Part shown: positions 1 to 64,000 of the stretch, piece by piece
Layout of the letters: each line of letters opens with the position of its first letter
Position numbering within the stretch: position 1 is the stretch's first letter
DNA from: Anaerolineae bacterium
GTDB lineage: Bacteria; Chloroflexota; Anaerolineae; Epilineales; JAHCIE01
NCBI GenBank assembly: GCA_039810085.1
Contig: JBDHWG010000002.1
Coordinates: 2,273-66,272 of the forward strand
DNA length: 64,000 nucleotides
Direction of reading: 5' to 3'
Made by a program: the position numbers and the translations under genes
Notes under the pieces: model-generated
Database searches by the model: none
Seen by the model: only the letters and a program-made list of their open reading frames with translations
Told to the model about the DNA's origin: nothing

Positions 1-1102
1 CGATCTGCTCGTTGGGCGCGTACTTCTTCATGAAGTTCTGGTACTCGACAATCTTCGGGTTGCTCGTGTCGTCGAAGGCGGGCAGCCACGCCAGCAACAG
101 TAGCCCCTCGATGCCGGGACCGGCGAGCTGGAACAGCGCCGGGTCGTTGATGACCGAGGAGGCGAGCAGGTTCGGCTTGAAGCCAATCTTGTCCATCTCG
201 GCGATGATGCTCGCGCCCGGCTTCGGCACGGCGTAGATGACGACGGTGTCCGCGCCCGTGCTCTGGAGCTTCAACGCCTGGGAACTGAAGTTGGTGTCCG
301 ACGGCTCGTAGGACACGCCGCTCGCCTCGCCCATGTTACGCTTCTTCAGCTCGGCGTTGACGGCGTCGAGACCTTCCTTGCCGAACGCGTCGTTCTGGTA
401 GAACACCGCGATCTTCTTCGCGCTCAGCTTGTCCAGGGCGTACTGCGTTAGAAGTGTCGCCTCATTGGTGTAGTTCAGTTGCACCTGGAAGACGTTCGGC
501 TTGACCGGCTTCGACATCAGGCCGGAGCCGGTGGACGGCGCGAGGTGCGGCACCTTGTTCTGCACCAGGTAGTCCATCACGGCCATGTTCTGCGCTGTGC
601 CCAGGCCGCCGACCAGCGCGAAAACCTTGTCCTCCTCCACGAGCTTCTTGACCGCCGCCGTCGTCTTGGCGGGCTGGTAGCTGTCGTTCTCGTAGATGAA
701 GCGGATCTTGCGCCCGTTGATGCCGCCGTCGTCGTTCACCTTCTTGAAGTAGGCGGCGATGGTGCGGTCGATGACGCCATAAGCGCCGGCCGGGCCGTCC
801 TGCGGTCCCCAGCTCCCAATCACAATCTCAGTGTCCGTCACGCCCGGCGTCGAGCCGCTCGCTGCGGGCGCAGCCTTCGCCGCAGCCGGCGCAGCGGTTG
901 CCTTGGGCGCTTCCGTCGCTTTGGGCGCTTCGGTTGCTTTCGGCGCTTCGGCAGCCTTCGCCACCGTTGGCGCTTCCGCCGCCTTCTGGGCCGGCGCGGG
1001 GGCAGCCGTGGGTGGCGCCGCTGAGCCACACGCAGCCAGGGCGAGCGCCAGGGTTATCACGCCCACCACAAGCACAATCATCCGCCTAGATACGCGCATC
1101 AT
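1..1102 (-). CDS. Branched-chain amino acid ABC transporter substrate-binding lipoprotein (LivJ/LivK-like); C-terminus runs off the window
   Basis: My own minus-strand translation from the ATG at 1102 (GGAGG upstream) gives MMRVSRRMIVLVVGVITLALALAACGS (lipobox). An Ala/Pro/Lys linker with KATEAP repeats follows, then DTEIVIGSWGPQDGPAGA..GGINGRKIRFIYENDSYQP, typical of type-I Leu/Ile/Val binding proteins. It is absent from the ORF track because there is no stop in the window. It lies directly downstream of livHMGF. Confidence 0.8.
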   Translation of the reverse strand, partial: MMRVSRRMIVLVVGVITLALALAACGSAAPPTAAPAPAQKAAEAPTVAKAAEAPKATEAPKATEAPKATAAPAAAKAAPAASGSTPGVTDTEIVIGSWGPQDGPAGAYGVIDRTIAAYFKKVNDDGGINGRKIRFIYENDSYQPAKTTAAVKKLVEEDKVFALVGGLGTAQNMAVMDYLVQNKVPHLAPSTGSGLMSKPVKPNVFQVQLNYTNEATLLTQYALDKLSAKKIAVFYQNDAFGKEGLDAVNAELKKRNMGEASGVSYEPSDTNFSSQALKLQSTGADTVVIYAVPKPGASIIAEMDKIGFKPNLLASSVINDPALFQLAGPGIEGLLLLAWLPAFDDTSNPKIVEYQNFMKKYAPNEQI

Positions 1103-1150
1103 AATCCCTCCTCCTGTTACCGAAGATCGTTCATTCCGCTGCGTGCCAGG

Positions 1151-1867
1151 TTACTGCCCCAGATACAGGCGCTGCACCTCCTTTCGCTGCCGCAGGTTGG
1201 CGCTCGTATCAGCCAGCGCCACGCGGCCCGTCTCCAAGACATAGCCGTAATCGGCGACGGATAGCGCCATGTTGACGTTCTGCTCGACCAGCAGAACCGT
1301 CGCGCCCGCCGCCCGAATCTCCTGGATGATGTGGAAGATTTCGCGGATGAGCAGCGGCGCGAGACCCAGGGACGGCTCGTCGAGCAGCAGAAGCTTTGGG
1401 CGGCTCATCAGCGCCCGCCCAATAGACAGCATTTGCTGCTCGCCGCCGCTCAGCGTTCCCCCCAACTGCCTGGCGCGTTCCCGCAATCGTGGGAAACGCT
1501 CGAACACCATCTGCATGGACGCCTCGACCGCCGCTCTGTCGCGCTGAGCATACGCGCCGAGACGCAGGTTCTCGTAGACCGTCAGTTCGGGGAAAATTTG
1601 TCGGCCCTCCGGGACGTGCGCCATGCCCTCGCGCACTAGGCGCTCAGCCGGCGCTCGGTTGGTCACTTGCCCGCCGAACTCCACCGTCCCCCGGGTCGCC
1701 CGCAGCAGCCCCGAGATAGCGCGCAGCGTCGTTGTCTTCCCCGCGCCGTTTGCGCCGAGCAGCGCCACGATGCTGCCTTCCGGTACGTCCAGGCTGACGC
1801 CGCGCAGAGCGCGGATGCGCCCGTAGTACACTTCGAGGTCCTGTACGCGCAAGAGCGTCTGGGCCAT
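1151..1867 (-). CDS. livF: Branched-chain amino acid ABC transporter ATP-binding protein
   Basis: 238-aa ORF with Walker A GANGAGKTT, signature LSGGEQQ and Walker B LLLLDEPS. Position and length match LivF. Confidence 0.9.
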   Translation of the reverse strand: MAQTLLRVQDLEVYYGRIRALRGVSLDVPEGSIVALLGANGAGKTTTLRAISGLLRATRGTVEFGGQVTNRAPAERLVREGMAHVPEGRQIFPELTVYENLRLGAYAQRDRAAVEASMQMVFERFPRLRERARQLGGTLSGGEQQMLSIGRALMSRPKLLLLDEPSLGLAPLLIREIFHIIQEIRAAGATVLLVEQNVNMALSVADYGYVLETGRVALADTSANLRQRKEVQRLYLGQ

Positions 1868-1870
1868 GCC

Positions 1871-2665
1871 TTACTTCGCCTCCTCGCCCAGGTACGCCTC
1901 GATGACCGCCGGGTCGCGCTGAATCTGGGCCGGCGTTCCCTCCGCAATCTTGCGACCGAAGTCCAGCACGACGAGGCGGTCGCACAGCCCCATCACCATC
2001 GACATGTCGTGCTCCACCAGCAGCATGCTCACGCCGAAGGACTCGCGGATGTGGCGCAGCGTCTCCGTCAACTCGCCCGTCTCCCCGGTATCCGCGCCCG
2101 CCGCCGGCTCGTCCAGCAGCAGCAGCCGGGGGCGCGAGACCAGCGCCCGCGCCAGCTCGACCTTCTTCTGGATGCCGAACGGCAAGCTCGACACGGGGCG
2201 GTCGCGGTACGGCTCCAGGTCGAGGATATCCAGGACGAACTCGGCGTGCTCCGTAGCCGTCGCATCCTGGCGGCGCGCGCCCGGCAGGCCCAGGCCGTCG
2301 GCAAACAGCCCCCTCGTCATCCGGGTGTGTTGCCCAACCAACAGGTTGTCCAGCGTCGTCATGTGGCGGAAAAGCTCCACGTTCTGGAACGTGCGCGCAA
2401 TGCCGTAGCGAATGATGGCGTGCGGTGGAACGCGGGTGATGTCGTGGGGCGTGCGGCCAGTCGGGGTCGGGGTGTAAACGACGATGCGGCCGGCCGTCGG
2501 CGTGTAGAAGCGGCTGATGCAATTGAAGACCGTCGTCTTCCCCGCGCCATTCGGGCCAATCAGCCCCACAATCTCACCATCGCATACGGTGAGGTCCAGG
2601 TCCTGCACGGCGACGAGACCGCCGAAGCGCATCGTCAGCCCGCGCACTTCGAGCAATGGTTCCAC
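1871..2665 (-). CDS. livG: Branched-chain amino acid ABC transporter ATP-binding protein
   Basis: 264-aa ORF with GPNGAGKTT and LLLLDEPAAG. GTG start. Only 3-nt gaps to its neighbours. Confidence 0.9.
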   Translation of the reverse strand: MEPLLEVRGLTMRFGGLVAVQDLDLTVCDGEIVGLIGPNGAGKTTVFNCISRFYTPTAGRIVVYTPTPTGRTPHDITRVPPHAIIRYGIARTFQNVELFRHMTTLDNLLVGQHTRMTRGLFADGLGLPGARRQDATATEHAEFVLDILDLEPYRDRPVSSLPFGIQKKVELARALVSRPRLLLLDEPAAGADTGETGELTETLRHIRESFGVSMLLVEHDMSMVMGLCDRLVVLDFGRKIAEGTPAQIQRDPAVIEAYLGEEAK

Positions 2666-2669
2666 GCGC

Positions 2670-3689
2670 TTAGCCCTTCACCACCGATGGCTGCCCCGCC
2701 ATCTCCGGCGCTTTCACGCGACGCGCGCGGTAGCTCCGCCAGGCCCCGGCGATGCCACGCGGCATGAAGATAACCGTCAGAATGAGGATGACTCCGAACA
2801 CGAGGACGTACAGGTTCTTGTATTCCTCGACCAGGGGCAGACGCGTCAAGACGTTGGGCAGCGCCGTCAGCACCGCCGCGCCGAGGAGCGAGCCTTCTAT
2901 AGCGCCCAGACCGCCCACGACGACCATTGTCAGGAACTCGATGGACAGGAACAGGGTGAAATCCTCTGGGCCAATCCCCTTGAGCAGATAAGCGTACAGG
3001 CAGCCCGCGACGCCTGCGTAGGCGGCGCTCACGGCGAACGCCAGCGTCTTGTAGCGGATCAGGCTGACACCCATTGCCTGGGCTGCCAGCTCGCTGTCGC
3101 GAATAGCGATGAACGCTCGCCCCGTCCGGCTCTTGACGAGCCGCGCCGCAAACAGCGTCAGCAGCGCCACCGCGACCAGCGCGACGTAGTAGAACTGGCT
3201 ATCCGTGGCGAATGGCACGCCCAACACATCAGCGGGCGGAATGCTGTGCAAGCCGGACGAGCCGCCCGTCCACGTATCCTGCCAGATGATGAGCTGTGGG
3301 ACGGCCAGGCCGAAGCCGAGGGTGACCACAGCGAGATACGGCCCCGTCAGGCGCAGGGCGGGCAGGCCCAGTAAGTATCCTACAGCGGCTGAGACAATGG
3401 CGGCGGCGGGCAGGGTCAGCGCGAACGGCCAGCCCCATGCTGTCGCCAGAATGGCCGCCACATAGGCGCCAATCGCCATGAAGCCCGCTTGCCCGAGCGA
3501 GAACTGCCCGGCGTAGCCAATGAGAAGGTTGAGGCCGAGCGCCACAATGGCGTAGATGAACGCTAGGGCCACCAGGTAGAGAACGTAGCCACTCGCCAGG
3601 CCGGGGATAAGCGCCAGCAGCGCCGGCAGCGCCAGCGCGACGGCCACGAGAAGGAGCCACGGCCAGGCGGCCGCGAGCGAGCGCCCCAT
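2670..3689 (-). CDS. livM: Branched-chain amino acid ABC transporter permease
   Basis: The track ORF 2670..3911 is trimmed to the internal ATG at 3689 (MGRSLAAAWPWLLLVAV..), 4 nt after the livH stop. The product is polytopic and hydrophobic. The upstream extension is Ser/Arg/Pro junk that overlaps livH. Confidence 0.85.
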   Translation of the reverse strand: MGRSLAAAWPWLLLVAVALALPALLALIPGLASGYVLYLVALAFIYAIVALGLNLLIGYAGQFSLGQAGFMAIGAYVAAILATAWGWPFALTLPAAAIVSAAVGYLLGLPALRLTGPYLAVVTLGFGLAVPQLIIWQDTWTGGSSGLHSIPPADVLGVPFATDSQFYYVALVAVALLTLFAARLVKSRTGRAFIAIRDSELAAQAMGVSLIRYKTLAFAVSAAYAGVAGCLYAYLLKGIGPEDFTLFLSIEFLTMVVVGGLGAIEGSLLGAAVLTALPNVLTRLPLVEEYKNLYVLVFGVILILTVIFMPRGIAGAWRSYRARRVKAPEMAGQPSVVKG

Positions 3690-3693
3690 GCGC

Positions 3694-4581
3694 CTACACT
3701 TTCTTGACCGTGCGCCCGCCCAGCAGGCCGCGCGGCCGAATGACCAGCACAAGAACGATGATGGCAAAGGCGATGGTGGTGCGCAGCTGGGGCGCGAAGA
3801 AGCCCGCGACGCTCGAGATGATGCCGAGTAATAGGCCACCGACGACGGAGCCGGGCAGGCTGGTGACGCCGCCCAGCACCGCCGCCGCGAAGGCGTAGAG
3901 GATAACGTCACCCATCATGTTGGGGTCCAGGTAATTCAGGGGTGCGATGAAGATGCCCGTGACCGCCGCCAGCGCCGTTCCGACAGCCCAGCCCAGCGCC
4001 TTGATACGCCCGACGGAGATGCCCATCAGCCGCGCCGCCACCTGGTTTTGGGCCACGGCGCGCATGGCGACGCCAACCAGGGTGTAACGGAAGAACAGGT
4101 ACAGGCCGATCATCAGCACCGCCATGACCACCAAGATGAGGGCGTTGATGCGGCTCAGCACCAAGCCTGCCAGGCGCAGCGCCGGGCCGCTGATGGGCGC
4201 CGGGAACGGGCGCGTCTCGTAGCCCCACAACGTTCCGGCCAGGCCGACGAGGAGGACGCCGATGCCGACGGTCAGAATGACCGGGTTGAGCGGCGACGTG
4301 TTCTCGACAGGGCGTACAATGAATCGCTCGACGAGCGCGCCCAGGATGCCGGCAAAGACGAGGGTGAGGATGAAGGCGAGAATGAACGGGAGCTGGAACG
4401 CTGTAATGAGGAAGAAGGCGACGAAGGCGCTGACCATGCCCAGCTCACCCTGGGCAAAGTTGATGATGTCGGTGATCTTGTAGATGAGCACCAGCCCGAA
4501 CGCCGCCAGGGCGTACAGGCTGCCCAGCGCCAGGCCATTGACGATCAACTGCCCCCACGGCAGGGTAGCGAGCGCCTCCAT
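3694..4581 (-). CDS. livH: Branched-chain amino acid ABC transporter permease
   Basis: 295-aa polytopic membrane ORF, the first gene of the liv operon. Confidence 0.9.
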   Translation of the reverse strand: MEALATLPWGQLIVNGLALGSLYALAAFGLVLIYKITDIINFAQGELGMVSAFVAFFLITAFQLPFILAFILTLVFAGILGALVERFIVRPVENTSPLNPVILTVGIGVLLVGLAGTLWGYETRPFPAPISGPALRLAGLVLSRINALILVVMAVLMIGLYLFFRYTLVGVAMRAVAQNQVAARLMGISVGRIKALGWAVGTALAAVTGIFIAPLNYLDPNMMGDVILYAFAAAVLGGVTSLPGSVVGGLLLGIISSVAGFFAPQLRTTIAFAIIVLVLVIRPRGLLGGRTVKKV

Positions 4582-4659
4582 ACGGTCATCCTCACACTGA
4601 GTCTATCTGATATACCGTCCGCTTCCCCTCTACGTTTTTGCTAAGACACGCTCTGCGAT

Positions 4660-4780
4660 GTCACTGCGAGGAGGGCAATAGGACGACGAAGCAGTCTCGC
4701 GCCAGGTGAACGACACGCTACAACCGTCTAGAGCATATATCGCAAGGGCGGGGGATTGCTTCGCGTTCGCTCGCAATGAC
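4660..4780. repeat. MITE/REP-like imperfect palindrome, family B (GTCACTGCGAGGAGG ... GATTGCTTCGC..GCTCGCAATGAC)
   Basis: A near-identical copy lies at 37500..37620 and a shorter variant at 16021..16084. The termini are inverted repeats. The element is intergenic. Confidence 0.8.
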
Positions 4781-4822
4781 ATCTTGACGGCGTTTTCTAG
4801 GTGAATAACCTCGCCTTTACGC

Positions 4823-6472
4823 TCAGTGGATGCGCTTCTCTTGCCCGCTCCACTCCTGCTCGCGCAGGCGGAACTTCTGGACCTTGCCCGTCGAGGTTTT
4901 GGGCAACTCGCCAAACGTGACCGACTTCGGCGTCTTGAACCCGGCCAGGCGTTCGCGGCAGAAGGCGATCAACTCCGCCTCGGTCAGCTCGTGGTCCGGC
5001 TTGAGCGTCACGAATGCCTTCGGCACTTCGCCCCACACCGGATGCGGCACGGCAATGACCGCCACCTCCATCACCGACGGATGCTGAGCGATGGCCTGCT
5101 CGACCTCGATGGTCGAGATGTTCTCGCCGCCACTGATGATGATGTCCTTCTTGCGGTCGCGCAGTTCGATGTAGCCGTCGGGGTGCATCACCGCCAGGTC
5201 GCCGCTGTGGAACCACCCGCCTGCAAACGCCCGCGCGGTCGCCCCTGGATCGGCGTAGTAGCCCTTCATGACGTTGTTGCCACGCATGATGACCTCGCCC
5301 ATCGTCGCCGCATCCGCCGGCACGTCGTGCATCTCGTCGTCCACCACGCGCATCTCGGCGGCGTGAATGTACGGCACGCCCTGGCGCGCCTTGAGACGCG
5401 CCTGCTCGGCCAGCGGCAGATCGTCCCACTGGCGCTGCCACTCGCAGATGCTATGCGGCCCATAGGTCTCGGTAAGGCCGTAGACGTGGGTAATCTGCGC
5501 CCCCAGCCCCTCCACCGCCTGGATAATCGTCGGCGACGGCGGAGCGCCCGCCGTGACGACGCGCAGCGGCCCCGTCAGCGCCAGGTCTTTGATGGCCGGG
5601 CTATTCACGAGCATGATGAGCACGGTCGGCGCGCCGCAGAAGTGAGTCACGCCCTCGTCCTGGATCAGCCGCACCACGACGGTCGGGTCGATCTTGCGCA
5701 GGCAGACATTCGTACCGCCGACGCCAATCACGCCCCAGGTGAAGCACCAGCCATTGCAGTGGAACATGGGCAGCGTCCACAGGTAGACCGTGTCGCTGTT
5801 CATCCCGACTTCCAACCCCTCGCCGATGGCGTTGAGGTACGCGCCGTGGTGGCTGTACATCACGCCTTTCGGTCGGCCCGTCGTGCCGCTAGTGTAGTTG
5901 ATGGTAATAGTGTCCTTCTCCGAGTCGAGCCACCACTCCACCCTGTCCGGGCTGCCAGTCGCCAGGAACGCCTCGTAGTCCTGGCCCGGCAGGCGGATGC
6001 CCGGCGCCCCTGCCTGGGCATCGACGATGGAGATGACAGCCTCTAGCGTAGGGATGCTGGTATAGGTCGCGGCGACGGCGGGCGCAAGCTCGGTATCCAC
6101 AAATAGGAACTTCGCGCCGGAGTGCTCCAGGATATACTCAATCTCGTCGGCGGTCAGCCGCGTGTTGATGGCGACCAGGACGCCACCGGCGAGCGGCACG
6201 CCGAAGTGGGCTTCGAGCATCGGCGGAATATTTGGGCAGAGGAAAGCGACGCGGTCGCCCTTCTGCAGGCCCGCCGCGCGCAGGGCGCTGGCGAGGCGGC
6301 GCACGCGCGCCCCGAACTCGGGATATGTGAAACGCTGGTCGCCGTAGACGACGGCGGCCTTCTCGCGGAAGACATACTCACTGCGCTCGAGCAGGCTGAG
6401 CGGGGTCAGCGGGGCCAGCCAGACTTCCTCGAACGTGCTCTCCGTTGTGGGCATCCCAACGGTTGTCGCCAT
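4823..6472 (-). CDS. AMP-dependent acyl-CoA synthetase/ligase
   Basis: AMP-binding motif YTSGTTGRPKGV and a C-terminal ..GKVQKFRLRE. Start set at ATG 6472, preceded by GGAGG (track ORF extends to 6511). Confidence 0.85.
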   Translation of the reverse strand: MATTVGMPTTESTFEEVWLAPLTPLSLLERSEYVFREKAAVVYGDQRFTYPEFGARVRRLASALRAAGLQKGDRVAFLCPNIPPMLEAHFGVPLAGGVLVAINTRLTADEIEYILEHSGAKFLFVDTELAPAVAATYTSIPTLEAVISIVDAQAGAPGIRLPGQDYEAFLATGSPDRVEWWLDSEKDTITINYTSGTTGRPKGVMYSHHGAYLNAIGEGLEVGMNSDTVYLWTLPMFHCNGWCFTWGVIGVGGTNVCLRKIDPTVVVRLIQDEGVTHFCGAPTVLIMLVNSPAIKDLALTGPLRVVTAGAPPSPTIIQAVEGLGAQITHVYGLTETYGPHSICEWQRQWDDLPLAEQARLKARQGVPYIHAAEMRVVDDEMHDVPADAATMGEVIMRGNNVMKGYYADPGATARAFAGGWFHSGDLAVMHPDGYIELRDRKKDIIISGGENISTIEVEQAIAQHPSVMEVAVIAVPHPVWGEVPKAFVTLKPDHELTEAELIAFCRERLAGFKTPKSVTFGELPKTSTGKVQKFRLREQEWSGQEKRIH

Positions 6473-6596
6473 GCGTCCTGTACCTCCTGGAAATAACGGC
6501 AAACCCTTCATCGACGCGGCTGTGTTGCAATCGTGGCGCGATTATAGCACGACCGCGCCCGTTGTCAACTGACGCAGAGGGAAGTGGTGTTACGTT

Positions 6597-6751
6597 AATG
6601 AAGGAGGCAGCTGGGCCGAGGTGACGAAGTGACGAGGTGACGAGGTGACGGGTGACGAAGTGATGGGGTGACAGCACCGCTGTCATGCCGACGAAGGAGG
6701 CATCTGGGCCGAGGGCCTCCAGAGAGACGCCTCCTTCGTCGGGGTGACAGC
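6597..6751. repeat. Family A palindromic repeat (6679..6751) preceded by a degenerate GTGACGA(A/G) 7-8 nt tandem tract (about 6620..6675)
   Basis: TGTCATGCCGACGAAGGAGGCATCTGGGC ... GACGCCTCCTTCGTCGGGGTGACAGC forms a long hairpin. A second copy lies at 50401..50469, and a partial left arm (GAAGGAGGCAGCTGGGCCGAGG) at 6601. Confidence 0.75.
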
Positions 6752-6795
6752 GAATGTTTGTGACGACAAGCGAAAGTTCGTTGACTAAAAAACCA

Positions 6796-7638
6796 CTACA
6801 GCGTCGCCAGCACGTAGTAGGCGATGTCGCGCCAGCGCGTATTCTCGGCTTCTCCCTCGCGCCGTAGCCCACGGCCCAGGTAGGCCCCGTCGCTGACCTG
6901 CACTAACTCCTCAAGATCGAGGCAGCGTTCGTCGGCCGGCACATCCGAGTGGTCCAGGCAGAGAACGCGTCGCCCGGAGCGCGGACTATTTCCCCACGAG
7001 ACACGCACCGGATAGATACGCACCACGTCGGCGGGAGCTCGCTCGCGCCCTTCCCCACCGGACTGACGAGCGGGATCGGCGGGCGCGCTATGGGCGAAGA
7101 TGTGCTCGGCGCGTAGCGCGCCTGGATCGACCAGCACGCCCCACCACGTGGCCCTCATCTTGTGCAGCAAACTATCGGGGGGAAGCTCGGGAGCGACAGC
7201 CAGGACATAGCCGCGCAGCAAACCGTAGGGGGCCGGCTCGGGCGCGGGTAGACTTTCCAACAAGCTTTCCAGATGGACCAGCCGGTGGCTCGCGCCCGGT
7301 TCTGTCCCCACGCCGATGACGAGCAGCGTCTCGACAATGGAGGCGCGGGCGATGACCGACTCGCGCGCCAGCAGCGTCGTATCCACCTCGACGCGCGTCC
7401 CCGCCAGGGCGCGAACAGCGGCTAACTGCCGCGCCACCTCGCGCCACTCCGCCAGCCCTTCCCAGGCCGAGGCATACGTCGCGTGCCGGACGCGCTGGAA
7501 GCGAGCCTGGGCCAGCCAGTATGCGCTGACTGTGCCGGGCGCTTCCGCGTGGGCATGCTCCAGCGCGGCCACCGCTTCATCCCAGCGCCCATCATCTAGC
7601 AGGCTCAGGCCCGCTTCCAATCTGTCGCTACCCCTCAT
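6796..7638 (-). CDS. Hypothetical cytoplasmic protein, last gene of the DUF4331 operon
   Basis: Track ORF 6796..8100 trimmed to ATG 7638 (MRGSDRLEAGLSLLDDGRWDEAV..), 23 nt after the stop of the upstream transporter. I recognise no family. Confidence 0.55.
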   Translation of the reverse strand: MRGSDRLEAGLSLLDDGRWDEAVAALEHAHAEAPGTVSAYWLAQARFQRVRHATYASAWEGLAEWREVARQLAAVRALAGTRVEVDTTLLARESVIARASIVETLLVIGVGTEPGASHRLVHLESLLESLPAPEPAPYGLLRGYVLAVAPELPPDSLLHKMRATWWGVLVDPGALRAEHIFAHSAPADPARQSGGEGRERAPADVVRIYPVRVSWGNSPRSGRRVLCLDHSDVPADERCLDLEELVQVSDGAYLGRGLRREGEAENTRWRDIAYYVLATL

Positions 7639-7661
7639 GCCATCCTCGCTCGACGTCGGTG

Positions 7662-9362
7662 TTAGAGATTCAGCATCGCCAGGACGGTCGGCCCGTGCCA
7701 CACACCCACCTGTGAAAGCGCCTGGAGTGTAATCGCCAAGCCGACGAGGGTAATGATCGCCGCACTGATGGCGGGCATGACACGCAGGAGCGGCCCTCCG
7801 AAGCGACGCTGCTCCACAAACCGACCTGCATAGACGAGCGCCAGGCCGATGGCGACGAGAACACTCGCCAGACCGAAGCTGAAAGCCACAATCAGCAGCA
7901 GGCCGAAGCCGACGCGGTGCAGCGAGATGGCGCTCAAGAGGACGACGAGGGCCGACGGGCACGGCAGCAGACCGCCCGACACACCAAGGGCCAGCAGGCT
8001 GCGCCACGTCACCGGGCGACCGTCGTCGCCGGGGACATGGCTGTGCGTGTGCCCATCCGGACCGTGGCTGTGGGTCATCCACCCCGTCATCCGCCCCCAC
8101 ATCGAGCTTACATGGTGGCGCTCGTGGGTGTGGTCATGCACGTGGTCGTGGTCGTGATGGTGGTCATGGGAGTGGTCGTGCCCGTGCGGGTGCTCGTGGT
8201 CATGGTGGTGGTCATGCATGTCGCTGTGATGATGGTGGTCATGATCATGCAGATGCGGATGGTCATGCTCGTGGTCGTGCTGATGATGGACGTGGCCGTA
8301 ATCCTGGGCGGGTCTCATTGCGCTGCGCAGCCGAGTCACGACGAGGCTCGCGCCAATGGCGACCACCAGCAGTCCCGAAGCCACACTCAGCCAGGGATAG
8401 AGCTGCTCCGGCAGGATGTACTGCTGCGCGTAGAGAGTTACGAGGCCGAGGGCAAACACGCCCGCCGTGTGCGTCACCGTCACCGTCAGGCCCAGGAAGA
8501 TGGCGTGCCGCCACGTCCCACGCGAGCCGACCAGGTAGGCTCCCACCATCGTCTTGCCGTGGCCCGGCGACAGCGCATGCACCGCGCCCAGGCCAAACGC
8601 CGCCAGCAACGACAGGAGAATGACGGCCACGCTCAGCTCGCGCTGGCTCACCAGGTCGGCGAAGGCGTCGTTGGCGCGGGGTATCCCGGCGGTGGCCGAT
8701 GCCGCTGTCGCCGCGCCACTCCCGGCGCCGGTGACGGTATACGCAACCGTCGCCTCGCGCATGTTGAGTGGGCTGGTGAGCATGTCTTGCGGGTAGGCGA
8801 GCAACTCGTTGCTCATGTCCTCGGTGTGCCCTGTCGTCTGATCGATGCGCACGTCGCCATTAGAAGCAACCACAATCTCGCTCCAGCCGAGGCGGTCGGG
8901 ATAGTTGCCGTCGCGGTAGGCCAGCGGCCCGGGGCGGCTGACGGGCGCTTCGAACCACACGCTCAGGCGCAACGTCTTCAGGTCACCTTGCCCAACCGGA
9001 AAGGTCAGCTCATGCGACGCGGGTTGGAGGGCGAGAGGAACGCCATCGATGGACAGGGAGAGATGGCTGCGCAGTTCCTCGATCTTGCGCGCGGCATACG
9101 CCTCCCGCTCGACGTCACTCAACTGGCCGTCGCCGCTTCCATCGACCTTTGGCAGTTCCTGGAACGTCGGAATCTCGGCCATGTCGAGGATGTACTTCAC
9201 GCGCACGCGGTCGGGCGCTAGCTCCAGGCGGCTGTAGCGGTTGGTGGTGAAGTTGCCCAGCGGGTGCGCCGCCGCGATGAGGGGCTGCGCCATCGCCGCG
9301 AACAGCGACACGAGCACGGCGGCCGCGATGAAAAGCGACAGTCGGCGGCGCAAGACTGGCAT
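7662..9362 (-). CDS. NicO/RcnA-like nickel/cobalt transporter with an N-terminal extracytoplasmic domain and a long His/Asp-rich loop
   Basis: Contains HALSPGHGKT and LLPCPSALVVLLSA, motifs typical of the NicO/RcnA family. A loop of about 60 aa reads HVHHQHDHEHDHPHLHDHDHHHHSDMHDHHHDHEHPHGHDHSHDHHHDHDHVHDH. Start chosen at MPVLRRRLSLFIAAAVL (signal-like). The alternative start at 9524 overlaps the upstream stop as ATGA. Confidence 0.7.
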   Translation of the reverse strand: MPVLRRRLSLFIAAAVLVSLFAAMAQPLIAAAHPLGNFTTNRYSRLELAPDRVRVKYILDMAEIPTFQELPKVDGSGDGQLSDVEREAYAARKIEELRSHLSLSIDGVPLALQPASHELTFPVGQGDLKTLRLSVWFEAPVSRPGPLAYRDGNYPDRLGWSEIVVASNGDVRIDQTTGHTEDMSNELLAYPQDMLTSPLNMREATVAYTVTGAGSGAATAASATAGIPRANDAFADLVSQRELSVAVILLSLLAAFGLGAVHALSPGHGKTMVGAYLVGSRGTWRHAIFLGLTVTVTHTAGVFALGLVTLYAQQYILPEQLYPWLSVASGLLVVAIGASLVVTRLRSAMRPAQDYGHVHHQHDHEHDHPHLHDHDHHHHSDMHDHHHDHEHPHGHDHSHDHHHDHDHVHDHTHERHHVSSMWGRMTGWMTHSHGPDGHTHSHVPGDDGRPVTWRSLLALGVSGGLLPCPSALVVLLSAISLHRVGFGLLLIVAFSFGLASVLVAIGLALVYAGRFVEQRRFGGPLLRVMPAISAAIITLVGLAITLQALSQVGVWHGPTVLAMLNL

Positions 9363-9520
9363 TGCGAGCAATCTCTTGGGGCTGCGGGTTTTGGGAATTG
9401 CCCGACGAGGTGTCTGTCGGCGTGACTTGTGTGGGGCGGGCAATTCCCAAAAGGGACGGTACTCCGCCTCCGCTGGCGAAGCAATCCCTTGCCCTTTCGA
9501 TATTAGCATCAGGCTAGACA

Positions 9521-10885
9521 TCATGAGCCTTTCCTCTCGTCGCCAGATTTGGCCGTGCGCAGACTGTCCAGGGTCTTCTGCGCGGATGGCGCTTGCAAGA
9601 TAGAGAAGTGCGGGTTGATTTCCAGCCCCCGCGCCAGGTACGTCTCAGCCTGAGCCGAGTCGCCGTTCGCCAGCGCAATCATGCCCGCGTGGTAGACCAT
9701 CAGGGCGTCGCGCGTTCCCAGCCGCAGCGCCTGCTGCATCATTCGCTGCGCCTCGGCCGGTTGCCCCGCTTTGAGCAGCGTCCAGGCGAGAACATCCGCG
9801 CCATGAACGCTGGGGCGGTCGGCATAGCCCTGCCGCGCGCGGGCGAGGGCGTTCGGCAAGTCGTGGTCGTGGTCGGCGTCGAACAGAGCTGTTTCCAGGT
9901 CCATCTCGACGCCGTTCGCCTTATAGAGCTGCTGGATAGCGCGCACAAGGTCGTACTGCTGTGCGGCTTCCGCGTCGCGGCCAGCCGCCGTGTAGGCGTC
10001 GCCGAGCAAGATGACGTACTCTGGCATCGGCATCGTGTCCACCGCCTGGCGGAGGATGGCGATGGCGTCGTCCCACTGACCCCGCGCCGCCAGGACGCGC
10101 GCCTGCCCAACGCGCGCCGGTACGTAGCCGGGATAGTGCGTCAGGGCGTTGCGAAACAAACTGTCCGCTGGCTCGAGCTGGCCCTGGTTGAAGTACAGCA
10201 GGCCAAGCTGGACCGTGGCCCAGGCGGTGTTCTCCGCGTTCGGGCCGCCCGAAACGATGGCCTGCTGCATCGCCTCGATAGCGCCAGGTATGTCGCCATG
10301 CAACTCGCGGACATACGAGACGCGGGAGTATGAGCTAAGGTCGGGGCGCTGGTTCACCATCGTCTGAATCGCGTCGCCCGCCTGGGCGTATTCGCCCAAC
10401 TCCACGTGCGCGTCGCCCAGGACGCCGTAGGTGTACGCCCGGTCCGGGCTGATGGCCCGCGCCTTTTCGCCCCACTGTAGCGCCTCGCGGAACTGGTGGC
10501 GCGACAGGGCCAGCGACCCCATGAAGCCGAGGGCGTCGATGTCCGAGGAGTTGCGGGCGAGCGCCTGCTTCAGCACGGCCTCGGCGCGGCCGTAGTACGA
10601 CGGGTCGCCGGTCTCGCGCGCCTTCTGTAAGTAGGCGCCGCCCAGTTGCGTCAGCGCGCGGGCATCGTCGGGCTGCTGCTTGAGGCGCGCCTGGAACCGA
10701 GCGATCGTGCTATCAGTATCCATCGCCCACACGCCCGCGTCGGCCACAACTGCCGCTGCCGTATCCTCGCGGCCGAGCCACCGTTGAGCGAGCGTCAGCA
10801 AGCGTCGCCCGTCAACCATCGTCGCCACCAGCAGGACAACGAGCGCAGCGAGAACAATCCGAACCGGAAGTGATATCCTGGACAT
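9521..10885 (-). CDS. Membrane-anchored tetratricopeptide (TPR) repeat protein
   Basis: Start at ATG 10885 (GAGGA upstream): MSRISLPVRIVLAALVVLLVATMV. Repeated Ala/Tyr/Gly-Leu TPR-like units follow throughout. Confidence 0.75.
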   Translation of the reverse strand: MSRISLPVRIVLAALVVLLVATMVDGRRLLTLAQRWLGREDTAAAVVADAGVWAMDTDSTIARFQARLKQQPDDARALTQLGGAYLQKARETGDPSYYGRAEAVLKQALARNSSDIDALGFMGSLALSRHQFREALQWGEKARAISPDRAYTYGVLGDAHVELGEYAQAGDAIQTMVNQRPDLSSYSRVSYVRELHGDIPGAIEAMQQAIVSGGPNAENTAWATVQLGLLYFNQGQLEPADSLFRNALTHYPGYVPARVGQARVLAARGQWDDAIAILRQAVDTMPMPEYVILLGDAYTAAGRDAEAAQQYDLVRAIQQLYKANGVEMDLETALFDADHDHDLPNALARARQGYADRPSVHGADVLAWTLLKAGQPAEAQRMMQQALRLGTRDALMVYHAGMIALANGDSAQAETYLARGLEINPHFSILQAPSAQKTLDSLRTAKSGDERKGS

Positions 10886-10957
10886 GGTATCCTCGGTGGG
10901 TGGGGACAGCCCTGGCGCGGGTGCGCCGGGACTGTCCCTCACGTCTCAAAGCGGCGA

Positions 10958-12403
10958 TTACTGATGGTGCGTGTGGTTGAAGCCCTGGTGCGGGGCCGCC
11001 AGGTACGGGAAGTGCTCCATGAACGGCACGTCGTTGGCCGGGACGCTCTGGCTGAGCGCGCCGGCGTTCGGCACCGCCGTGGTGCCGGGGAACAGCGGCG
11101 TGCCAAGCAGAACGCCCGCCGCGACCTGGAGCTCGATGTCCACGATGTCGTCGCTCAAGCGGCGGCCATTGGGGAAGCCAGACAGATCGCCGGCGAGGAC
11201 GCCAAGGCGCTGACCCCATCGACCGTTGTCATAGCTGGCCGGCGGGATTTCCACGTTGAGACGCAGCATCTCCGACGGGCGGACGTTCGCCGGCTGGTTG
11301 AGGCCAGGAATGCCGGTCAGGAACACCGTGACGAGGTCGTTGCGCGGCGTCGCGGGCACCGTCGGGAACAAGCTCGGATAGAGCAAGGTCAGCAGCTTGG
11401 GCAGCTCGGGGTTGGTCACGTACTTCAGGAACTGGGCGTCGTTGGTCGGCTGGGAAGCATTGAAGCGGTCCTTATCCTGCAGAGCGATGACCACTTCGTT
11501 GACCAAGGGCATGCCCAGGCGCGACACCTGCTGGTAGGAGCGCGAGTATGGGTAGTAGCCGGGCTTGGCGGCAGCAGCATCCGCCTTCACCTCGTCCACA
11601 GCACTGAACGCGCCATAGGGGCTGAGTGGTTGACGGCTCGCCGTCGCCCACATGCCGATGACGGGATCCGTGCCACGCACTTTGTTGATGGGAACCTGGA
11701 TGGCGAGCGAGTGAACGTTGAAGCCCTTGAGTGTGTCGATGCCGGGGTTGCGCAGGGCGAGCAGGTCGAACACGCCCAGGTCCACCCAGAACGGGTCATC
11801 CGTCGGACCGGCGTAGACCTTGGTGCCGTCGGACAGGGTGTAGACCGCCTTCGAGAAGATGTCGTCGTTGTAGTTGGGGTCCGAGCGCGGGCCGATGTTG
11901 TACGGCGGCACGAGCAGGTCAGTGCCCAGGACCGTCGGGTTGGCGACGCGGCGGTAGCCGGACTGGATCCAGTCCTCGCGAATGACCGTCATGTACTGGC
12001 GCAGGTTGTAGTCGGCGTCGTTGACCGACGTGAGTGGGCCGGTATTGTACAGGAAGGTGTTGCCGTTCTGATAGCCAGTGCGGAACAGGAACTGGAACGT
12101 CACGTCCGGCTGGCCGTCGCCGTTGTTGTCGATGTTCATCTCGTAGAGGGCGTTGTCGGCGAAGCGATAGTAGTAGGGGCCACCCATCGGCTCCTCGAAC
12201 GGGTTCCAGCACGAGATGAGCGTCACAGTATCCGGAGCGTCGGGGCTGCGGAACATGTAGACGTCGGTCGTGTCGACGGCCGGGTCCTGGGAGATGAGGG
12301 GCGCTTCTCGGTGGCTCGAGGCTTGGCTGCCACCAGGGCCAAGCACGACCGACAGCGCCAGCCCCAGGGCAAGCAGCGCGGTGAGGACAATGATCTTACG
12401 CAT
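10958..12403 (-). CDS. DUF4331 domain-containing secreted protein
   Basis: Signal peptide, then SSHREAPLISQDPAVDTTDVYMFRSPD.., which I recognise as the conserved DUF4331 N-terminal signature. Start at ATG 12403 with AGAGAGG upstream. Confidence 0.8.
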   Translation of the reverse strand: MRKIIVLTALLALGLALSVVLGPGGSQASSHREAPLISQDPAVDTTDVYMFRSPDAPDTVTLISCWNPFEEPMGGPYYYRFADNALYEMNIDNNGDGQPDVTFQFLFRTGYQNGNTFLYNTGPLTSVNDADYNLRQYMTVIREDWIQSGYRRVANPTVLGTDLLVPPYNIGPRSDPNYNDDIFSKAVYTLSDGTKVYAGPTDDPFWVDLGVFDLLALRNPGIDTLKGFNVHSLAIQVPINKVRGTDPVIGMWATASRQPLSPYGAFSAVDEVKADAAAAKPGYYPYSRSYQQVSRLGMPLVNEVVIALQDKDRFNASQPTNDAQFLKYVTNPELPKLLTLLYPSLFPTVPATPRNDLVTVFLTGIPGLNQPANVRPSEMLRLNVEIPPASYDNGRWGQRLGVLAGDLSGFPNGRRLSDDIVDIELQVAAGVLLGTPLFPGTTAVPNAGALSQSVPANDVPFMEHFPYLAAPHQGFNHTHHQ

Positions 12404-12631
12404 GGTCAGTTTACCTCTCTTGGTGAGTGACACGGGCTGTTATGTGACTTGCGGATAGGACGGTTCGGGCAGCATTTCACGGTCAGCTAATGAACAAGCG
12501 CGCAAGCGTATCGGGCGAGCCAATCAGCCGGGGCCCTCGGCGATGTGCCCCATCAACGCCTGCTTCTCACAACCTGGACTTCGCCACACGCCGTTGAGCG
12601 GCGAAGTCTTCTGCGTGGTTGACGCACAACA

Positions 12632-12659
12632 AAGGGCGCTGGATGTATCCAGCGCCCTT
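12632..12659 (-). terminator. Hairpin terminator downstream of the SARP regulator
   Basis: Perfect 12-bp stem AAGGGCGCTGGA / TCCAGCGCCCTT with a 4-nt loop. On the minus strand it is followed by TTGTTGTG, an imperfect T-tract. Confidence 0.5.
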
Positions 12660-12702
12660 GATTCAGTAAATTTGGAGGTTTGTCAGGGAATTGAACAATA
12701 AC

Positions 12703-15700
12703 TTACTGCACCGCCGTCAGGTGGGCCAGGTCCCACGTCATGTCCATGGCCCGCAGGAGGTCGGCGGCCTCAGTGAGGTAGGCCACGGCGGTCTGCGCTT
12801 CACCCACCGCATAAGCGATTCGGCCAGCTGCGGCTAAGGCGCGCGCCAGCTCAGGCGCGAAGCCATGCTCGCGGCAAATCGTCATCCCTTGGGCCAGGTG
12901 TGCCAGGGCGCGCGGGCCATCCCCGGCCGCCGCCAGCGCCTCGCCCACAATCCGATGGGCAAGCGCCTCATCGAAACGCGCGCCACATGCCTGGGCAATG
13001 GCAAGCCCCGCCTGGGCGGCTGACCGCGCCGCGTCGATATCGCCCGCCTCCAGCAGCACCTCACCAAGCCAGGCGTGAGCGCGGCCCATGAAGACCTGGG
13101 AGCGGCACTCGCCGCCAAGGGCAATCGCCTTCTCCAAGGCCTCCCGCCCGGCGGCCCTATCGCCCTGCCGCGCCAGTGGCAGACCCAGGAACAGGTACAC
13201 GTTGCGCTCATAGACGATGTTGGACGCTTGCTGCGCCAACTTCTCGGCGCGGCGGCCCCACGCCTCGGCCTCCGCCCAGCGTCCCCACATCTGGTAGACG
13301 GCCTCCAGGAAATTCGCCGCAGCGGCGACCGCCGCCGGGTCGGCCTGCTTTGCGCTGTCGGCCCAGACACGCTCAGCGGTGGCTAGGGCCTCGGCGAATT
13401 CGCCCAGGTAGGCGCGTTCTGCGCCGATCATCCCCTGCGAGATGAGCGAGTCGTTGTGCGCGCCGACCATGTCAAGCCGCGCCGCCCCTTCAGTCAGAAT
13501 GGGCAGACCAGGCTTGATGTCGCCCATGAAGGCCATCAGCCGGCCCAGGATGTTCATCGTCCGAGCGACGAGCAGGCTGTTGCCGGTGCGCTCGACGAGC
13601 GGGAGCAAGCCCTCGAGCAGTGGCCGCGCCGCCTTGAAATCGCCCTGGATGTAGAGCGAGCCGCCTTTCGCCAGGCCGACCATCGCCTGAAGATTCTCAT
13701 CGCCCAGGGCCAGCGCATCCGCCTCAGCTGGCGCCAGCCACTCGTTCAGCCGCCCTGGGTAGATGTAGAAAGCCACCCGGGCCAGGCTCAGCCGAATCAG
13801 GACGCCCTGTCGGCGCACGTCGTCATCCACCGGCAGATGCCCGAGCGCGTCGAGCGCCTGTTGGTAGAGCAGCGTCGCCGTCGCAAACGCAAACACACCA
13901 GCGGCGCTTTCGGCGGCCAGCCCGCTCCACGTCGCAGCCTCCTGCCAGAGCCGCCCCAGGAACGCATGGTAGGCTGTTCGCTCAGCCGCCCAACCATCCT
14001 TCGGCGGCCCGAGGACAGCAACAGCCCGACGGTGCAGGGTCGTGCAGCGCGCCTGACTCAGATCGCGGTAGACTACCTGTCGCACGGTATCATGGCTGAA
14101 GTCGTAGAGCGGCTCGCCCCCGGCGCTCACGCTCTCGACCAGCAGGTGCGTCCGCAGCAGCTCATCCAAGGCATCCAGCGCCCTGTCCTCGCTCTGCCCG
14201 CTCACGGCCCGCGCTAGATCGAACTCGAAGGCGCGACGGAACACCGAGGCTGCCGCCAGGAACTCCCGCGCCGCGGGGCTGACGCGCGCCAGGCGCGATT
14301 GAATGACGGCGACAATGGACGGCGGCAGGGTCAGGTGAACCGGGTGGGCTGGCAGCCGCGAGTCCGTCAGCTGGTCTAGAAGGGTTCCCGCCTCCATCAG
14401 CGAGCGAAGGATCTCGACGGTAAACAGCGGGTTGCCGGCCGTCTCACGGTGCAGCCAGGTAGCGAGCCGCTCGACGCGGTCCGCATGCCCCGCTATCTCT
14501 CGAATCATCGTCGTCATCGCAGCAGGCGAGAGACGGGATAGGCTCACTCGCGCCAGGTAGCCTTCGCGTTCCAGGTGCCACAAGGTCGTCTTCGACGCCT
14601 CGTCCATGTCGTCTATGCGCAGCGCGGCCACGAAGAGAATGGGGTGACGCGCCAGGTGGCGGACGAGATAGGCGAGCAGCTGCATGGTCGCCGCGTCGGC
14701 CCACTGGAGGTCGTCCAGGATGAACAAAACCGGCGCGGGCAGCGCGGCCAGAAAGCGCACCACGCCCTCGAATAGCCGACGGTGATCCTGCACAGCGTCT
14801 GGTCGCGGTGTGAGAAGACCAGGCCGCGCGTCCAGAATGTCTGGCACGAGGCGGGCGACTTCGCCAAGCCAGACGTCGGGCACCGGCAAGCTGGCAAGAT
14901 CAAGCGTGGGCAGAATGGAGGTTAGGGCGTCCACGATGGGGTGGTAAGGCAGGCTGCGCTCGGCCTCGTAGCAGTGGCCGTGGAGGATCGTGAACGGCGG
15001 CTCGGCCCTGCCTGCAATCTGCCACACAAGCTCGGCCAGAAGGCGCGATTTGCCGATGCCCGCCTCGCCTTCGACCACGACAAGCTGCCCAGTCGGCGTA
15101 TTAGCGTGCGCACCTGTCGTTCCACGCTGCGCGGCACGCTCCGCCTGCGCCAGCAGGCTATCCAGCTCGGCCTGGCGCTCGAGCAGGGGAAGATCGGGGG
15201 AGCGCGGGAGCCGGGGCGGGGTTACAATGCGCGGAGCGGGTGGAGCGGCGACCCGCGCAAGGCTGCCGACGCGAATCTCTTCAAACAGGCGGGTCGTCGC
15301 GGCATCTGGCGCAACACCCAGCTGCGCGTCGAGCGTTTCAACACAGACACGATACTGCGCCAATGCCGATGCGCGGTCCCCCATCTGGTACAACGCCACC
15401 ATGAGCGCACGGTGGAAGCGCTCCTGCAGCGGGTCCACCGCGAGGGCGCGTTGCGCCGCATCACGCGCCTGGGTCCACTCTCGCAGTCCTCGCGCCTGCT
15501 CGGCCAAACGCCATAGCAGGTCTAGATAGCGCGCCTCCCACTCGCCGCGCTCCTGACGCAGCCACTCATCGTAGCCCGTGCTGTCACGCACCTCAAACCC
15601 ATCGAGGAACGTCCCGCGCCATAGGTCGGCGGCCGCGCACAGATCGGCCAGGGTCGAGCCGGCTGACTTGAACGCGTCCGTGTCCACCCAGGCGGCATCA

Positions 15701-16011
15701 CCGGGGCGCCATGTCAGGGTATCGCCCTCAGCCGCAACGGGGAAGACGGGCAGCGCCTTGCGCAACCGGGTGAGCACCGTGCTCAGACTGTTGCGCGCCT
15801 CCGTCTCGCTGCTATTCTCCCAGAGGAGCGCGCACAGGTGTGAGCGGGAGAATGGGTGGCCCGGCTGAACGGCGAGGTAGTAGAGCAGCGCATGCGCCTT
15901 GACGGAGGGCAGATTCACACGGTCCTGTCCCGCCTCGACGGCGGGCGGGCCTAGCAAGCGGAGAGTCAGAACAGCCACAGCAGCCCTTTCTGGTCGCCTG
16001 CTTTCACTCAA
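12703..16011 (-). CDS. SARP/AfsR-type transcriptional regulator: winged-helix DNA-binding + BTAD + AAA/NB-ARC (STAND) ATPase + TPR
   Basis: N-terminus LRLLGPPAVEAG..SVKAHALLYYLAV..LWENSSETEARNSLSTVLTRLRKAL. BTAD-like region (DPLQERFHRALMVALYQMGDRASALAQY). Walker A GEAGIGKS. Long TPR-like C-terminus. The start codon is uncertain (TTG at 16011 or a nearby GTG). Confidence 0.8.
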   Translation of the reverse strand: MSESRRPERAAVAVLTLRLLGPPAVEAGQDRVNLPSVKAHALLYYLAVQPGHPFSRSHLCALLWENSSETEARNSLSTVLTRLRKALPVFPVAAEGDTLTWRPGDAAWVDTDAFKSAGSTLADLCAAADLWRGTFLDGFEVRDSTGYDEWLRQERGEWEARYLDLLWRLAEQARGLREWTQARDAAQRALAVDPLQERFHRALMVALYQMGDRASALAQYRVCVETLDAQLGVAPDAATTRLFEEIRVGSLARVAAPPAPRIVTPPRLPRSPDLPLLERQAELDSLLAQAERAAQRGTTGAHANTPTGQLVVVEGEAGIGKSRLLAELVWQIAGRAEPPFTILHGHCYEAERSLPYHPIVDALTSILPTLDLASLPVPDVWLGEVARLVPDILDARPGLLTPRPDAVQDHRRLFEGVVRFLAALPAPVLFILDDLQWADAATMQLLAYLVRHLARHPILFVAALRIDDMDEASKTTLWHLEREGYLARVSLSRLSPAAMTTMIREIAGHADRVERLATWLHRETAGNPLFTVEILRSLMEAGTLLDQLTDSRLPAHPVHLTLPPSIVAVIQSRLARVSPAAREFLAAASVFRRAFEFDLARAVSGQSEDRALDALDELLRTHLLVESVSAGGEPLYDFSHDTVRQVVYRDLSQARCTTLHRRAVAVLGPPKDGWAAERTAYHAFLGRLWQEAATWSGLAAESAAGVFAFATATLLYQQALDALGHLPVDDDVRRQGVLIRLSLARVAFYIYPGRLNEWLAPAEADALALGDENLQAMVGLAKGGSLYIQGDFKAARPLLEGLLPLVERTGNSLLVARTMNILGRLMAFMGDIKPGLPILTEGAARLDMVGAHNDSLISQGMIGAERAYLGEFAEALATAERVWADSAKQADPAAVAAAANFLEAVYQMWGRWAEAEAWGRRAEKLAQQASNIVYERNVYLFLGLPLARQGDRAAGREALEKAIALGGECRSQVFMGRAHAWLGEVLLEAGDIDAARSAAQAGLAIAQACGARFDEALAHRIVGEALAAAGDGPRALAHLAQGMTICREHGFAPELARALAAAGRIAYAVGEAQTAVAYLTEAADLLRAMDMTWDLAHLTAVQ

Positions 16012-16020
16012 TCAACTCTT

Positions 16021-16084
16021 GTCGCCCTGAGCAGCGCGAAGGGCCTCCAGAACGCCGGGATGCTTCGCTCACGCTCAGCATGAC
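16021..16084. repeat. Short family-B-related palindromic element
   Basis: GTCGCCCTGAGCAGCGCGAAGGGCCTC ... GGGATGCTTCGCTCACGCTCAGCATGAC is a hairpin related to the ends of the 4660 and 37500 elements. Confidence 0.65.
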
Positions 16085-16087
16085 AGC

Positions 16088-16873
16088 TTAGCGGCCCTTC
16101 CACTTTGGCGGCCGCTTCTCCAGGAAGGCGCGGAAGCCCTCGAAGGCATCCTCGCTTGCGAAAATCTCACCCTGGTACACGGCTTCCTGGGCTATGGCCT
16201 GGTCGAAGGTGCTCGTTTGCGCGGCATACACGGCTTTCTTCGCGCGCACCATCGCCAGCGGCGCCTGGGCGGCCAGCGCCGTCGCGTACTCCAGCACCTT
16301 GCTCTCGAATACATCGCAAGCGTAAATCTTGTTCGCCAGCCCGATACGTACCGCTTCGTCCGCCGGCACCGCCTCCCCGGTCAGGATAAGCTCCAGAGCG
16401 CGCCCTAGACCCACGAGCCGTTGCAGCGACCACGTTCCGCCGCCGTCCGGCACCAGCCCCCGGCGCACAAACAGCTCGGCGAACACGGCGCGGTCCGACG
16501 CCAGCCGTATATCACACGCCAGGGCCAGGTCAAGCCCGATGCCCGCCGCCGGCCCATCGACGGCGGCAATGACCGGCCACGGGCAGGCGCGGATGGCTTT
16601 CATCGTCGGGTGGTATACGTCGGTCAGAGTGCGAATCGCCGCGTCTCGGTCGAGGCCGCCCTGCGCCGCCGCTGAGAGGTCCGCACCCGACGAGAACGCC
16701 CCGCCCGCGCCGGTGATAACAACCACGCGGCTCTCCGAGTCTGCCGACGCCGCCTCGACCGACCCGCGCAGCGCCGTCATCGTCTCTGCGTCCACCGCAT
16801 TGCGCACCTGGGGACGGTTGATCGTGAGGAGCCAGATCGGCCCCTGGCGGTTGACTATGACTTTATCACTCAT
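16088..16873 (-). CDS. Enoyl-CoA hydratase/isomerase (crotonase) family protein
   Basis: MSDKVIVNRQGPIWLLTINRPQVRNA.., VVVITGAGGAFSSGADL. Start at ATG 16873 with GAAGAGGA upstream. Confidence 0.85.
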   Translation of the reverse strand: MSDKVIVNRQGPIWLLTINRPQVRNAVDAETMTALRGSVEAASADSESRVVVITGAGGAFSSGADLSAAAQGGLDRDAAIRTLTDVYHPTMKAIRACPWPVIAAVDGPAAGIGLDLALACDIRLASDRAVFAELFVRRGLVPDGGGTWSLQRLVGLGRALELILTGEAVPADEAVRIGLANKIYACDVFESKVLEYATALAAQAPLAMVRAKKAVYAAQTSTFDQAIAQEAVYQGEIFASEDAFEGFRAFLEKRPPKWKGR

Positions 16874-17093
16874 GCATCCTCTTCGTGGGAACGCAGGGCT
16901 GCCCCCGCAGCGTCCTGCAAGGTCCATTATACCACGTCACGCGGCGTTACGTGAATGGAATCCAATTCTAGTGCGGTTGGTCCGGCGCGAGAGACCGAAA
17001 ATTCACACCTTAACGCTTCGCGTGACCACAGATTGTTGCCGGATTTTCGGGGCCGGAGCATAATTGTAGACCTTTTGCAGCCGGAGTGAGGAC

Positions 17094-17900
17094 GTGAAGC
17101 TGGCCGTTATCTCCGATATTCACGGCAATCTGCCTGCCCTGGAAGCGGTGCTCGACGACATCGCTGCTCGCCAGCCGGACCAGGTTGTCGTCGCGGGCGA
17201 CCTCGTCAATCGCGGGCCGCAACCCGCCGAGGTTGTCGCCCGCCTGCGCCCCCTGGCCTACCCCACCTTGAAGGGCAACCACGAGCGCTATGTTCTCGCC
17301 CAGGCCCACGGCGGTGACACGGGTGAAGCGAATGAAGATTATGCGCCATCGCGGTGGGCCGCTCAGCAACTCGACGACGACGCTATCCAGTACCTCGACG
17401 CCTTGCCTGCCATGCTCTGCGTCAGCGACTTTCTCGTCGTTCACGGCAGCCCGCGCGGCGACCAGGACGGCATCTTCCGCCGCCACACCGACCACGACTT
17501 GCAGGAGCGGCTGGGCGACCACAGGGCCGTCATCTGCGGCCACACCCACGTCTCCCTGGTGCGCCACTGGTCGGGCGGGCTGGTCGTCAACGCCGGGTCG
17601 GCGGGCAACACGTTCGAGGGTGACACTCTTGCGCGCTACGCCTGGCTGGAACAGCGTGGCGACGGCTGGCACGCTGACATTGTCTCCATCGACTACGATG
17701 TGGACGCGGCGCTGCGCGCCTTCGAGGCGGGGGATTACCTGACGGCCGGCGGGCCGATGGCGCGCCTGTTCCGGCTGGAAATCGCCACGGGCCGCAACCA
17801 CCTCATTCCGGCCTACCTCGCTCACCGCGACGCTGTCGAGTCGGGCAGCATCTCCCTGACGCAAGCCGTCGACCTGTACCTCACTGGACTCGAGAGATAA
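17094..17900 (+). CDS. Metallophosphoesterase (calcineurin-like)
   Basis: MKLAVISDIHGN, GDLVNRG, GNHE and GHTH motifs. GTG start. Confidence 0.8.
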   Translation: MKLAVISDIHGNLPALEAVLDDIAARQPDQVVVAGDLVNRGPQPAEVVARLRPLAYPTLKGNHERYVLAQAHGGDTGEANEDYAPSRWAAQQLDDDAIQYLDALPAMLCVSDFLVVHGSPRGDQDGIFRRHTDHDLQERLGDHRAVICGHTHVSLVRHWSGGLVVNAGSAGNTFEGDTLARYAWLEQRGDGWHADIVSIDYDVDAALRAFEAGDYLTAGGPMARLFRLEIATGRNHLIPAYLAHRDAVESGSISLTQAVDLYLTGLER

Positions 17901-17903
17901 CCC

Positions 17904-19157
17904 ATGCTGCAAGGCGCTTGGCAAGTCGCCCGACGTCCGGGTATCGCCGTCCTTCTCGTCGTGATCACCCTGATGTTCGGGGGCTTCTTCATGCTCATTC
18001 CTTTCGTCTCGGTCTACGGGACGCGGGAGCTGGGCCTGACCGCCGCCGCTATCGGCAGCATCCTGGCGATGCGTGTCGTGGTTCAGCAAGGCTTGACGGT
18101 CTTCGGCGGCGCCGTCGCGGACGAGGTCGGCTACAAGCCCGTCCTGGCCCTGGGCATCTTCATCCGCGCCGTCGGCTTCGTCATGTTCGCCTTCGCCCAC
18201 AGCTTCTGGAGCCTGATGCTTGCGGCGTTCGTCGCAGCGCTCGGCGGCGTCCTCTTCGAAGCGACCCATAAGGCAGCGCTTGCGGCGCTTGTTGAACCGA
18301 GCGAGCGCGCCGTCGCCTTCTCCCTTATCGGCACGGCCGGCCGCGTCGGGACAATGCTCGGCCCGCTGGTCGCCGTCGTCTTGCTCCCGATTGGCTTCGC
18401 CACCCTCAGCGTGGCCGCCGCCGGATGCTTCTTCATCTCGTGCGTCGCCATCCTGCTGTTCCTGCCCGCCGTGTATGCCCCCAAAGTCGAGAACCGGCCG
18501 TCCATGCGGGCGATGCTGCGCAAGGTGTGGAGCGACCGGCCCTTCGTTCTATTCACCGGCCTGACCATCGGCTACTGGTTCCTGTTCAACCAGCTCTTTC
18601 TGTCCCTGCCGCTTTACGTGAGTTATGTCACCGGCAGCGATGCCGTTGTCGGGCAGGTCCTCGCCGTCTACTCCGGCTTCGCCCTCATCGCCCAGTATCC
18701 CGTCGTCGCCTGGGCCAGCCGCCGCTTCCCACCCTTCGCCATCATGACCGTCGGCTTCGTGCTGATGGCGGTCGGCATGACGGGCCTGGCGATTCTCCCG
18801 ACGGGTCTCGCGCCGTGGGTCAGCCTGGCCGTTCTCCTGTTCGCCCTGCCGCTGGTGGTCTACACGTTGGGTGACCTCCTCGTGCAGCCGACGATTGCCG
18901 CCATCACGAGCGACATGGCGCGGCCGGAGGCGCTGGGCAGCTACTTCGGCTTCAGCTCCCTCGGCCTGGCTATCGGCGGCGGCCTGGGGAACGCCCTTGG
19001 CGGTGTCCTGTTCGACCAGGCCGTCGCCCTTGGTATCCCCGCCGCGCCTTGGTTGGCCTTTGCCCTGGTCGCCGGCAGCCTGGCCGTTGCGTTCCGCTGG
19101 TTCGGCCGAACCGTGCGCCTTGTGCCCACCCCCTCGCCATCCCAAGGAGTCCCATGA
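17904..19157 (+). CDS. MFS transporter
   Basis: 417-aa protein with about 12 hydrophobic segments. Starts 3 nt after the preceding stop. Confidence 0.8.
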   Translation: MLQGAWQVARRPGIAVLLVVITLMFGGFFMLIPFVSVYGTRELGLTAAAIGSILAMRVVVQQGLTVFGGAVADEVGYKPVLALGIFIRAVGFVMFAFAHSFWSLMLAAFVAALGGVLFEATHKAALAALVEPSERAVAFSLIGTAGRVGTMLGPLVAVVLLPIGFATLSVAAAGCFFISCVAILLFLPAVYAPKVENRPSMRAMLRKVWSDRPFVLFTGLTIGYWFLFNQLFLSLPLYVSYVTGSDAVVGQVLAVYSGFALIAQYPVVAWASRRFPPFAIMTVGFVLMAVGMTGLAILPTGLAPWVSLAVLLFALPLVVYTLGDLLVQPTIAAITSDMARPEALGSYFGFSSLGLAIGGGLGNALGGVLFDQAVALGIPAAPWLAFALVAGSLAVAFRWFGRTVRLVPTPSPSQGVP

Positions 19158-22045
19158 GCATTCCCTCGCGGTCCCACCGGCCGATGTTTCGCCCGCTGTG
19201 GGCAGTCCTGGCCGCCCTTCTCGTTCTCCTGGCCCACGCCGCCACCAGCAGCGCCAGTTTCGCTCCTGACCCGCTCCACCCCGACGCGCCTATCGCCGCC
19301 GATGTCCGCGCCCAGGTTGCGGCCCTGGCAGCGACCGACGCCGATGCGCGCAACGTGAGCGTCATCCTCGAGCTCCAGGGTGCGCCCGTGGTCGAGACCT
19401 ACCTGGCAGCGCAAGCCGTGAGCGCCGCCAAGACTGACGCGGCGGCCGCCCAGCGGGCGCGGCTGGTGCAGATTACGGCGCAGCAAGCCCGCGTCGAAGC
19501 CGAAGCGCAGCGCCTCGGCGCGCCGGTGCTCCAGCGCTATGCTTACGTCCTCAACGGTCTGCTCGTCCACGCTTCGCCCGACCGACTGGCCGACCTGGCG
19601 CGCATCCCCGGCGTCGCCGCTATTCGCTCCGCCCCGGTCTACCGGCCGGCCCTGTCGCATTCCGTACCCTTCATCGGCGCGGACCAGGTGCGGCAGACGC
19701 TCGGCCTGGATGGGCGCGACACGACCATCGCCATTATCGACACCGGCATCGACTACACCCACCGCGACTTCGGCGGGCCGGGCACACCGGACGCCTACGA
19801 CGCCGCCAGCGCCGATCCGACGGTCCTGCCGGCCCCCTACCAGGGCCACACCCTGTTTCCCACGGCCAAGGTCATCGGCGGCTACGACTTCATCGGCGAA
19901 CGCTACGACCCCTACGCCGCCTGCACGCCTCAACGCCAAAGCGCCGGCGATTGCTCCACCGCGCCGGAGCCAGACCCAAACCCGATTGACCTGGGAGGCC
20001 ACGGCACCCACGTCGCGGGCATTGCCGCCGGCTTCGGCGTCCCCAACGACTCGGTCGATGGCTCAATTCCATCGGCGTTTGGCGGTGCGGACGTCTACCA
20101 CGGCGTGGCTCCGGCCGCCCGCCTCTACGCCTACAAGGTCTTCGCGTCCGGCGGCGCGATGTCTGACTTGATTGCCGGTGCAGTGGACCGCGCCATGGAC
20201 CCGAACGGCGACGGCGACATGAGCGACCATGTCTCCGTCATCAACATGTCCCTCGGCGCGCCGTTCAGCGAGAGCGACGTGCTCAGCCAGATGTCGGACC
20301 GGGCGGCGGCCGCTGGCGTCCTCGTCGCCGCCGCGGGCGGCAACGACGGGAACATCCCCTACGTCTCCGGCGAAAGCTCGGCCGGGCGCTTCGGCCTGTC
20401 GGTCGCGTCGAGCTACGCGCCGGGTAGCGTTGCAAGCGCCAATGATTTCGCCGACGTGGTGTCGAGCTTCAGTTCCCGTGGCCCGGATGTGGAAAGCACG
20501 CGCCTGAAACCAGACATCACCGCGCCCGGTTCAGCCATCGTGTCGGCGGGTATGGGCAGCGGTACGGGCGCCGTTACCTTGAGCGGCACGTCCATGGCGA
20601 CGCCCCACATCGCTGGCTCTCTCGCCCTGGTGCGCCAGCTCCACCCGGCCTGGACGACCCAGGAGTTGGCCGCGCTGCTCGCCAACACGGCCAAGCCGGA
20701 CCTCTACCTCGACCCCTCGCACTCACCGTCGTCCCGCGCGCCCATCTCCCGCGTTGGCAGCGGGCGCGTCGACCTCATCCACGCCGCGTCGGTCCAGACG
20801 GTCGCCTACGACCCCGACGGCCTCGGCAGTATCTCCTTCGGCTTCCAGGCCGTCGCGACAGACACGTTCAGCGGGACGCATACTCTGCGCATCGCCAACA
20901 AGTCGAGCGAGACGCGCACCTACGACCTGACGTGGGGCTGGGGCATCACGCCCACCGCCGCCGCCCAGGTCAGCCTGTCCATCGCGCCGCCGACCCTCAC
21001 CCTCGCGCCCGGCGCCACCGCCGACGTCGGCGTCACGCTGAGCCTTCCGGCCAGCGCGCTGCCCGCCTTCCAGCTGAGCGGCTCTGGCATCGGCAGCAGC
21101 GCCGCGCTGAACGCCTCGGAAATCGCGGGCCACATTTATGTCACACAAAACGGCGCAAGCGGCGACGCCCTCCACGTTCCGTTCTACTTCCTGGGTCGGC
21201 GCGCGTCCGATGTCGCCATCGACAAAATGGCGCTCGTTCTCGATGGACGCGGCCCGGCCCACGGTGGCACGGTGACGCTGACCAACACGGCGAGTTACAC
21301 AGGCACGGCCGAGGTCTTCGCCTTCATAGGCAGCGACCCGGCCGAGAGCGGCTCTGCCAGCGCCATCGACGTCCAGCGCGTGGGTGTCCGCGCTCGCAGC
21401 GACCTACTTGATTTCGCCGTCCAGGCATACACGCCCCGCGCCGTTCCGCTGGCCGCCGTCTACATTGTTCACCTGGACACGAACGGCGATGGCGTCGCGG
21501 ATTGGCAGCTCTTCAACTTCGACGACGGCGCCGCCACGACCGGCAGCGTCAGCGGGCGCAATCGGACCTACCTGTGCCCGGAGGGCGCAAAGATTGACAT
21601 CGTTGCCCTCAACTCGCCGCCCCTACCGAGCGGCTGCAAGAGCGAGTTGCCCACCGACTTCACCGCCAACAGCGGCGTGACGATCCTGAGCCTGCGCGCC
21701 GCCGACGCCAGCCTGGGCGGCAGCCGCCCGTTCCGCTTCTACATCACGACGCTGGACTGGGTCAAGGATTACGCCACGTTCTCGGACCGCGTGCCCGATA
21801 GCAGCTGGTACGCCTTCGATCCGGCCCACGTGCGGTTCCAATCGGACAAGACGAGCGTCACCATTCCGCCGCACGCCGCGACGGCCATGCCGGTCTGGTC
21901 GCCCCCACCGCCCGGCGGCTTCACGAGCGCGGGAACGGAGCAAGGGCTACTCATCGTTCACCGCAACAACGCGCCCGGCGCCCGCGAGGTGGACACAATC
22001 GCCATGCAGGTTCCCATGCTATACCTACCGTATTTTAGAAGGTGA
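19154..22045 (+). CDS. Secreted subtilisin-like serine protease (peptidase S8)
   Basis: Catalytic motifs IAIIDTGIDYTH (Asp), GGHGTHVAG (His) and GTSMATPHIAG (Ser). Signal peptide MSIPSRSHRPMFRPLWAVLAALLVLLAHA. ATG at 19154 with AAGGAG upstream, overlapping the MFS stop as ATGA. Confidence 0.85.
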   Translation: MSIPSRSHRPMFRPLWAVLAALLVLLAHAATSSASFAPDPLHPDAPIAADVRAQVAALAATDADARNVSVILELQGAPVVETYLAAQAVSAAKTDAAAAQRARLVQITAQQARVEAEAQRLGAPVLQRYAYVLNGLLVHASPDRLADLARIPGVAAIRSAPVYRPALSHSVPFIGADQVRQTLGLDGRDTTIAIIDTGIDYTHRDFGGPGTPDAYDAASADPTVLPAPYQGHTLFPTAKVIGGYDFIGERYDPYAACTPQRQSAGDCSTAPEPDPNPIDLGGHGTHVAGIAAGFGVPNDSVDGSIPSAFGGADVYHGVAPAARLYAYKVFASGGAMSDLIAGAVDRAMDPNGDGDMSDHVSVINMSLGAPFSESDVLSQMSDRAAAAGVLVAAAGGNDGNIPYVSGESSAGRFGLSVASSYAPGSVASANDFADVVSSFSSRGPDVESTRLKPDITAPGSAIVSAGMGSGTGAVTLSGTSMATPHIAGSLALVRQLHPAWTTQELAALLANTAKPDLYLDPSHSPSSRAPISRVGSGRVDLIHAASVQTVAYDPDGLGSISFGFQAVATDTFSGTHTLRIANKSSETRTYDLTWGWGITPTAAAQVSLSIAPPTLTLAPGATADVGVTLSLPASALPAFQLSGSGIGSSAALNASEIAGHIYVTQNGASGDALHVPFYFLGRRASDVAIDKMALVLDGRGPAHGGTVTLTNTASYTGTAEVFAFIGSDPAESGSASAIDVQRVGVRARSDLLDFAVQAYTPRAVPLAAVYIVHLDTNGDGVADWQLFNFDDGAATTGSVSGRNRTYLCPEGAKIDIVALNSPPLPSGCKSELPTDFTANSGVTILSLRAADASLGGSRPFRFYITTLDWVKDYATFSDRVPDSSWYAFDPAHVRFQSDKTSVTIPPHAATAMPVWSPPPPGGFTSAGTEQGLLIVHRNNAPGAREVDTIAMQVPMLYLPYFRR

Positions 22046-22067
22046 GGAATGCATTCACAGTTCTTTC

Positions 22068-22096
22068 TTGCGCTCGCCCATGAACAGGTGTACAAT
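22068..22096 (+). promoter_or_regulatory. Candidate sigma70-type promoter for the M6 peptidase gene
   Basis: TTGCGC - 17 nt - TACAAT, which implies a 5' UTR of about 200 nt. Confidence 0.4.
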
Positions 22097-22299
22097 CGGC
22101 GCGTCGCTGCCATCCCCTGACCTCATGACCGTCTGCGATGCCATCTCTTAACGACAAAGGAGTCCTGGATGAGTCCCCCCTTCTCTTAAGTCAGCTCTCG
22201 CTTTTCCGTACCCAATCCCTGTCACAACCGAATATCAAGCAGTTCCACAAGCATGTCGACGCCTCTGATCCTTCCGTAAACTAGATTGAGGAGGTCAAT

Positions 22300-25200
22300 G
22301 TGGATCGAAAGTTAAGACGCCTGGCCTGGGCGTGTGTGCTGGCGGGCGCGTTCGTCCTCGTCACGGCGCTCGCCCTCAACCTGGCAACCTCGGCGCTGGC
22401 AAGCAACGCTGACCCAAGCAGCCGAACTGGGCAAACCACCCGCGCCCCCCAGGACCAGGGACCGCAGGGCAAGAAGCCCGGTCAGGGTAAGCCGCATCAG
22501 CCAAACCCGAACCAGCCGGATGCCATCGCAATCACCGATGACATCCGCAACCAGAAACTCCCCTTGAGCACCGAGAGCCTGTCGCCCCTGGACAAGGCGG
22601 CGGCCAAGCCTGAGTACAACGTTGGCGATACACGCCGCTTTGTGATTCTGGACGACTACTTTGGACGCTATCGACTGGCTGACTTCGAGGTGCGGCTAAT
22701 CTCCGACACGGTCGAGGTCTGGGTCCAGAAGGACCTGCGCTTCCGCAATCCCGACCTGACCATCAACCCCATCCACCCGGAAGCCAACCTCATCAAGTAC
22801 GTCGACCAGGCGCGCATCAATTATCTCGCCGCCGAGACGGCGCGCATCATTGCCAAGGATGTGGAGTACTTTGGCGATTACAAGTCGCGGACAGGCGCCC
22901 AAGCTGCCTTGCCAGGGCAAGTTGGCCTGCCCGCGGATTACTACACGGGTCCGGGTAAGCGCGTCATCGTGCTCGTCAGCAACGTCCGTGACGCAAATTA
23001 CTATGACCCGGTGAACAATCCCACTCGAATTGTCGGCTTCTACTCTCCGACCCTGAATGCCTTCGCCGACCGCAACATCATTACCATCGACAGTAGCCGC
23101 TGGAATATCTGGGTCGGGCCACCGCAGTATCAATTCGAGGCCACCATCGCCCATGAGTTCCAGCATCTCATCAACCAGGACTATGACAACGCCGAGCCAT
23201 CCTGGACGAACGAGGGGCGCTCTGAGTACGCCGAGTTCCTGATGGGGTACCGGCCGACACCAGAGGATCACCGCACCACGTGGTCCGACTACCCCGAGAA
23301 CTCACTGACGCTCTGGGGCGACCAGGACAACGACCCCGACCAGCCCGGCTACGAAATTACCGCTGATTACCAGATCGCGTACTGGTTCCAGCTCTACCTG
23401 GCGGGCCGCCTCCAGGCGGCGGGCATCGACACCCAGAACGAGCAGTTCCTCCTGGATGTCTCACGCGTGACAACCGACCCACTGCCGGGCGCAGAGGCGA
23501 TTGACGCGATGCTCCAGCGCGTCGGCGCGCCCTTCCGCTTCCGCCAGCTCTGGCGCGACTTCCGCATCGACATGCTGCACGGCGGGACGAGCGACCAGAC
23601 GGCGTGGGGCAACTACATCTCGCGGCACCAGGGGCTGTCGGGCGTGCCCATCGCGCCGCTCGATCTCGGCCGCCTGCGCCGCAATCTCAACTTCGAGGGT
23701 TACGACCAGCCGGGCGTCGCCGCCGATAGCACGGACTACTTAGAGATTGGATGGTCGCCCGCCATCACCTCCGGTACGTCCGTAAACTTCCAGGGCAATA
23801 ATGCCCCGCTCCCGACCGACTGGCATGTCATCCCCGCCGCGAGTACCGGCATCACGCCGACCCTGGCGTCGGGCAACGTCCTGTACTCCGGCCACACCGA
23901 CCTGACCGACAACTTCCTGGTCTTCAATGTGACGGTGCCGATCACTGGCAACCAAACGCTCGCCTTCGATACGCTGTACAACATCGAGAATCACTGGGAC
24001 TTTGGCTTCGTCCAGGTAACTACGGATACGGTAGGCGCTAAGGGCTTCGTCAGCCTGCCCATCTCTGGCACAACCAGCACGACCGACCCAGATGCCCATC
24101 CGATCATCAAGGCCAACGTTCCCGGCTTCACCGGTGTCAGTAACTCTGAGGACAACCCGGCGTGGGTCCACGTGACCTATAACCTGTCAGCCTACGCGGG
24201 CAAGACCATCCTGCTGGCCTTCCGCTACGCCACCGACTGGGGCACCGGGGGAACGATTGATCCGCCACCCGACGCTGGCTGGTACCTGGACAACATCAAG
24301 ATCGGCGACCAGGCGCTCTACACCGACGAGGCAGCCGTGCCGGCCGGCGCGAAGAGCATCTGGCAGTTGCGCAATATCCGCGGCGCGTTCGACGTCAACT
24401 TCGTCACTTTTCCGGACAAGAATGGCATCGGCATCGGCCACGTCTACACGATGACGCTGGATGCCAACGCCCAGGGCACGTTCAATTTCGGTAGTCTGTT
24501 GAATGACCCAGGCTTCAATGAGGCGGGCGAACGCGTGATTGGCCTGGTCTCGCTCGAAGCCCCGGCTTCCGAATCCGATCTGGTTAGCACGCCGACCACA
24601 GCCTCGAGCTACCGGCTCACCGGACTGCCTCCCTCCGTCTACACGTCCCGCGCGCGTGCCATCGGCACGTCGAGTGACACCAATGTCGGCAGTCCGAAGG
24701 TCTTCCCCGGCGACGCCTTCACGATGACCGTCACGGTGGACGACCTGGGCCGTGCGCCGGACTTGAGCGCCGCCCCAACCCAGGCGTACGTCGCCGTGCC
24801 CGTGCCGCCGCAGACGACGTTCGTCCCCGGCACGCTGCACTCGACCGTGGCGCAAGGCGCGATGACGTACACGACGAGCCTGCACCGCCTGGACGCCGCC
24901 CTGCCGGACGCGCCGGGCGTCTACTGGCACGGGACCGTGACGCGCACCGCCGACCTCGCGTTCCAGCTTCGCGCGACGCAGCCCATCAGCATCGGGACAG
25001 TGCTGACGCCGACGGCCCACATCGCCAACGGCCCGTTCAGCGCCAACCCGTCGCAGTACTTCACCGATTCCCTCAAGGTGACGGTATCGTCGCCATTCGC
25101 CCTGTCCAGCGCCACGGCGTCGCCGTCGGTGCGCTTGGGCAACACGGCGGTCTTCACCTACACGCTCATCAACACCGACGACGCCCCGCGCGATGTCGAC

Positions 25201-25563
25201 ATGCGCGTCCACCTGCCCGATGGCGTCACCCTGGAGCGGGTTGACATCACACAGCAGGACGCCGGCAAGACTGAGCCAAACGCACAAGATCTGACGCTGC
25301 ACTTCACGGTACCGTCGTATATCCAGACGAAGAAGGTCACCGTTGTGAGCCTGACACTGCGAGTCAGCCCCTTCTACGCCGGCCGTACTGTCAACCCGAT
25401 GGTCGAGTTGCTGCAACCCAACAGCAACCTATCCTGGGTGTCGCTGCCACTCGATGTGCCAGGTGGAGCCACAGCCATCACCGGCGTGACCCGCCTGTTC
25501 CTACCGCATATCAGTGTCGGGATGAGCCGCCCAACGCCATCCACGCCAAACGTGAATCCGTAG
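22300..25563 (+). CDS. Secreted zinc metalloprotease, immune inhibitor A-like (peptidase M6) with a repeat-rich C-terminal region
   Basis: HEFQH zinc motif in an M6-like context. N-terminal TM/signal segment. GTG start 5 nt after GAGGAGG. Confidence 0.75.
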   Translation: MDRKLRRLAWACVLAGAFVLVTALALNLATSALASNADPSSRTGQTTRAPQDQGPQGKKPGQGKPHQPNPNQPDAIAITDDIRNQKLPLSTESLSPLDKAAAKPEYNVGDTRRFVILDDYFGRYRLADFEVRLISDTVEVWVQKDLRFRNPDLTINPIHPEANLIKYVDQARINYLAAETARIIAKDVEYFGDYKSRTGAQAALPGQVGLPADYYTGPGKRVIVLVSNVRDANYYDPVNNPTRIVGFYSPTLNAFADRNIITIDSSRWNIWVGPPQYQFEATIAHEFQHLINQDYDNAEPSWTNEGRSEYAEFLMGYRPTPEDHRTTWSDYPENSLTLWGDQDNDPDQPGYEITADYQIAYWFQLYLAGRLQAAGIDTQNEQFLLDVSRVTTDPLPGAEAIDAMLQRVGAPFRFRQLWRDFRIDMLHGGTSDQTAWGNYISRHQGLSGVPIAPLDLGRLRRNLNFEGYDQPGVAADSTDYLEIGWSPAITSGTSVNFQGNNAPLPTDWHVIPAASTGITPTLASGNVLYSGHTDLTDNFLVFNVTVPITGNQTLAFDTLYNIENHWDFGFVQVTTDTVGAKGFVSLPISGTTSTTDPDAHPIIKANVPGFTGVSNSEDNPAWVHVTYNLSAYAGKTILLAFRYATDWGTGGTIDPPPDAGWYLDNIKIGDQALYTDEAAVPAGAKSIWQLRNIRGAFDVNFVTFPDKNGIGIGHVYTMTLDANAQGTFNFGSLLNDPGFNEAGERVIGLVSLEAPASESDLVSTPTTASSYRLTGLPPSVYTSRARAIGTSSDTNVGSPKVFPGDAFTMTVTVDDLGRAPDLSAAPTQAYVAVPVPPQTTFVPGTLHSTVAQGAMTYTTSLHRLDAALPDAPGVYWHGTVTRTADLAFQLRATQPISIGTVLTPTAHIANGPFSANPSQYFTDSLKVTVSSPFALSSATASPSVRLGNTAVFTYTLINTDDAPRDVDMRVHLPDGVTLERVDITQQDAGKTEPNAQDLTLHFTVPSYIQTKKVTVVSLTLRVSPFYAGRTVNPMVELLQPNSNLSWVSLPLDVPGGATAITGVTRLFLPHISVGMSRPTPSTPNVNP

Positions 25564-25595
25564 CCTCACTCGTAGCGCCAACTTCGGTTGACAAG

Positions 25596-25642
25596 AAGCC
25601 CCCGGGAGAGCTTAGCCGCTCCTCCGGGGGCTTTCTTTTTTA
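25596..25642 (+). terminator. Rho-independent terminator after the M6 peptidase gene
   Basis: GAAGCCCCCGG ... CCGGGGGCTT stem followed by TCTTTTTT. Confidence 0.65.
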
Positions 25643-25662
25643 CGAGTGAACCTGTCGACCGC

Positions 25663-26163
25663 TTATGCAGGCGTGGTCTCGGTCTCTAGCTCAGCCAGCA
25701 GGCCACGCAGGTCCAATGGGCGCGTGACCATGTGTATCTCGCCGTTGCGGCGCGGCCAGTCCTTCGGGTCGCGGTCACGGTAGATCTCGATGCCGTTGCC
25801 ATCCGGGTCGCGGAAGTAGATCGCCTCGCTGACGCCGTGGTCCGACGCGCCGTCGATGCGCACCCCGTTCTCCAGGACGCGCTTGAACGTGCGCGCCAGC
25901 TCGCGGCGGTTGGGCAGCAGGATGGCGAGGTGGTAGAGGCCCGTCGTGCCGGGCGCGGGTGGCGGCCCGCCCTGGCTCTCCCACGTGTTCAGACCGATGT
26001 GGTGGTGGTAGCCGCCCGCCGAGAGGAACGCGGCCTGGTTGCCGTAGTACTGCTGGAGCTCGAAGCCCAGGACATCGCGATAGAAGCGCACGGCGCGGTC
26101 GAGGTCGGACACTTTCAGATGCACGTGCCCAATGCGGGTGTCGGGATGAATGCTGTCAGCCAT
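25663..26163 (-). CDS. VOC (glyoxalase/bleomycin-resistance/dioxygenase) family protein
   Basis: 166 aa: IGHVHLKVSDLDRAVRFYRDVLGFEL.., HHIGLN.., YFRDPDGNGIEIY. Confidence 0.8.
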   Translation of the reverse strand: MADSIHPDTRIGHVHLKVSDLDRAVRFYRDVLGFELQQYYGNQAAFLSAGGYHHHIGLNTWESQGGPPPAPGTTGLYHLAILLPNRRELARTFKRVLENGVRIDGASDHGVSEAIYFRDPDGNGIEIYRDRDPKDWPRRNGEIHMVTRPLDLRGLLAELETETTPA

Positions 26164-26178
26164 GATAAACTCTCCTCA

Positions 26179-26703
26179 CTACAGAAGCTTATAGAAGATA
26201 ACTGTCGGGTCGAAGCTGCCGTCGGCGTTGCGGGCGTAGCCGGGGATGCTGCCGAGACGCGTGTAGTCCATCCGCTCGTAGAGCATCTCGGCCGCGTCGC
26301 CCTCCCGCGTGTCGAGGAAGAGGAGCGTCTTGCCCTCGGCGCGCGCCGCATCCTCGACCTGGGTCATGAGCGCCCGCGCGATTCCCTGGCGGCGGCAGGC
26401 CGAGTGAACCAGGAGCTTCTGGACCTCGGCGCGGTGCGCGCCGTTGGGCCGCGTCTCCAACCCTAGCGCGACCGTACCGACGATGCGACCATCGCGCCGT
26501 GCCGTGAGCAGCAGCCGCTCGCCTGCGGGCACCTGCTCGAGGGCCTTGACCCAGTAGCGCCACGCCTCATCGTAGGTCAGGGGCGGCAGGAAGCCGACAG
26601 ACGCGCCGTTGTCGACGCTGTCCCGTAACACGGCAATCAGCTCGTCAATGTCCGCCAGCCCTTGCTCGCGGCTTACGCGTTCGATGACAAGTGGCGCGTC
26701 CAT
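26179..26703 (-). CDS. GNAT family N-acetyltransferase
   Basis: Track ORF trimmed to ATG 26703 (MDAPLVIERV..). Acetyl-CoA motif ACRRQGIARALM. Confidence 0.8.
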   Translation of the reverse strand: MDAPLVIERVSREQGLADIDELIAVLRDSVDNGASVGFLPPLTYDEAWRYWVKALEQVPAGERLLLTARRDGRIVGTVALGLETRPNGAHRAEVQKLLVHSACRRQGIARALMTQVEDAARAEGKTLLFLDTREGDAAEMLYERMDYTRLGSIPGYARNADGSFDPTVIFYKLL

Positions 26704-26713
26704 TGTCTTATTC

Positions 26714-27391
26714 TCACTCCGCGCGGTCAGTAGCGACGGTCGGCTGCTCGCCGAGGAACTCGTACCACTTGGCCTTGGCGCAGGGGTAGTGCTTGGCCGC
26801 CTCGACCAGATCCATGAACGCCACGATGCTCTGCTCGAAGCGGTCGGCGAGCTGCGGGTTGGCAATGCGCCCCTCGGCGTCGAACGCCTGGTGCGCCTGT
26901 GCCAGGGAGAACATCTCCGGGAAAACGCGCGCGCCCAGGTGCTCCAGGGGAACGCGCAGCGCCCACAGGCCGCGGTTGCCGCCGACCATCGACGGCGAGG
27001 CCGACAACAGCATACCGTGCCGGCCGCTAAACGGCTGCGGCTTGGCGCGCGATACCCAGTCGATGGCGTTCTTGAGGACGCCGGGCATCGAGGCATTGTA
27101 TTCTGGCGAGGCGATGACAAAGGCATCATTCGCCTCCAACCGCCTGCGGAACGCCTGCGTACCGGACGGCAGGCCCGCGCTGTTCTCCACGTCTTGGTCG
27201 AATGAGGGGGCATCGAAGTCGGCCATCGAGGCGAAATCGACGATCCCGCCGTGCCGCTCGATCACCTGCGCCGCGAGGCGGGCCAGGCGGACATTCAACG
27301 AATCGTCGCGCAGGGATGCGCCGAATACAAGAAACCGCACCGTCTCACGCGATTGTACACCATTCGAATTATCGGGCCACGCTGACATCAT
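26714..27391 (-). CDS. NADPH-dependent FMN reductase family protein
   Basis: VRFLVFGASLRDDSLNVRLA.., SPEYNASMPGVLKNAIDW. Start at ATGATG 27391 after GGAGG. Confidence 0.8.
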   Translation of the reverse strand: MMSAWPDNSNGVQSRETVRFLVFGASLRDDSLNVRLARLAAQVIERHGGIVDFASMADFDAPSFDQDVENSAGLPSGTQAFRRRLEANDAFVIASPEYNASMPGVLKNAIDWVSRAKPQPFSGRHGMLLSASPSMVGGNRGLWALRVPLEHLGARVFPEMFSLAQAHQAFDAEGRIANPQLADRFEQSIVAFMDLVEAAKHYPCAKAKWYEFLGEQPTVATDRAE

Positions 27392-27529
27392 AACCTCCAC
27401 TGTGTTTAGCTCAGTTACAAGCAAATCGTGTTCCTTGTCTACGCACAGTGTAGGTCCTATGTATCCCGGCGGCTGTCCTCGCGAGTGTCCTTTGATACCT
27501 CCAACGTGAATCCAGGCGAACGTGGCGAC

Positions 27530-28126
27530 TTACTGTAATGAGTACGGCATTGGAAGCCGAAGGTATGAGCCATCCGAGAGGCGCTGGAACTTGTAGAAGA
27601 TATGTCGCTGCTTGCGGTCTGAGATATAGATGAAGCCGTCTTTAGGGGTATGCCGTTCGAGGGGCGCGTCGAGCATGACGAGGATGCCAAACTCACTGCC
27701 GTCGGGTGCGACAATGCTCACCGTCTGGCCGTCAGGCGTCACCGTGAGGGTGCTGCCATTCGGAATGTCCTCGGCCAACGGCAGCAGCTTCTGCTCAATT
27801 TCAGCTTTGAAATCCGGCCACGCCAAGAAGTCGGCGCACCCGTTCTTCGACTCCTGCGCGCACATCCCCGGCCCGCGAGTCTTGTAGGCCGGATACCAGC
27901 GCACCAGTTCCGGCGTCGGGAGCAAGGAGCCTTTGCTCGGGCCAATGCGCGGCTGGGCCGCGACGCCGGTCAAGGCCATCACCGTAACCAGGAAGAGCAA
28001 GATCAGGGAGACCTGGGTCTCCCTTGATCCCCAACTCAGCTTCGTACCCGTCGCCGCGCTCTCCTGGCCCGAAGCCTGCCCGTCCAGGACGGCCGCTGCC
28101 TGCACATGAGTCTCGCGCACTAACAT
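27530..28126 (-). CDS. Hypothetical membrane-anchored/secreted protein
   Basis: Start at ATG 28126 (GGAGAG upstream). One TM segment, VSLILLFLVTVMALTGVAA. The 3' half is visibly lower in GC, with an AT-rich upstream region at 28130..28210. I recognise no family. Confidence 0.5.
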   Translation of the reverse strand: MLVRETHVQAAAVLDGQASGQESAATGTKLSWGSRETQVSLILLFLVTVMALTGVAAQPRIGPSKGSLLPTPELVRWYPAYKTRGPGMCAQESKNGCADFLAWPDFKAEIEQKLLPLAEDIPNGSTLTVTPDGQTVSIVAPDGSEFGILVMLDAPLERHTPKDGFIYISDRKQRHIFYKFQRLSDGSYLRLPMPYSLQ

Positions 28127-28262
28127 CCAACTCTCCACTGCGAAAACTATGCGATATAATGACCTAACGGTATCTTCAAGTGACGTGAAGATTATAGTTA
28201 TCGAGGCAGAATAGGAGAAACACACTGGGCGCGGGAAGCCAGGCGGAGCGAAGCATGACGAC

Positions 28263-29264
28263 CTAGACTCGTGCTCCGCCCAGGTCCACCGCTGTCCCGA
28301 CGTTGGTGGCGAGGGCCTTGAGGTAGATGTGATAGCCAGCCGCCAGGTCCTCGACGGCCAGGCCGAGCGACTTGAACAGGGTGATGTCCGAGGGACGCTG
28401 GCGCCCCTCGACACGCCCGATGAGCAGGTCGCCCAATTCGCCCTGGATGTGGCTGTCGTCCACCGCCCCCTCGCGCTTCGGAAACAGGAAGTCACCCGCT
28501 TCATGGAGCGCCGACTCGCGGCGGTCCACGTACATCCGCGACCGGGCAACGGCCTGGGTATCCAGCTCACGGGCAAAGGGAACGCTCGACCCGACGGCGT
28601 TGACGTGGGCGCCTTCCGCGATCCACTCGCCCTTCAGCACCGGCGCCGTCGCCGAGGTCACGGTGCAGATGAGGTCGGCCCCGTCTACGGCGCCCTGCGC
28701 CGTCTCCACCACCTCGATCTCGACGGTGTGGCGCTCACTCTCCCGCGCGGCGAACTCCCGCGCATTCTCCTCGGTGCGGCTCCAGACGCGGATGCGGCGG
28801 ATGGGCCGGACGTTCAACATCGCGGCCAGGTGCGTCTGGGCCTGGACGCCGGAGCCGAGGATCGCCAGGTCGCCCGCATCCTCCCGCGCCAGGGCGCGCG
28901 TCGCCACGCCGGTGACGGCTGCCGTCCGAATAGCGGTGATGGCCGAGGCGTCGATAATCGCCAGGGGCCGCCCGTGGTTCGTCTCGAACAGCATGACCGC
29001 GCCCTGGTGTGAGTCGTACGGCGTGTCGCGGTTGCCGGGGAAGACGCTCACGACTTTCAGCCCCATGATGGACGGCTCGCCGCCAAGGTAGGCCGGCATC
29101 ATGCCCAGCGCGCCGATGCGGTCGGGCAGCCACATCACGGGACGTAGCGGTAGGATCGCGTCGCCCCGCGCCAACGTTTGCAGCGCGTCAGCCATGACCT
29201 CGATGGCGTCCGACATGGGGAGAAGCGCAGCCACCTCCATCCCGTTGATGACCAGAACGTTCAT
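28263..29264 (-). CDS. Ornithine cyclodeaminase / mu-crystallin family protein
   Basis: MNVLVINGMEVAALLPMSDAIEVM.., Rossmann motif ILGSGVQA. Trimmed to ATG 29264. Confidence 0.85.
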   Translation of the reverse strand: MNVLVINGMEVAALLPMSDAIEVMADALQTLARGDAILPLRPVMWLPDRIGALGMMPAYLGGEPSIMGLKVVSVFPGNRDTPYDSHQGAVMLFETNHGRPLAIIDASAITAIRTAAVTGVATRALAREDAGDLAILGSGVQAQTHLAAMLNVRPIRRIRVWSRTEENAREFAARESERHTVEIEVVETAQGAVDGADLICTVTSATAPVLKGEWIAEGAHVNAVGSSVPFARELDTQAVARSRMYVDRRESALHEAGDFLFPKREGAVDDSHIQGELGDLLIGRVEGRQRPSDITLFKSLGLAVEDLAAGYHIYLKALATNVGTAVDLGGARV

Positions 29265-29335
29265 CGGCGCGGTCCTTTCGGTAAATGAGAGGGCCTGACA
29301 GGCTTCACAACCTGTCAGGCCCTTTGAAACCCACG

Positions 29336-30676
29336 CTACAGAATCTCCAGGTAGTGGTCGACCTCCCATTGGCTGACCTGGGTGCGGTACTCGTCCCACT
29401 CCTCTGTCTTCGCCCGAAGGAAAGCCTCGTAGGCGTGGCCGCCAAGGGCCTGCTGGATCAGTTCGTCCTTCGATAGCTCATCCAGCGCCTCCTTCAAGGA
29501 GCCGGGCAGCGTGGCAACACCGCGCTCTTGCAGCTCATCGGCATCCCAGTGGAACACGTCCTCCTCCACCGGCGGCGGGGGCTGTAGGTTCTGGTTGATG
29601 CCGTCCAGTCCGGCGTGGAGCATGGCGGCGAAGGCGAGGTACGGGTTGCAGCTGGGATCGGGGCAGCGCAGCTCGAGCCGGGTGCTCTGCTCGCGGCCCG
29701 GCGAGTAGCGCGGGATGCGGATCAGGGCCGAGCGATTGATCTGCGCCCAACACACGTAGACCGGCGCCTCGTAGCCGGGCACGAGCCGCTTGTACGAGTT
29801 GACCGTCGGCGCAACGAGAGCGGCCAGGGCGCGGGCGTGCTTCATCTGCCCCGCCATGAACGAGTAGGCCATCGGCGACAGCTTGTAAGGGTCATCGGCG
29901 CGGTAGAAGAGATTCTGGCCGTCGCGGAACAAACTCTGGTGCGTGTGCATGCCGCTGCCCGCGATGCCATAGATGGGCTTGGGCATGAATGTCGCGTACA
30001 GACCGTGGCGCTGCGCGATGGCCTTGACAGTGTACTTGAACGTCAGGGCATTGTCGGCGGATGTCAGGGCATCGGCGTAGCGGAAGTCGATTTCGTGCTG
30101 ACCCGGGCCGACTTCGTGGTGGATCATCTCCACCTCCAGCCCCATCTCCTCCAGCGCGCGCGTGATGTCCTGGCGCACGAGGCCCGCCTCATCGCGTGGC
30201 GAGAAGTCGAAGTAGCCGCCGACATCGTGGGGCGCAGGACGAATGCGCCCATTCTCCGGCGTGAACAGGTAGAACTCTAGCTCGACCCCGGTGTTGTACG
30301 TTATCCCTTGTTGGGCCGCCACCTCGACGGCGCGACGCAGAATCCGCCGCGGGTCGCCCTCGAACGGGTCACCATTGGGGGTAAAGATGTCACACAGTAG
30401 GCGGGCCACCTTGCCCGACTGCGCGCCCCAGGGAAGGACGCGGTAGGTGGCGGCGTCCGGCACCAGGAACATGTCGGATTCCTGGATGCGGGTAAACCCC
30501 TCGATGGATGAGCCGTCGAACCAGATACCCCGGTCGAAAGCCTCTACCAAACGCTCGACGGGCAGGGTCACACTCTTGATGATGCCCACCACGTCAATGA
30601 ACTGGAGATTGACGAACTGCACACCCTCGGTCTTGGCGCGCGCCAAGACATCTTGTTGTTCAGGCGTCAGGGCCAT
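29336..30676 (-). CDS. glnA: Glutamine synthetase, type I
   Basis: 446 aa from ATG 30676 (GGAGGAAACACAAT upstream): FVNLQFIDVVGIIKSV.., FDGSSIEGF.., GSGMHTHQSL.., NSYKRLVPGYEAP. Confidence 0.9.
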   Translation of the reverse strand: MALTPEQQDVLARAKTEGVQFVNLQFIDVVGIIKSVTLPVERLVEAFDRGIWFDGSSIEGFTRIQESDMFLVPDAATYRVLPWGAQSGKVARLLCDIFTPNGDPFEGDPRRILRRAVEVAAQQGITYNTGVELEFYLFTPENGRIRPAPHDVGGYFDFSPRDEAGLVRQDITRALEEMGLEVEMIHHEVGPGQHEIDFRYADALTSADNALTFKYTVKAIAQRHGLYATFMPKPIYGIAGSGMHTHQSLFRDGQNLFYRADDPYKLSPMAYSFMAGQMKHARALAALVAPTVNSYKRLVPGYEAPVYVCWAQINRSALIRIPRYSPGREQSTRLELRCPDPSCNPYLAFAAMLHAGLDGINQNLQPPPPVEEDVFHWDADELQERGVATLPGSLKEALDELSKDELIQQALGGHAYEAFLRAKTEEWDEYRTQVSQWEVDHYLEIL

Positions 30677-30742
30677 ATTGTGTTTCCTCCATGCATAAGA
30701 ATAGCCGCCCTGAGGCGGCCATTGCCCTGGTGGTATGCTGCG

Positions 30743-30771
30743 ATTGTACCCGAAGTCGGAACCAATGTCAA
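30743..30771 (-). promoter_or_regulatory. Near-consensus sigma70-type promoter of glnA
   Basis: The minus strand reads TTGACA - 17 nt - TACAAT, about 65 nt upstream of the glnA ATG. Confidence 0.55.
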
Positions 30772-30818
30772 AAAAGGTAATCGGGGGTGCGCTCCGCGAG
30801 AGGAGCACGCCCCCGATT
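30768..30818 (-). terminator. Rho-independent terminator of the rhodanese gene
   Basis: The minus strand reads AATCGGGGGCGTGCTCC..GGAGCGCACCCCCGATT followed by ACCTTTTTT. It starts about 20 nt after the TAG at 30840, not after the TGA at 30963. Confidence 0.7.
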
Positions 30819-30839
30819 CTGTGACGTTCTACCAAGCTG

Positions 30840-31409
30840 CTACTGCTGCGTCGGCAAGCCGGCCGTCTTCCAGGCTGCCCAGCCCCCCGTCAACGCATGG
30901 ACGTTCTTGTACCCCTTGTTGATCAAAATGTCTGCCTCACGGGCAGATTCTTGTTCGTTCGGTCAGGCACAATAGACGATAAGCGCCTTGTCCTGCGGCA
31001 GGCGGCTCAGATACTTATCCACGTCGGCGACTGGCACGCTGATCGCGCCCTTGACATGCCCTTGCGTGTACTCCTGAGCAGTGCGCGCGTCTACGAAGAG
31101 AACGTTCGGGTCGGTCATCTTCTGCTTAGCTTCATCGAGTGAGATACGCGGCACGTGCGCTAGCTGCGCGTTTGCCGCCGCAATCGCCGTGGGGTCGTAC
31201 TGCGGCGTGAGGACAATCTGCGGCGCTGCAGGGTTCTGAGCTGCTGGGTTCTGGGCCGCTGGATTCTGGGCGGGCGCGGCCGCTTGCGTCGTGGTACTGG
31301 TGGGTGAGACGGCTTTGCCGAGGACAAAGCCAAGCCCAAGCACCGCCAGGACGGCCACCACGCCAAGGATGCCGTATAAGACCCGGCGATCCATTCGAAT
31401 CGTGATCAT
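30840..31409 (-). CDS. Membrane-anchored rhodanese-like sulfurtransferase with an in-frame TGA at 30963..30965 (candidate Sec codon or nonsense mutation)
   Basis: The track ORF 30963..31409 ends ..QDKALIVYCA*. The same frame continues PNEQESAREADILINKGYKNVHALTGGWAAWKTAGLPTQQ to the TAG at 30840, completing the rhodanese fold. N-terminal TM segment and an AAQNP x3 linker. Confidence 0.6.
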
Positions 31410-31529
31410 TCACTTCTCCTTCCATGCGACGCCGGCATGCTCCGACTGCCGCGAAATTGCTATCCAACTATAGCCCAATCGCGTGAAAACGCTAGTTTTC
31501 GCGCACGACGCGCGTTGCGCTTCCCATCC

Positions 31530-32486
31530 CTAGACGCCGATACCGAGCAGGGGATCGCCATTGTTCATGGCGAGCGTGCTAACCAGGAAAAGCACTGTTC
31601 CCGACACCGGCGACTTGGCAACCTCCACCACGTTGCCCAGAAAATCCTCGATGTGCCCCACCTGCTGGCCTTCCGTCACGGCATCGCCGATGTTCACTGC
31701 TGGATACCACAGGCCGTTGTGGGACGCGCGCAGCCACACAAACTCGTTGAGAACCCGTGTCGGCCCCGGCGCAGGCGGCGCAGACGTTCGCATCAGGCCC
31801 AAGTGCGCCAGGGTCCGCAGCAAGCCCGCATACATTTGCTCGCGGTCCGCCTCTGTCCACAACCCCTGTCCGCCGACTTCGGCGAGGAGGGCCGGGATTC
31901 CCGCCTCAGCCGCGGCAGAGGTCGTCGAGCCACCGACAACACTCACAACGATGTTGGGCAGGCCGAACGCCTCGGCCAGCGCCATCGAGCGCTCGTAGAC
32001 ATCGTCGTTGTCGGTGCGACGCAGGATACTGAAAGGCGCCAGCGCCTCGTTGAGATCGCCGCCGTGCAGGTCGATGTAGGTGTCGGCGCGGCGGATGAGG
32101 TTCTGGAAGATCCAGGCGGCGAGTTGCTGGGCGAAGGAGCCGTTGGGATCGCCGGGGAACTGGCGGTTGAGGTTCTTGTCGTCAGGCGGCGCGATGTAGA
32201 TGGCGCGCTTGGCGAACGAGGTCATGCTCACGATGGGGGCGATGACGAGCTGGCCGTAGAGCTGCGCCGGGTCGATTTCCCGCGCCAGGCGGTACGTCGT
32301 GGCGATGGCGACGTACTCAGCCGCGTGGACGCCTGACGTAACGACTACCGTCGGCCCCGAATGAGCGCCATTGAATACGAACAGAGGCATCTTCGTCGCC
32401 ACACCCGCCAGCGTCAGGTCCAGCACTGTCTTTCCGACGTCGCCCGGCGCGACACGCAATCCCAGAATCTCGAGCGTTTCCTTCAT
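31530..32486 (-). CDS. Succinylglutamate desuccinylase/aspartoacylase (AstE/AspA) family zinc hydrolase
   Basis: Trimmed to ATG 32486 (AGGAGAGGA upstream): SGVHAAEY.., NRQFPG.., YIDLHGGD. Confidence 0.75.
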   Translation of the reverse strand: MKETLEILGLRVAPGDVGKTVLDLTLAGVATKMPLFVFNGAHSGPTVVVTSGVHAAEYVAIATTYRLAREIDPAQLYGQLVIAPIVSMTSFAKRAIYIAPPDDKNLNRQFPGDPNGSFAQQLAAWIFQNLIRRADTYIDLHGGDLNEALAPFSILRRTDNDDVYERSMALAEAFGLPNIVVSVVGGSTTSAAAEAGIPALLAEVGGQGLWTEADREQMYAGLLRTLAHLGLMRTSAPPAPGPTRVLNEFVWLRASHNGLWYPAVNIGDAVTEGQQVGHIEDFLGNVVEVAKSPVSGTVLFLVSTLAMNNGDPLLGIGV

Positions 32487-32668
32487 CGCACAGTCCTCTC
32501 CTGGTTCGATGCAATTGTCATGTAGAGCCACATCTGCCGACTTCACAAGTGATGTAACGCAATACCCCGCATTGGGATACGGCCCAAACATTGACCTGCT
32601 CGGTTCCCCCACTATAATGGAGCCACTATGATGCATCGGTCCAGGCGGGTAAGCGAGCCAGGCTTGTA

Positions 32669-35176
32669 ATGAAACGAAGCCTTTCCAAGGGGCTGCCAAC
32701 CCTAGACGTTGTCCTGGTCGTCGCGCTCTTCGTCGGCCTGGCCCTGCTCTACAGCTTCGTGGCGCCTGTGTTCGAGGGCTTCGACGAGGTTTGGCACTAC
32801 GCCTTCGTCCAGCACGTCGCCAGCGGCGGGGGCCTTCCCCGCCAACCGCCCGACCAGTATGGTCACTTAGCAAGGCAGGAGGGCGGCCAGCCGCCCCTGT
32901 ACTATCTGCTCGGCGCGGCGCTCACTGCCTGGGTCCCCACCGACGACCTGCCGCTCTACCTCCGCCAGAACCCCCAGTTCCGCCCTATCCCGACGCCCTA
33001 CAAGGACAACCAGAACTACATCATCCACGGCGACGCCGAGGCCTTCCCGTATACCGGAACCGCCCTCGCCGTTCACCTGACGCGCCTGCTCTCCATCCTG
33101 CTTGGCGTCGGGACGCTCTTGTGCGTCTATGGCCTGGGGCGCAGGTTGTACCCCAGTCGGCGCAGCGTCGCCCTCGGCGCGATGCTCGTCACCGCGCTGA
33201 CGCCCGCCTTCATCTTCAGCAGCGCCCAGGTCAACAACGACATGCTCGTTACCTTCTTGAGCAGCCTGGCGCTCCTCCTGCTGTTGGACTTCGTCGCGCG
33301 TCCGCCGTCCTACCGCCGCGCCGTCGTGCTGGGCGTCGTGCTCGGCTGCGCGGCGCTCGCCAAGCTCAGCGGCCTGTTGCTGTGGCCGTTCGTGACGGTC
33401 GTGGCGCTAATTGTTTCTCCATGTCTTAGAGAGAGGGGTTATGTAGGTGATGGGCCTTCGGACCACGAAGGTCACGAAAGGACGCGAAAGGCGCGAAAAA
33501 GAGTCGCCTGGCGTCGACCTTTCGCGTTTTTCGCGTCCTTTCTGAGCCTTTCGTGGTCCAACCATTTACCCTACAGCGCAAGTCCTTCCATCGAAAGAAA
33601 GGCAACGCAAAGCCGCGGAGACGCAGGCGAGACAAAGGCCCAACGATCTTCTTCCTCTGTGCCTCTGCGCCTTTGCGTTACAAATCCATTCTCGAATCTC
33701 CGAAGATCAAGAGCCTCACTTGCGCGGCTCGTTGTCGTGTTTGCCGTGGCTATTGTCATATGCGGCTGGTGGTTTGCGCGCAACTGGCTGTTGTACGGCG
33801 ACCTGAGCGCGCTCAACATGCACCTGGCGATCATGGGACGGCGACCCGACGGGTTCGGTTTGCGCGAGGCGTTGGGCGAAATGGAGGGCTTACGCTGGTC
33901 GTACTGGGCGATGTTCGGCTGGTTCAACATCCCCGTGCCGACCCCGCTCTACCACGCCTACGACCTGGCGACGGCCCTGGGACTCGTCGGTCTCCTTATG
34001 TGTGTCGTACGCGCCATCATGCGGCGGCGCTGGGACAGGCTGTCGCCGCTGACCTACCTCGGCGCGTGGCTGCTGCTGGTCATCGTCGGCGTCGTGCGCT
34101 GGACGCTCACGACGCCGGGCAGCCAGGGCCGCCTGCTCTACCCGGCCATTCCGAGCATCGCCATCTTGCTGGTCGTCGGCTGGCTCGCCCTCGTTCCGCG
34201 CGGCGAGCGCGTGCAGCGGTGGGTGGTCACGGGTATTGGTATTGTGATGCTCGTGGTGGCGACCGCTATCCCGTTCGCCATCATCGCCCCAACCTACGCG
34301 CCGCCGCCTATCCTCTCACCTGACCAAATGGACAGCGCCGTCACGAACCACACCGACGTGACGTTCGAGAACGGCATTCGGCTGCTGGGGTACACGGTGG
34401 AACAGGCTAACGTTGCGCCGGGTAGCACGGCATGGGTCACGGCGTGCTGGGAGGGAACGGGGTCGGTCGATGAGGATGTCCTGGTCTACGTACACATGCT
34501 CACGCAGGACGACATCATTGCCGCGCAGAAGGATACCTACCACGGCCTGGGCATGTTCCCGTCGTCCCATTGGCCCGTGGGGGCGCGCTTCTGCGACCGC
34601 TACCCGCTGGCCGTCCCGGATACTGCGCCGGCCGCCGACAGCACGACACTGGCTGTCGGTCTCTACCACGCGAACGGCGAGCGCCTGACCGTAACCGACG
34701 GAGCCGGGCACGCCCCGGGCGATGAAGTGCGCTTCCCAGGGCCGAGCATCAGCGCCCGCCCCCAGGATAGCCTGACCTACGAGTGGGGGCACAAGCTGGG
34801 GCTGATTGAGTACGAGCTGGATCGGACCACGCTGCGGCCTGGCGAGAGCTTCAAGCTCGGCCTACGCTGGCAGGCGCTGGAAGCCATGTCGGCGGATTAC
34901 GCCGTGACAATCCAGGTCGTCGACGCAAACGGCGCTAAGATCGCCCAAGACGATGAGCCGCTGCGCAGCCGCAGCCAGCCCACGTCGGCATGGCGGGTCG
35001 GCACGACAATGAAGGACACGCGCACTATCGGGATTTCGCCGGATGCGCCGCCCGGCGTCTACGAGCTTCGCGTCGGCGTGTACGACTTCGACACCAAGCG
35101 CAACCTCCTGCCGTCCCGCGCCGGTGAGACGCTCAACCCCGGCCCCGTTCCGCTGTGGAAGCTGCGTGTCCAATAA
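32669..35176 (+). CDS. ArnT/PMT-like (GT39/GT83-type) membrane glycosyltransferase carrying an in-frame repeat insertion
   Basis: The polytopic N-terminal half (FDEVWHYAF.., QPPLYYLL..) is typical of the dolichyl-phosphate-mannose/ArnT-like family. It has a large C-terminal extracytoplasmic domain. Codons at about 33414..33717 are encoded by palindromic repeats. Confidence 0.75.
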   Translation: MKRSLSKGLPTLDVVLVVALFVGLALLYSFVAPVFEGFDEVWHYAFVQHVASGGGLPRQPPDQYGHLARQEGGQPPLYYLLGAALTAWVPTDDLPLYLRQNPQFRPIPTPYKDNQNYIIHGDAEAFPYTGTALAVHLTRLLSILLGVGTLLCVYGLGRRLYPSRRSVALGAMLVTALTPAFIFSSAQVNNDMLVTFLSSLALLLLLDFVARPPSYRRAVVLGVVLGCAALAKLSGLLLWPFVTVVALIVSPCLRERGYVGDGPSDHEGHERTRKARKRVAWRRPFAFFASFLSLSWSNHLPYSASPSIERKATQSRGDAGETKAQRSSSSVPLRLCVTNPFSNLRRSRASLARLVVVFAVAIVICGWWFARNWLLYGDLSALNMHLAIMGRRPDGFGLREALGEMEGLRWSYWAMFGWFNIPVPTPLYHAYDLATALGLVGLLMCVVRAIMRRRWDRLSPLTYLGAWLLLVIVGVVRWTLTTPGSQGRLLYPAIPSIAILLVVGWLALVPRGERVQRWVVTGIGIVMLVVATAIPFAIIAPTYAPPPILSPDQMDSAVTNHTDVTFENGIRLLGYTVEQANVAPGSTAWVTACWEGTGSVDEDVLVYVHMLTQDDIIAAQKDTYHGLGMFPSSHWPVGARFCDRYPLAVPDTAPAADSTTLAVGLYHANGERLTVTDGAGHAPGDEVRFPGPSISARPQDSLTYEWGHKLGLIEYELDRTTLRPGESFKLGLRWQALEAMSADYAVTIQVVDANGAKIAQDDEPLRSRSQPTSAWRVGTTMKDTRTIGISPDAPPGVYELRVGVYDFDTKRNLLPSRAGETLNPGPVPLWKLRVQ
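33460..33559. repeat. Family C palindromic repeat (GGACCACGAAGGNCACGAAAG..CGCGAAA ... TTTCGCG..CTTTCGTGGTCC), inside a CDS
   Basis: A second copy lies at 35190..35269. The arms are reverse complements of each other. Confidence 0.8.
33604..33679. repeat. Family D palindromic repeat (AACGCAAAGCCGCGGAGACGCAGG ... CCTCTGCGCCTTTGCGTT), inside a CDS
   Basis: An imperfect inverted repeat about 45 nt after the family C element, within the same ORF. Confidence 0.65.
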
Positions 35177-35189
35177 TGCGGGGGGATTC

Positions 35190-35269
35190 GGACCACGAAG
35201 GCCACGAAAGAGCGCGAAAAACGCGAAAATCACTCGCTGGGCGACTCCTTTTCGCGCCTTTCGCGGTCC
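35190..35269. repeat. Family C palindromic repeat, intergenic between convergent genes
   Basis: GGACCACGAAGGCCACGAAAGAGCGCGAAAAACGCGAAAA ... TTTTCGCGCCTTTCGCGGTCC. Confidence 0.8.
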
Positions 35270-35318
35270 AATGACTTTGCGCTTGGAAACAGGTAATCCC
35301 GCGAAGTACGTACCGCCA

Positions 35319-37463
35319 TCAACGCGAGCCGTTCTGCCCCTGCAACAGGTAGTCGTCCAAGACCAGGGCCTCGCGCGGCTGGAGTGTGACCGTTCGGTCC
35401 ACCAGCCGCCACGTCGTTGTTCCCCCCTCACCGCCGTCGAACCACACTTGCAGACGGTGCGCCCCCGGCGATAGGGGCCACTCCGCCAGAATGGCGGGCG
35501 CTTTGCCGGTGTACACGTCCGCCGGGACAAGCGGCTGCTCCAACAGCATGGCCCCATCCACCGCCACGCTTAACCGCGTCGGCCAGTTGGGCTGAACGCC
35601 ACCGGGCATCGTCGGCGCTGCGCCAAAGAAGGTTGCCGGGTTGGGCAGCACCACGGACAGCCGCGCTTCGTCCACCCCGAACGTCCGCATCGGAACTGCA
35701 CTCAGCGCGACGAGCACAGCAAACGTGGCGGCGACTAGCGCCAGGGCCACGCCGATGTTTCGCGGGGTCAGCCGAGGCGTCATGCGGCCTGGCAGCGTGA
35801 GCGGCACGTCGCCGCTGCCGACGTGGGCAGGCGGGGGCTTCAAAGCGTCGGCGAAGCGGTCGGGGGCCAGCCAGAACGTCGTGATCGGCGCGTTGGCGTA
35901 GGCGCGGCGCAGGCGCGGCACGCGCTGGCGACTGAGGCGTCCCTCCTCCCAAACGTTGCCCTCGCGTCGGCTGCAATCATCGGGGGGACAGCCGACGACA
36001 CGCACGTCCGCCGCGCCTAGCTCGAGTGTCTCGCTGACCAGGTTGGGCGACGCCGTGGCAACACACGGCAGGGCGATGACCTCGACCGTGCGCGGCCCAT
36101 TGACCGCCACGCCCACACCATCCGCGAGGTAGGCGTCCGCGCCGAAAAGGGCGTGGCGCTCGCAGGTATAGACAATCGTCACTGGAGTCGCCGGGGCGCG
36201 GCGGCGCGCCCGTTCGAGGCGCGTGCGCGCAGCGTTAGGGATGGCCTGGGGCGCAAGGACGCTCAGCGACACGGCCTGGAGATCGCACGAGCCGATGCAC
36301 ACCCCGCACGCGACGCACATGGCCGGGTTTTCGATGGCGATGTACTTGTGCGGCTTGCCGTCATGGCGCTCGACCATGCTGATGGCCTTATACGGGCAAT
36401 CCATGGCGCACTCGGTGCAGCCCGTACAGAGGTCTTTGTCAATGGCGATGGGGGGCGGCCCCTTGTGGCGGCGCGGCAGCCAGGGCAGAGCGACGGAGAC
36501 GGCCAGCAGCGCGCCCAGCGCCGCCCACAGCCACCACGCAGCGCCGTTGACTTCGAAGGGCAGGAAGAACAGGTAGAACGGGTCGATGCGCATCGGCGCA
36601 GGCAGCGCGCCAAAGTCGGCCTTGGGGAGCATGCCGACGGGGATGGCGATGGACAGGATGAGAACGAGGCCGAACACGCCCGCGACCCAGAGACGCGAGG
36701 GGAGAAACTTGGGCCGGCTGAGACGCACGATGTGCAGCCAGAACATCGCGCTGATGAGCACGAAGAGAAGGATGTGGAGCAGCAGGATAAGCCCGATGAC
36801 GATCCAGCCGCGATCCAGGCGCTCGGCGCTCAGAAGGTAGCCCAGGAAGCCCGGCCCCCACGGTGTCAGGGCATCCAGCCAGTGGGTGAAGCTGGCCGTA
36901 ATGAGCTGCGCGCGCTCGTCCCAGATGAGCCAGTAGCCGAGCACGCCGTCCACCCACAGCACGGCCATCATCACCACGCCCGTGACCCACGCCAGCCAGC
37001 GCGGGCCGCGAAAGCGGTCCATGAACAGCAGGCGGTAGCCGTGGAGCAGGCTCACGACCAGGGCGAAGATCGAGGCGTAGCGGTGCATCGCCCGAATGAC
37101 GTGGGCAAGGGGGTGGCTTTCGATGCGGGCAATGGCCGCAAACGTCGCTTCGAAGCCGAACTGCATGAAGAACGTCAGGTACAGGCCCGTCACCGCCACG
37201 ATGATCCAGAGCCACACGGCAATCGTCCCCGTGTGGTAGAAGGGGTTGAGCGTTTGCGCGCCGACGAGCCGGTTGACCGGCGTCTCGACGGCCAGAGCGA
37301 TGCGCTCCATGAGCCACAGCACGCGGTTACGCTGCGGCTTCCAGACCTGGGTCATAGGCTGAAGAATGTCACGGGCAGCGCCACTCGGCTCATCAGGAAG
37401 ACAATCTTTGTCCTGGTCTACGCCTTCCAAGAGGGTTGGCGGCTTGTCGCGTCGGAAGAACAC
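35319..37463 (-). CDS. Fusion protein: di-haem cytochrome b + 2x[4Fe-4S] ferredoxin + MvhD/FlpD-like domain + C-terminal TM and extracytoplasmic domain
   Basis: Two H-x13-H pairs in TM helices (MHRYASIFALVVSLLH and LHILLFVLISAMFWLH). CTGCTECAMDCP and CVACGVCIGSCD clusters. GAADVRVVGCPPDDCSRREGN resembles the MvhD/FlpD signature. GTG start with GAGGAC upstream. Confidence 0.75.
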   Translation of the reverse strand: MFFRRDKPPTLLEGVDQDKDCLPDEPSGAARDILQPMTQVWKPQRNRVLWLMERIALAVETPVNRLVGAQTLNPFYHTGTIAVWLWIIVAVTGLYLTFFMQFGFEATFAAIARIESHPLAHVIRAMHRYASIFALVVSLLHGYRLLFMDRFRGPRWLAWVTGVVMMAVLWVDGVLGYWLIWDERAQLITASFTHWLDALTPWGPGFLGYLLSAERLDRGWIVIGLILLLHILLFVLISAMFWLHIVRLSRPKFLPSRLWVAGVFGLVLILSIAIPVGMLPKADFGALPAPMRIDPFYLFFLPFEVNGAAWWLWAALGALLAVSVALPWLPRRHKGPPPIAIDKDLCTGCTECAMDCPYKAISMVERHDGKPHKYIAIENPAMCVACGVCIGSCDLQAVSLSVLAPQAIPNAARTRLERARRRAPATPVTIVYTCERHALFGADAYLADGVGVAVNGPRTVEVIALPCVATASPNLVSETLELGAADVRVVGCPPDDCSRREGNVWEEGRLSRQRVPRLRRAYANAPITTFWLAPDRFADALKPPPAHVGSGDVPLTLPGRMTPRLTPRNIGVALALVAATFAVLVALSAVPMRTFGVDEARLSVVLPNPATFFGAAPTMPGGVQPNWPTRLSVAVDGAMLLEQPLVPADVYTGKAPAILAEWPLSPGAHRLQVWFDGGEGGTTTWRLVDRTVTLQPREALVLDDYLLQGQNGSR

Positions 37464-37499
37464 GGGATGTCCTCGATTCTGATGTTCAATAGCTCGGGG

Positions 37500-37620
37500 G
37501 TCACTGCGAGGAGGACGGTAGGACGACGAAGCAGTCCCTCGGCCGGTGAGAGATTCGCTCGGCCTAGGCTAGACCGGCTGTCGCAAGGGCGCGAGATTGC
37601 TTCGCTATGCTCGCAATGAC
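37500..37620. repeat. MITE/REP-like palindrome, family B
   Basis: Homologous along its length to 4660..4780. It generates the spurious 'MLRYARNDG' ORF start in the track. Confidence 0.8.
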
Positions 37621-37660
37621 GGCTTCTCTATCCTTATAGATGCAGCATTACCCGTCATGG

Positions 37661-37697
37661 ATACATACGTCCACCGGGAGCCGCTGTGGCAACCCCC
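37661..37697 (-). terminator. Hairpin downstream of coxI (possible terminator or RNA-processing site)
   Basis: GTCCACCGGG ... CCCGGTGGAC, a 10-bp stem with no clear T-tract. Confidence 0.35.
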
Positions 37698-37734
37698 GGT
37701 GGACACGCGCACACATGGAAGCGGCGGGAACTTG

Positions 37735-39375
<1,641 letters not shown>

Positions 39376-39416
39376 TGCTGTCTCCTTTCGAGACGACAGT
39401 CACGCGACTGCCATGA

Positions 39417-39893
39417 TTATTCTACGGTGATCGTACCGAACATGTACTGGTGGCCCAGACCGCAGTACTCGGTACAGAGGTAGTGATACGTGCCGGGGGT
39501 ATTGAATGTGTGGGTCAATGTCGTGACCCGGCCCGGCAGCAACATCGCGTTGACGTTCGTATTCTCGACCAGGAAACCGTGCTGGACGTCCTGGCTGGTC
39601 ACAATGAAGGTGACTTGCGAACCAACCGGCACCTTCAACTCGTTGGGGGTGAAGACCCACGGCTTTGCGCCCGCGCGGATGACGGCCTCGTACTTGCCCG
39701 GCGCAAGCTCGCGCAGCCCCGGCTCAGCAAATGTGCCTGTCGTCGCCACCGTGTTCGGGTTCACGAGCTGCGCGGAGTACGGCAGCTGGTAGCCCATGGC
39801 GGCGGATGAGATGGTGATGGTGGCGAAGAAGATAGCGACGACGGCCACGCTGATGGCGATCCACCACTTTTCGTATGTGTCAACGTGAATCAT
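39417..39893 (-). CDS. cbaB: Cytochrome c oxidase subunit II (ba3-type, CuA cupredoxin)
   Basis: CuA site CTEYCGLGHQYM with a single N-terminal TM segment. Start at ATG 39893 (MIHVDTYEKWW..). Confidence 0.85.
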   Translation of the reverse strand: MIHVDTYEKWWIAISVAVVAIFFATITISSAAMGYQLPYSAQLVNPNTVATTGTFAEPGLRELAPGKYEAVIRAGAKPWVFTPNELKVPVGSQVTFIVTSQDVQHGFLVENTNVNAMLLPGRVTTLTHTFNTPGTYHYLCTEYCGLGHQYMFGTITVE

Positions 39894-40030
39894 CCCGTCA
39901 CCCCTCTCCCCAGCAGAATCAGGTACACCCAGCTCCACAGGATAATGAGGGTGAGGAGGAAGAGCAGGGTGATGGTGATAGCGCCGATGGGATGCTGTGG
40001 TTGGTCTTTGTTTGGTAGTTTCTTGTCCAT
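39890..40030 (-). CDS. Small single-TM protein resembling ba3 oxidase subunit IIa (CbaD-like), not in the ORF track
   Basis: GGAGGAAACACT then ATG: MDKKLPNKDQPQHPIGAITITLLFLLTLIILWSWVYLILLGRGVTG (46 aa). Its stop overlaps the coxII ATG as ATGA. Confidence 0.55.
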   Translation of the reverse strand: MDKKLPNKDQPQHPIGAITITLLFLLTLIILWSWVYLILLGRGVTG

Positions 40031-40058
40031 AGTGTTTCCTCCAGGCAATGAATGTGGG

Positions 40059-40703
40059 TCACCGGGTGAGCAGATAGGCCAGGTCGTCGGCCATGTCTTC
40101 CACCGAGATACCGAATGGGAACAGGAGGCGCAGGTAGCCCTGGCGGTCCACGACCATGACCGTCGCGGTGTGGTCCACCAGGTAGCCTAACGCCGACGTC
40201 ACCGGATGCGCGTTGTAGTAGACGCCATAGTACGTCGCCGTCTCGGCGATCTTCTCAGGTGTCCCCGTGAGTCCGATAAAGCTGGGGTCGTAGCGCCCGA
40301 CGTACTCCCCCATCACGTCGGGTGTGTCGCGCTGCGGATCCACCGACACCATGATGACCTGCACATCCCCAGCGTCGTCCCCTAGCGCCTCCCGCGCCTT
40401 GTTGATGACGGACAGGGTGACCGGACACACGTCGGGGCAGGTGGTGTAGCCGAAGAACAGCATGACCAGCTTGCCGCGAAAGTCCTGCAAGGAGACAGGC
40501 TTGCCGTGCTGGTCGGTCAGCGTGAAGTTGGGCGCCGGCTGGGGCGATTGCAGAATCATGCCGTGGTAGGCGTGGGGACGCAGCATGGCGCCGACCTTCC
40601 AGCCAGCGACGCCTACCAGGGTCAGGACAACGATACCCACCACCAGAAGGATGGGCCAGCGGACGGGCAGCGTCCGCCGATGCGTCATAGGAACATCGGT
40701 CAT
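40059..40703 (-). CDS. SCO1/SenC family copper chaperone / thiol-disulfide oxidoreductase
   Basis: CPDVC motif in FFGYTTCPDVCPVTL. N-terminal TM segment. The ATG at 40703 overlaps the upstream stop as ATGA. Confidence 0.85.
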   Translation of the reverse strand: MTDVPMTHRRTLPVRWPILLVVGIVVLTLVGVAGWKVGAMLRPHAYHGMILQSPQPAPNFTLTDQHGKPVSLQDFRGKLVMLFFGYTTCPDVCPVTLSVINKAREALGDDAGDVQVIMVSVDPQRDTPDVMGEYVGRYDPSFIGLTGTPEKIAETATYYGVYYNAHPVTSALGYLVDHTATVMVVDRQGYLRLLFPFGISVEDMADDLAYLLTR

Positions 40704-41419
40704 TGGTAGCACCTGAACACGTGCGCGGCCTCATACGCCACCCGCGCGACGCCCGTACTATTGCGGGCCTCGTCGGCAATGGATTGCAGGTCGCGCATCA
40801 CAAGAGCCTGGTCGAGCTGCGATGTGCGGTAGTCGGCGCGGATAATGCCCCAGCCGTCCACCAGGACAAAGTGAGGCTCGAAGCGAATGGCCGTCGGGTC
40901 ACCTGCCTTTTTATCATAGTACACGTTGAAGCCGCCGCCCACTGCGTACTTGGTCTTGAGCGGGTCGCCGGTCAGCCAGTCCCACGGGATCGCCGGGTCG
41001 CCCGGATACGTGGCAGCCATGCGCGCCAGCGCCTCGGGCGTGTCATGCTCCGGGTCAACGCTGATCGTCACCAGCGCCACATCGATCCCCTGCGGCTTGT
41101 TGGCAGCGAGGCGCTCGCGGAACGCCGCGAGCTGGTCGGCAGTCTGCGGGCAGCCTGCCCCACAGCCGGTGTAACTAAAGCTGTACAGCGTCACCTTGCC
41201 GCGGTAGTCCTCGCTGGTGCGCACAACACCGGCCTGGTTGGTGAACGCGAAGCCGGGCGCCAGGCTGATGCGGGGCATCACCCGCAACGGCTTGAAGGTA
41301 GCGAAGGCCAGCACACCGACGACGAGGAGCGCCCCCAGGACGTAGAGCGCCCGCAGCGGCCAGACAAACCAGCGGCGGCTGGCGGCGCGTGGGGCGGGAT
41401 CGAGGACGTGCGCGCTCAT
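40700..41419 (-). CDS. SCO1/SenC family protein (second paralogue)
   Basis: YSFSYTGCGAGCPQT motif. The ATG at 41419 overlaps the upstream stop as ATGA. Confidence 0.8.
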   Translation of the reverse strand: MSAHVLDPAPRAASRRWFVWPLRALYVLGALLVVGVLAFATFKPLRVMPRISLAPGFAFTNQAGVVRTSEDYRGKVTLYSFSYTGCGAGCPQTADQLAAFRERLAANKPQGIDVALVTISVDPEHDTPEALARMAATYPGDPAIPWDWLTGDPLKTKYAVGGGFNVYYDKKAGDPTAIRFEPHFVLVDGWGIIRADYRTSQLDQALVMRDLQSIADEARNSTGVARVAYEAAHVFRCYQ

Positions 41420-41787
41420 GGGCGGCTCGCCGTCCCCTCGGACGGCCCCTGCCATGACCCACGCAGCATGCCGAGCAGTTCGGTCGCATCCATGTCGGGC
41501 ACCGGACGCAGATCATCCACGACGGCTCGATTCTCGTCGAGGGTCAGGTGGATGATGCGGAGACTGCGCGACGGGTTGCCGAGCAACGAGTAGACATTCG
41601 TCGGGCGGCTCCCGATAGCGGCCTGATCGACGATCAGCACCTCCGGCTGTGTCGCGGCGATGAGGTCCTCGGCCTCGTTCCACGAGTCGGCCGAGCCGAC
41701 GACGAAGACAGACGGCTCCTGGCCGAGAAGGTGGGCCAACCCGTCTCGGAACAGCCCTCGGCCGACAAGAAGCACGCGCGTACCCAT
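41416..41787 (-). CDS. Stand-alone receiver-like (pseudo-receiver) domain protein
   Basis: MGTRVLLVGRGLFRDGLAHLL..PEVLIVDQ.. resembles the NarL-family REC N-terminus. The acidic DD pair is replaced by GR, and there is no output domain. Confidence 0.55.
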   Translation of the reverse strand: MGTRVLLVGRGLFRDGLAHLLGQEPSVFVVGSADSWNEAEDLIAATQPEVLIVDQAAIGSRPTNVYSLLGNPSRSLRIIHLTLDENRAVVDDLRPVPDMDATELLGMLRGSWQGPSEGTASRP

Positions 41788-41900
41788 ATCCCCAGTATAG
41801 CAGCCGGGAACCACCTCCGTCGTCAGCCGGATGGGTACATGAAGGCTAGAAATCGGTTAGGGGCGCCTAATCCATTTGGAGAATGAGCGGAGACAGGGGA

Positions 41901-42569
41901 TTAATCCAGGTGAGGCGGAGCGCCTCTGGCAAGGCTATGGCGGGCGGCCCAGGCAGCCGCCTCGGACCGGCTGCGGAGGTGCAGCTTGTCCAGGATGTTG
42001 CGCAGGTGCGCCTTGACCGTGTGCGGGGAGAGGGAGAGGGCGGCGCCGATTTCCTTGTTCGTCATGCCCTGGGCGATCAAGCGCAGGACGGCGCGCTCGC
42101 GCGCCGTCAGCTCCTCTCCGCCGGTCTCGCGTCGCTCGCTGTCTGTCGAGAGCGCGGCAAACTCATCCAGCAGCTTGGCCGCCATGCTCGGCGCGATGAT
42201 CGCCTCACCCGCGTTGACGCGGCGGATGGCATCCATCAGCTCGTCGCTGCCCATGCTCTTGAGGAGATAGCCGCGCGCGCCAGCGCGAACGGCGGCGAAC
42301 AGGTGCTCGGCGTTCTCGGACACGGTCAGCATGAGGATGTGCGTCTCCGGCTGCGCGAGGTGAATCTGGCGCGCGGCCTCGATGCCATCGACACGCGCCA
42401 TGTTGATGTCCAGCAGCGCCACATCCGGCCGTAGCGCCGCCGCGCGGGCAATCGCATCTGCCCCGTCGGATACGCTCGCGACGACGCTCATTTCTGCGGT
42501 GTCGTTCAGAACGCGCGCCAGACCTTCGCGGAACAGGCGGTGGTCGTCGGCGATCAGGATGCGGATCAT
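41901..42569 (-). CDS. NarL/LuxR-family two-component response regulator
   Basis: REC domain (MIRILIADDHRLFREG..DVALLDINM) plus a LuxR HTH (LTARERAVLRLIAQGMTNKEIGAALSLSPHTVKAH). Confidence 0.9.
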   Translation of the reverse strand: MIRILIADDHRLFREGLARVLNDTAEMSVVASVSDGADAIARAAALRPDVALLDINMARVDGIEAARQIHLAQPETHILMLTVSENAEHLFAAVRAGARGYLLKSMGSDELMDAIRRVNAGEAIIAPSMAAKLLDEFAALSTDSERRETGGEELTARERAVLRLIAQGMTNKEIGAALSLSPHTVKAHLRNILDKLHLRSRSEAAAWAARHSLARGAPPHLD

Positions 42570-44434
42570 GCGGCGCCTCGTTGGGGAATGGTGACGATGA
42601 TGCGGGTGCCCTGCCCGGTTCCGGTCACGATGCTAAAGCGGCCACCGAGACTCTGCGCCCGCTCGCGCATCGTCGCCATGCCGTGGCGCCGGTAGTCGCC
42701 GTTCGCCGCAAGGGCCTGGGGCAAACCGTCGCCGTTGTCGGTGACGGTCAGCTCCAGATAGTCGCCCTGCGCCACCAGGCGGACCTCGACGTGCCGGGCG
42801 TGGGCGTGCTTGCGCACGTTGGTGAGCGCCTCCTGGGCAATGCGGAGGAGTTGCAGCGTGACCTCCGGGTCTACCACCAGCCCTGGCGGGTCAGCGACGA
42901 AAGCCGTCTCGATGGCGGTCTGCTGGCGGAAGTGGGTCACGTAGTCCGCCAGCCGCGCCGCCACCTGCTCTGGGTGCTCGGCAGCCAGGCGCAGCCCATC
43001 GATGGCTTCCCGCGCATCGACGTAGGCGGCCCGAATGGACTCGCGCATCTCGCCCATCTCAAGAATCGCGTCCTCGTCGCGGCCAACCTTGACCAGCTTC
43101 TCCAGGCGCTCCATTTGCAAGCTAAGATAGGCCAGGGTTTGCGCCAGGCCATCGTGAATCTCACGCGACAGGCGATAGCGCTCCTCGAAGACCGCCATCT
43201 GTCGCACCTGTTCGTAGAGCTGCGCGTTGCGGACGGCCAGGGCAATCTGGTTTGCTGCCGTCGTCAGCAGATCGGTGTGGCGGGCGGACAGCGTCCGGGG
43301 CCGCGTTGCGCCCAGGAACAGCGCGCCGAACACTAAGCCCTCGGTCACCAGCGGCGCAGCCGCAGCCGACCGTAGGTCCCCTGTTGGCTCCGGCAGCGTC
43401 GCGACGATCACCGGGGCGCCTGTCAGCGTTTTCTGCGCCATCTCCAGCGCTAGCTCGAAGCGGGCGTCGGTCATGCCGCTCCCCAGCCCACGGGAGGCGC
43501 GGCACGCCCAGGCATGGGACGCGGCATCGTACAGGAACAAGGCCGCCGCGTCCACATCCCAACCGGCGGCTGTGATTTGCAAGACCTGGCTCGCAAAGTG
43601 GTCCAGGTTCGCCTCGCTCGCCGCCGCCTGATCCAGCGCGTGCAGCGTCGTCATCTGGCGCGCTCGCAGCCGTCGGCTGTCCAGCATCCCGGCGATTTCC
43701 CCTTGCACAACATTGAGTAAGCGCACCTGGGACTCCGGCGGACCATCCGCCGAGGGGAAGTAGGCCAGGATCGCCCCGACGCGCTCTTTCTCGCGCACGA
43801 TGGGCATGCACACCGCCGACGCGATACCTTCCGCTTCCGCCAATGTCTCAAGCCCGACAAACAGCGGGCAGCCGCTCCGCGTCTGGGCACGCAGCGTCGT
43901 GCATTCACGGCAACGCGTCGTGTCGATGCCCGCGTCCATCTGGGCGCGCAACGCGTGGACATACTGCTCGCTCAGGCCCCACGCCACGTCGAGCTGCACG
44001 CGGTTGGCCGCGTCGTCGAACGTCACGATGGACGATGCCTGCGCCCCAATCAACTCGATAGGCGCCTGGGCAGCCAGCTCCAGCACCGTCTCCTCACTGT
44101 CGGCCGCCGCGATCTGCTCCCCAATGCGGTTGAGCGACAGCAGCCGCGCGTGGTTCGTCTCAAGCTCGGCGTAAGCAACTTTCAGGTGCTCCTCGGCCTG
44201 ACTGTGCCGCTCCAGGGCGTTCGCCAGCAAACTCAGCCCGATCCATGCAGTAATGCTGCCCACAATGCCAAGGATAAGGACATCGAGTGTGTCGCTCAAG
44301 GAGAACGCGCTTGGCCCTAGCCAGGAGACCAGCACGGAGCGCTCTAGCGCGGCGACGGCAAACACGCCCAGTGGGAGGAGCCAGCGTAGGCGGCGAAGCT
44401 GGATATGCAGCGGGACATGGGAGAAAAACGGCAT
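42566..44434 (-). CDS. GAF-domain sensor histidine kinase (HisKA_3 / NarX-like)
   Basis: Two N-terminal TM segments and GAF-like regions. H-box REIHDGLAQTL. HATPase motifs (NVRKHAHA.., DNGDG.., GMATMRERA). Its stop overlaps the RR start as ATGA. Confidence 0.85.
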   Translation of the reverse strand: MPFFSHVPLHIQLRRLRWLLPLGVFAVAALERSVLVSWLGPSAFSLSDTLDVLILGIVGSITAWIGLSLLANALERHSQAEEHLKVAYAELETNHARLLSLNRIGEQIAAADSEETVLELAAQAPIELIGAQASSIVTFDDAANRVQLDVAWGLSEQYVHALRAQMDAGIDTTRCRECTTLRAQTRSGCPLFVGLETLAEAEGIASAVCMPIVREKERVGAILAYFPSADGPPESQVRLLNVVQGEIAGMLDSRRLRARQMTTLHALDQAAASEANLDHFASQVLQITAAGWDVDAAALFLYDAASHAWACRASRGLGSGMTDARFELALEMAQKTLTGAPVIVATLPEPTGDLRSAAAAPLVTEGLVFGALFLGATRPRTLSARHTDLLTTAANQIALAVRNAQLYEQVRQMAVFEERYRLSREIHDGLAQTLAYLSLQMERLEKLVKVGRDEDAILEMGEMRESIRAAYVDAREAIDGLRLAAEHPEQVAARLADYVTHFRQQTAIETAFVADPPGLVVDPEVTLQLLRIAQEALTNVRKHAHARHVEVRLVAQGDYLELTVTDNGDGLPQALAANGDYRRHGMATMRERAQSLGGRFSIVTGTGQGTRIIVTIPQRGAA

Positions 44435-44558
44435 GGATAGGCCATCCCGGCCGACGCAAGCTGATGTTGTGACTCACAGTGCGGACCGCACCTTTTCTTA
44501 TTGTACCCTATCCCGCAAACGTTTGCAAGGCTGCAATATGTCGATAAGCGTCAGCGGG

Positions 44559-44587
44559 TTGCAATGTGACAGCGTCCGTTTTATACT
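44559..44587 (+). promoter_or_regulatory. Candidate sigma70-type promoter of the SulP gene
   Basis: TTGCAA - 17 nt - TATACT, about 90 nt upstream of the ATG at 44676. Confidence 0.45.
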
Positions 44588-44675
44588 GTGCTTCCGCGAC
44601 ATCGTCTTTGCGCGTCCCCATGCGGTTGCCGTCTTCCACACTGCAATAAAATCAGCGCACCTGGGAGAGTCGCCG

Positions 44676-46784
44676 ATGCTCACCAACATCCGAAGCAGTG
44701 CCGCCTACCTTATGCGCCCAGCCGAGATCTTGCGCGCCGAGCCTCTGCTCCGCCTGCGCTTCGATCTGATTGCCGGGCTGACGGTCGCCATCGTCGCCCT
44801 CCCCCAGGCCATCGCCTACGGGGTCGCCGCCGGGGCAACACCGGCGATGGGCCTGTATGCAGCCATTGTCGCGCCCATCGTCGCGGGTCTGTGGGGGTCC
44901 TCCAACCAGACTTTTACGTCGCCGACCAACGTCACAGCTCTCCTCGTCTTCTCGAGCCTATCCGCTATCGCCACACCAGGGACGCCCAACTTCCTCGTCG
45001 CGGCGGGGCTGACGGCGGCTCTAGCCGGCGCAATCCAGTTGATTCTAGGACTGGCTCGGCTAGGCATGTTGGTCAATTTCATCTCGGACTCGCTCCTGGT
45101 GGGCTTTGCAGCCGGCGCTGGCATCCTCCTGGCGATCAATGAGTCGCGCCATCTGCTCGGTTTGAGCTTCAGCAGCGCGAGCGTGGTCGAGACGATACAA
45201 CGCGAGCTGCTGAACCTTCCCCAGATAAGCGTGCCTACCCTGGCTATCGGGCTGGGAACCATGGCGCTTATGGTGGTCATCCGCAAAGTACGACCACGCT
45301 GGCCCGCGACGGTGATCTCTCTCTCCAGCGTGTGCCTTGTCGTATTCGTTCTCGGCTTGAACAACGCCGGCGTGAAGGTGATCGGCCCGTTTCCACAGGG
45401 CTTGCCCCCCTTCCAGCCGGTTCCCCTCTTTGACTTGAACCTTGTCGCCGAGCTGGCGCCCGGCGCGCTGGCAATCGCCGCCGTCGGCCTGATCCAAACC
45501 ATGGCTATCGCCCGCTCGATGGCTATCGCCACGGACCAGCAGATCGACAACAACCAGGAATTCGTCGGCCAGGGGCTAGGCAACATCGCGTGCGGCTTCT
45601 TCACTGGCATCCCGGTCTGCGGCTCAAACTCGTGCTCGAGCATCAACAACCAGGCAGGCGCGCGGTCCGCGCTGTCATCCGTCTTCGCCGGTGTGTTCAT
45701 CCTTGTCGCCATGCTGCTCCTGTCACCCGTTGGCGCGTACATGCCGCGAGCCGCTCTGGCGGGCGTGCTCATCATCATTGGTATCGGCATGGTGGATCGC
45801 GCACAGATCGCCCACATCTGGCGCAGCAGCCGTGGCGACGCGGCCATCATGCTCGTGACGTTTGCAGGCACGCTGTTCCTCCGCATCGACTTCGCCGTCC
45901 TGGCGGGCATCATGATGTCCCTGGCATACTACATCCTACAGACCAGCGCGCCTAGGGTGAGAGCCGTTGTGCCGGACAATGACTTCCGCCATTTCATTCA
46001 CCAGCCGCACAAGCCGCAGTGCCCGCAACTCGGTATCCTGGACATCCTGGGCGACCTGTACTTCGGCGCCGCCAGCAATGTGGAGAACGCCATCCGCGCC
46101 CAGCGCCGCGCCCACCCGGCACAGCGCTTCCTCCTCCTGCGCATGCACAGCGTCCACCGATGCGACATCACCGGCATCCGCGTACTCCAGAGCGTCGTGC
46201 GCTACTACCGACAGGAAGGTGGCGACGTATTCATGGTGCGAGTCCATACGCCGGTGCTGCATTTCATGCGCTCCTCTGGGTTTTTTGCCTACCTGGGCGC
46301 TGACCATTTCCTGTCCGAGGACACCGCCATCGAGTACCTGTTCTACCATGTCCTGGACCCGGCGGTGTGCATCTATGAGAGCGACGTCCGGGTGTTCCGC
46401 GAGTGCCAGAACCTGCCCCGCTACGTCCCCACCGTCGAGATTACGCTGCCCAAGGCCACAGCGAGCGATGTCCCCAAAGTCGCGCCGCGCGAGCTGTGGC
46501 AGCAATTGCACAGCGGCGCACCGCCCATCGTCATCGACGTGCGCGAACCGCGCGAGTTCCAGCAGGGTCACATTCCGCAGGCGCAGCTCCTGTCCCTCCC
46601 TATGCTCGTCGCCGAGCAGCCGCCCCTGCCCCACGACAAGCCCATCGTCTTCGTCTGCCGCATTGGCCGCCGCAGCGCGCGAGCCGCGCAGCTCTACCGA
46701 CAGAACGGATATACGAACGCCGCCGTGCTGGACGGCGGCATGCAGGCTTGGGAAGCCGCCCGGCTGCTCCAGGCTGTGGCTTAG
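44676..46784 (+). CDS. SulP-family anion transporter fused to STAS and C-terminal rhodanese domains
   Basis: Trimmed to ATG 44676 (MLTNIRSSAAY..). SulP signature region (LIAGLTVAIVALPQAIAYG). STAS-like middle region. C-terminal rhodanese with the CRIGRRS active-site loop. Confidence 0.85.
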   Translation: MLTNIRSSAAYLMRPAEILRAEPLLRLRFDLIAGLTVAIVALPQAIAYGVAAGATPAMGLYAAIVAPIVAGLWGSSNQTFTSPTNVTALLVFSSLSAIATPGTPNFLVAAGLTAALAGAIQLILGLARLGMLVNFISDSLLVGFAAGAGILLAINESRHLLGLSFSSASVVETIQRELLNLPQISVPTLAIGLGTMALMVVIRKVRPRWPATVISLSSVCLVVFVLGLNNAGVKVIGPFPQGLPPFQPVPLFDLNLVAELAPGALAIAAVGLIQTMAIARSMAIATDQQIDNNQEFVGQGLGNIACGFFTGIPVCGSNSCSSINNQAGARSALSSVFAGVFILVAMLLLSPVGAYMPRAALAGVLIIIGIGMVDRAQIAHIWRSSRGDAAIMLVTFAGTLFLRIDFAVLAGIMMSLAYYILQTSAPRVRAVVPDNDFRHFIHQPHKPQCPQLGILDILGDLYFGAASNVENAIRAQRRAHPAQRFLLLRMHSVHRCDITGIRVLQSVVRYYRQEGGDVFMVRVHTPVLHFMRSSGFFAYLGADHFLSEDTAIEYLFYHVLDPAVCIYESDVRVFRECQNLPRYVPTVEITLPKATASDVPKVAPRELWQQLHSGAPPIVIDVREPREFQQGHIPQAQLLSLPMLVAEQPPLPHDKPIVFVCRIGRRSARAAQLYRQNGYTNAAVLDGGMQAWEAARLLQAVA

Positions 46785-46799
46785 AGGATCCACCGAGAC

Positions 46800-47771
46800 A
46801 TGCAAAGCAACAACACCACCGCCCGCAATTGGGGATTGGACCTGGGACGCGCAACCGAGGCGGCCGCCATTGCCGCTGGCCGCTGGATGGGCTTCGGTCA
46901 GCGCGATGCCGCCGACACGGCCGCGGCCGAGGCCATGTACGACGCCCTGAATGCCCTGGACATGGACGGGACCATCGTCATCGGCGAAGAGGCCCGCCAC
47001 AGCGGGATGTCCTCGCTGGCTACAGGCCGCCAGATCGGCCAGGGCGGGCCGGCGCTTGATATCGTCGTAGATGCCGTGGACGGCCTCAACCTGCTGGCCC
47101 TCGGCCACGCGGGGGCGATTGCCGTAGCCGGCGCGACGGCGCGCAACACCATGTGGTCGCCCGCGCCAGCGGTCTACGTCGATAAGATCGTGGCAGACCG
47201 TGACCTGGCCGGCGCGCTTGTTCCAGAGTGCATGGACGCGCCCGCCGCCTGGACGCTTGCCCTCGCCGCTAGGGTCAAGCGCAAACAGGTACGCGACCTG
47301 GTGGTGTTCGTCCTGGACCGGCCGCGGCACGTCCACCTCATCGAAGAGATCCGCAGGGCGGGCGCGCGCATCATGTTGCGCCGCGACGGCGACATCGCCG
47401 GCGCGCTGCTCGCTGCCTCGCCAGACAAAGGCGTCGATCTTCTCATGGGCATCGGCGGCGCGCCGGAGGCCGTCATCGCGGCGTGTGCCGTCAAGGCGCT
47501 GGGCGGGGCGATGCTGGTGCGCCTGGCCCCCCAGAGCGAGGCAGAGCGGGCAGAAATCGAAGCTGCCGGCCTCGATACGCGCCGTATTCTGAGCTGCGAC
47601 GAGATGATTACCGGCGACCAGGTGTTTTTCGCCGCGACCGGCATCACCGATGGCAATTTACTGAACGGCGTGCGTTATCAGGGCAACAAGGCTGAAACGC
47701 AATCCCTCGTCTTGCGCTGCGATAGCCGCACGCGCCGCCACATCTACACCGAGCATTTCCTCCAGGAGTGA
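46800..47771 (+). CDS. glpX: Fructose-1,6-bisphosphatase class II
   Basis: 323 aa: ATEAAAIAAGRWMG.., IVIGEE.., DAVDG.., GIGGAPE, typical of GlpX. Confidence 0.9.
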   Translation: MQSNNTTARNWGLDLGRATEAAAIAAGRWMGFGQRDAADTAAAEAMYDALNALDMDGTIVIGEEARHSGMSSLATGRQIGQGGPALDIVVDAVDGLNLLALGHAGAIAVAGATARNTMWSPAPAVYVDKIVADRDLAGALVPECMDAPAAWTLALAARVKRKQVRDLVVFVLDRPRHVHLIEEIRRAGARIMLRRDGDIAGALLAASPDKGVDLLMGIGGAPEAVIAACAVKALGGAMLVRLAPQSEAERAEIEAAGLDTRRILSCDEMITGDQVFFAATGITDGNLLNGVRYQGNKAETQSLVLRCDSRTRRHIYTEHFLQE

Positions 47772-47949
47772 GCCACATTACAGTTTTCGACGCATTGCAG
47801 CATTTTCTGGCACTCCCAACACGGGCGATGTATAATGGGGGCAGCGCTCGAACACGCACGCCGACAGCATTTGAATAGCCTGCGGCGGGGCGCCGTGGGT
47901 GCGTTGGCGGGCAACATCCAACCCAGGCATTGCAAGGAGGCATACCAAA

Positions 47950-48360
47950 ATGAAAATACGAGTGCTATTTATTCTATCGGCGCTTTTGATCGGCGCTGTT
48001 GTCCTCGCAGCATGTGGCGGTGGTGGCGGCGGCGCTGCGTCCTCGTCCGGCGGGCAGCAGGCGGCGGCCAAGTCGGCGGGTGATTCGGCGCGCGGCAAGA
48101 CCGTATTCACCCAGACCTGCGCCTCGTGCCACGGCCCGACCGGCCAGGGCATCCAGGGTCTCGGCAAGGACTTCACTAAGAGCGAGTTCGTCAAGAGCCA
48201 GACCGACCAGCAGCTCGTCGATTTCGTCAAGAAGGGCCGCCCCGCGTCTGACCCGGCGAACACGACCAAGGTGGACATGCCCCCGAAGGGCGGCAACAAC
48301 TCGCTGACCGACAAGGACATCCTCGATGTCGTCGCCTACGTCCGCACGCTTCAGAAGTAA
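47950..48360 (+). CDS. Lipoprotein class I c-type cytochrome
   Basis: Start at ATG 47950 after AAGGAGG. Lipobox LAAC. Haem motif CASCHG with a distal Met region (KVDMPPKG). Confidence 0.8.
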   Translation: MKIRVLFILSALLIGAVVLAACGGGGGGAASSSGGQQAAAKSAGDSARGKTVFTQTCASCHGPTGQGIQGLGKDFTKSEFVKSQTDQQLVDFVKKGRPASDPANTTKVDMPPKGGNNSLTDKDILDVVAYVRTLQK

Positions 48361-48414
48361 AGTTTCCTGATTCAAACACTGGGGGCAGCGAGCCAAGTCG
48401 CTGCCCTCACTCTT

Positions 48415-49176
48415 TTAGATGTCTTCCCCTTCTCGGCGCCTATGCGCCTCGGCACTTCCTACCCATTCCTTCGGCCAGGCAGATAGCCCGCGTGCTGGAC
48501 GCGCAGGAGCTTGCGCCTGCCCGGTGAGCCGCTGGCGCGTCTGCACGATCCAATGGCGGATCGGCGGCACGCGCACCAGCAGCAGCGCCGTCAGAATCAC
48601 GGCGTAGCGCAGCGGGTCACCATACACCCCCGCCTTGCCCTCCCACACAAAGTGGAGCACGGCCAGCACGCCCGCCGCGTACACCAGCCAGTGCAGCCGA
48701 ATCCAGTTGCGCTTGAGCCGCCGCTGCCATCCTTTCGTTGAAGTGATAGCGAGCGCCGTCAGAATGAGCAACGCCCCCAGCCCCGCCACGATGTACGGCT
48801 TGTTGAGCAGCGCGTCTTGCAGGGCCATTTGCAGGTTAAAGGCGTAGTCCAGCCCGATGAAGTTCAGGAAGTGGAGCAGGGCATAGAAGAAGGCGTACAG
48901 GCCCAGCGCGCGGCGGACGGTCACCGGCTTGCGGTAGCCGAAGACGATGTAGACCGGCGTCGCTGCCAGGCTCGCACCCAGCAGGATGATCGCCGCTCGC
49001 CCGGTGAGGTCGTTGATGGTCTGGATCGGGTCCACGCCCAGGTCATGGTGGGTGTAGCGCCACACCAGCAAGGCCAGCGGGTACAGGCCCGCCAGGTGCG
49101 CGAGCAGCCACAGCCACCTGTCCCGAACGACGTCGAGCCGGGACGGTTGCGGGTGGGCGACGCGAGCAGGATGCAT
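48415..49176 (-). CDS. msrQ: Protein-methionine-sulfoxide reductase haem-binding membrane subunit (YedZ-like)
   Basis: Ferric-reductase-like TM domain with conserved His residues. Its start overlaps the msrP stop by 1 nt (TAATG). Confidence 0.8.
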   Translation of the reverse strand: MHPARVAHPQPSRLDVVRDRWLWLLAHLAGLYPLALLVWRYTHHDLGVDPIQTINDLTGRAAIILLGASLAATPVYIVFGYRKPVTVRRALGLYAFFYALLHFLNFIGLDYAFNLQMALQDALLNKPYIVAGLGALLILTALAITSTKGWQRRLKRNWIRLHWLVYAAGVLAVLHFVWEGKAGVYGDPLRYAVILTALLLVRVPPIRHWIVQTRQRLTGQAQAPARPARGLSAWPKEWVGSAEAHRRREGEDI

Positions 49177-50171
49177 TAGAAGTTGGCCTTCAGGTCCATG
49201 CCCTCGTAGAGCGACGCAACCTGGCTGCCGTAGCCGTTGAACATGAGCGTCGAGCGCCGCCCCAGTTCGCCGATGCGCCGCTCGGTCGCCTGAGACCAGC
49301 GCGGGTGGTCCACCTGCGGGTTGACGTTGGCGTAGAAGCCGTACTCGTCTGATGCTGCGGTCGACCAGGCTGTCGCAGGCATCGTGTCCGTTAGCTCAAT
49401 CTTGGCGATGGACTTAGCGCTCTTGAAGCCGTACTTCCACGGCACGACCAATCGGATGGGCGCGCCGTCCTGGTTAGGCAGCGGCTTGCCATACATGCCC
49501 GTGGCGAGGATCGTCAGCGGGTGCATCGCTTCGTCGAGGCGCAGGCCCTCAGTGTACGGCCACGGGAGAATACTCGCGTGCTGCATGGGCATCTGCTCTG
49601 GCCGATAGACCGTAACAAACTTGACGAACTTTGCCTGGGACGTCGGCTCGACCATCTTGAGCAGGCTTGCCAGTGGGAAGCCGACCCAGGGAACCACGAA
49701 CGACCAACCCTCGACGCAGCGCAGGCGGTAGACGCGCTCCTCGTGGGGGAATGTGGCGTAGATATCCTCCATCGAGAACGAGCGCGGCTTGCCCACCATC
49801 CCGCTGACCTCGACCGTCCACGGCAGCGGCTGGAAGCCCTGCGCCCGGTCGCCTACGTCCTCCTTATTGAGAGAGAACTCGTAGAAGTTGTTGTAGTTCG
49901 TGACCTGGTCGTAGGGGTTGACGACCGCGCCCAGCTCGTCCGTCTTGGCGCTGACGAACGGGTCGGCGTGGGCCAGCTCAGCGGGCAGCTTCGCAGACAC
50001 GGGCGGCGCGGCCGGCGACGCCGCTGCCTTCGGCTGCGGTGTGCTCCCAAGCGGCGCGCCACACGCCGCCAGCAGGAACGCGCCCGCCGTCAGCACCGCG
50101 CCCTTCATGAACTGACGCCGATTGATGTACAGAAATTCGGGTGTAATCTCGTCGCGTCCGATGTCACTCAT
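49176..50171 (-). CDS. msrP: Molybdopterin-dependent protein-methionine-sulfoxide reductase catalytic subunit (YedY-like)
   Basis: Tat-type signal [17 protein letters not shown]. Oxidoreductase molybdopterin-binding core ([10 protein letters not shown]). Confidence 0.85.
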
Positions 50172-50223
50172 CGCCCAGCCCTCCTGAGAACCCTGGCGCT
50201 TCAGCCCTTTCTCTCACGTTTCA

Positions 50224-50252
50224 AGTATAGATACGTGTTTTCCCGCTTACAA
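50224..50252 (-). promoter_or_regulatory. Candidate sigma70-type promoter of msrPQ
   Basis: The minus strand reads TTGTAA - 17 nt - TATACT, about 50 nt upstream of the msrP ATG. Confidence 0.45.
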
Positions 50253-50400
50253 GGACATGGCTTTCACCCGTATTACGCTTATCTTAACAAACGCTATTCG
50301 GCTTACCAATACTTGGTGGCGTAGTGGAACCGAGATTTAGAGGCAGACATTCTCTCTCTTCTTTCCTCCGCTGCGACTACCCTGAAAAATAAGCCTAGGT

Positions 50401-50469
50401 TGTCATGCCGACGAAGGAGGCATCTGGGCTGCCGCAGTCCAGACCCCTCACTTCGTTCGGGGTGACAGC
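50401..50469. repeat. Family A palindromic repeat
   Basis: TGTCATGCCGACGAAGGAGGCATCTGGGC ... CTTCGTTCGGGGTGACAGC is homologous to 6679..6751. Confidence 0.75.
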
Positions 50470-50632
50470 TGTTTTCATGCGCAATGGTGAACCACAGGTT
50501 CATGGATAACTCTGCGTTTCTTTTCTCTTAGACGGCCAGAGGGCGCTCGGCCGGGGTTGTCGCCGTGGTACGGTTATTGATGCTCTCCGCAGGTTCCTGG
50601 TATTTTGTACTGGATTCACAATGGAGAAACTT

Positions 50633-51097
50633 ATGCCCAAGACACGTACCCCGCGTCGCCTCCTGGCAGCGGCGGCCGTCGTTCTGTCCCTGGCCGTCGG
50701 CGCCTGCGCCAACCAGGCCGGGCCGCAGCCCGCGCCCACGACACCCATCTCCGCCGTCGCACCCACCGCAGCCGCCTTGCCTAAGAACGCGCTATCGACC
50801 ACCGTTCCCGCCAACACCCTGACCACTGCCACACCGGCCACCTCTGCCGCGAGCCGAGCGACGCCCGCCGCGACCTCGGCGCTGCCGACCCCCTAGTCGC
50901 GCAAAGGGCCAGAACCGCTCGTCCACAACGGCACAAGGAACGTGCCCTCCATCCTGCTCACGCCCGTTGCCGTGACCAAGGATAACATCAAGGACACCGT
51001 CGTCAAGGACGCCTTCGTTGGGGCGGGTTTGAAACCCGCCCCAACGGCGTTGTCTCTTGCCGTATCGCATGCGGCTCCATTGCGTCATCTTTTGTAG
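50633..51097 (+). pseudogene. Remnant of a solute-binding lipoprotein gene (signal, lipobox and linker fused to a C-terminal tail; internal TAG at 50894)
   Basis: MPKTRTPRRLLAAAAVVLSLAVGAC plus a Pro/Thr/Ala linker, then TAG. The same frame continues ..NVPSILLTPVAVTKDNIKDTVVKDAF, which resembles the C-terminal tail of sugar-type periplasmic binding proteins. The central ~250 aa are missing. Confidence 0.4.
51017..51045. repeat. Short perfect palindrome GTTGGGGCGGGTTTGAAACCCGCCCCAAC (family E)
   Basis: 12-bp stem with a 5-nt loop. It translates as ..GAGLKPAPT.., a repeat type I associate with Chloroflexota genomes. Confidence 0.6.
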
Positions 51098-51147
51098 GTC
51101 TACACCCTAAGTGTAACAGTTCATCATCTTGCCGTGAATAACGCCCT

Positions 51148-53901
51148 ATGCCCACCTATCGCCCTACCTATCGCCGCCTCCTCCCGCTCCTGGCCCTCCT
51201 GGCCTTCGCTCTCTGCCCACCCGCTACTCATGCAGCGGCTGCCGCCTTCAAAACCTTCCCCCCCTTCGGCGGCGACACTGTCCTCCCCGTCCCTGCCGAC
51301 TTCGACGGCGACGGCCTCACCGACATCGCCACCTTCGACCCTGCCTCTGGCCTCTGGTCCTACCTCCCCTCCTCCTCTGCCTTCACCGGCGACCCCCGCA
51401 TCGCCGCCAACGCCTTCACCTTCCCCGACGCCCAGCCCATCCTCGGTGACTTCGATGGCGACCTCCGCGACGACCCCGCCCTCGTCTTCTTCAACGGCTC
51501 CCGCTGGGTCGCCGCCCTCCACACCTCCAGTGACGGCCTCACCCACTTCTACCCCTTCCCCGTCGGCGCCCCCACCTTCACCGCCTTCGTCGCCGATGTT
51601 GACGGCGATGGCCGCGCCGACCCCCTCGTCTACCGTCCCGCGACGGGCGCGATCTACGCTCTCCTCTCTAGCCACGGCTATCGTGGCGACGATGCCTTCT
51701 TCGCCACCTACACCGGCATCCCTTACGGCAAGCCCTTCGTCGTGGACTACGACCACGGCGTCGGGAGCAAAGACGATACGCAGGGGGCCTATCTCCGTGG
51801 CCGCGACTTCCTCGACGACCTGGCCGTCCTCGGTGAGAACGGCACGATCTATATCGTGACCTCGCACTACGGCATGTACAACAACATGGTGCGGCTGGAC
51901 GGGCTGGCCCAGGGGGACGACACGCCGGTCGTAGGTGACTTCGACGGCGACGGGATCAAGGATGTGGCGGTGTATCGGTCAGGGAGTGGGGAGACCAGGG
52001 GGCAGTTTCGGGCGCTGCTGTCGAGCCGCGACTTCAGCCTGGAGGCGATGCTGACGTACACTCTTGGCGCCAGTGACGTGACAGCGAATGATGTGCCGGT
52101 GGTGGGGCGCTACGACCTGGACTATAAGACGGACTTCGGGGTATACGGGCGGGGGACGGCGAAGGCGGGGCAGTGGCAGGTGGCGTTCAGCGAGGGGAGC
52201 CTGAACGCGCCGACGACGACGTACCCGTCGAGCCGCTACGGCATGGCGATGGCGAACTGGGATGACAGCCTCAAGACCTGCTATGCTGGCGGATTGGGCG
52301 TTGGGGATGTCAACGGCGACGGTGTCGCACCGGGTGACGTTATCCCCTGCTCGCGGGACATGTACTACGAGGCGGACGGCGTCTCGGAGATGGCGCAGAC
52401 GATGACCCGCGACGGTGTGACCTACCGTTTGAACCCCTACGCGATGGATGTGGCGTGGGGCAACTTCCTCGACCCGCGCGCTAACAACCTCCTGTTCATG
52501 TTCAAATACGTGGGGGCGACAGCGCCCATGACCGACGCCCAGCGCGGCTCGTACCTGAGTTACCCGCACGATGTCCCAGGCGCCATCCAGGTGCAGTTCG
52601 ACCCCGTCGCGTGCCGCCCGAACGCCGACGATCACTGTCAGGACCCCGACGGCGGGCGGCGCCTCGTGCTCACCAACCACTCGGCCATCTGGAAGCGGGC
52701 CGAGCTGAAGCGCTGGCTCATCCAAAATCGCCAGGGGCCGTCCCACGACCCGCGCCGTTGGTACACGTTTCTCGTCGGCTCGGAGATGGACTTTTACGCC
52801 CAGACTAGCCCGGACACCTACACCCGCATCCTGCGCGACTACACGCGCTTTCTAATCGAGGTGCGAGATGAGATCAAGGCGCAGTACGGCATCACCGTCC
52901 ACCCGACCATCGTCCTTAGCTCGGCCGCGGTCGGCTGCAACTTCAACGTGCAAGTCAACGCCCTCTGGTGCAACTACCGCCACGCCGACACGACCGACGA
53001 AGACACCTGGGCGCCAACGGCGGCGTACTACACCGCCGTCCTGCAGCGGATGACGCGCCCGGTGGATATCGACTTTGATGGTGATGGGACGATGACCGGC
53101 GACTATGAGCACTGGAGCCAGGTGGACGCCGACCACTTCTCGGAGCTATTTACATCTTATTCCCTGGACCCCTTCATGAACCATCCCATCGATGGGGATG
53201 CCTTCCTCGGCCAGCCGGGCCACCCCGGCCTATCCGCCGTTCAGGCGTTCGGGTCTGCCTTCGCCGACGTGATTCGTCAGACGGCCGAACGCTTCTACAA
53301 CCTGCCGGGCTGCTGGAATGCGTCGGCCGGTCAGTACGAGGCGTGCCGCCGCCCGACGGTGCTGCCCCAGCTCGGCGCCCACTACTATGGCTTCCCCGCC
53401 GAGAGCTGGTATGGCGCTTTCTGCCCCACGACGCCGCCTGACCAGGTGTGTAGTGATATCGATACGCCGCCATACGACGACGTGCGCTACACAGTCCTCT
53501 ACAATGTCGCCCGGCTGACGCAGGCCGCCCTCGCCGACCTTGACCGCAACCCCGGTCACGTCACAGCCTGGGCGTACTGGGATGGCGTCGATACCCCCTA
53601 CGCCATCGACCCCACGTCCCACAAAGTCTGGGGCAGTCTGCACGCGGGCCTGGAGCCTCTGATCGACTGGGACCGTGTATGCGACGGTGGCGGCTGCCGC
53701 AAGGCCAATGTCCGCCTGACCCCGCTGGGCGAGGTCTACTTCGCGCTCGCCGCCGGCGACCCCAACTTCGCGCCCGGCCCGTTCACCTACGTCGGGAACA
53801 ACGACCCTATCAGCGGCGCAATGACGATTCAGCTCACCCGGCCAACGTCCTGGTGGCCGTCAGCAACCAGTGTCCGAAGCAGCAAGAAGCCCAGGGGGTG
53901 A
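51148..53901 (+). CDS. Secreted FG-GAP/VCBS-repeat protein with a large uncharacterised Cys-rich C-terminal domain
   Basis: Signal peptide. Repeated DFDGDG(L/R/I)xD..(V/A)xY/F units. The C-terminal ~550 aa match no family I recognise. Confidence 0.7.
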   Translation: MPTYRPTYRRLLPLLALLAFALCPPATHAAAAAFKTFPPFGGDTVLPVPADFDGDGLTDIATFDPASGLWSYLPSSSAFTGDPRIAANAFTFPDAQPILGDFDGDLRDDPALVFFNGSRWVAALHTSSDGLTHFYPFPVGAPTFTAFVADVDGDGRADPLVYRPATGAIYALLSSHGYRGDDAFFATYTGIPYGKPFVVDYDHGVGSKDDTQGAYLRGRDFLDDLAVLGENGTIYIVTSHYGMYNNMVRLDGLAQGDDTPVVGDFDGDGIKDVAVYRSGSGETRGQFRALLSSRDFSLEAMLTYTLGASDVTANDVPVVGRYDLDYKTDFGVYGRGTAKAGQWQVAFSEGSLNAPTTTYPSSRYGMAMANWDDSLKTCYAGGLGVGDVNGDGVAPGDVIPCSRDMYYEADGVSEMAQTMTRDGVTYRLNPYAMDVAWGNFLDPRANNLLFMFKYVGATAPMTDAQRGSYLSYPHDVPGAIQVQFDPVACRPNADDHCQDPDGGRRLVLTNHSAIWKRAELKRWLIQNRQGPSHDPRRWYTFLVGSEMDFYAQTSPDTYTRILRDYTRFLIEVRDEIKAQYGITVHPTIVLSSAAVGCNFNVQVNALWCNYRHADTTDEDTWAPTAAYYTAVLQRMTRPVDIDFDGDGTMTGDYEHWSQVDADHFSELFTSYSLDPFMNHPIDGDAFLGQPGHPGLSAVQAFGSAFADVIRQTAERFYNLPGCWNASAGQYEACRRPTVLPQLGAHYYGFPAESWYGAFCPTTPPDQVCSDIDTPPYDDVRYTVLYNVARLTQAALADLDRNPGHVTAWAYWDGVDTPYAIDPTSHKVWGSLHAGLEPLIDWDRVCDGGGCRKANVRLTPLGEVYFALAAGDPNFAPGPFTYVGNNDPISGAMTIQLTRPTSWWPSATSVRSSKKPRG

Positions 53902-53931
53902 CCCTGGGCTTTTCCCTCCCACTCGCTGACG

Positions 53932-54195
53932 CTAGAGTACGCGCCGCCTCGTCCCGCTGATTAATCGAAGGACGAACAGTAGAACTACTGCGCCGACGAA
54001 AGCTACGAGGATTTGCCCTGGCAGACCGGCCCACGGCGAGGCGAGGTGCAGCGCCGAGAACAGCCAGCCGCCGACGAATGCGCCGACGATGCCGACGATG
54101 ATGTCACCGATGATCCCGTAGCCAACGCCCCCCATCACCAGACTTGCGAGGAAGCCGGCGATCAGGCCGACAATGAGCCATGTTAAAATATCCAT
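53932..54195 (-). CDS. GlsB/YeaQ/YmgE (transglycosylase-associated) family small membrane protein
   Basis: 87 aa: [33 protein letters not shown]. Confidence 0.8.
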
Positions 54196-54327
54196 CGCAA
54201 AATCTCCTCTTCATCACTAGCCAAAGTGGAAATCCGTCAGTCTACCTCCCTAAAAGCAACTTGCATGCCAGATGTAGCGCGGGCTTGCCTAGAATTGTAC
54301 ACAGCGGACTTTAGAAGGAGCCAACCC

Positions 54328-55725
54328 ATGCTGCACGCGAAAGACACTGTTCGTGACGAACTACTGGACGAGGTCTTTGCCTCCAACGACATCTCGGTCG
54401 CCCTACCCAAGTACAAGATGCCTGAACGAGAACACGAGGCCCGCCACGCCTACCAGCTCGTCGTGGACGAGCTGATGCTCGACGGTAACTCGCGCCAGAA
54501 CCTGGCGACGTTCTGCCAGACATGGCTCGAGCCCGAGGTGCACAAGATCATGGACTTGACCCTCGACAAGAACATGATTGACAAGGACGAGTACCCCTAG
54601 ACGGCCGAGCTAGAGGAGCGCTGCGTCCACATGCTGGCCGACCTGTGGAACTCGCCGGATGCCGCCAATACACTTGGGACCTCAACAACGGGATCGAGCG
54701 AGGCTGCGATGCTGGGCGGCATGGCGCTCTTGTGGAAGTGGCGCGCGCGTCAACGTGCCGCAGGCAAGCCGACGGACAGGCCCAATCTCGTGACCGGCCC
54801 GGTGCAGATATGCTGGCACAAGTTCACCCGCTACTGGGACGTGGAACACCGCGAGATTCCAATGGAGGGCGACCGCCTCATCATGAACGCCGAGGAAGTG
54901 CTCAAGCGCGTCGATGAGAACACCATCGGCGTCGCGCCGACGCTCGGTGTAACCTTCACCGGCCAGTATGAGCCGGTCAAGGCGGTCAGCGACGCCCTGG
55001 ACAGGTTGCAGGCGGACACCGGCCTTGACATCCCCATCCACGTTGACGGCGCTAGCGGCGGCTTCCTGGCTCCCTTCACCTGCCCCGATCTCGTCTGGGA
55101 CTTTCGGCTGCCCCGCGTCAAGTCCATCAATACATCCGGCCACAAGTTCGGCCTGGCGCCGCTCGGTGTCGGCTGGGTCGTCTGGCGGGACAAAGCAGAC
55201 TTGCCCGAGGAGCTCATCTTCAACGTCAACTACCTGGGCGGCAACATGCCCACCTTCGCGCTGAACTTCTCTCGGCCCGGTGGGCAGATCGTCGCCCAAT
55301 ATTACACGTTCCTGCGGCTCGGCAGGGAAGGCTATCGCAAAATTCATCGCGCGTGCCACGCCACGGCGATGTACCTCGCCGACGAGATTGGCAAGCTCGG
55401 GCCGTTCGAAATCCTGTTCAATGGCGACCCGCGCCACGGCATCCCGGCCCTGGCCTGGAAGCTGAAGGAAGGCGTGGACCACGGCTTCACGCTGTACGAC
55501 CTGGCCGACCGGCTGCGCACGCGGGGCTGGCTCGTCCCCGCCTACGCCATGCCCGCCAACCGCCAGGACATGGTCGTGCAGCGCATCCTGGTGCGCCACG
55601 GCTTCAGCCGCGACCTCGCTTGCCTGCTCATGGATGACTACCGCGCCGCCGTCGCTCACTTCGACAGGCATCCCGTCGCTGTGCCGCTCAGCGAGCAAGA
55701 GGGCGGCGGCTTCAAGCACAGCTAA
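54328..55725 (+). pseudogene. gad: Glutamate decarboxylase (PLP-dependent) interrupted by an in-frame TAG at 54598..54600
   Basis: Track ORFs 54226..54600 and 54631..55725 are in the same frame. The junction reads [25 protein letters not shown], where E. coli GadA/B has ..DKDEYPQ... PLP lysine motif [10 protein letters not shown]. Start at ATG 54328 after GAAGGAG. Confidence 0.8.
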
Positions 55726-55734
55726 CCGAATAAG

Positions 55735-56583
55735 TTATGTCACAACCGTCGGGTAGAGGCGACCCGCGATAATGACGAGCGCAGTGACGGCGACGGCCAG
55801 GACGGCAAAATCCATCGGCAGGCCGAAGGCGCTTGGCCAGCCGACGAGCATTAGGCTGCGTAGCGCGTCCACCTCGTAGGTCAGCGGATTGACGAGCGCC
55901 AGCGCCTGGAGCCAGCTCGGCATCACGGCGATGGGGTAGATAGCGTTGCTGGCGAAGAACAGCGGCATGGTGAGCACCTGGCCGATGCCCATGAAGCGCT
56001 CGCGCGTCTTGACGATGCAGGCGATGATGAGGGAGAACGTGGCGAACAGTCCTGCCCCCAGCAGTACCACGAAGACCACGCCCAGGATTGCCAACGGGTT
56101 CCAGTTGAGCTGGACGTGCAGTAGCATGGCGAGGATGTAAATGATACACGCCTGCGACAGGCCGCGCACGCCGGCCGAGAGTCCCTTGCCGGACACGATG
56201 GCGGTGCGCGGCGTCGGGCTGGCGAGGAACTTTTGCAGGATGCCCAGGTCGCGCTCCCAGATGACGGCAATGCCGTAGAAGATCGACACGAAGAGCACGC
56301 TCTGCGCCAGAATGCCGGGCGCCATGAAGTCGATGTAGCTGTAGTTCCCCGTCGGGATGAGCCGGATCTGGTTCAGCACCTGGCCGAACACGAGCAGCCA
56401 CAGCGCCGGCTGAATAGCGCGCGTGATAAGCTCCGTCGGGTCGTGGCGCAGCTTCCGCGCCTCCAGCTCGGCAATCGTGTAGGTCTTGCGAAGATACCCC
56501 GCCAGCGCGTTCGGCCAATGCGTGGCGGGCAGCGCCGGGCTAACCCAGGCGGCGCGCTGTACGTCGGGTTCTTGAAGTCTCAC
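55735..56583 (-). CDS. ABC-2 type exporter permease
   Basis: Six hydrophobic segments. GTG 56583 is preceded by AGGAGGG. It overlaps the ATPase gene by 44 nt. Confidence 0.75.
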   Translation of the reverse strand: MRLQEPDVQRAAWVSPALPATHWPNALAGYLRKTYTIAELEARKLRHDPTELITRAIQPALWLLVFGQVLNQIRLIPTGNYSYIDFMAPGILAQSVLFVSIFYGIAVIWERDLGILQKFLASPTPRTAIVSGKGLSAGVRGLSQACIIYILAMLLHVQLNWNPLAILGVVFVVLLGAGLFATFSLIIACIVKTRERFMGIGQVLTMPLFFASNAIYPIAVMPSWLQALALVNPLTYEVDALRSLMLVGWPSAFGLPMDFAVLAVAVTALVIIAGRLYPTVVT

Positions 56584-57337
56584 GGTAACTCCCTCCTGAT
56601 TCAATCGTATCCCCAGTGTAGGCGGCAAATACGTCGTCTAGCGTCGTCTCCGGTCCACCGACCGACGCCTTCAGCTCCGATGGCGTCCCTAACGCCACCA
56701 GCTTGCCGTGGTGCATGATGGCAATGCGGTGGCACAGGCTATCCGCCTCTTCCATGTAGTGCGTCGTCAACAAAATTGTCGTGTGGTACGTCTCGCGGAC
56801 ATCCTTGATGTGGCCCCAGACGGCCTGGCGCGCGATGGGGTCGAGGCCGACCGTCGGCTCGTCCAGGAACAGCATGGCCGGCCGATGCAGCAGGGACTGG
56901 GCAATCTCCAGACGGCGGATCATCCCGCCGGAGTACGTGCGCACCAGGCGGTTCGCCGCGTCGGTCAGCCCCATGAACGCGAGCGCGTCGCGCACGCGCC
57001 GCTCCTGCTCCTTCCCCGGAATGTCATACAGCTTGGCAAACACCAGCAGGTTCTCGTAGCCGGACAGCGTGCCGTCGGCCGATAGCATCTGCGGCACGTA
57101 GCCGATGATGTGGCGCACCTTCATCGACTCGCGCACAACGTCATAGCCGCCGACCGCAGCGCGCCCTGACGTGGGTGGCAGCAGGGTCGTCAACATCTTG
57201 ATGACCGTCGACTTGCCAGCGCCGTTCGGGCCGACCAGGCCGAACACTTCGCCCGGCTCGACCGAGAGCGTCAGCCCATCGACGGCGGTCAGATCGCCGA
57301 AACGACGGGTCAGGTTCTCTGTTTCCAAAATAGGCAT
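56540..57337 (-). CDS. ABC transporter ATP-binding protein (DrrA-like)
   Basis: GPNGAGKST, YSGGMIRRL and LFLDEPTVGLD motifs. Confidence 0.9.
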   Translation of the reverse strand: MPILETENLTRRFGDLTAVDGLTLSVEPGEVFGLVGPNGAGKSTVIKMLTTLLPPTSGRAAVGGYDVVRESMKVRHIIGYVPQMLSADGTLSGYENLLVFAKLYDIPGKEQERRVRDALAFMGLTDAANRLVRTYSGGMIRRLEIAQSLLHRPAMLFLDEPTVGLDPIARQAVWGHIKDVRETYHTTILLTTHYMEEADSLCHRIAIMHHGKLVALGTPSELKASVGGPETTLDDVFAAYTGDTIESGGSYRETSRTRRTARRLG

Positions 57338-57349
57338 TGTCTCTTCTCG

Positions 57350-57799
57350 CTATGCTCGCTGAACGTTCTTCGCAAACACCTCGCGGAGCAGGCGCATCGC
57401 CTGCATCACAAGCTCTTGCTCCGCTGGCGGCAGAGCGCCCACCAACTCAGCCAGGTCTTGCCGTGTCGCCTGCCGCGCAACCGCCAGCACCGCCTCGCCC
57501 TCGGTCGTAATGCGCAGCGTGAGGTATCGACGGTCGGCGGCGGACGCCTCGCGCACGAGCAGCGCCCGCGTGACCAGCCCATCCACCAGCCGCGACACCG
57601 ACGAGAGCGTCAGGCCGAGGTGCTCAGCGACATCCGACAGGGACGCGCCGGTGTGGCGGTCTACGTACGCCAGCGTGCGGAACTGCGGCACGCTCAGGTC
57701 GTGGGCGCTGTGGGCGCGCATGCTCTGGCGGATGGTCCGCATGACGAGCGGCGTCACCTCGAAAACTTCGTTGGCGCAATTGTCCGCTAATCCAGGCAT
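57350..57799 (-). CDS. MarR family transcriptional regulator
   Basis: Trimmed to ATG 57799. Winged HTH: LSVPQFRTLAYVDRHTGASLSDVAEHLGLTLSSVSRLVDGLV..R..DRR. Confidence 0.85.
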   Translation of the reverse strand: MPGLADNCANEVFEVTPLVMRTIRQSMRAHSAHDLSVPQFRTLAYVDRHTGASLSDVAEHLGLTLSSVSRLVDGLVTRALLVREASAADRRYLTLRITTEGEAVLAVARQATRQDLAELVGALPPAEQELVMQAMRLLREVFAKNVQRA

Positions 57800-57830
57800 T
57801 ACTTCACCTTTCGAATAGTTGCATATATCA

Positions 57831-57859
57831 AGTATATCTCGTCGCTCCCAAAAATGCAA
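57831..57859 (-). promoter_or_regulatory. Candidate promoter of the marR-ABC operon
   Basis: The minus strand reads TTGCAT - 17 nt - TATACT. An AT-rich partially palindromic stretch (TTGATATATGCAA) sits between the -10 and the RBS and could be the MarR operator. Confidence 0.45.
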
Positions 57860-57876
57860 TAGCACAGCGCCCGAAT

Positions 57877-57915
57877 CAGAAAAGGCATCGGCGAGGAAAA
57901 TCTCCTCGCCGATGC
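57877..57915 (-). terminator. Rho-independent terminator after the sigma-PNPOx-GNAT operon
   Basis: The minus strand reads GCATCGGCGAGGA GATTT TCCTCGCCGATGC followed by CTTTTCTG. Confidence 0.65.
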
Positions 57916-57948
57916 GCACATGAACACAATATGTCGTTAGGATCACCA

Positions 57949-58386
57949 CTATGTAGCTTCCGGCGGCATGATTTCCAGAGTCAGGGCGTAGTCGGTGTAG
58001 CCGAGGTCACGCCAGAACGCGACGGCCGCCGCGTTGTTGACCAGTACCGACACCGTCCACCGCTTGTCGCGCGCCCAGACTCGCTCAAATAACACGGCCA
58101 TCGCCTGGCGGCCAATGCCCTGTCGTCGGCGCTCCCGAACGACAAAGAATTGCCGCAGATAGACTTCGGCGTCTGTCTCCCTAAACAGGGCGTAGGCCAC
58201 GACTGCGTCGTCCTCCTCAAAGATCACAGCCTGATATTCGCTTGACCCCAGCCAGCCGCGCATCCGCTCCTCTAGCTGGGCGACGGTCATCGGGTTGCGG
58301 TGGCCTTCGTCCTGGATGAGATGGCAATTCAGGTCGGCGAGCCTAGCGGCATCCGCTGGCGTCGCCATGCGGTACTCGACGCTCAC
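57949..58386 (-). CDS. GNAT family N-acetyltransferase
   Basis: 145 aa: RRRQGIGRQAM motif. Confidence 0.8.
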   Translation of the reverse strand: MSVEYRMATPADAARLADLNCHLIQDEGHRNPMTVAQLEERMRGWLGSSEYQAVIFEEDDAVVAYALFRETDAEVYLRQFFVVRERRRQGIGRQAMAVLFERVWARDKRWTVSVLVNNAAAVAFWRDLGYTDYALTLEIMPPEAT

Positions 58387-58829
58387 CCTGCGTCAGCTTT
58401 CCAGTGCTGGCGCACCGGCTGCCCATCCTTGTAGACGGTGGAGGCGGCGCTCTCAACGTCCATCTCGAACAGGACGTAGTGGTCAGCCGGCGTGTAGCTG
58501 GCAAGCTCAGCGGCGAGCCTGCGCGTCCCCGGGTCATCTCGGAACGTGGCGCGGCCCGCCATGAAGAACTCGCCACTGTCACCACTAGAGTCGCTCACAG
58601 CTGAGTGCAGGGCGTAGCGGCCATCGCGACGTAGGTCATGGCCCTTGGGTGACGTCGGCTCCATGAACAGGAACAGCCGCCCCTGGCCGACGATGGGCGT
58701 GACGGGATGCACACGGGGCGAGCCGTCCTTGCGAAGCGTGGCGAGGTAGGCGACGCCAAAGCGTTGGAAGCGCTCGGCGCCAAACGCGGCCAAATCGGGC
58801 TGTGCAGTCTCAAGGTCTTTCCAGCTCAT
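58383..58829 (-). CDS. Pyridoxamine 5'-phosphate oxidase-like (FMN/F420-binding split-barrel) protein
   Basis: 148 aa: VAYLATLRKDGSPRVHPV.. pattern. 4-nt overlap with the downstream GNAT gene. Confidence 0.7.
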   Translation of the reverse strand: MSWKDLETAQPDLAAFGAERFQRFGVAYLATLRKDGSPRVHPVTPIVGQGRLFLFMEPTSPKGHDLRRDGRYALHSAVSDSSGDSGEFFMAGRATFRDDPGTRRLAAELASYTPADHYVLFEMDVESAASTVYKDGQPVRQHWKADAG

Positions 58830-58848
58830 GGATCAAATCTCCCTTTTG

Positions 58849-59724
58849 TCACTCGGCCAGGATGGTCACATCAAGCTGGCTCAGGCGCGCTGGCTCAGCG
58901 AGCAAATCGATTCTGACGATCTTGCCATCCATAATCGTGAAACTGAATACAACACGCGGCTGCCCGCCCGGCGCCCAGACGGCTGCCGCTTCCCCATCCA
59001 CAAGCGCCGGCTTCGCAACCCTGGCGCGCCCGACGAAGGTCACGGCGACGGATGTTGCACCCCGTACCTCTCTGTCTGCGCCCGCCTGCACGGCTGTCTC
59101 GTCAGCGTAGAGGACGACATCGGGGTCGAGCAGGGCAAGAAGCGCGTCGAAATCCCCGTCGCGCGACGCCGCCAGGAAGGCATCGACAATCGCGCGACGC
59201 CGGATGAGATCGACGTTACGACCCTCAGATGCTCCCCGCACCCGACTGCGGGCGCGGCTGGCAAGCTTCCGCGCGGCGGTTGGTGAGCGTCCGACGAGAG
59301 GGGCAATCTCCTCAAACGGCATGGCGAAGACATCGTGCAGCACGAACGCCAGGCGCTCGGCAGGAGTCAGCGTATCGAGCATCACAAGCAGCGCCAGCCC
59401 GACCGAGTCGGCCACCTCAGCTTCGTGTTCTGGGTCGCCCCGGTCTGCGTGGGTCGCCCTCGATTCGGGTACGCCCGCGTCCAGCGCCTCCTCGCGCTTC
59501 GACGTGCGCAAGCGCAGCATGTCCAGGCACACCCGCGCGACAACCGTCGTCAGCCAGCCGCGCAAGTTCTGCACGTCGCTTGTGTCCGAGCGGCTGAGGC
59601 GAAGCCAGGCTTCCTGAACAGCGTCATCGGCCTCGCTCGATGAGCCGAGCATCCGGTAGGCTACGGCCCACAGGTGGGCGCGGTTCGCCTCGAAACCCTC
59701 CGCCAGCAAATCTTGTTCGGTCAT
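58849..59724 (-). CDS. ECF-type sigma-70 factor with a C-terminal SnoaL-like extension (ECF41/SigJ-like)
   Basis: Region 2 (AYRMLGSSSEADDAVQEAWLRL), region 4 (ERLAFVLHDVFAMPFEEIAPLVGRSPTAARKLASRAR) and a C-terminal extension of about 100 aa. Confidence 0.85.
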   Translation of the reverse strand: MTEQDLLAEGFEANRAHLWAVAYRMLGSSSEADDAVQEAWLRLSRSDTSDVQNLRGWLTTVVARVCLDMLRLRTSKREEALDAGVPESRATHADRGDPEHEAEVADSVGLALLVMLDTLTPAERLAFVLHDVFAMPFEEIAPLVGRSPTAARKLASRARSRVRGASEGRNVDLIRRRAIVDAFLAASRDGDFDALLALLDPDVVLYADETAVQAGADREVRGATSVAVTFVGRARVAKPALVDGEAAAVWAPGGQPRVVFSFTIMDGKIVRIDLLAEPARLSQLDVTILAE

Positions 59725-59809
59725 CGGTCACATTTCTCCGTTGCAGTTCGTCATGTTATTGACGTACCACACGCACTGAATGTGACACAACAACGGCAAG
59801 GAGCTTTTC

Positions 59810-60157
59810 ATGACGTCAGGTATGCGAACCATCATCTACCCGGTTAAGGACCTCGGCCGCGCCAAGACACTGTACAGCCAACTTCTGGGTGTCGCGCCCA
59901 TCATGGACGAGGCTTACTACGTCGGCTTCAAGGTGGGCGATCAGGATATCGGTCTCGACCCCCACGGCCACCGCCAGGGCATGACCGGGCCGATCAGTTA
60001 TTGGCACGTCGATGACATCCAGCAAACGCTCCAGCAACTGCTCGACACTGGCGCAGAGCCGCAGCAAGGCATCCGGGATGTTGGCGGCGGCAAACTGGTC
60101 GCAACGGTCAAGGACGCCGACGGCAACATCATCGGCCTCATCCAGTCGCCGTGGTAG
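59810..60157 (+). CDS. VOC/glyoxalase family protein
   Basis: 115 aa, AAGGAG RBS. ..VKDADGNIIGLIQ. Confidence 0.75.
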   Translation: MTSGMRTIIYPVKDLGRAKTLYSQLLGVAPIMDEAYYVGFKVGDQDIGLDPHGHRQGMTGPISYWHVDDIQQTLQQLLDTGAEPQQGIRDVGGGKLVATVKDADGNIIGLIQSPW

Positions 60158-60671
60158 CGTCCTCACGTCCAGCACTCCAGTCGAACACCCAACGTGTCAT
60201 GTTGTGCAGTTCTTCGCCGTCCCATGCCAGGACCTTTCGCGGTTCGACAACCCAATACGGCGATCCTTCGGCGACCTGATACTTAGCCTGAAACGCGCTA
60301 TCCAGGCGCTCCCAGGCCTGAGCATCGATCTCGTCATCCTCGATGGTGCGCGCGACCCCTTCGAGGATGACGACCTTTTCGCCATCCGGTACATGGACTA
60401 CGATGTTGGGATTGCGCACGAGATGCCGCGCCCAGGCCGTCTGCATGCTGCCTTCGAAGTGGAACCTATTCTCGCACCAGATGCCCCACACCGGAACGGC
60501 GTGCGGGCGGCCCGTTGGCGAGACCGTGCTCAGCCAGTAGTGCCGCGCCTGGTCCATCTGCGTAGCGACGAACTCCCAGGACACAAGATTGCCGTCGTCC
60601 TCGGGCATGGGGTAGCCCGGAACCTTTTTCGCTGGTGTCGCCTTAGGGATGACGACCGGAGTGAGCATCAA
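60138..60671 (-). CDS. Pyridoxamine 5'-phosphate oxidase family protein
   Basis: 177 aa: HYWLSTVSPTGRPHAVPVWGIW pattern. Its convergent 3' end overlaps the VOC gene by 20 nt. Confidence 0.7.
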   Translation of the reverse strand: MMLTPVVIPKATPAKKVPGYPMPEDDGNLVSWEFVATQMDQARHYWLSTVSPTGRPHAVPVWGIWCENRFHFEGSMQTAWARHLVRNPNIVVHVPDGEKVVILEGVARTIEDDEIDAQAWERLDSAFQAKYQVAEGSPYWVVEPRKVLAWDGEELHNMTRWVFDWSAGREDATTATG

Positions 60672-60677
60672 CAGCCT

Positions 60678-61220
60678 CTAGACCCGATCGAGCGGGCGGT
60701 GCGGCTTGGGCGGAAGCTCGACCTGGATGCTATCGCCGGGCCGCACCTCGCCACCGGCGATGACAATGCCCATGACGCCCGACTTGCGCACCAAGTTCCC
60801 CTCGGCGTCGTGGTCCAGCACCGCCGCCATCAGGCCCGGCTGGAAGGTATCGAGCTGGGCGCACGGGTTGCGCAACCCCGTCACCTCAACGACCGCGTTC
60901 TCGCCAATATGGAGACGCGCGCCGATCGGCAGCCCAAGCAGGTCGATACCCTGCGTCGTGATATTCTCGCCCATCTGCCCCGCCGCGACCTCGAAGCCTT
61001 TGGCCTGCAGCTCGTCGAACAGCTCCGCATGCATAAGGTGTACCTGGCGAAGGTTGGGCTGCGTCGGGTCCCGCCTCACGTGCGAGCGATGCTTGACCCT
61101 CTCCCCCATGTGCGCGTCCCCCTCTACGCCCAGACCAGCCAGCAGGCGAATACTTGCCTGGGTCGACTTGCTGAACGTGTGCCTCCCGCTCCGACTCACC
61201 GCCATCACGACCCCGTCCAT
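60678..61220 (-). CDS. MOSC domain-containing protein
   Basis: Trimmed to ATG 61220 (GGAGG upstream). GLGVEGDAH.., NPCAQLD motif typical of MOSC. Confidence 0.8.
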   Translation of the reverse strand: MDGVVMAVSRSGRHTFSKSTQASIRLLAGLGVEGDAHMGERVKHRSHVRRDPTQPNLRQVHLMHAELFDELQAKGFEVAAGQMGENITTQGIDLLGLPIGARLHIGENAVVEVTGLRNPCAQLDTFQPGLMAAVLDHDAEGNLVRKSGVMGIVIAGGEVRPGDSIQVELPPKPHRPLDRV

Positions 61221-61308
61221 CCACGCCTCCGTCTTCTCTATTGGCTGATAGTTTGTAGCACATTTTGTGAGACTCGGAATACTCTCCACACCCGCCCCTG
61301 GTGGGTTC

Positions 61309-63039
61309 CTAGAACAAGCGCGGTTTGCGGCGCCGCCGCGCAACAACGAAGGCGAGAATGCCAGCCGCGAATGCAAGAATACCCAGCAGGACGGTAAACC
61401 CCACAAGGTCTTCCCCAGCCCAGCCCAGGAAGGGATAATACCAGCGCGCCGACAGAAACGATCTACCCTCAGCCTCCCATGCTTGAATAAACGCGGGCAG
61501 TGCCAGCACGCTCAGGCTCACCGTGAGCGACGCGAAAATGACCGAGAAAGCCAGGGCCAGTTCCCCGAGCCGCTGCGACTCGAGCTGCAGCAGCATCTCG
61601 TGGTCACGCGCGAGCAGGGCCTGCAAATCCCCCAGGTTTGCTTCCGCATGATCCAGGATATCGGTAATTCCTGACTGGCTCAAAAGTAACTCGAACTTCC
61701 CAGTGGCATAGGGAGCATAAGCAATCAGATGTGGCGTGGTGATCGTGCGAAGATAAGCGATATACCGGGAGATATTAGCGACCCTCTCATTCATGCGTCC
61801 TAAACTCTTCTTGTCCAGATCGTGATTATCGCCCAGCAACGGGATCGCTTCGGAAAGGTAGTGCGCAGCAATCTGCTCGACCACTTGCGCAAGCAGGCGG
61901 GTTTCGACGCTGAATTCGATACCCCGCGCGATGGTGTCCCAGTATTCCGCATGGGAGATATACCCGGAAGGGAAGATCACCTTCGTTTCCTTCGGGGTAT
62001 ATCGATAGATGAGCGCGCTTGGTCCCGTGAAGACGCATATCTCGTTCTCCCACGTGGATTGATTCCGACTCACAATCGCGCGGGCATAGTCAAGGGAGTG
62101 TGTAGGATAGTAGTACGTGCTTTTGCCTTCGAGAATAACCCCTTCCAACAGACCGGAGATAGTTTGGGCATACTCATCGCACGCGATTGTACTCGGACTC
62201 AGGATGTTCCTCGTCTTCGTGTCGAAGTCATAGTCTCCAATTTCAAAGAAGTGGTATAACGTCAGTTCCTCTCTCAGAACACCCAATGTGCCGCCGGAGG
62301 GGAATGGCGTTAATTCCAGGGAGAATTGGAGATTTTGCGCAGTTGAGTGGAGCCGGAAGGCGCATGCTTCCCCAAACTGCCGCATGACCTCGGCTGCCAT
62401 CTGCCAGAGAACAGGCGGCGACTCCCGCTCGATATCGGCCATGGAATGCTGAGACGACCACTGCATGAATTGATGAATAGAGGCAATGCGTTCGAGCGCC
62501 CCTATACTCTGGCCGTCAGCTTCTAGCTCACGTAGCTTCCGACGAGCGCTCTCTATGTCGAAATGTCCTTGTAGGCCAATCACATCCCGTGAGATGTCGA
62601 TGAGCTTCTTTGGTTTCGCGATATCGAGGCACAGGATGAGCGTGACGATGCCATTGCTGCACAACCGAATCCAGAAGTCCCATTTCCTCCATAATTTAAG
62701 GAACTTGTCCTTGAACTGAACGTTGTGTTCCAATTCTTTCGGGAAGTGCACCTTGTTCTTGTTCAATCGATAGGTTGGAGCAAACCGATCTTCCGCCAGG
62801 ATTCTGTTGAACACCCCGATCTCGTAGCCCCGGTGCTCGGTCTCGACATAGCAGTCGTCCCTCGTAAAGCGAGGATCATTGAGGCGCCATTGTCTCAAGA
62901 ACTCGTCGAAGCGTGCATGGCAGCGCAGCCGCATGAGAGTCTCTTGAGAATCACTGGCAACGAAGGCGGACAGATCAAAAGCAAGAATAACAAAAACCTT
63001 CCCTCGAGCATCGAGATCTTGTTCCAGCCGCCGTGTCAT
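61309..63039 (-). CDS. Hypothetical protein with a large soluble N-terminal region, a coiled-coil stalk and two C-terminal TM helices; low-GC gene
   Basis: 576-aa uninterrupted ORF in DNA much less GC-rich than its flanks. C-terminus LALAFSVIFASLTVSLSVLALPAF .. LVGFTVLLGILAFAAGILAFVVARRRRKPRLF. I recognise no family. Confidence 0.6.
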   Translation of the reverse strand: MTRRLEQDLDARGKVFVILAFDLSAFVASDSQETLMRLRCHARFDEFLRQWRLNDPRFTRDDCYVETEHRGYEIGVFNRILAEDRFAPTYRLNKNKVHFPKELEHNVQFKDKFLKLWRKWDFWIRLCSNGIVTLILCLDIAKPKKLIDISRDVIGLQGHFDIESARRKLRELEADGQSIGALERIASIHQFMQWSSQHSMADIERESPPVLWQMAAEVMRQFGEACAFRLHSTAQNLQFSLELTPFPSGGTLGVLREELTLYHFFEIGDYDFDTKTRNILSPSTIACDEYAQTISGLLEGVILEGKSTYYYPTHSLDYARAIVSRNQSTWENEICVFTGPSALIYRYTPKETKVIFPSGYISHAEYWDTIARGIEFSVETRLLAQVVEQIAAHYLSEAIPLLGDNHDLDKKSLGRMNERVANISRYIAYLRTITTPHLIAYAPYATGKFELLLSQSGITDILDHAEANLGDLQALLARDHEMLLQLESQRLGELALAFSVIFASLTVSLSVLALPAFIQAWEAEGRSFLSARWYYPFLGWAGEDLVGFTVLLGILAFAAGILAFVVARRRRKPRLF

Positions 63040-63328
63040 AGCCCCTCCAGCAACTCAGGTGGGCGGTTGCTCGGTGCCCTGCATGTCGATTCGCCCGCCC
63101 TGCGATCCTTCTGGCCTTCCACAAGACAGGCGTGATTCTACCATAGCACACGTTGACAGACAAACCGACGCCGAGACTCTTTGACATGACGCCCCTATGG
63201 TATACTAATGCCAGGACTTGAGCTGCCTCCGTCGGTGATCCCTGACTTTGCGCACGTAAGAAGATGGTCTATTCCAGCACTAGAAAGTAGTCAACTCCAC
63301 GACCGGTTCTCTTCGAAAGGAGATTGGG

Positions 63329-63790
63329 ATGTTGCACGTTGGCGACATGGCCCCTGACTTCGATGTCCTGACTGATGAGGGCACACGCCTCAAGCTGTCG
63401 GATTTGCGCGGCAAGACGGTCATTCTCTACTTCTATCCCAAGTCCGACACGCCTGGCTGCACGAAAGAGGCGTACTCGTTCCGCGACGCTTTCCCGCGCT
63501 TCAATACCGATCGCGCCGTTGTCCTGGGCATCAGTCCCGATGACGTGAAGGCGCAGGCCAAGTTCAAGGCCAAGTACAATCTGCCGTTCACTCTGCTGGC
63601 CGACGCCGACCACGCAATTGCCGAGGCCTACGGCGTCTGGGGTGAAAAGAGCATGTACGGCAAGACGTACTGGGGTGTATCCCGCGAGACGTTCATCATT
63701 GGCCCTGATGGCAAGATCGAGCGGGTGTTCGAGAAAGTAAAGCCCGAAGGCCATGCCGAGGAAGTCCTCCAGGCTTTGCAGCCCACATGA
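63329..63790 (+). CDS. bcp: Thioredoxin-dependent thiol peroxidase (peroxiredoxin Bcp)
   Basis: 153 aa: GKTVILYFYPKSDTPGCTKEA active site. AAAGGAG RBS. Confidence 0.9.
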   Translation: MLHVGDMAPDFDVLTDEGTRLKLSDLRGKTVILYFYPKSDTPGCTKEAYSFRDAFPRFNTDRAVVLGISPDDVKAQAKFKAKYNLPFTLLADADHAIAEAYGVWGEKSMYGKTYWGVSRETFIIGPDGKIERVFEKVKPEGHAEEVLQALQPT

Positions 63791-63874
63791 ACCTTGTGAC
63801 GGTGAACCACGCCGTACCGCACTTGTCATTGGCTGCCGGTGGCAGGCTTTGCCACTTTCAAGACGGCTTTGGAC

Positions 63875-63903
63875 TTGACAGGATTTCACTTTTGCTGTAA
63901 ACT
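63875..63903 (+). promoter_or_regulatory. Near-consensus sigma70-type promoter
   Basis: TTGACA - 17 nt - TAAACT. Confidence 0.45.
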
Positions 63904-63952
63904 AGCGGTCGTAGAACGCTCTTGGAAGTTGCTCCTTAGCCTGGCTGGACAC

Positions 63953-63984
63953 GTCGCCGAGGTTCTCATCTTGGCGGCTTTTTT
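63953..63984 (+). terminator. Rho-independent terminator or attenuator
   Basis: GTCGCCGAG / CTTGGCGGC, a 9-bp stem with two G-U pairs and an 8-nt loop, followed by TTTTTT. Confidence 0.55.
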
Positions 63985-64000
63985 GTTGGCTCGGTTGGAC

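Follow-up and report, generated by a model that had tools for sequence, protein, structure and literature searches.

Selenocysteine (Sec)-containing rhodaneses are a type known since 2005, and rhodanese-type selenoprotein families have already been reported (PMC13188914, PMC9312934), as was stated when the present locus was first singled out. The closest described family is NCBIfam NF041203 (rhodanese_LYCAU, "rhodanese-related (seleno)protein"), which combines a single rhodanese domain with a Y-C-A-U-P-x-E motif in which Sec occupies the catalytic position and Cys position −2 (CxU). Its core member considered here, L099, comes from a metagenome-assembled genome (MAG) labelled Deltaproteobacteria and is a protein of 130 residues whose hydrophobic N-terminus resembles a signal peptide. 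Further points of comparison are the single-domain thiosulfate sulfurtransferases GlpE and PspE, the latter of which is exported, and, at the RNA level, the SECIS elements of Escherichia coli fdhF and fdnG, hairpins within the coding sequence that lie directly 3′ of the UGA and present a G-U in the apical loop at a fixed distance. The fdhF SECIS is a longer, bulged helix. Rhodanese domains also occur fused to DedA, a combination that has been noted as unexplained (PMC10127716).

The window analyzed here is the whole stretch of 64,000 nucleotides from a contig of an Anaerolineae bacterium. On its minus strand, an open reading frame of 148 codons ending in ..QDKALIVYCA is halted by a TGA, past which the same frame continues as PNEQESAREADILINKGYKNVHALTGGWAAWKTAGLPTQQ until it is closed by a TAG. 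The original prediction was built on this arrangement of a 148-codon frame, a TGA and 40 further sense codons up to the TAG, and all of these sequence facts hold. With a probability of roughly 90%, we read 31409..30840 (−) as one intact gene for a selenoprotein of 189 residues, composed of an N-terminal anchor or signal, a linker and a single rhodanese domain. The features of the locus are collected in Table 1.

Table 1. Features of the rhodanese locus and its surroundings (positions in the window).
Feature	Position	Strand	Remarks
Shine-Dalgarno-like AAGGAG	31416..31421	−	6 nt 5′ of the ATG; read directly from the sequence
Coding sequence, part 1	30966..31409	−	148 codons, from the ATG to the Ala codon preceding the TGA
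N-terminal hydrophobic segment	31317..31379	−	residues 11-31, after R5, R8 and R9
Low-complexity Ser/Thr/Ala/Gln/Pro linker	31218..31307	−	residues 35-64, including three AAQNP units
Rhodanese homology domain	30864..31139	−	residues 91-182, spans the TGA; Pfam PF00581
TGT codon, Cys147	30969..30971	−	two residues before the predicted Sec position; C of the C-x-U motif
In-frame TGA, predicted selenocysteine residue 149	30963..30965	−	conserved in loci L001, L004, L007 and L010
Coding sequence, part 2	30843..30962	−	40 codons, PNEQES...LPTQQ
Putative SECIS hairpin	30931..30947	−	6-bp stem UCUGCC/GGCAGA, 5-nt loop CGUGA
True stop TAG (as read here)	30840..30842	−	orthologues stop here or one codon earlier
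Intrinsic terminator	30770..30818	−	17-bp stem, 6-nt loop, U6 run
Sigma-70-like promoter TTGACA, 17 nt, TACAAT	30743..30771	−	for downstream glnA; 11/12 consensus positions, consensus match only

The Pfam Rhodanese profile matches the read-through product with 70.7 bits (gathering score 22.2; E 1.6e-19) over profile positions 2-101 of 102, and the match crosses the TGA, which bears out the earlier view of the post-TGA tail as the C-terminal part of a rhodanese domain. The N-terminal segment reaches a peak of 2.57 in the 19-residue Kyte-Doolittle mean, over residues 13-31. By the positive-inside rule, it would serve as a signal anchor or a long signal peptide, so that the rhodanese domain would be extracytoplasmic. 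The linker varies in length among orthologues, and the gaps of their alignment are confined to it.

Among family models, NF041203 is the top match (E 7.7e-31), scoring 106.4 bits when U is replaced by C. This lies under the curated cutoff of 115, while the next model reaches 57.7 bits; for L099, recovered with the DNA pattern described below, the score is 176.7 bits. The window protein shares with this family the domain organization and motif given above as well as the register and loop of the SECIS (G, then U or G, at nt 26-27). It differs in reading V-Y-C-A-U where the family has L-Y-C-A-U, in its loop UPNEQES, with Glu in place of the family's Thr or Ser, in its host, a member of the class Anaerolineae, and, compared with L099, in its length, its predicted transmembrane anchor and its 30-residue low-complexity linker. 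The rhodanese domain of the DedA(VTT)-rhodanese fusions (VYCACPNE; Proteobacteria and Nitrospirota) is 34-48% identical and has the same V-Y-C-A-x-P-N-E context. These fusions are the Cys partner in the Sec/Cys column, with TGY rather than TGA as the codon, a loop one residue shorter (NEASAA versus NEQESAR in the window) and a multi-pass VTT/DedA domain instead of a single anchor. GlpE and PspE resemble the window protein in fold, domain size and position of the catalytic residue, but its scores remain far under their equivalog cutoffs (52.8 versus 102 for GlpE, 37.4 versus 102 for PspE), its active-site loop is acidic (P-N-E-Q-E) where the usual loop is basic or neutral, and its predicted nucleophile is Sec instead of Cys. 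The window gene is most likely a real selenoprotein gene and an added member of the known selenocysteine rhodanese type; knowledge of selenoprotein families is unchanged by it.

In alignments with rhodaneses of solved structure, the TGA column coincides with the catalytic Cys (CGGGFRS in 6mxv, CAGRTRS in 1yt8). A protein search with the read-through sequence returned 7 matches only, the low-complexity linker being suspected of crowding the word-based candidate list, and both Cys and Sec homologues were recovered via DNA-level scans. The locus search with the C-substituted domain gave Cys forms only, because the back-translated VYCACPNE pattern cannot match TGA. Cys occupies the TGA column in 78 distinct VYCACPNE homologues, and the Y-C-x-C-P-x-E motif that the original prediction had cited is found in them. 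In a DNA pattern scan, 118 of the 120 matches are further rhodanese genes with YC[A/T]-TGA-P-x-E-x-x-S-A and the conserved tail. They represent at least 118 species-level genomes and at least eight phyla, including Acidobacteriota, Chloroflexota, Desulfobacterota, Methylomirabilota and Gemmatimonadota, and the domain family has as fusion partners VTT/DedA, an Na+/H+ exchanger, an amino-acid permease and a trypsin-like protease. The alignment of homologues that had been proposed at the outset thus gives a column holding either Cys or TGA, accompanied by a hairpin that covaries across the family. The TGT codon of Cys147 is invariant among the orthologues; its invariance in all 118 family members is by construction, as the search pattern demanded TGY there.

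The hairpin UCUGCC-CGUGA-GGCAGA is present as first described. It begins 15 nt past the TGA. If the U of the UGA is taken as nt 1, the loop comprises nt 25-29 (30941..30937), and its G-U dinucleotide stands at 30940 and 30939. Published criteria for bacterial SECIS elements are a loop of 3-9 nt, an upper stem of 4-16 bp, a G among the first two nucleotides of the loop and a distance of 16-37 nt from the UGA to the loop (PMC13188914); here the loop has 5 nt, the stem 6 bp, the G is the second loop nucleotide and 21 nt separate the UGA from the loop. The likeness to the E. coli fdhF SECIS that had been pointed out extends to the bacterial consensus. As in fdhF and fdnG, the hairpin lies in the coding sequence directly 3′ of the UGA with its apical-loop G-U at a fixed distance, while the 6-bp stem and the unrelated sequence set it apart, and SelB binding is here a prediction.

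The 51-nt stretch from the UGA folds with −12.5 kcal/mol (z −3.3), and 0 of 200 shuffles fold as well. Across the family, the stem 20-24/30-34 is paired in 98% of the members (118-123 compared), against 21-60% for slid controls; three of the five stem pairs show changes on both sides, and the observed covariation score is attained by none of 500 shuffles. G26 is invariant although the residue encoded there is R, G, S or W, and loop position 27 is U or G only. Arg at the loop position is encoded by CGT (59), CGG (18) or AGG (1) and never by CGC, although CGC accounts for 38% of the Arg codons in the remainder of these genes (Fisher p=3e-30), and Ser is encoded by AGT in 17/17 cases. When a covariance model, one of the checks suggested for this site, was trained on the 118 other genes, none of them of this lineage, the sole significant match in the 64-kb window was the TGA and its hairpin (30965..30918(−), 33.1 bits, E=1.4e-7; runner-up 11.8 bits, E=0.2). 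The hairpin codons also encode the conserved residues S-A-R-x-A, so constraint on the protein accounts for part of the hairpin's conservation. When the comparison is limited to the five orthologues, a single A to G change is seen in the hairpin, the pair being retained as U-G. A lenient hairpin criterion is passed, by chance, by 42% of the Cys-form homologues, compared with 91% of the Sec forms, so that in-register SECIS-like hairpins are rarer in the former. The substitution patterns across the family show the hairpin to be under selection at the RNA level and support its assignment as a putative bacterial SECIS. An extended lower stem in the window's own fold was considered as part of the SECIS and rejected, as it is absent from the orthologues. 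The scan of the window at Rfam gathering thresholds gave no match, which is uninformative because Rfam is not known to hold a bacterial SECIS family.

The alternative that survives best, though we regard it as quite improbable, is a programmed read-through of the UGA without Sec, in which a near-cognate Trp, Cys or Arg would be inserted under stimulation by the hairpin; in a variant, the outcome would be a regulated mix with the truncated form as the main product. It is generally possible for RNA structures 3′ of a stop codon to stimulate its read-through. The search for Sec machinery is compatible with this alternative: neither the 64-kb window nor the orthologous loci of 20 kb contain selA, selB, selD or tRNA-Sec, the SelA, SelB and SelD proteins of E. 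coli gave no tblastn match in the window and the collected loci, and ARAGORN detected no tRNA of any kind in the window. The recoded column, however, is the catalytic Cys position, with Cys as the alternative in homologues, which is a Sec signature, and the loop G followed by U or G, as the bacterial SECIS model requires, is kept against codon bias. Recoding by UGA and SECIS competes with RF2 termination, which would suit a mixed outcome, and some truncated product is accordingly expected in any case; PMC4513850 reports a recoding efficiency of 30-40% in vivo in E. coli. Also against insertion of a standard amino acid, the family has been curated as one of selenoproteins (NF041203; PMC13188914), and the phyla with the TGA form of the rhodanese are represented among SelA loci as well. 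While E. coli SelA as a protein query matched Enterobacterales only, a scan for a SelA motif yielded at least 120 loci, Anaerolineae among them, and a profile built from these loci recovered more than 120 SelA clusters. SelA is common in MAGs of the class Anaerolineae, a result at the level of the class that is not assigned to STL-CHL20, STL-CHL21 or STL-CHL22. In one family member (L214), a tRNA-Sec lies about 5 kb from the rhodanese gene. Elsewhere in the window, TGA acts as a stop, as in a histidine kinase that ends at TGA 3 residues past its HATPase_c domain; a GC3-based screen of the window for other genes with an in-frame TGA was noisy at 64% G+C.

The TGA is kept in 5/5 orthologous sequences, i.e., the window gene and four orthologues of 74-80% protein identity from three Anaerolineae MAGs and one read-archive contig, in which the synteny of an AstE/AspA-like gene, the rhodanese, glnA and OCD is conserved. 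In the orthologue comparisons, dN/dS is 0-0.22 for 39 tail codons and 0.06-0.18 for 65 upstream codons, at a dS of 0.26-0.95. At the level of sequence, the comparisons establish that recoding of the TGA is conserved, that the tail is translated and that the TGA column is the active-site position. The original prediction had kept as its alternative a recent pseudogene or a sequencing error. In this reading, here taken to cover assembly errors too, a single TGC/TGT to TGA change would leave the downstream 40 codons unexpressed. Although the TGA is one nucleotide away from a Cys codon, and gene callers halt there (the public orthologues are annotated as 141-144 aa), it is shared at this divergence with four other independently assembled lineages (three MAGs; read-archive and ENA contigs), and the column is also occupied by TGA in 118 further genes from other phyla. 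With the TGA shared by five species-level lineages and the tail under the same purifying selection as the part before it, this alternative is ruled out for practical purposes and retains a negligible probability. That the locus gives two products, an N-terminal protein of 148 residues and a C-terminal peptide with an initiation site of its own, is a formal possibility of minimal likelihood and nothing more, as no start codon or ribosome-binding site occurs past the TGA (which is followed by CCG AAC GAA), the rhodanese fold would be cut at the active-site loop without its last helix-strand unit whereas the Pfam match needs both halves, and the frame is strictly maintained across the TGA in 123/123 sequences.

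The preferred reading therefore remains that of a selenoprotein, in which the in-frame TGA most likely encodes selenocysteine at the rhodanese catalytic site. The catalytic column, the Cys/Sec pair, the covarying hairpin and the top match to a curated (seleno)protein model all support this reading, one of the two that the original prediction had offered. SelB-GTP-Sec-tRNA(Sec) would bind the apical loop of the SECIS through G30940 and U30939 and would deliver Sec to the ribosome once the UGA enters the A site; translation would then proceed to the TAG, and transcription would stop at the terminator just downstream. With the selenocysteine from this UGA as its catalytic nucleophile, the product would probably act like other rhodaneses, its active-site chalcogen carrying sulfane sulfur or selenium, or a redox equivalent. 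Cys147, two residues upstream of Sec149 (C-x-U), would be positioned for selenenylsulfide formation.

For the orthologues P0002-P0005, the annotated protein ends at the TGA position, and the database entries of the three public orthologues bear the name "rhodanese-like domain-containing protein". Gene callers cut the gene at its active site and annotation pipelines still shorten such selenoproteins; any conclusion on function or structure drawn from the deposited records would rest on a protein that lacks the catalytic residue and the last 40 residues. NF041203, a single curated model, recognizes only the one core member tested (L099). Most YC[A/T]-U-P-x-E genes fall under its cutoff (64-106 bits versus 115), so that present-day pipelines will probably label them as truncated. 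At least 118 species-level genomes, spread over many phyla, carry this Sec motif together with the SECIS, frequently in fusion with a transporter, and the more than 120 in-register SECIS elements constitute a clean natural data set for SelB recognition. The class Anaerolineae would gain a likely extracytoplasmic selenoprotein, and the gene would indicate Sec decoding by this lineage. More speculatively, and in our estimation rather unlikely, exported, membrane-tethered C-x-U selenocysteine rhodaneses may form a subfamily of their own, to which the Anaerolineae gene would belong, with the YC[A/T]-U-P-x-E domain as a modular selenoenzyme unit on membrane machinery. One possibility for a shared membrane function of these domains would be the transport-coupled handling of sulfane sulfur or selenium species.

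The strong terminator that had been placed just past the TAG, and not past the TGA, is confirmed by folding: its G+C-rich stem (30818..30779) is followed by UACCUUUUUU, and the 91-nt stretch containing it folds with −36.4 kcal/mol (z −3.6). A consensus terminator scan of the window left it unlisted, probably owing to the length of its stem; the same scan flagged the SECIS hairpin as terminator-like. Given the putative promoter for glnA, the rhodanese gene would be a separate transcription unit as regards its 3′ end.

The minus-strand rhodanese gene at 31409..30840 is a genuine selenoprotein gene that has been split by automated gene calling, and we put the probability of selenocysteine (Sec) recoding at its in-frame TGA (residue 149) at roughly 0.9. 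This candidate assignment is supported by the conserved TGA, its catalytic column, a covarying SECIS (the hairpin 3' of the UGA that directs Sec insertion), and the top match to a curated family. The original prediction had read the ORF, the TGA, the 40-codon tail, the TAG, and the hairpin correctly. The tail had been taken as the C-terminal part of a rhodanese domain, and with the TGA taken as a residue the Pfam Rhodanese match (PF00581; 70.7 bits, E 1.6e-19) indeed crosses it, covering residues 91-182 and profile positions 2-101 of 102, almost the full length. The strong terminator likewise lies 3' of the TAG and not of the TGA.

Features of the rhodanese gene and its flanks (window coordinates)
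Feature	Position	Strand	Remarks
Shine-Dalgarno-like AAGGAG	31421..31416	-	5' of ATG at 31409; sequence reading
First ORF part, 148 codons, ending ..QDKALIVYCA	ATG 31409 to TGA 30965..30963	-	
Second ORF part, 40 sense codons PNEQESAREADILINKGYKNVHALTGGWAAWKTAGLPTQQ	up to TAG 30842..30840	-	same uninterrupted frame
Perfect hairpin UCUGCC-CGUGA-GGCAGA	30947..30931	-	15 nt 3' of TGA
Terminator, 17-bp G+C-rich stem, then U6 run	30818..30770	-	directly 3' of TAG; -36.4 kcal/mol, z -3.6
Sigma-70-like promoter for glnA	directly beyond terminator		consensus match only

A protein search returned five short proteins of 141-148 aa, each ending in ..YCA; P0001 (99% identical) corresponds in essence to the short ORF of the window itself, and the remaining four are orthologues. 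Orthologue DNA came from three Anaerolineae MAGs (STL-CHL22, GCA_046328505.1; STL-CHL21, GCA_046328525.1; STL-CHL20, GCA_046328535.1) and from read-archive and ENA contigs. The TGA is shared by every copy; beyond it the frame reads PSEQESAREADTL[IM][SG]KGYKNVHALLGGWAAWKTAGLPTQ as far as a stop codon, and the surrounding synteny is conserved (AstE/AspA-like gene, rhodanese, (DUF7670), glnA, ornithine cyclodeaminase). Among the orthologues (Nei-Gojobori; dS 0.26-0.95), the 39 codons 3' of the TGA have a dN/dS of 0-0.22 and the 65 codons 5' of it one of 0.06-0.18; the tail is therefore translated and constrained like the remainder of the domain. TGA keeps its stop meaning in this organism: a histidine kinase gene (42566..44434, -) stops at a TGA three residues past its HATPase_c domain, and TGA also closes about a third of the long ORFs (TAA 15, TAG 12, TGA 11 among 38 non-overlapping window ORFs of at least 200 aa, a mechanically picked set in which spurious frames are possible). 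The TAA share of this set is high for 64% G+C DNA. A recent pseudogene or a sequencing error, the alternative originally offered, is contradicted and was discarded, as the TGA is kept in all orthologue copies and the tail is under purifying constraint.

Several differences in gene content accompany this synteny. A 122-aa DUF7670 gene lies between rhodanese and glnA in two MAGs (L001:10690-11058, L004:10817-11185) and is missing from the window, where 30676..30840 contains nothing but the terminator and the glnA promoter, and from the orthologous locus L007. In each of the three related MAGs, a 612-aa Tricorn-N/peptidase S9 gene (L001:6864-8702) separates a PMT-like glycosyltransferase gene from the AstE/AspA-like gene; window 32490..32670 is without it, and there the flanking pair sits side by side in divergent orientation. 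Window 35319..37463 (-) encodes a 714-aa fusion of cytochrome b and 4Fe-4S ferredoxin domains with FlpD (MvhD-like), an unusual membrane-bound electron-transfer architecture kept in L004 (716 aa).

In phmmer alignments with solved structures, the TGA column falls on the active-site Cys of CGGGFRS (6mxv) and CAGRTRS (1yt8, domain 2), the residue at which this fold carries out catalysis. Two residues upstream of it, another Cys completes a C-x-U motif. That Cys occupies this column in Y-C-x-C-P-x-E homologues had been anticipated, and a search of the genome collection gave 80 such loci, all VYCACPNE (mostly Burkholderiales, one Nitrospirota); these provide the Cys side of a Sec/Cys column. The two examined loci encode DedA/VTT membrane proteins that end in the rhodanese domain, with Cys where the window gene has TGA; the DedA/VTT-rhodanese fusion has been recorded as unexplained (PMC10127716).

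An exact DNA pattern, Y-C-[A/T]-TGA-P-x-E-x-x-[S]-A, was scanned against a species-representative genome collection and gave at least 120 loci, where about 70 matches were estimated by chance and rhodanese genes were not expected among these. Of the matches listed, 118/120 are rhodanese genes that stay in frame past the TGA (..SA[R/G/S]xA...GG(F/L/W)xAW..G(Y/L)P), from Acidobacteriota, Chloroflexota (many Anaerolineae), Desulfobacterota, Methylomirabilota, Gemmatimonadota, Verrucomicrobiota, Armatimonadota, and others. The domain follows a hydrophobic N-terminus resembling a signal peptide, VTT/DedA (L104, L149), a Na+/H+ exchanger domain (L129, L167, L168), an amino-acid permease domain (L122), or a trypsin-like protease (L107). 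It is repeatedly appended C-terminally to membrane transporters, or to a secreted protease with a transmembrane segment behind it, and, judging from the charge flanking the transmembrane segment, its location appears to differ, intracellular in some fusions and extracellular in others. In a Desulfohalobiaceae MAG (L146:3854 onward) the frame stays open for 386 codons past the Sec codon versus the usual ~40, which suggests an extra fused C-terminal domain.

The hairpin, noticed in the window as SECIS-like, has a register common to this family. Counting from the U of UGA, nt 20-24 and 30-34 are paired in 98% of cells of the ungapped family alignment, against 21-60% for a slid partner, while the search pattern had fixed only nt 19-23 and left the 3' arm and loop unconstrained. 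Three of five stem pairs have changes on both sides (e.g., 21:33 C-G to U-A in 19 sequences), and the covariation score was matched by 0/500 shuffles. In the loop (nt 25-29), G26 is present in 123/123 sequences although the encoded amino acid varies between Arg, Gly, Ser, and Trp, and nt 27 is U in 100, G in 23, and A or C in none. Arg at the loop codon is CGT 59, CGG 18, AGG 1, and CGC 0 times, compared with 38% CGC and 10% CGT elsewhere in the same genes (Fisher p=3e-30); Gly is GGT in 19/21 (18% elsewhere) and Ser AGT in 17/17 (9% elsewhere). Such codon bias reflects selection acting on the RNA. The loop pattern agrees with the published bacterial rule that one of the first two loop nucleotides is G, in most cases with G or U after it, and the window element (stem 6 bp, loop CGUGA, spacing 21 nt) with every published criterion (loop 3-9 nt, stem 4-16 bp, spacing 16-37 nt; PMC13188914). 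From the UGA onward, 51 nt of the window gene fold at -12.5 kcal/mol (z -3.3). The first search also gave a second lineage, P0007/L092 (zinc ribbon, transmembrane segment, rhodanese), whose hairpin keeps this register with loop CGUGC, its stem built from other codons (AGC GCC ... GGC UGC U). The covariance-model scan proposed earlier, with a model trained solely on the 118 other genes, matched 30965..30918 (-) at 33.1 bits (E=1.4e-7), all else in the window scoring at most 11.8 bits. A consensus scan also called the hairpin terminator-like (30931..30948, both strands), because CAUUUUGAUC comes next; in the orthologues the U-rich tail is missing, with CACGCUG and similar sequences in its place, so the resemblance is probably incidental.

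Among NCBIfam models, the read-through protein scores highest with NF041203, "rhodanese_LYCAU, rhodanese-related (seleno)protein" (106.4 bits, E 7.7e-31; next-best model 57.7 bits). As this is a curated (seleno)protein family, the kind is already known, and the window gene is a slightly divergent new member, below the curated cutoff of 115. Among the tested forms, only the core member L099 passes (deltaproteobacterial form, hydrophobic N-terminus, MAG labelled Deltaproteobacteria; 176.7 bits). Orthologue L001 scores 104.7 bits, P0007 86.2, the VTT fusion L104 (MAG labelled Acidobacteria) 85.1, the trypsin fusion L107 (Candidatus Rokuibacteriota MAG) 79.1, the Cys-form DedA-rhodanese fusion L012 69.4, and L197 (hydrophobic N-terminus, Acidobacteriota MAG) 64.2. 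Sub-cutoff scores are consistent with the deposition of the MAG orthologues as short "rhodanese-like domain-containing protein" entries (MFN8475633.1, MFN8484433.1, MFN8498421.1). With most forms below the cutoff, much of the widespread YC[AT]-U-P-x-E group may be mis-annotated as truncated. The value of the window gene is mainly an annotation correction in a lineage previously annotated with a truncated protein, together with a clean SECIS data set across the whole family.

A strongly hydrophobic stretch (residues 11-31; Kyte-Doolittle 19-residue mean 2.57) comes after R5, R8, and R9; G-K-A/V-S-P could be a signal-peptidase site, and by the positive-inside rule the rhodanese domain would face outward. 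Between the hydrophobic stretch and the domain runs a Ser/Thr/Ala/Gln/Pro linker of variable length, with three tandem AAQNP units in the window (31218..31307, -) and other Q/S/A/P-rich versions of other lengths in the orthologues, so it appears to evolve fast via repeat gain and loss. The loop at the active site, U-P-N-E-Q-E-S, is acidic and does not have the Arg of phosphatase-type and arsenate-reductase-type rhodanese folds, and the protein scores far under the GlpE and PspE cutoffs. Given this loop and these scores, only a general mechanism is proposed: a rhodanese-type chalcogen carrier or redox site, in which Sec would be the nucleophile and Cys147 its likely resolving partner.

No selA, selB, selD, or tRNA-Sec was found in the 64-kb window or the 20-kb orthologous loci (ARAGORN; tblastn of E. 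coli SelA, SelB, and SelD). SelA is common among Anaerolineae-class MAGs (L259, L281, L310, L312, L323, L324), and a profile from the SelA loci matches more than 120 SelA clusters; the traced candidates belong to assemblies other than the orthologue MAGs. In L214, from a MAG labelled Deltaproteobacteria, a tRNA-Sec lies ~5 kb from a YCA-TGA rhodanese gene (L214:292-388 and L214:5439-5486). Unlike the selAB operon of Proteobacteria, three Anaerolineae-type selA loci are without an adjacent selB. A Peptidase_M24 gene lies downstream of selA in three Anaerolineae-type assemblies (L341:8001-12226, L343:2481-5843, L345:8001-11733), directly adjoining it in L345, while in L343 and L341 a gap or small ORFs intervene; two of these loci also have a TsaD gene further downstream, directly after Peptidase_M24 in L345.

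Follow-up and report, generated by a model that had tools for sequence, protein, structure and literature searches.

The window, by which we mean the whole 64-kb stretch of DNA that was analysed, contains a minus-strand respiratory cluster in the order SCO1-SCO1-COX2-COX1-fusion, with the fusion closing a ba3 oxidase cluster, as an earlier note on this DNA had it. The two SCO1/SenC copper chaperone genes (40700-41455 and 40059-40712) precede COX2 (39417..39938), which has a single TM helix and the CuA motif H...CTEYCGLGHQYM, and COX1 (37735..39375), with GHPLVY at residues ~220-225 and HH at 270. COX1 matches T. thermophilus ba3 over its full length (E 1e-140 to 1e-144), and by sequence the COX2-COX1 pair adjoining the fusion encodes a ba3-type (B-family) oxidase. 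Upstream of the oxidase cluster and on the same strand lie genes for a GAF histidine kinase (42566-44434) and a LuxR-type response regulator (41901-42569); both are also upstream in the related loci L002, L003, L055, L058, L062, L065 and L073. About 80 nt past the fusion stop codon a terminator-like hairpin (35223..35237, minus strand), a consensus match only, marks a possible end of the operon. A lone class I cytochrome c gene on the plus strand (47899..48360) is the sole c-type cytochrome found in the window and is a candidate periplasmic partner of the fusion, a link that we infer. No Rieske motif or gene and no canonical cytochrome b was found in the 64 kb, and no ACIII-type large ORF among ORFs of at least 380 aa, so that the earlier statement that Rieske, bc1 and ACIII genes are missing here holds, for ACIII within ORFs of that size. 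No cytoplasmic partner gene or cytochrome c gene adjoins the fusion in the window, and among the window ORFs scanned there is no association with a Mvh [NiFe] hydrogenase or HdrABC.

The fusion gene itself (35319..37463, minus strand) is an intact ORF of 714 aa whose GTG start is supported by the alignment of an N-terminal 'LxGxDxxxDC' motif with homologues. It encodes, in order, a cytochrome b, 2x[4Fe-4S], an MvhD/FlpD-like domain, a TM helix and a beta-sandwich. Pfam matches to Cytochrome_B (PF00033; residues 69-248, 41.6 bits), Fer4_7 (residues 346-394, 33.1 bits) and FlpD (residues 430-511, 36.8 bits) all exceed their gathering cut-offs (27.2, 27 and 22.3, respectively), and the motifs quoted in the earlier note are all present in the sequence, which bears out the five-module make-up described there. 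The module order and predicted topology hold as well. The hydropathy profile shows seven hydrophobic segments, and the K/R-rich short loops on their inner side assign residues 329-568, with the FeS sites, to the cytoplasm and residues 590-714, the tail, to the outside. All 16 cofactor ligands (four His and 12 Cys) are invariant across 79 relatives, a Chloroflexota set with ~40% shared identity.

The membrane core (36480..37259, minus strand; residues 69-328, six TM helices; PF00033/PF13631) is a bc1/b6-type cytochrome b. Haem ligand pairs H127-x13-H141 and H230-x13-H244 assign H127/H230 to an outer, bL-like haem and H141/H244 to an inner, bH-like haem. The best PDB sequence match is cytochrome b6 (E 7.7e-15), and in Foldseek the domain matches full-length bc1 cytochrome b over 287-354 columns. 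Pfam and NCBIfam matches at E<=1 include no NarI-type family, the cytochrome matches all being b/b6/bc1, and an HdrE/QmoC/NarI-type cytochrome b was rejected on this basis; the HdrE/QmoC likeness drawn earlier gives way to the bc1/b6 family. Invariant in 79/79 sequences are the four His, R124, R144, D294 and the cd-loop residues G176, D182 and R184, with Y177 and W178 kept in 78/79. The cd-loop reads GYWLIW at 176-181, within GYWLIWDxRxQ, and hhalign pairs GYWLIWDERAQ (176-186) with the 'GYLLPWDQ' stretch in a canonical b6 from Chloroflexota (probability 97.8%); after it, the WGATV/YWAVK helix of canonical cytochromes b/b6 is replaced. At the position of the PEWY-type Qo motif the ef-loop reads I-D294-P-F-Y. 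Across the Chloroflexota relatives the motif is D-P-(I/L/F)-(F/Y), with position 295 being P in 67/79, L in 9 and S/F in 3, so a PDWF motif is not present as such: the W is not retained there, only the Asp and an aromatic residue. The putative equivalence of this pocket to a Qo site is drawn from its position, the Foldseek coverage and a cross-phylum alignment; sequence ties to subunit IV (SUIV) or PEWY failed. No link of helices E-F and DPFY to SUIV was detected by hhalign, whether one SUIV-like protein or a profile of 19 SUIV sequences was the target, the latter for a profile of the 79 sequences. When residues 215-335 were run against the PDB with phmmer, no homology to the C-terminal half of cytochrome b emerged.

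The dicluster ferredoxin domain (36264..36449, minus strand; residues 339-400) begins ~12 residues past TM6, which places it on the cytoplasmic face. Fer4_7 and Fer4 both score above cut-off, and the motifs C346xxCxxCxxxCP and C383xxCxxCxxxCD hold eight cysteines (346, 349, 352, 356, 383, 386, 389 and 393) that are all invariant. The MvhD/FlpD-like domain (35844..36182, minus strand; residues 428-540; PF02662) carries the signature stretch LGAADVRVVGCPPDDCSRREGN at residues 482-503 and four cysteines (434, 467, 492 and 497) invariant in the 79 sequences. When aligned to MvhD of 5odc (chain D), C434, C492 and C497 fall on cysteines of MvhD, while C467 lies within the matching 'vmCsgr' motif, where the printed alignment shifts it by one position. 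The domain is a putative [2Fe-2S] relay as judged from these cysteines. As a pair, the two domains match HdrA2 in its C-terminal part (E 1.2e-18); AF2 models the FeS region poorly, at pLDDT 35-60. Neither a PF02754 match nor CCG motifs were found in the fusion sequence, which leaves the thiol/disulfide role suggested earlier no basis, there being no CCG/HdrD-type catalytic domain.

A seventh TM helix (35694..35765, minus strand; residues ~567-590) returns the chain to the outer face, as judged by a hydropathy peak at 572-590 behind the K/R-rich RMTPRLTPRN and by an AF2 helix at 567-588. The extracytoplasmic beta-sandwich that follows (35349..35672, minus strand; residues ~598-705) is modelled by AF2 as a domain with pLDDT 82.4. 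It has no conserved metal or haem ligands, its sole invariant column being a Gly, and Foldseek of the isolated C-terminal domain returned only weak Ig/FnIII/CBM-like matches (best E 0.018). PCuAC-like, cupredoxin-like and Rieske-like readings of the tail were ruled out, as conserved ligand residues are lacking. In one related locus (L084) the counterpart of the tail is a separate 167-aa ORF (hhalign probability 90%), and in 25/79 relatives the chain terminates, at the outer face, with a CxnC motif that the window protein lacks.

The family is widespread and uncharacterised; in several phyla its members neighbour oxygen reductases of ba3 type or the related nitric-oxide reductases. It occurs in at least 521 GTDB species genomes. 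With the full-length fusion as query, 349 clusters (50% identity) reach E<=1e-30; they come from Chloroflexota, SAR324, Nitrospinota, Spirochaetota and Thermodesulfobacteriota, and sampled members among the clusters listed all have the cytochrome b, 4Fe-4S and MvhD domains. The SAR324 protein aligns to the fusion over its full length, tail included (E 1.7e-71). PGAP routinely labels these proteins 'hydrogenase iron-sulfur subunit', and the combination of cytochrome b, 4Fe-4S and MvhD was already noted in 2014 as a 'PDWF-FeS' clade (PMC4122944). The novelty claimed for the architecture thus falls away; of the possibility that the family is common and already characterised, the first half proved true and the second did not.

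Around 80 related loci were viewed at up to 22 kb each. Of the 68 Chloroflexota loci holding a COX1 orthologue, 67 have SCO1-SCO1-COX2-(CtaB)-COX1 of B-family oxidases upstream on the same strand, and the SCO1 pair is also upstream in most related loci. Among seven distant members (27-32% identity), six, one of them from SAR324, are in operons with COX2(CuA), COX1 and SCO1, in which subunit I bears the eNOR signature GH(S/A/P)xQQIN. The family is locked to CuA-type haem-copper enzymes. A CxxCH gene lies directly upstream of the fusion in ~43 of the 65 loci with COX1 in view, and in most relatives a class I cytochrome c gene fills the position between COX1 and the fusion. The corresponding spacer in the window (37464..37734, minus strand; 271 nt) holds no cytochrome c gene or remnant, as judged by ORFs with CxxCH and by tblastn, and no terminator-like site; a 27-nt motif from it is single-copy in the window. 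In seven of the 79 relatives a PF00034 cytochrome c domain is joined to the extracytoplasmic C-terminus. That the fusion serves the oxidase, as had been proposed, is supported by this synteny near and far and by these cytochrome c fusions. In 13 further loci of the 65 a full Rieske/b6/SUIV/cytochrome c complex lies between COX1 and the fusion, and in five more, with COX1 out of view, such a complex is directly upstream. An adjacent Rieske gene is always paired with a separate canonical b6/SUIV in these 13 + 5 loci, and ~49 related loci have no Rieske gene adjacent to the fusion. Flavoprotein genes are also found nearby: a Pyr_redox_2 gene directly downstream of the fusion in seven loci, a GltD-like FAD/FeS gene next to a Rieske/cytochrome b complex in 17 Chloroflexota loci and, in L087, a NuoF-like gene that overlaps two tandem fusions.

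Our preferred reading, to which we assign a probability of roughly 0.45, is that the fusion is a dedicated redox partner and the electron-input module of the adjacent ba3-type oxidase. It probably links the oxidase electronically to the cytoplasm or to the quinone pool. The electron-input role is drawn from the invariant ligands and R124/R144, the topology, the synteny, the cytochrome c links, the flavoprotein neighbours and thermodynamics. The single polypeptide would act as a transmembrane conduit, with the MvhD-type [2Fe-2S] site at its cytoplasmic end followed by two [4Fe-4S] clusters, from which electrons would cross the membrane by way of the inner and then the outer haem b of the bc1-type cytochrome b. 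At the outer face, the remodelled Qo-like pocket and the beta-sandwich may hold or dock a c-type cytochrome, which would in turn reduce CuA of the oxidase. Flow outward to the oxidase appears most likely, with a cytoplasmic NAD(P)H-linked flavoprotein or a ferredoxin-like donor at the [2Fe-2S] end and menaquinol at the outer pocket as a possible second input. Four elements of this reading are what we infer from these data: a physical complex, outward flow, the nature of the donor and a use of quinol by the fusion. The standard potential of MKH2 is -74 mV. By our own reasoning from standard potentials, outward flow from a low-potential donor through the fusion would be downhill, whereas passing one electron of MKH2 to cytochrome c would not pay for taking the other to NAD+ or ferredoxin, a step directed inward and opposed by the membrane potential. 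Several points count against the electron-input reading: in the window neither a cytoplasmic partner gene nor a cytochrome c gene adjoins the fusion, the strong conservation of the outer-face loops speaks for quinone chemistry, and a wire from NAD(P)H to cytochrome c would conserve little energy.

The alternative that survives best, which we nonetheless consider rather unlikely, is a substitute for complex III without a Rieske protein. Menaquinol would be oxidised at the outer Qo-like pocket, one electron passing through the adjacent cytochrome c to ba3 and the other through outer and inner haems and the FeS wire to a cytoplasmic acceptor or the quinone pool. The outer-face cd and ef loops are conserved as strongly as the haem ligands and D294 is invariant at the position of the PEWY/PDWF carboxylate, which points to quinone chemistry and away from a simple conduit, and the bc1-type fold extends through helices E and F by Foldseek. 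The SAR324 homologue reads VDWFY at the motif position, matching the 'PDWF' Qo motif assigned to cytochrome b-FeS fusions (PMC4122944). The ~43 loci with cytochrome c and fusion have no Rieske gene in view, and the window has neither a Rieske protein nor a canonical cytochrome b. However, the complete Rieske/b6/SUIV/cytochrome c complex directly upstream in the 13 + 5 loci would make such a substitute redundant there, no acceptor is known for the second electron, and for the helix E-F region no homology was detectable by sequence, be it to subunit IV or to cytochrome b in its C-terminal half. No functioning Qo-type site is known in which the first acceptor is anything but a Rieske cluster.

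An improbable alternative is that the fusion is an oxidase biogenesis factor, a transmembrane reductase delivering electrons at the outer face, either to reduce Cu(II) or thiols while CuA is assembled together with the two SCO1 proteins, or to help form haem A. The constant company of assembly genes (one or two SCO1 and CtaB, joined in L085 by CtaA and a PCuAC/LpqE-like gene) and the outer CxnC terminus of 25/79 relatives are in keeping with this, but the beta-sandwich has no conserved Cys, His or Met, seven cofactors are elaborate for a chaperone, and the cytochrome c fusions and flavoprotein neighbours indicate bulk electron transfer.

Still less probable is a reverse or bifurcating module, in which quinol oxidation, pulled by the oxidase or by NO reductase, would push electrons along the FeS wire to NAD(P)+ or ferredoxin. 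Quinol:NAD+ oxidoreduction has been proposed for a cytochrome b-FeS-FAD-NADH protein of the Ferrigenium eNOR operon (10.64898/2026.01.22.701106), and the Rieske/cytochrome b complexes of anammox bacteria have been proposed as NAD(P)H generators (PMC12954380). The GltD-like subunit beside the Rieske/cytochrome b complex in the 17 Chloroflexota loci would fit this pattern. Against it, the step from MKH2 to cytochrome c (~+0.32 V) does not, on standard potentials, cover both NAD+ reduction (~-0.25 V) and movement against the membrane potential; ubiquinol would fare worse. Carriers are mostly heterotrophic Chloroflexota without an obvious need for reverse electron flow, and no flavoprotein gene is adjacent in the window. 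A quinol:disulfide oxidoreductase of Hdr/Qmo/Dsr type is scarcely credible: the FeS and MvhD module does resemble the C-terminal part of HdrA2, and HdrCBA-MvhDGA genes lie downstream of the fusion in L001, with HdrB/HdrC-like and [NiFe]-hydrogenase clusters downstream in ~5-6/80 related loci, but the fusion has no CCG or other catalytic domain, its cytochrome b is bc1-type rather than NarI/HdrE-type, Hdr genes are absent from the window and most loci, and the universal neighbour is a haem-copper enzyme.

Extending the electron-input reading to the whole family, we tentatively propose, as a possibility that we hold doubtful on balance, that it forms the core of an undescribed respiratory complex built on bc1-type cytochrome b. 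This would be a quinone-independent or dual-input NAD(P)H/ferredoxin to cytochrome c oxidoreductase that associates with B-family oxidases and eNOR in a supercomplex. Microaerophilic Chloroflexota and aerobic denitrifiers would thereby gain a short path, with low coupling, along which cytoplasmic reductant passes its electrons to O2 or NO. How electrons reach B-family oxidases and NO reductases of eNOR type is poorly defined across many lineages not yet in culture, and genome surveys usually score only 'bc complex' or 'ACIII'. If the proposal is true, a conserved seven-cofactor protein would be a missing component of such respiratory chains in several phyla, and aerobic and denitrifying potential would be read differently in genomes of Chloroflexota, SAR324 and Nitrospinota, where the protein is today labelled a hydrogenase subunit. 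The family also represents a natural experiment, in which a bc1-type cytochrome b without an adjacent Rieske protein has a built-in cytoplasmic FeS exit or entry, and it bears on ideas of the origin of cytochrome b as a membrane anchor for dehydrogenases.

Among the closest described systems is the PDWF-FeS clade, which shares with the fusion a bc-type cytochrome b, 4Fe-4S and MvhD, Asp at position 2 of the Qo motif (putative in the fusion) and no Rieske gene in the cluster (PMC4122944). Compared by its published description, the clade differs in having PDWF rather than I-D-P-F-Y and eNOR rather than an O2-reducing ba3 as partner, and the seventh TM helix and beta-sandwich are not described for it (PMC4122944). 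Magnetospirillum, which carries a family member, also has eNOR (PMC11214002), which fits the haem-copper linkage found here. In Ferrigenium straubiae, a cytochrome b plus FeS protein (2878407323) and the cytochrome b-FeS-FAD-NADH fusion (2878407319) occur in an eNOR operon and are expressed at the protein level, with a supercomplex suggested by the authors of this 2026 preprint (10.64898/2026.01.22.701106); the latter fusion type is also reported in Alicycliphilus (PMC4122944). As with our fusion, a bc1-like cytochrome b is fused to FeS in a CuA-type haem-copper operon with CtaB and SCO1 (10.64898/2026.01.22.701106), but the host is a proteobacterium, the partner is eNOR and one protein has its own flavin/NADH module. 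The quinol:NAD+ reduction favoured by these authors seems to us thermodynamically unlikely. What is newly added here is the haem-copper locking, the cytochrome c links and fusions, and the NAD(P)H-type flavoprotein neighbours in some lineages.

More distant parallels concern single parts of the protein. The MvhD and HdrA2 ferredoxin-MvhD module of Mvh/Hdr likewise joins a dicluster ferredoxin to a four-Cys MvhD fold as a relay, whereas the fusion has this module inserted between TM helices of a respiratory cytochrome b, and neither the protein nor the window has a hydrogenase, HdrB/C or FAD domain. Di-haem SQR/QFR and NarGHI (NarI with NarH) have an outer quinone site, two stacked b haems and a cytoplasmic FeS chain, as predicted for the fusion; in SQR/QFR this chain also comprises three clusters with [2Fe-2S] at the end. 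The membrane folds of SdhC/FrdC and NarI are, however, unrelated to the bc1 type, the subunits are separate, and these enzymes have a known catalytic flavo- or molybdo-subunit, for which the window gene has no counterpart encoded alongside it. Another homologue of bc1-type cytochrome b is SoxC, from the SoxABCD quinol oxidase of Sulfolobus. Like the fusion it is encoded with a haem-copper oxidase and has no Rieske protein of its own there, but it lacks the FeS/MvhD module and the C-terminal TM helix and beta-sandwich. SoxC carries A-type haems, and the match of the fusion to its family model (NCBIfam NF041076) is weak, at E 8e-9 and 34.9 bits against a family cut-off of 740.

The ORF at 35319-37463(-) is intact and encodes a single 714-aa polypeptide, in which the cytochrome b, FeS and MvhD fusion proposed in the earlier note is borne out by three Pfam families above their curated cut-offs: Cytochrome_B (residues 69-248, 41.6 bits), Fer4_7 (346-394, 33.1 bits) and FlpD (430-511, 36.8 bits). 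The motifs quoted there are all found in the sequence, namely the H-x13-H pairs (127/141 and 230/244), GYWLIW, two CxxCxxCxxxC motifs and the GCPPDDCSRREGN stretch. The top NCBIfam match is the C-terminal ferredoxin and MvhD part of HdrA2 (E 1.2e-18), with cytochrome b6, ExtP and SoxC as lesser matches, and cytochromes b6 rank top in a PDB sequence search (1q90_B, E 7.7e-15). Hydropathy gives seven TM segments, which accommodates the additional helix suspected earlier. The short loops of one side are K/R-rich, which predicts that the N-terminus and FeS region (329-568, 240 residues) are cytoplasmic and the final 125 residues external. An AF2 model made from 26 homologues has a mean pLDDT of 66.8, with the membrane core at 80-90, the tail at 80-93 and the FeS domains poor. 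Foldseek matched full-length bc1/bcc cytochrome b over 287-354 columns of this model, so the core includes helices E and F as well as the four-helix b6 unit. When modelled in isolation, the suspected beta-rich outer domain is a beta-sandwich (pLDDT 82.4) with generic Ig/FnIII/CBM-like Foldseek matches only (best E 0.018) and no conserved metal ligands among the homologues; it can also be encoded as its own ORF, as in locus L084 (hhalign probability 90%).

The fusion gene belongs to a known, functionally uncharacterised family. A word-indexed search returned 736 matches, of which the best 120 all have the identical domain set; the majority of these 120 are unnamed, the remainder being called 'hydrogenase iron-sulfur subunit', 'cytochrome b N-terminal domain-containing protein' or 'ferredoxin', and those with a stated source organism are Chloroflexota MAGs. 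Relatives occur in at least 521 genomes when one genome per GTDB species is scanned, the best 80 all being Chloroflexota (Anaerolineae, Ardenticatenaceae, Promineifilaceae, Caldilineae, Thermoflexales), and when 1.84 billion cluster representatives were searched exhaustively with HMMER, 349 clusters were found at E<=1e-30. Members with 27-33% identity are found in SAR324, Nitrospinota, Spirochaetota and Thermodesulfobacteriota, and the alignment to the SAR324 protein spans residues 57-714, last TM helix and beta-sandwich included (E 1.7e-71). In Magnetospirillum magneticum and Turneriella parva, cytochrome b proteins joined to 4Fe-4S and MvhD domains have been described; the gene cluster has no Rieske gene, and the branch was given the name 'PDWF-FeS' (Kao & Hunte, PMC4122944). 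With this precedent and the family's abundance, the architecture is neither unprecedented nor rare. A Chloroflexi ORF with cytochrome c, b6, DMSOR-beta-like and FlpD parts has been tabulated without comment (PMC8756737). Two cyt b-FeS proteins, one with FAD and NADH domains, are encoded in the Ferrigenium operon for eNOR, a related nitric-oxide reductase, and were seen in the proteome; its authors speculate on a quinol:NAD+ supercomplex (2026 preprint, 10.64898/2026.01.22.701106). We found no functional study of any family member in the literature.

Across 79 Chloroflexota sequences at ~40% identity, the four His and 12 Cys ligands are invariant, as are R124, R144, ef-loop D294 and cd-loop G176, D182 and R184, while Y177 and W178 are kept in 78/79. 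R144 lies within an HxxR motif that in canonical cytochrome b binds a haem propionate. A His-rich cytoplasmic N-terminal insert ('DDHEHDVTW', 22/79) and an extracytoplasmic CxnC ending (25/79), both absent from the window protein, are possible metal or disulfide sites.

On the same strand 5' to the fusion lie successively a GAF histidine kinase, a LuxR-type response regulator, two SCO1/SenC genes, COX2, COX1 and a 271-nt spacer; a terminator-like hairpin follows the fusion stop codon, with a convergent glycosyltransferase gene downstream. Along its full length, COX1 matches Thermus thermophilus ba3 subunit I (E 1e-140 to 1e-144); it carries GHPLVY and HH, and COX2 is a short CuA subunit with a single TM, so the neighbouring oxidase, identified correctly as ba3-type in the earlier note, is by sequence a genuine B-family O2 reductase. 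In 67 of the 68 Chloroflexota loci with a COX1 orthologue in view, the fusion is preceded on its own strand by SCO1-SCO1-COX2-(CtaB)-COX1, and loci without COX1 mostly miss upstream sequence. Six of seven distant members sampled lie in operons of small ORF, COX2(CuA), COX1, (CtaB), SCO1 and fusion, the exception being one Nitrospinota locus. In the distant-member operons and one Anaerolineales locus, GH(S/A/P)xQQIN replaces GHPxVY in subunit I, a Gln-for-Tyr change described as the eNOR signature (PMC8756737, PMC11214002). Judged by this synteny and signature, the family follows the B-family/eNOR branch of CuA-containing haem-copper enzymes.

A second tie is to cytochrome c. Class I cytochrome c genes, singly or as a pair, lie between COX1 and the fusion in ~43 loci, and a PF00034 domain is fused C-terminal to the beta-sandwich in 7/79 proteins. 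In 13 loci the interval holds a whole cluster of cytochrome c, a GltD-like FAD/FeS protein, b6, subunit IV (SUIV), Rieske and tri-haem cytochrome c genes; these genes also occur in five further loci with COX1 out of view. The interval is empty only in the window clade (window, L002, L003) and one more locus. The 271-nt spacer has neither a cytochrome c ORF nor a terminator-like site. The 64-kb window has neither a Rieske motif nor a canonical cytochrome b, and there is no large ACIII-type ORF among its ORFs of at least 380 aa, as the earlier note had stated.

NAD(P)H-flavoprotein genes, whose products would serve the cytoplasmic side, form a third set of neighbours, with a GltD-like gene in 17 loci, a Pyr_redox_2 gene directly 3' of the fusion in 7 and a NuoF-like gene overlapping two tandem fusions in L087. 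These ties to B-family and eNOR enzymes, to cytochrome c and to flavoproteins are new here, and together they recast an oddity of annotation as a hypothesis, open to test, of a missing respiratory component. The 672-aa GltD-like protein (FAD/NAD(P)/FeS) is encoded with the Rieske/b6/SUIV complex and tri-haem cytochrome c between COX1 and the fusion in L010, L011, L018, L019, L026, L038, L053, L063, L066, L075, L076 and L078, a make-up that recalls anammox Rieske/cyt b complexes, proposed NAD(P)H producers. In L087 (1069-12991) the NuoF-like NADH/FMN/4Fe-4S gene lies between the tandem copies (704 and 706 aa) and overlaps them; the operon around them is eNOR-type and includes CtaB, SCO1 and another COX1-like gene, and the opposite strand encodes a canonical Rieske/cyt b/multihaem c complex. 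In a minority of Chloroflexota loci, L001 (12752-19810) and ~5 others, the fusion is followed immediately on its own strand by an HdrCBA-MvhDGA [NiFe]-hydrogenase cluster that includes HycI.

The fusion is laid out as a transmembrane electron path. In the cytoplasm, directly after TM6 and tethered to the membrane at both ends, would sit a [2Fe-2S] and two [4Fe-4S] clusters, followed by two stacked b haems in the membrane and, at the outer face, a conserved pocket and a domain carrying or adjoining a c-type cytochrome; the path would terminate, genetically, at the CuA enzyme. NarI/NarH and di-haem SQR/QFR share this working principle, although the scaffold here is bc1-type. In view of the cross-phylum linkage and the fused cytochrome c domains, the best-supported reading, at a probability of roughly 0.7, is that the protein is a redox partner of the oxidase. 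We infer that electrons flow outward. On standard potentials, in a bifurcation from menaquinol the cytochrome c branch fails to pay for the inward branch to NAD(P)+ or ferredoxin against the membrane potential, and electrons passing outward from a low-potential donor go downhill; the NOX-like logic of flavin-bearing relatives agrees. We therefore favour an electron-input module, in which a cytoplasmic reductant would feed the FeS wire, b haems, cytochrome c, CuA and finally O2, with menaquinol at a Qo-like pocket as a possible alternative or extra input. A Rieske-less menaquinol:cytochrome c reductase is kept alive by invariant D294 and the cd-loop, although a full canonical bc complex adjoins the fusion in 18 loci, which counts against plain redundancy. 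A role in assembly is a less likely possibility. Nothing supports a thiol/disulfide (Hdr-like) role, since the protein lacks a CCG domain and its cytochrome b is from another family than Hdr's. The earlier interpretation thus survives as a quinone- or oxidase-linked electron module, shorn of its Hdr/Qmo kinship and supposed rarity.

The class I cytochrome c gene was lost from the spacer (37464-37734) in the window clade; most other Chloroflexota relatives keep it there. The sole c-type cytochrome found in the window, of class I, is encoded ~10 kb away at 47899-48360(+), next to an MsrPQ-like pair at 48415-50171(-) (ferric-reductase-like haem b membrane protein, 48415-49176; molybdopterin oxidoreductase, 49176-50171). 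Directly 5' of the sensor kinase gene and divergent from it, 44253-46784(+) encodes an 843-aa protein that joins SulP sulfate permease, STAS and rhodanese parts, and another rhodanese ORF lies at 30963-31409(-). A cluster at 7662-12433(-) encodes a 491-aa DUF4331 protein, a 473-aa TPR protein and a NicO/DsbD_2-like membrane protein of 620 aa; upstream of it, 12703-16011 encodes a BTAD/AAA/TPR regulator of 1102 aa. G+C falls to 0.54 at 62001-64000, compared with ~0.65 in the remainder.

Follow-up and report, generated by a model that had tools for sequence, protein, structure and literature searches.

The window, a 64-kb stretch of DNA, contains a complete open reading frame (ORF) on its minus strand that encodes a protein of 576 residues. 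The ORF is flanked by genes for a MOSC-domain protein and an AhpC/TSA (Bcp-type) peroxiredoxin, and its neighbors in general encode redox and accessory enzymes and regulators. An adjacent gene encodes a cold-shock protein that groups with proteins from Anaerolineae MAGs at ≥90% identity, so the host probably belongs to Anaerolineae. The bcp gene and the ORF are divergent and share an intergenic region of 289 bp. The consensus scan that returned the sigma-70-like promoter candidate in Table 1 found two sites against 1.7 expected, and the candidate alone is not significant. The minus strand has no terminator-like site from the ORF to the MOSC gene downstream, and a search of the upstream region against Rfam at E ≤ 1 revealed no riboswitch or other RNA element. 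The identical protein, encoded with no nucleotide differences, occurs on four other metagenome contigs from four different samples, in the context bcp/X/MOSC/PNPOx, where X is the ORF. The sole other allele found carries two nonsynonymous changes and no synonymous one; as this amounts to 2 nucleotide differences in total, dN/dS from this close allele is uninformative.

Table 1. Features of the ORF and its product, and gene order at related loci (X, family gene)
Feature	Position (nt) or gene order	Strand	Basis or remark
Complete ORF, 576 aa and stop (stop codon 61309–61311)	61309..63039	minus	ORF list; ATG start, end ...ARRRRKPRLF
Family-specific α/β cytoplasmic region, residues 1–285	62185..63039	minus	AF2 pLDDT mostly 85–98; no fold assignment
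Second cytoplasmic part, residues 286–457	61669..62184	minus	Model: short β-strands 333–362; long helices 363–403, 410–433, 443–456
Acidic stalk helix continuous with TM1 (~491–521), residues 458–521	61477..61668	minus	Model helix 458–523 (66 residues); HMMER and hhalign alignment to CorA stalk/TM1
Family motif L-P-(S/A)-F in TM1, residues 514–517	61489–61500	minus	
Outer loop EAEGRSFLSARWYYPFLG, residues 522–539	61423..61476	minus	At the position of the CorA YGMNF...MPEL loop
TM2, residues 540–567	61339..61422	minus	Hydropathy peak 2.68 at 543–569; model helix 535–575
Poly-basic cytoplasmic tail RRRRKPRLF, residues 568–576	61312..61338	minus	Sequence; basic tail recurs in the family
Sigma-70-like promoter candidate, TTGTCT-17-TAGAAT with TG extension	63135..63163	minus	~96 nt upstream of ATG; consensus scan
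Locus L012	RCK-MscS-MscS-u289-X	one strand	
Locus L018/L019	MscS x3-u-X	one strand	
Locus L016	MscS-MscS-X-RCK-MscS	one strand	
Locus L010	MscS-u237-X	one strand	

The ORF differs in composition from its surroundings. Its GC content is 54.1%, against 64.4% for the whole window, and among sliding windows of 1731 nt (mean 64.6%, s.d. 2.6%) it represents the minimum, about 4 s.d. under the mean. GC3 is 0.646, the lowest value in the window, where credible genes range from 0.74 to 0.89; the ORF is likewise reduced in GC1 and GC2. AT-rich codons are enriched two- to sixfold overall. Frequencies per 1000 codons are 10.4 versus 3.5 for AAA, 12.2 versus 5.5 for AAT, 15.6 versus 5.7 for TTT, and 5.2 versus 2.0 for ATA, while TTA, GAA, and TAT show a four- to sixfold enrichment; the synonymous-codon fit of the ORF has a z of −2.5. 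The initial annotation had described the ORF as low in GC and rich in AAA, AAT, TTT, and ATA codons. The codon counts bear this out, and the windowed GC and codon-fit analyses confirm both the direction and the significance of the GC anomaly, although the by-eye values of about 50% versus 65–70% slightly overstate the gap.

Hydropathy analysis reveals strongly hydrophobic segments only at residues 491–520 and 543–569. Together with the AF2 monomer model, this agrees with the layout originally proposed for the protein, namely a large soluble domain, a stalk, two transmembrane helices (TM1 and TM2), and a basic tail. The model was obtained from an alignment of 52 sequences (pLDDT 90.7, pTM 0.84) and predicts a single 66-residue helix for the stalk and TM1. 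It supersedes an earlier model based on 13 sequences, in which the C-terminal half was poor (pLDDT 64.8) and the best Foldseek match, at E = 0.14, was uninformative. The region formed by residues 1–285 is conserved family-wide, including in the fusions to STAND NTPases described below, and the family HMM spans residues 6–574 of the query in most relatives. According to the model, residues 286–457 probably correspond to those cytoplasmic helices of CorA that are packed onto its stalk, a weak correspondence at the fold level only. It is based on Foldseek alignments of 245–283 columns to CorA and Mrs2; the isolated soluble domains of ZntB and EcCorA are matched at E-values of 0.09–0.15. The stalk is acidic, with eight Asp/Glu and two Lys/Arg in residues 458–494. 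A comparison of the N-terminal and C-terminal halves with hhalign gave no signal of an internal duplication. The conserved core residues of the family are mostly kept in this copy, including Trp367, Glu299/Gly300, Pro312, Trp330/Glu333/Cys335, Arg372/Glu375, Asn468, Pro515, and Phe517.

In prokaryotes, CorA is the textbook channel for Mg2+, with a GMN filter that is considered universal. The initial annotation had noted a CorA-like architecture without this motif, and structure-based and remote-homology searches point in the same direction. With the 52-sequence model, all top 14 Foldseek matches in the PDB are CorA, Mrs2, or ZntB, including entries that comprise only the soluble domain, and these proteins are the only structural neighbors found in this database. 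The best match has an E-value of 6.8e-3 (probability 0.98), none reaches E ≤ 1e-3, and TM-scores are low (about 0.25, within a range of 0.13–0.30, with rmsd values of 12–19 Å). In a viral structure library, the best match is a phage 'Mg2+ transporter'. At the sequence level, the family profile matches residues 262–343 of Thermotoga maritima CorA (TmCorA) in homologous register at E ~0.3 (HMMER), and hhalign aligns the stalk, TM1, loop, and TM2 of the family with those of a CorA profile over 77 columns (P = 8.5e-5, score 43.3). This score lies above those of all 32 controls: the reversed profiles scored 20.6 and 24.6, and none of the 30 local shuffles exceeded 24.4. When the comparison is restricted to the C-terminal half, P is 3e-5. 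A CorA profile is needed for this detection, as comparing the family with just one CorA sequence, that of E. coli, gave no significant match (probability 2%). The alignment of TM1, loop, and TM2 to CorA has the same register in three independent methods. In contrast, the cytoplasmic ~450 residues, including the N-terminal half, show no sequence similarity to CorA in hhalign. The similarity to CorA is weak throughout, and no single search is conventionally significant database-wide, though the pore-module signal is reproducible. Considering sequence and model together, the protein very probably contains a CorA-like pore module.

The Pfam CorA model does not match the query at E ≤ 10. In the relatives it gives sub-threshold matches in three of 52 (best 5.3e-4) and none above the gathering score, and it finds nothing in relatives P0013, P0015, and P0017. 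The GMN motif, described as 'universally conserved', forms the selectivity filter of CorA (PMC3629940), and a GxN motif is found in CorA orthologues (PMC9276622). In the hhalign register, the Gly, Met, and Asn of CorA correspond to Ala523, Glu524, and Gly525, in columns that are unconserved among the 52 relatives. The MPEL signature is also absent from the loop. What the family conserves instead is an L-P-S-F-x-x-D motif at the outer end of TM1 (Pro515, Ser516, Phe517, and Asp520); few parts of the family are conserved as well as TM1 and its outer end. This copy has Ala at Ser516 (conserved in 48 of 52 sequences) and at Asp520 (47 of 52), the two best-conserved residues of the pore mouth, so its function may be altered or lost.

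Searches of the query against Pfam, NCBIfam, and PADLOC models and against PDB sequences (phmmer) returned nothing significant. In this sense the term 'orphan' first given to the protein holds for curated families, but not beyond them: we identified 12 close relatives and, in an exhaustive search, 173 cluster representatives at E ≤ 1e-3. The protein thus belongs to an uncharacterized family, found mainly in Chloroflexota, for which there is no curated model. Named relatives come from Caldilineaceae, Ardenticatenales, and a 'Chloroflexi bacterium'. Close relatives occur in two of 185,579 species-representative genomes (two loci), a metagenome scan yielded three loci with relatives, and none was present in 2.9 million viral contigs. 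A neighbor-joining tree divides the close family into three clades, with this copy branching early at a root-to-tip distance of 0.82, compared with 0.75–0.84 elsewhere in the tree. Of 39 positions conserved throughout the family, it departs from the consensus at 4, a larger fraction than in any other of the tabulated sequences, which are the first 16 rows of the alignment. The idea of a fast-evolving copy, which arose from an 18% deviation at conserved columns, was largely withdrawn given the ordinary root-to-tip distance and the early branching.

Enzymatic Pfam domains are absent from the 52 members. About 20 of the 162 collected relatives, all distant and of ~1000 residues, carry an N-terminal STAND-type NTPase (AAA_16, AAA_22, NACHT, or NPHP3_N) followed by the entire module. 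In another relative (P0121), an nSTAND1 NTPase is joined to the stalk and two TM helices alone, which are 40% identical to those of the window protein. Neither this protein nor any close relative contains an NTPase domain, and no STAND NTPase is encoded by its neighbors in the window.

The composition anomaly is restricted to the present host. The relatives match their own Chloroflexota genomes of 48–58% GC, as illustrated by the GC fractions of three homologues and their flanks (0.479/0.485, 0.554/0.553, and 0.572/0.578). Because the relatives match the flanks of their own genomes and this copy does not, a horizontal acquisition is supported, and we regard it as likely. The gene would have arrived alone from a lower-GC relative into a genome of ~64% GC, between bcp and the MOSC/PNPOx pair. 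This is in line with the single-gene transfer between MOSC and bcp suggested at the outset. What speaks against it is that the insertion site bears no hallmarks of a mobile element: the 64-kb window is devoid of tRNA genes, the flanking genes include no integrase, transposase, or other recombinase, and the flanking repeats are short and at chance level. By tblastn, the window also has no MscS or RCK partner.

The genomic neighborhoods of the relatives bear on the role of the gene. MscS and RCK proteins form gated, oligomeric channels in the inner membrane, with which cells adjust their ion and osmotic balance. Clusters of MscS genes, with or without Castor/RCK genes, accompany the family gene in 4 of about 10 neighborhoods, which represent all three clades, and they are its only recurrent neighbors (Table 1). 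The gaps within these clusters measure 16–270 nt, and gene order is rearranged between loci. Between the MscS-linked loci, identities are 37–49% for the family proteins, 28–47% for the MscS partners, and 53% for the RCK partners. The linkage is absent from loci L005, L007, L008, L014, and L015. At Rfam gathering scores, no Mg2+ riboswitch or other regulatory element was found upstream of the gene in eight homologous loci; the sole Rfam match in these loci, an Acido-Lenti-1 RNA, occurs in L017 on the strand opposite to the gene, ~2.5 kb upstream. Transposases are found near some relatives, and a BREX/GmrSD-type cluster is located 3–10 kb from one homologue. In one related copy elsewhere, a nonsense codon interrupts the gene. 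In the literature we found nothing relevant on a CorA-like/MscS gene cluster.

The absence of the GMN selectivity filter implies that the protein is not a Mg2+/Co2+ CorA, while the operon-like clusters with MscS and Castor/RCK genes in all three clades make ion/osmotic homeostasis the most likely role. By analogy with CorA, the protein would assemble as a funnel-shaped, probably pentameric channel. Its cytoplasmic domain may sense an intracellular ligand or ion, and the movement of this sensor would be transmitted through the stalk, opening a pore whose wall is formed by TM1, which is rich in Ser and Thr. The protein would then serve as a conditional release channel for cations or solutes. By this analogy, a channel function is probable, whereas a role in ion/osmotic homeostasis rather than in defense is a tentative assignment. 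Taken as a whole, a horizontally acquired, ligand- or ion-gated CorA-like channel for ion/osmotic homeostasis is the best explanation that we can offer, at an even chance of being correct.

The name 'CorA family divalent cation transporter', which NCBI gives to relative P0013, would make the protein an ordinary transporter of Mg2+, Co2+, Ni2+, or Zn2+, and the structural matches to CorA, ZntB, and Mrs2 agree with such a function. We nevertheless find it most improbable, given that the GMN/GxN motif (PMC3629940, PMC9276622) is missing and its columns are unconserved, that MPEL is missing as well, that no member reaches the Pfam threshold, that the protein has ~250 extra residues, and that neither the window nor the eight homologous loci have a Mg2+ riboswitch or Rfam element upstream. 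Moreover, close relatives in two of 185,579 genomes are not the distribution of a housekeeping transporter. For annotation purposes, the label on P0013 is probably misleading. The C-terminal helices could also be seen as a mere anchor for a cytoplasmic enzymatic or signaling domain, with the resemblance to CorA reflecting generic long helices. The low TM-scores and the unrelated sequence of the cytoplasmic 450 residues are compatible with this, and an invariant polar cluster (Glu299, His314, Glu333, Cys335, Arg372, and Glu375) might serve in catalysis or ligand binding. However, the structural matches are specific to the CorA family, down to the soluble-domain-only entries, the register of TM1, loop, and TM2 is consistent across methods, none of the 52 members has an enzymatic Pfam domain, and the strong conservation of TM1 and its outer end would be unusual in a passive anchor; a protein that is not a channel is very improbable. 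An intact but inactive remnant, decaying without channel partners and key pore-mouth residues, would account for the two Ala substitutions, the departures from conserved positions, the missing MscS/RCK genes, the nonsense-split copy elsewhere, and the two nonsynonymous changes of the other allele, although these are far too few to interpret. Against such decay, the 576-residue frame is kept, the identical sequence recurs in four other contigs from four samples, most conserved core residues are retained, and the root-to-tip distance is ordinary, most of the deviations reflecting early branching. We consider it improbable.

A role in defense or abortive infection had been put forward from the sequence alone. 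The protein would be a stand-alone sensor-pore that collapses the membrane potential upon phage infection, similar to CRISPR-associated CorA or STAND/NLR effectors. The fusion of STAND NTPases to the whole module in ~20 of 162 relatives, and that of nSTAND1 to the stalk and TM helices in P0121, fit an effector of this kind; nSTAND1 was defined in conflict systems (PMC8195603). In addition, the PADLOC model of CRISPR-associated CorA-like proteins (PDLC01043) is weakly matched by 10 of 52 members (best 1.7e-4). A second PADLOC CorA-like model, PDLC01174, is matched by two of 52 relatives, and the PADLOC CorA-like match of P0037 (8.5e-4) falls in the stalk/TM region. There is a precedent in an antiviral effector, a divergent CorA whose N-terminal domain is unique (PMC10600005), and the sporadic distribution, horizontal transfer, nearby transposases, nonsense-split copy, and BREX/GmrSD-type cluster near one homologue are features in keeping with such systems. 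On the other hand, the query has no PADLOC match even at E ≤ 10, and in PADLOC-DB v2 neither the query nor the MscS, RCK, and small unknown partner proteins match any model. Its neighbors in the window are redox and accessory enzymes and regulators, with no defense genes adjacent. Viral contigs contain no relatives, and no cas, cyclase, or nuclease partner occurs in any neighborhood. A STAND-type neighbor in L008 considered as a defense NLR carries Trans_reg_C and BTAD domains and was rejected as an AfsR/SARP transcription regulator. STAND NTPases, moreover, also have ordinary functions in signal transduction. The recurrent partners in the ~10 neighborhoods inspected are ion channels. Overall, the results do not support the defense function first proposed for this clade, and we deem it unlikely for this protein. 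For the wider family, the STAND fusions and the weak matches to CRISPR-associated CorA make a conflict role possible.

A further reading, which we hold to be distinctly unlikely, extends this role to a new class of effectors, namely pores derived from CorA, for which STAND/NLR-type NTPases could act as the driver. Ligand-triggered oligomerization of the NTPase would, in the ~1000-residue fusions, assemble or open the CorA-like channel, as a bacterial counterpart of the NLR 'resistosome' channels. The solo copies would be self-contained, ligand-gated dormancy or death channels for conflict or programmed cell death of filamentous Chloroflexota, and the MscS/RCK clusters would belong to the same membrane-permeabilizing arsenal rather than to housekeeping. 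Our literature search returned no description of STAND proteins with a CorA-like output.

To our knowledge, little is known of CorA-derived pores that lack the GMN filter and have acquired new sensor domains, beyond the recently described CRISPR-associated CorA effector. The present family, with at least 173 sequence clusters, would be a second, independent example of a filter-less CorA-derived pore with a new cytoplasmic domain. Its operon-like partnership with MscS and RCK suggests a multi-channel system for osmotic or ionic release in Chloroflexota, while the fusions in which a STAND NTPase precedes the whole module suggest a pore that can be switched. Each of these leads would, if true, extend the range of functions known for the CorA scaffold.

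Compared with the CorA/MIT superfamily ('2-TM-GxN', PF01544), the protein has the same succession of a cytoplasmic domain, a very long helix from stalk to TM1, a short loop, TM2, and a poly-basic tail. There is a proline motif within TM1 in both cases (MPLTF in TmCorA and LP(S/A)F in the family), W-Y-Y-P before TM2 resembles the W-x-W-G-Y-P of CorA, and RRRRKPRLF is positionally equivalent to the KKKKWL end of TmCorA (...YFKKKKWL). In contrast to CorA, the family lacks GMN/GxN and MPEL and remains below the Pfam threshold. The additional residues and a cytoplasmic domain of unrelated sequence set it further apart, as do its rare and patchy distribution and the presence of MscS/RCK neighbors instead of a Mg2+ riboswitch or metal-homeostasis genes. 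The MscS and Castor/Pollux–MthK-type RCK channels themselves are genomic partners and not homologues, with no relation to this family in sequence or fold.

The type III CRISPR-associated CorA effector of Bacteroides fragilis is activated by SAM-AMP (PMC10600005). It shares with the window protein a divergent CorA-type C-terminal stalk/TM module, recognizable in approximately the last 170 residues only, together with a large N-terminal soluble domain of unique fold that would bind a ligand and open the pore, and its PADLOC model is the commonest weak match in the family. However, type III cas or other CRISPR-Cas genes, an NrN/DEDD phosphodiesterase, and a SAM(-AMP) lyase are all missing from the window flanks and from the ~10 homologous neighborhoods, the query itself does not match the model, and the phyla are different. 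As to the STAND/NLR-like systems (Avs, bNACHT, and nSTAND; PMC8195603), the window protein and all of its close relatives differ from them in having no NTPase domain, whereas the ~20 distant members resemble them, as their complete module is preceded by a STAND-type NTPase.

The gene, called X below, lies exactly at the position given in the initial annotation, on the minus strand, flanked by genes for a MOSC-domain protein and a Bcp-type (AhpC/TSA) peroxiredoxin, and encodes 576 residues ending in ARRRRKPRLF. It has a GC content of 54.1% (64.4% for the window), the lowest value of any 1731-nt sliding window (mean 64.6%, sd 2.6%). Its GC3 is 0.646, compared with 0.74–0.89 in the credible genes of the window, and GC1 and GC2 are also below those genes. 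The AT-rich codons named initially are enriched 2–3-fold and TTA, GAA, and TAT 4–6-fold, and the synonymous-codon fit to the other window genes has a z of −2.5. Windowed GC and codon statistics therefore confirm the anomaly, although the percentages estimated by eye were slightly too extreme. A sigma-70-like promoter candidate is found ~96 nt upstream and no terminator was found between X and MOSC; neither result is statistically compelling.

Horizontal acquisition had also been proposed, and is supported by the deviation of X from its host together with homologues that mostly match their own flanks. The GC of homologue and flanks is 0.479/0.485, 0.554/0.553, and 0.572/0.578 at three loci, while one further homologue is slightly under its flanks (0.49/0.54); X is compositionally conspicuous only in the 64% GC host genome. 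The composition is consistent with X having come from a relative of lower GC and having since partly ameliorated, and the donor was probably a member of the Chloroflexota. The host itself is probably an Anaerolineae member, since a cold-shock gene situated immediately past the end of the window groups with Anaerolineae MAG proteins at ≥90% identity. The insertion is not marked by a tRNA or a recombinase gene, in agreement with the earlier reading, and the flanks contain no meaningful repeat. An identical gene (zero nucleotide differences) is present on four other metagenome contigs, which share the bcp/X/MOSC/PNPOx context.

X has no significant match in Pfam, NCBIfam, PADLOC, or PDB sequences. 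It is not, however, an orphan, as first described: a word-indexed search revealed 12 relatives with 37–54% identity, and an exhaustive HMMER search 173 cluster representatives at E ≤ 1e-3, with 30 at E ≤ 1e-30. X belongs to a sizeable uncharacterised family, in which the whole unit (residues about 6–574) is kept in most relatives according to the family HMM. The named relatives are Caldilineaceae, Ardenticatenales, and 'Chloroflexi bacterium' MAGs. A close relative occurs in only 2 of 185,579 species-representative genomes, and a viral contig scan returned none on viral contigs.

Only two segments of the product are strongly hydrophobic, and they stand between an acidic helix and a basic tail, as expected from the two C-terminal TM helices and basic tail recognised at the outset. 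AlphaFold with a 13-sequence alignment modelled the C-terminal half poorly; with the 52 sequences of the family alignment it yielded a confident model (pLDDT 90.7, pTM 0.84). The top 14 Foldseek matches in the PDB are all CorA, Mrs2, or ZntB, among them entries for the cytosolic domain alone of ZntB and of E. coli CorA (best match E = 6.8e-3, probability 0.98; TM-scores low, about 0.25). The best match in the viral library is a phage CorA-type 'Mg2+ transporter'. At the sequence level, the family profile matched residues 262–343 of T. maritima CorA in homologous register (E ~ 0.3). Comparison by hhalign with a profile built from 31 genuine CorA proteins gave P = 8.5e-5 and a score of 43.3 over 77 columns, against a maximum of 24.6 in the controls (2 reversed-profile and 30 locally shuffled), and the C-terminal half alone gave P = 3e-5. 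Pfam CorA was matched below threshold in 3 of 52 members. The sequence evidence agrees with the Foldseek matches, and we conclude that the stalk–TM1–loop–TM2–basic tail is remotely homologous to the pore module of CorA, which bears out the CorA-like architecture noted initially. No sequence relation to CorA and no internal duplication were detected in the cytoplasmic 450 residues, which at best resemble the CorA cytoplasmic domain by fold only. The protein would assemble as a pentameric channel, probably gated by its cytoplasmic domain.

As already remarked, the window holds no partner of X, so the partner analysis was based on the loci of relatives. MscS/RCK linkage recurs there, in clusters with the same orientation and short gaps: Castor/RCK channel, MscS, MscS, 289-aa unknown, X (L012, X 36% identical to the query); MscS ×3, small unknown, X (L018, same as L019, 36%); MscS, MscS, X, RCK channel, MscS (L016, 43%); and MscS, 237-aa unknown, X (L010, 54%). 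The X proteins of these four loci are 37–49% identical to one another. The partners have diverged (MscS 28–47% identity, RCK 53%), the order of the X, MscS, and RCK genes differs from locus to locus, and a neighbour-joining tree places MscS-linked members in all three clades, including the two basal ones. Functional linkage would produce such a pattern, residual synteny would not. We infer that X may have a role in ion or osmotic homeostasis.

Other homologues have an upstream AfsR/SARP regulator (L008), a divergent TPR gene with a BREX/GmrSD-type cluster 3–10 kb away (L014), RidA and rpmB on the flanks (L005), a nearby transposase (L007), or, for a 25%-identical member, a dnaB–dnaD/dnaC housekeeping setting (L015). 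No riboswitch precedes X in the window or in the homologous loci scanned.

Coordinates of X, its predicted segments, and features observed in the window and at loci of homologues
Sequence	Position	Strand	Feature
Window	61309-63039	-	X
Window	61957-62003		18-nt inverted repeat within X coding region; 89% complementary, 11-nt spacer; doubles as weak terminator-like site on plus (antisense) strand
Window	58849-59724	-	ECF-type sigma factor, C-terminal SnoaL_2 domain, SigJ-like architecture; downstream of X amid small redox/accessory genes (MarR, GNAT, two PNPOx-like, glyoxalase, MOSC)
Window	26179-27213; 27530-28576	-	Long ORFs, GC2 > GC1, poorest codon fit in window; longest-ORF frame may be wrong, or genes may be compositionally odd
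X residues	491-520; 543-569		Hydrophobic segments (hydropathy)
X residues	1 to about 360		Alpha/beta region (AlphaFold)
X residues	363-403; 410-433; 443-456		Long helices (AlphaFold)
X residues	458-523		Stalk and TM1, one 66-residue helix (AlphaFold)
X residues	535-575		TM2, after short loop (AlphaFold)
L020 (sample ERZ27299005)	215-1945		Sole allelic variant of X found; two nucleotide differences, both nonsynonymous (W51C, S324R), too few to interpret
L010	5058-5771		Small membrane protein between last MscS and X (237-289 aa across the three loci; no Pfam or PADLOC match); no detectable similarity to the other two
L012	9092-9961		Same position; 24% identical to L018 copy
L018	about 9171-9944		Same position
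L005; L006	9437-11161; 59-1783		Homologue of 'Chloroflexi bacterium TSY' (GCA_019217005.1), split into 186 + 386 aa by in-frame CAG-to-TAG nonsense codon at conserved Gln (family SVRQFM, here SVQ*FM); same split in two independent samples; C-terminal fragment carries NCBI name 'CorA family divalent cation transporter'
L014	12070-21755		Defence-type cluster few kb from Ardenticatenales homologue, beyond uvrC: DEAD/ResIII helicase, AAA_15/AAA_21 ATPase, GmrSD_N (DUF262-type), two BrxC/BrxD-like genes
L015	7302-9878		DnaB with intein carrying LAGLIDADG homing-endonuclease domain, beside homologue
L017	538-583	-	Acido-Lenti-1 sRNA, Rfam match exceeding its gathering threshold (44.5 bits, E = 1.7e-6); homologue begins about 2.5 kb further downstream

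The initial annotation had instead suggested a defence effector. This is not supported for the clade of X, though it keeps a low probability there: the MscS/RCK channel partners of relatives match no defence model, and no relative lies on a viral contig. The two PADLOC models for CRISPR-associated 'CorA-like' proteins were the only defence models to recur among the 52 family members, with matches in 10 and 2 of them, which add to the sequence evidence for the relation to CorA. In the wider family, STAND fusions occur in distant relatives: among the 162 relatives that were collected, about 20 (975–1090 aa) carry an N-terminal extension of 350–385 residues before the complete module, with STAND-type P-loop NTPase signatures (AAA_16, AAA_22, NACHT, NPHP3_N, ATPase_2) in all 11 fusions scanned. 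P0121, a 513-aa relative from the cluster-representative search, has an nSTAND1 NTPase (Pfam E = 4.6e-96) followed immediately by a stalk and two TM helices 40% identical to those of X. The known precedent is the CorA associated with CRISPR, in which SAM-AMP opens a divergent CorA pore that has an N-terminal domain unique to it (PMC10600005). Given these fusions and this precedent, a switchable 'effector pore' may be kept in view for the wider family, although STAND NTPases also act as ordinary signal transducers.

P0121 contains only the stalk, TM1, and TM2, matching residues 471–574 of X, and this part is far closer to X than the rest of that protein's class is; it reflects either recent domain shuffling or chimeric assembly.

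GMN is described as 'universally conserved' in CorA, where it forms the selectivity filter (PMC3629940), and CorA orthologues have a GxN motif (PMC9276622). In X, GMN is absent, as the first reading had it; the aligned columns are A523-E524-G525, which are not conserved in the family. MPEL, the second CorA loop motif, is absent too. At the outer end of TM1 the family keeps L-P-S-F-x-x-D in place of GMN (P515 in 46, S516 in 48, F517 in 47, and D520 in 47 of 52 members), with Ala at both S516 and D520 in X itself. Lacking GMN and MPEL, X therefore does not have what defines a Mg2+/Co2+ CorA, while retaining the scaffold.
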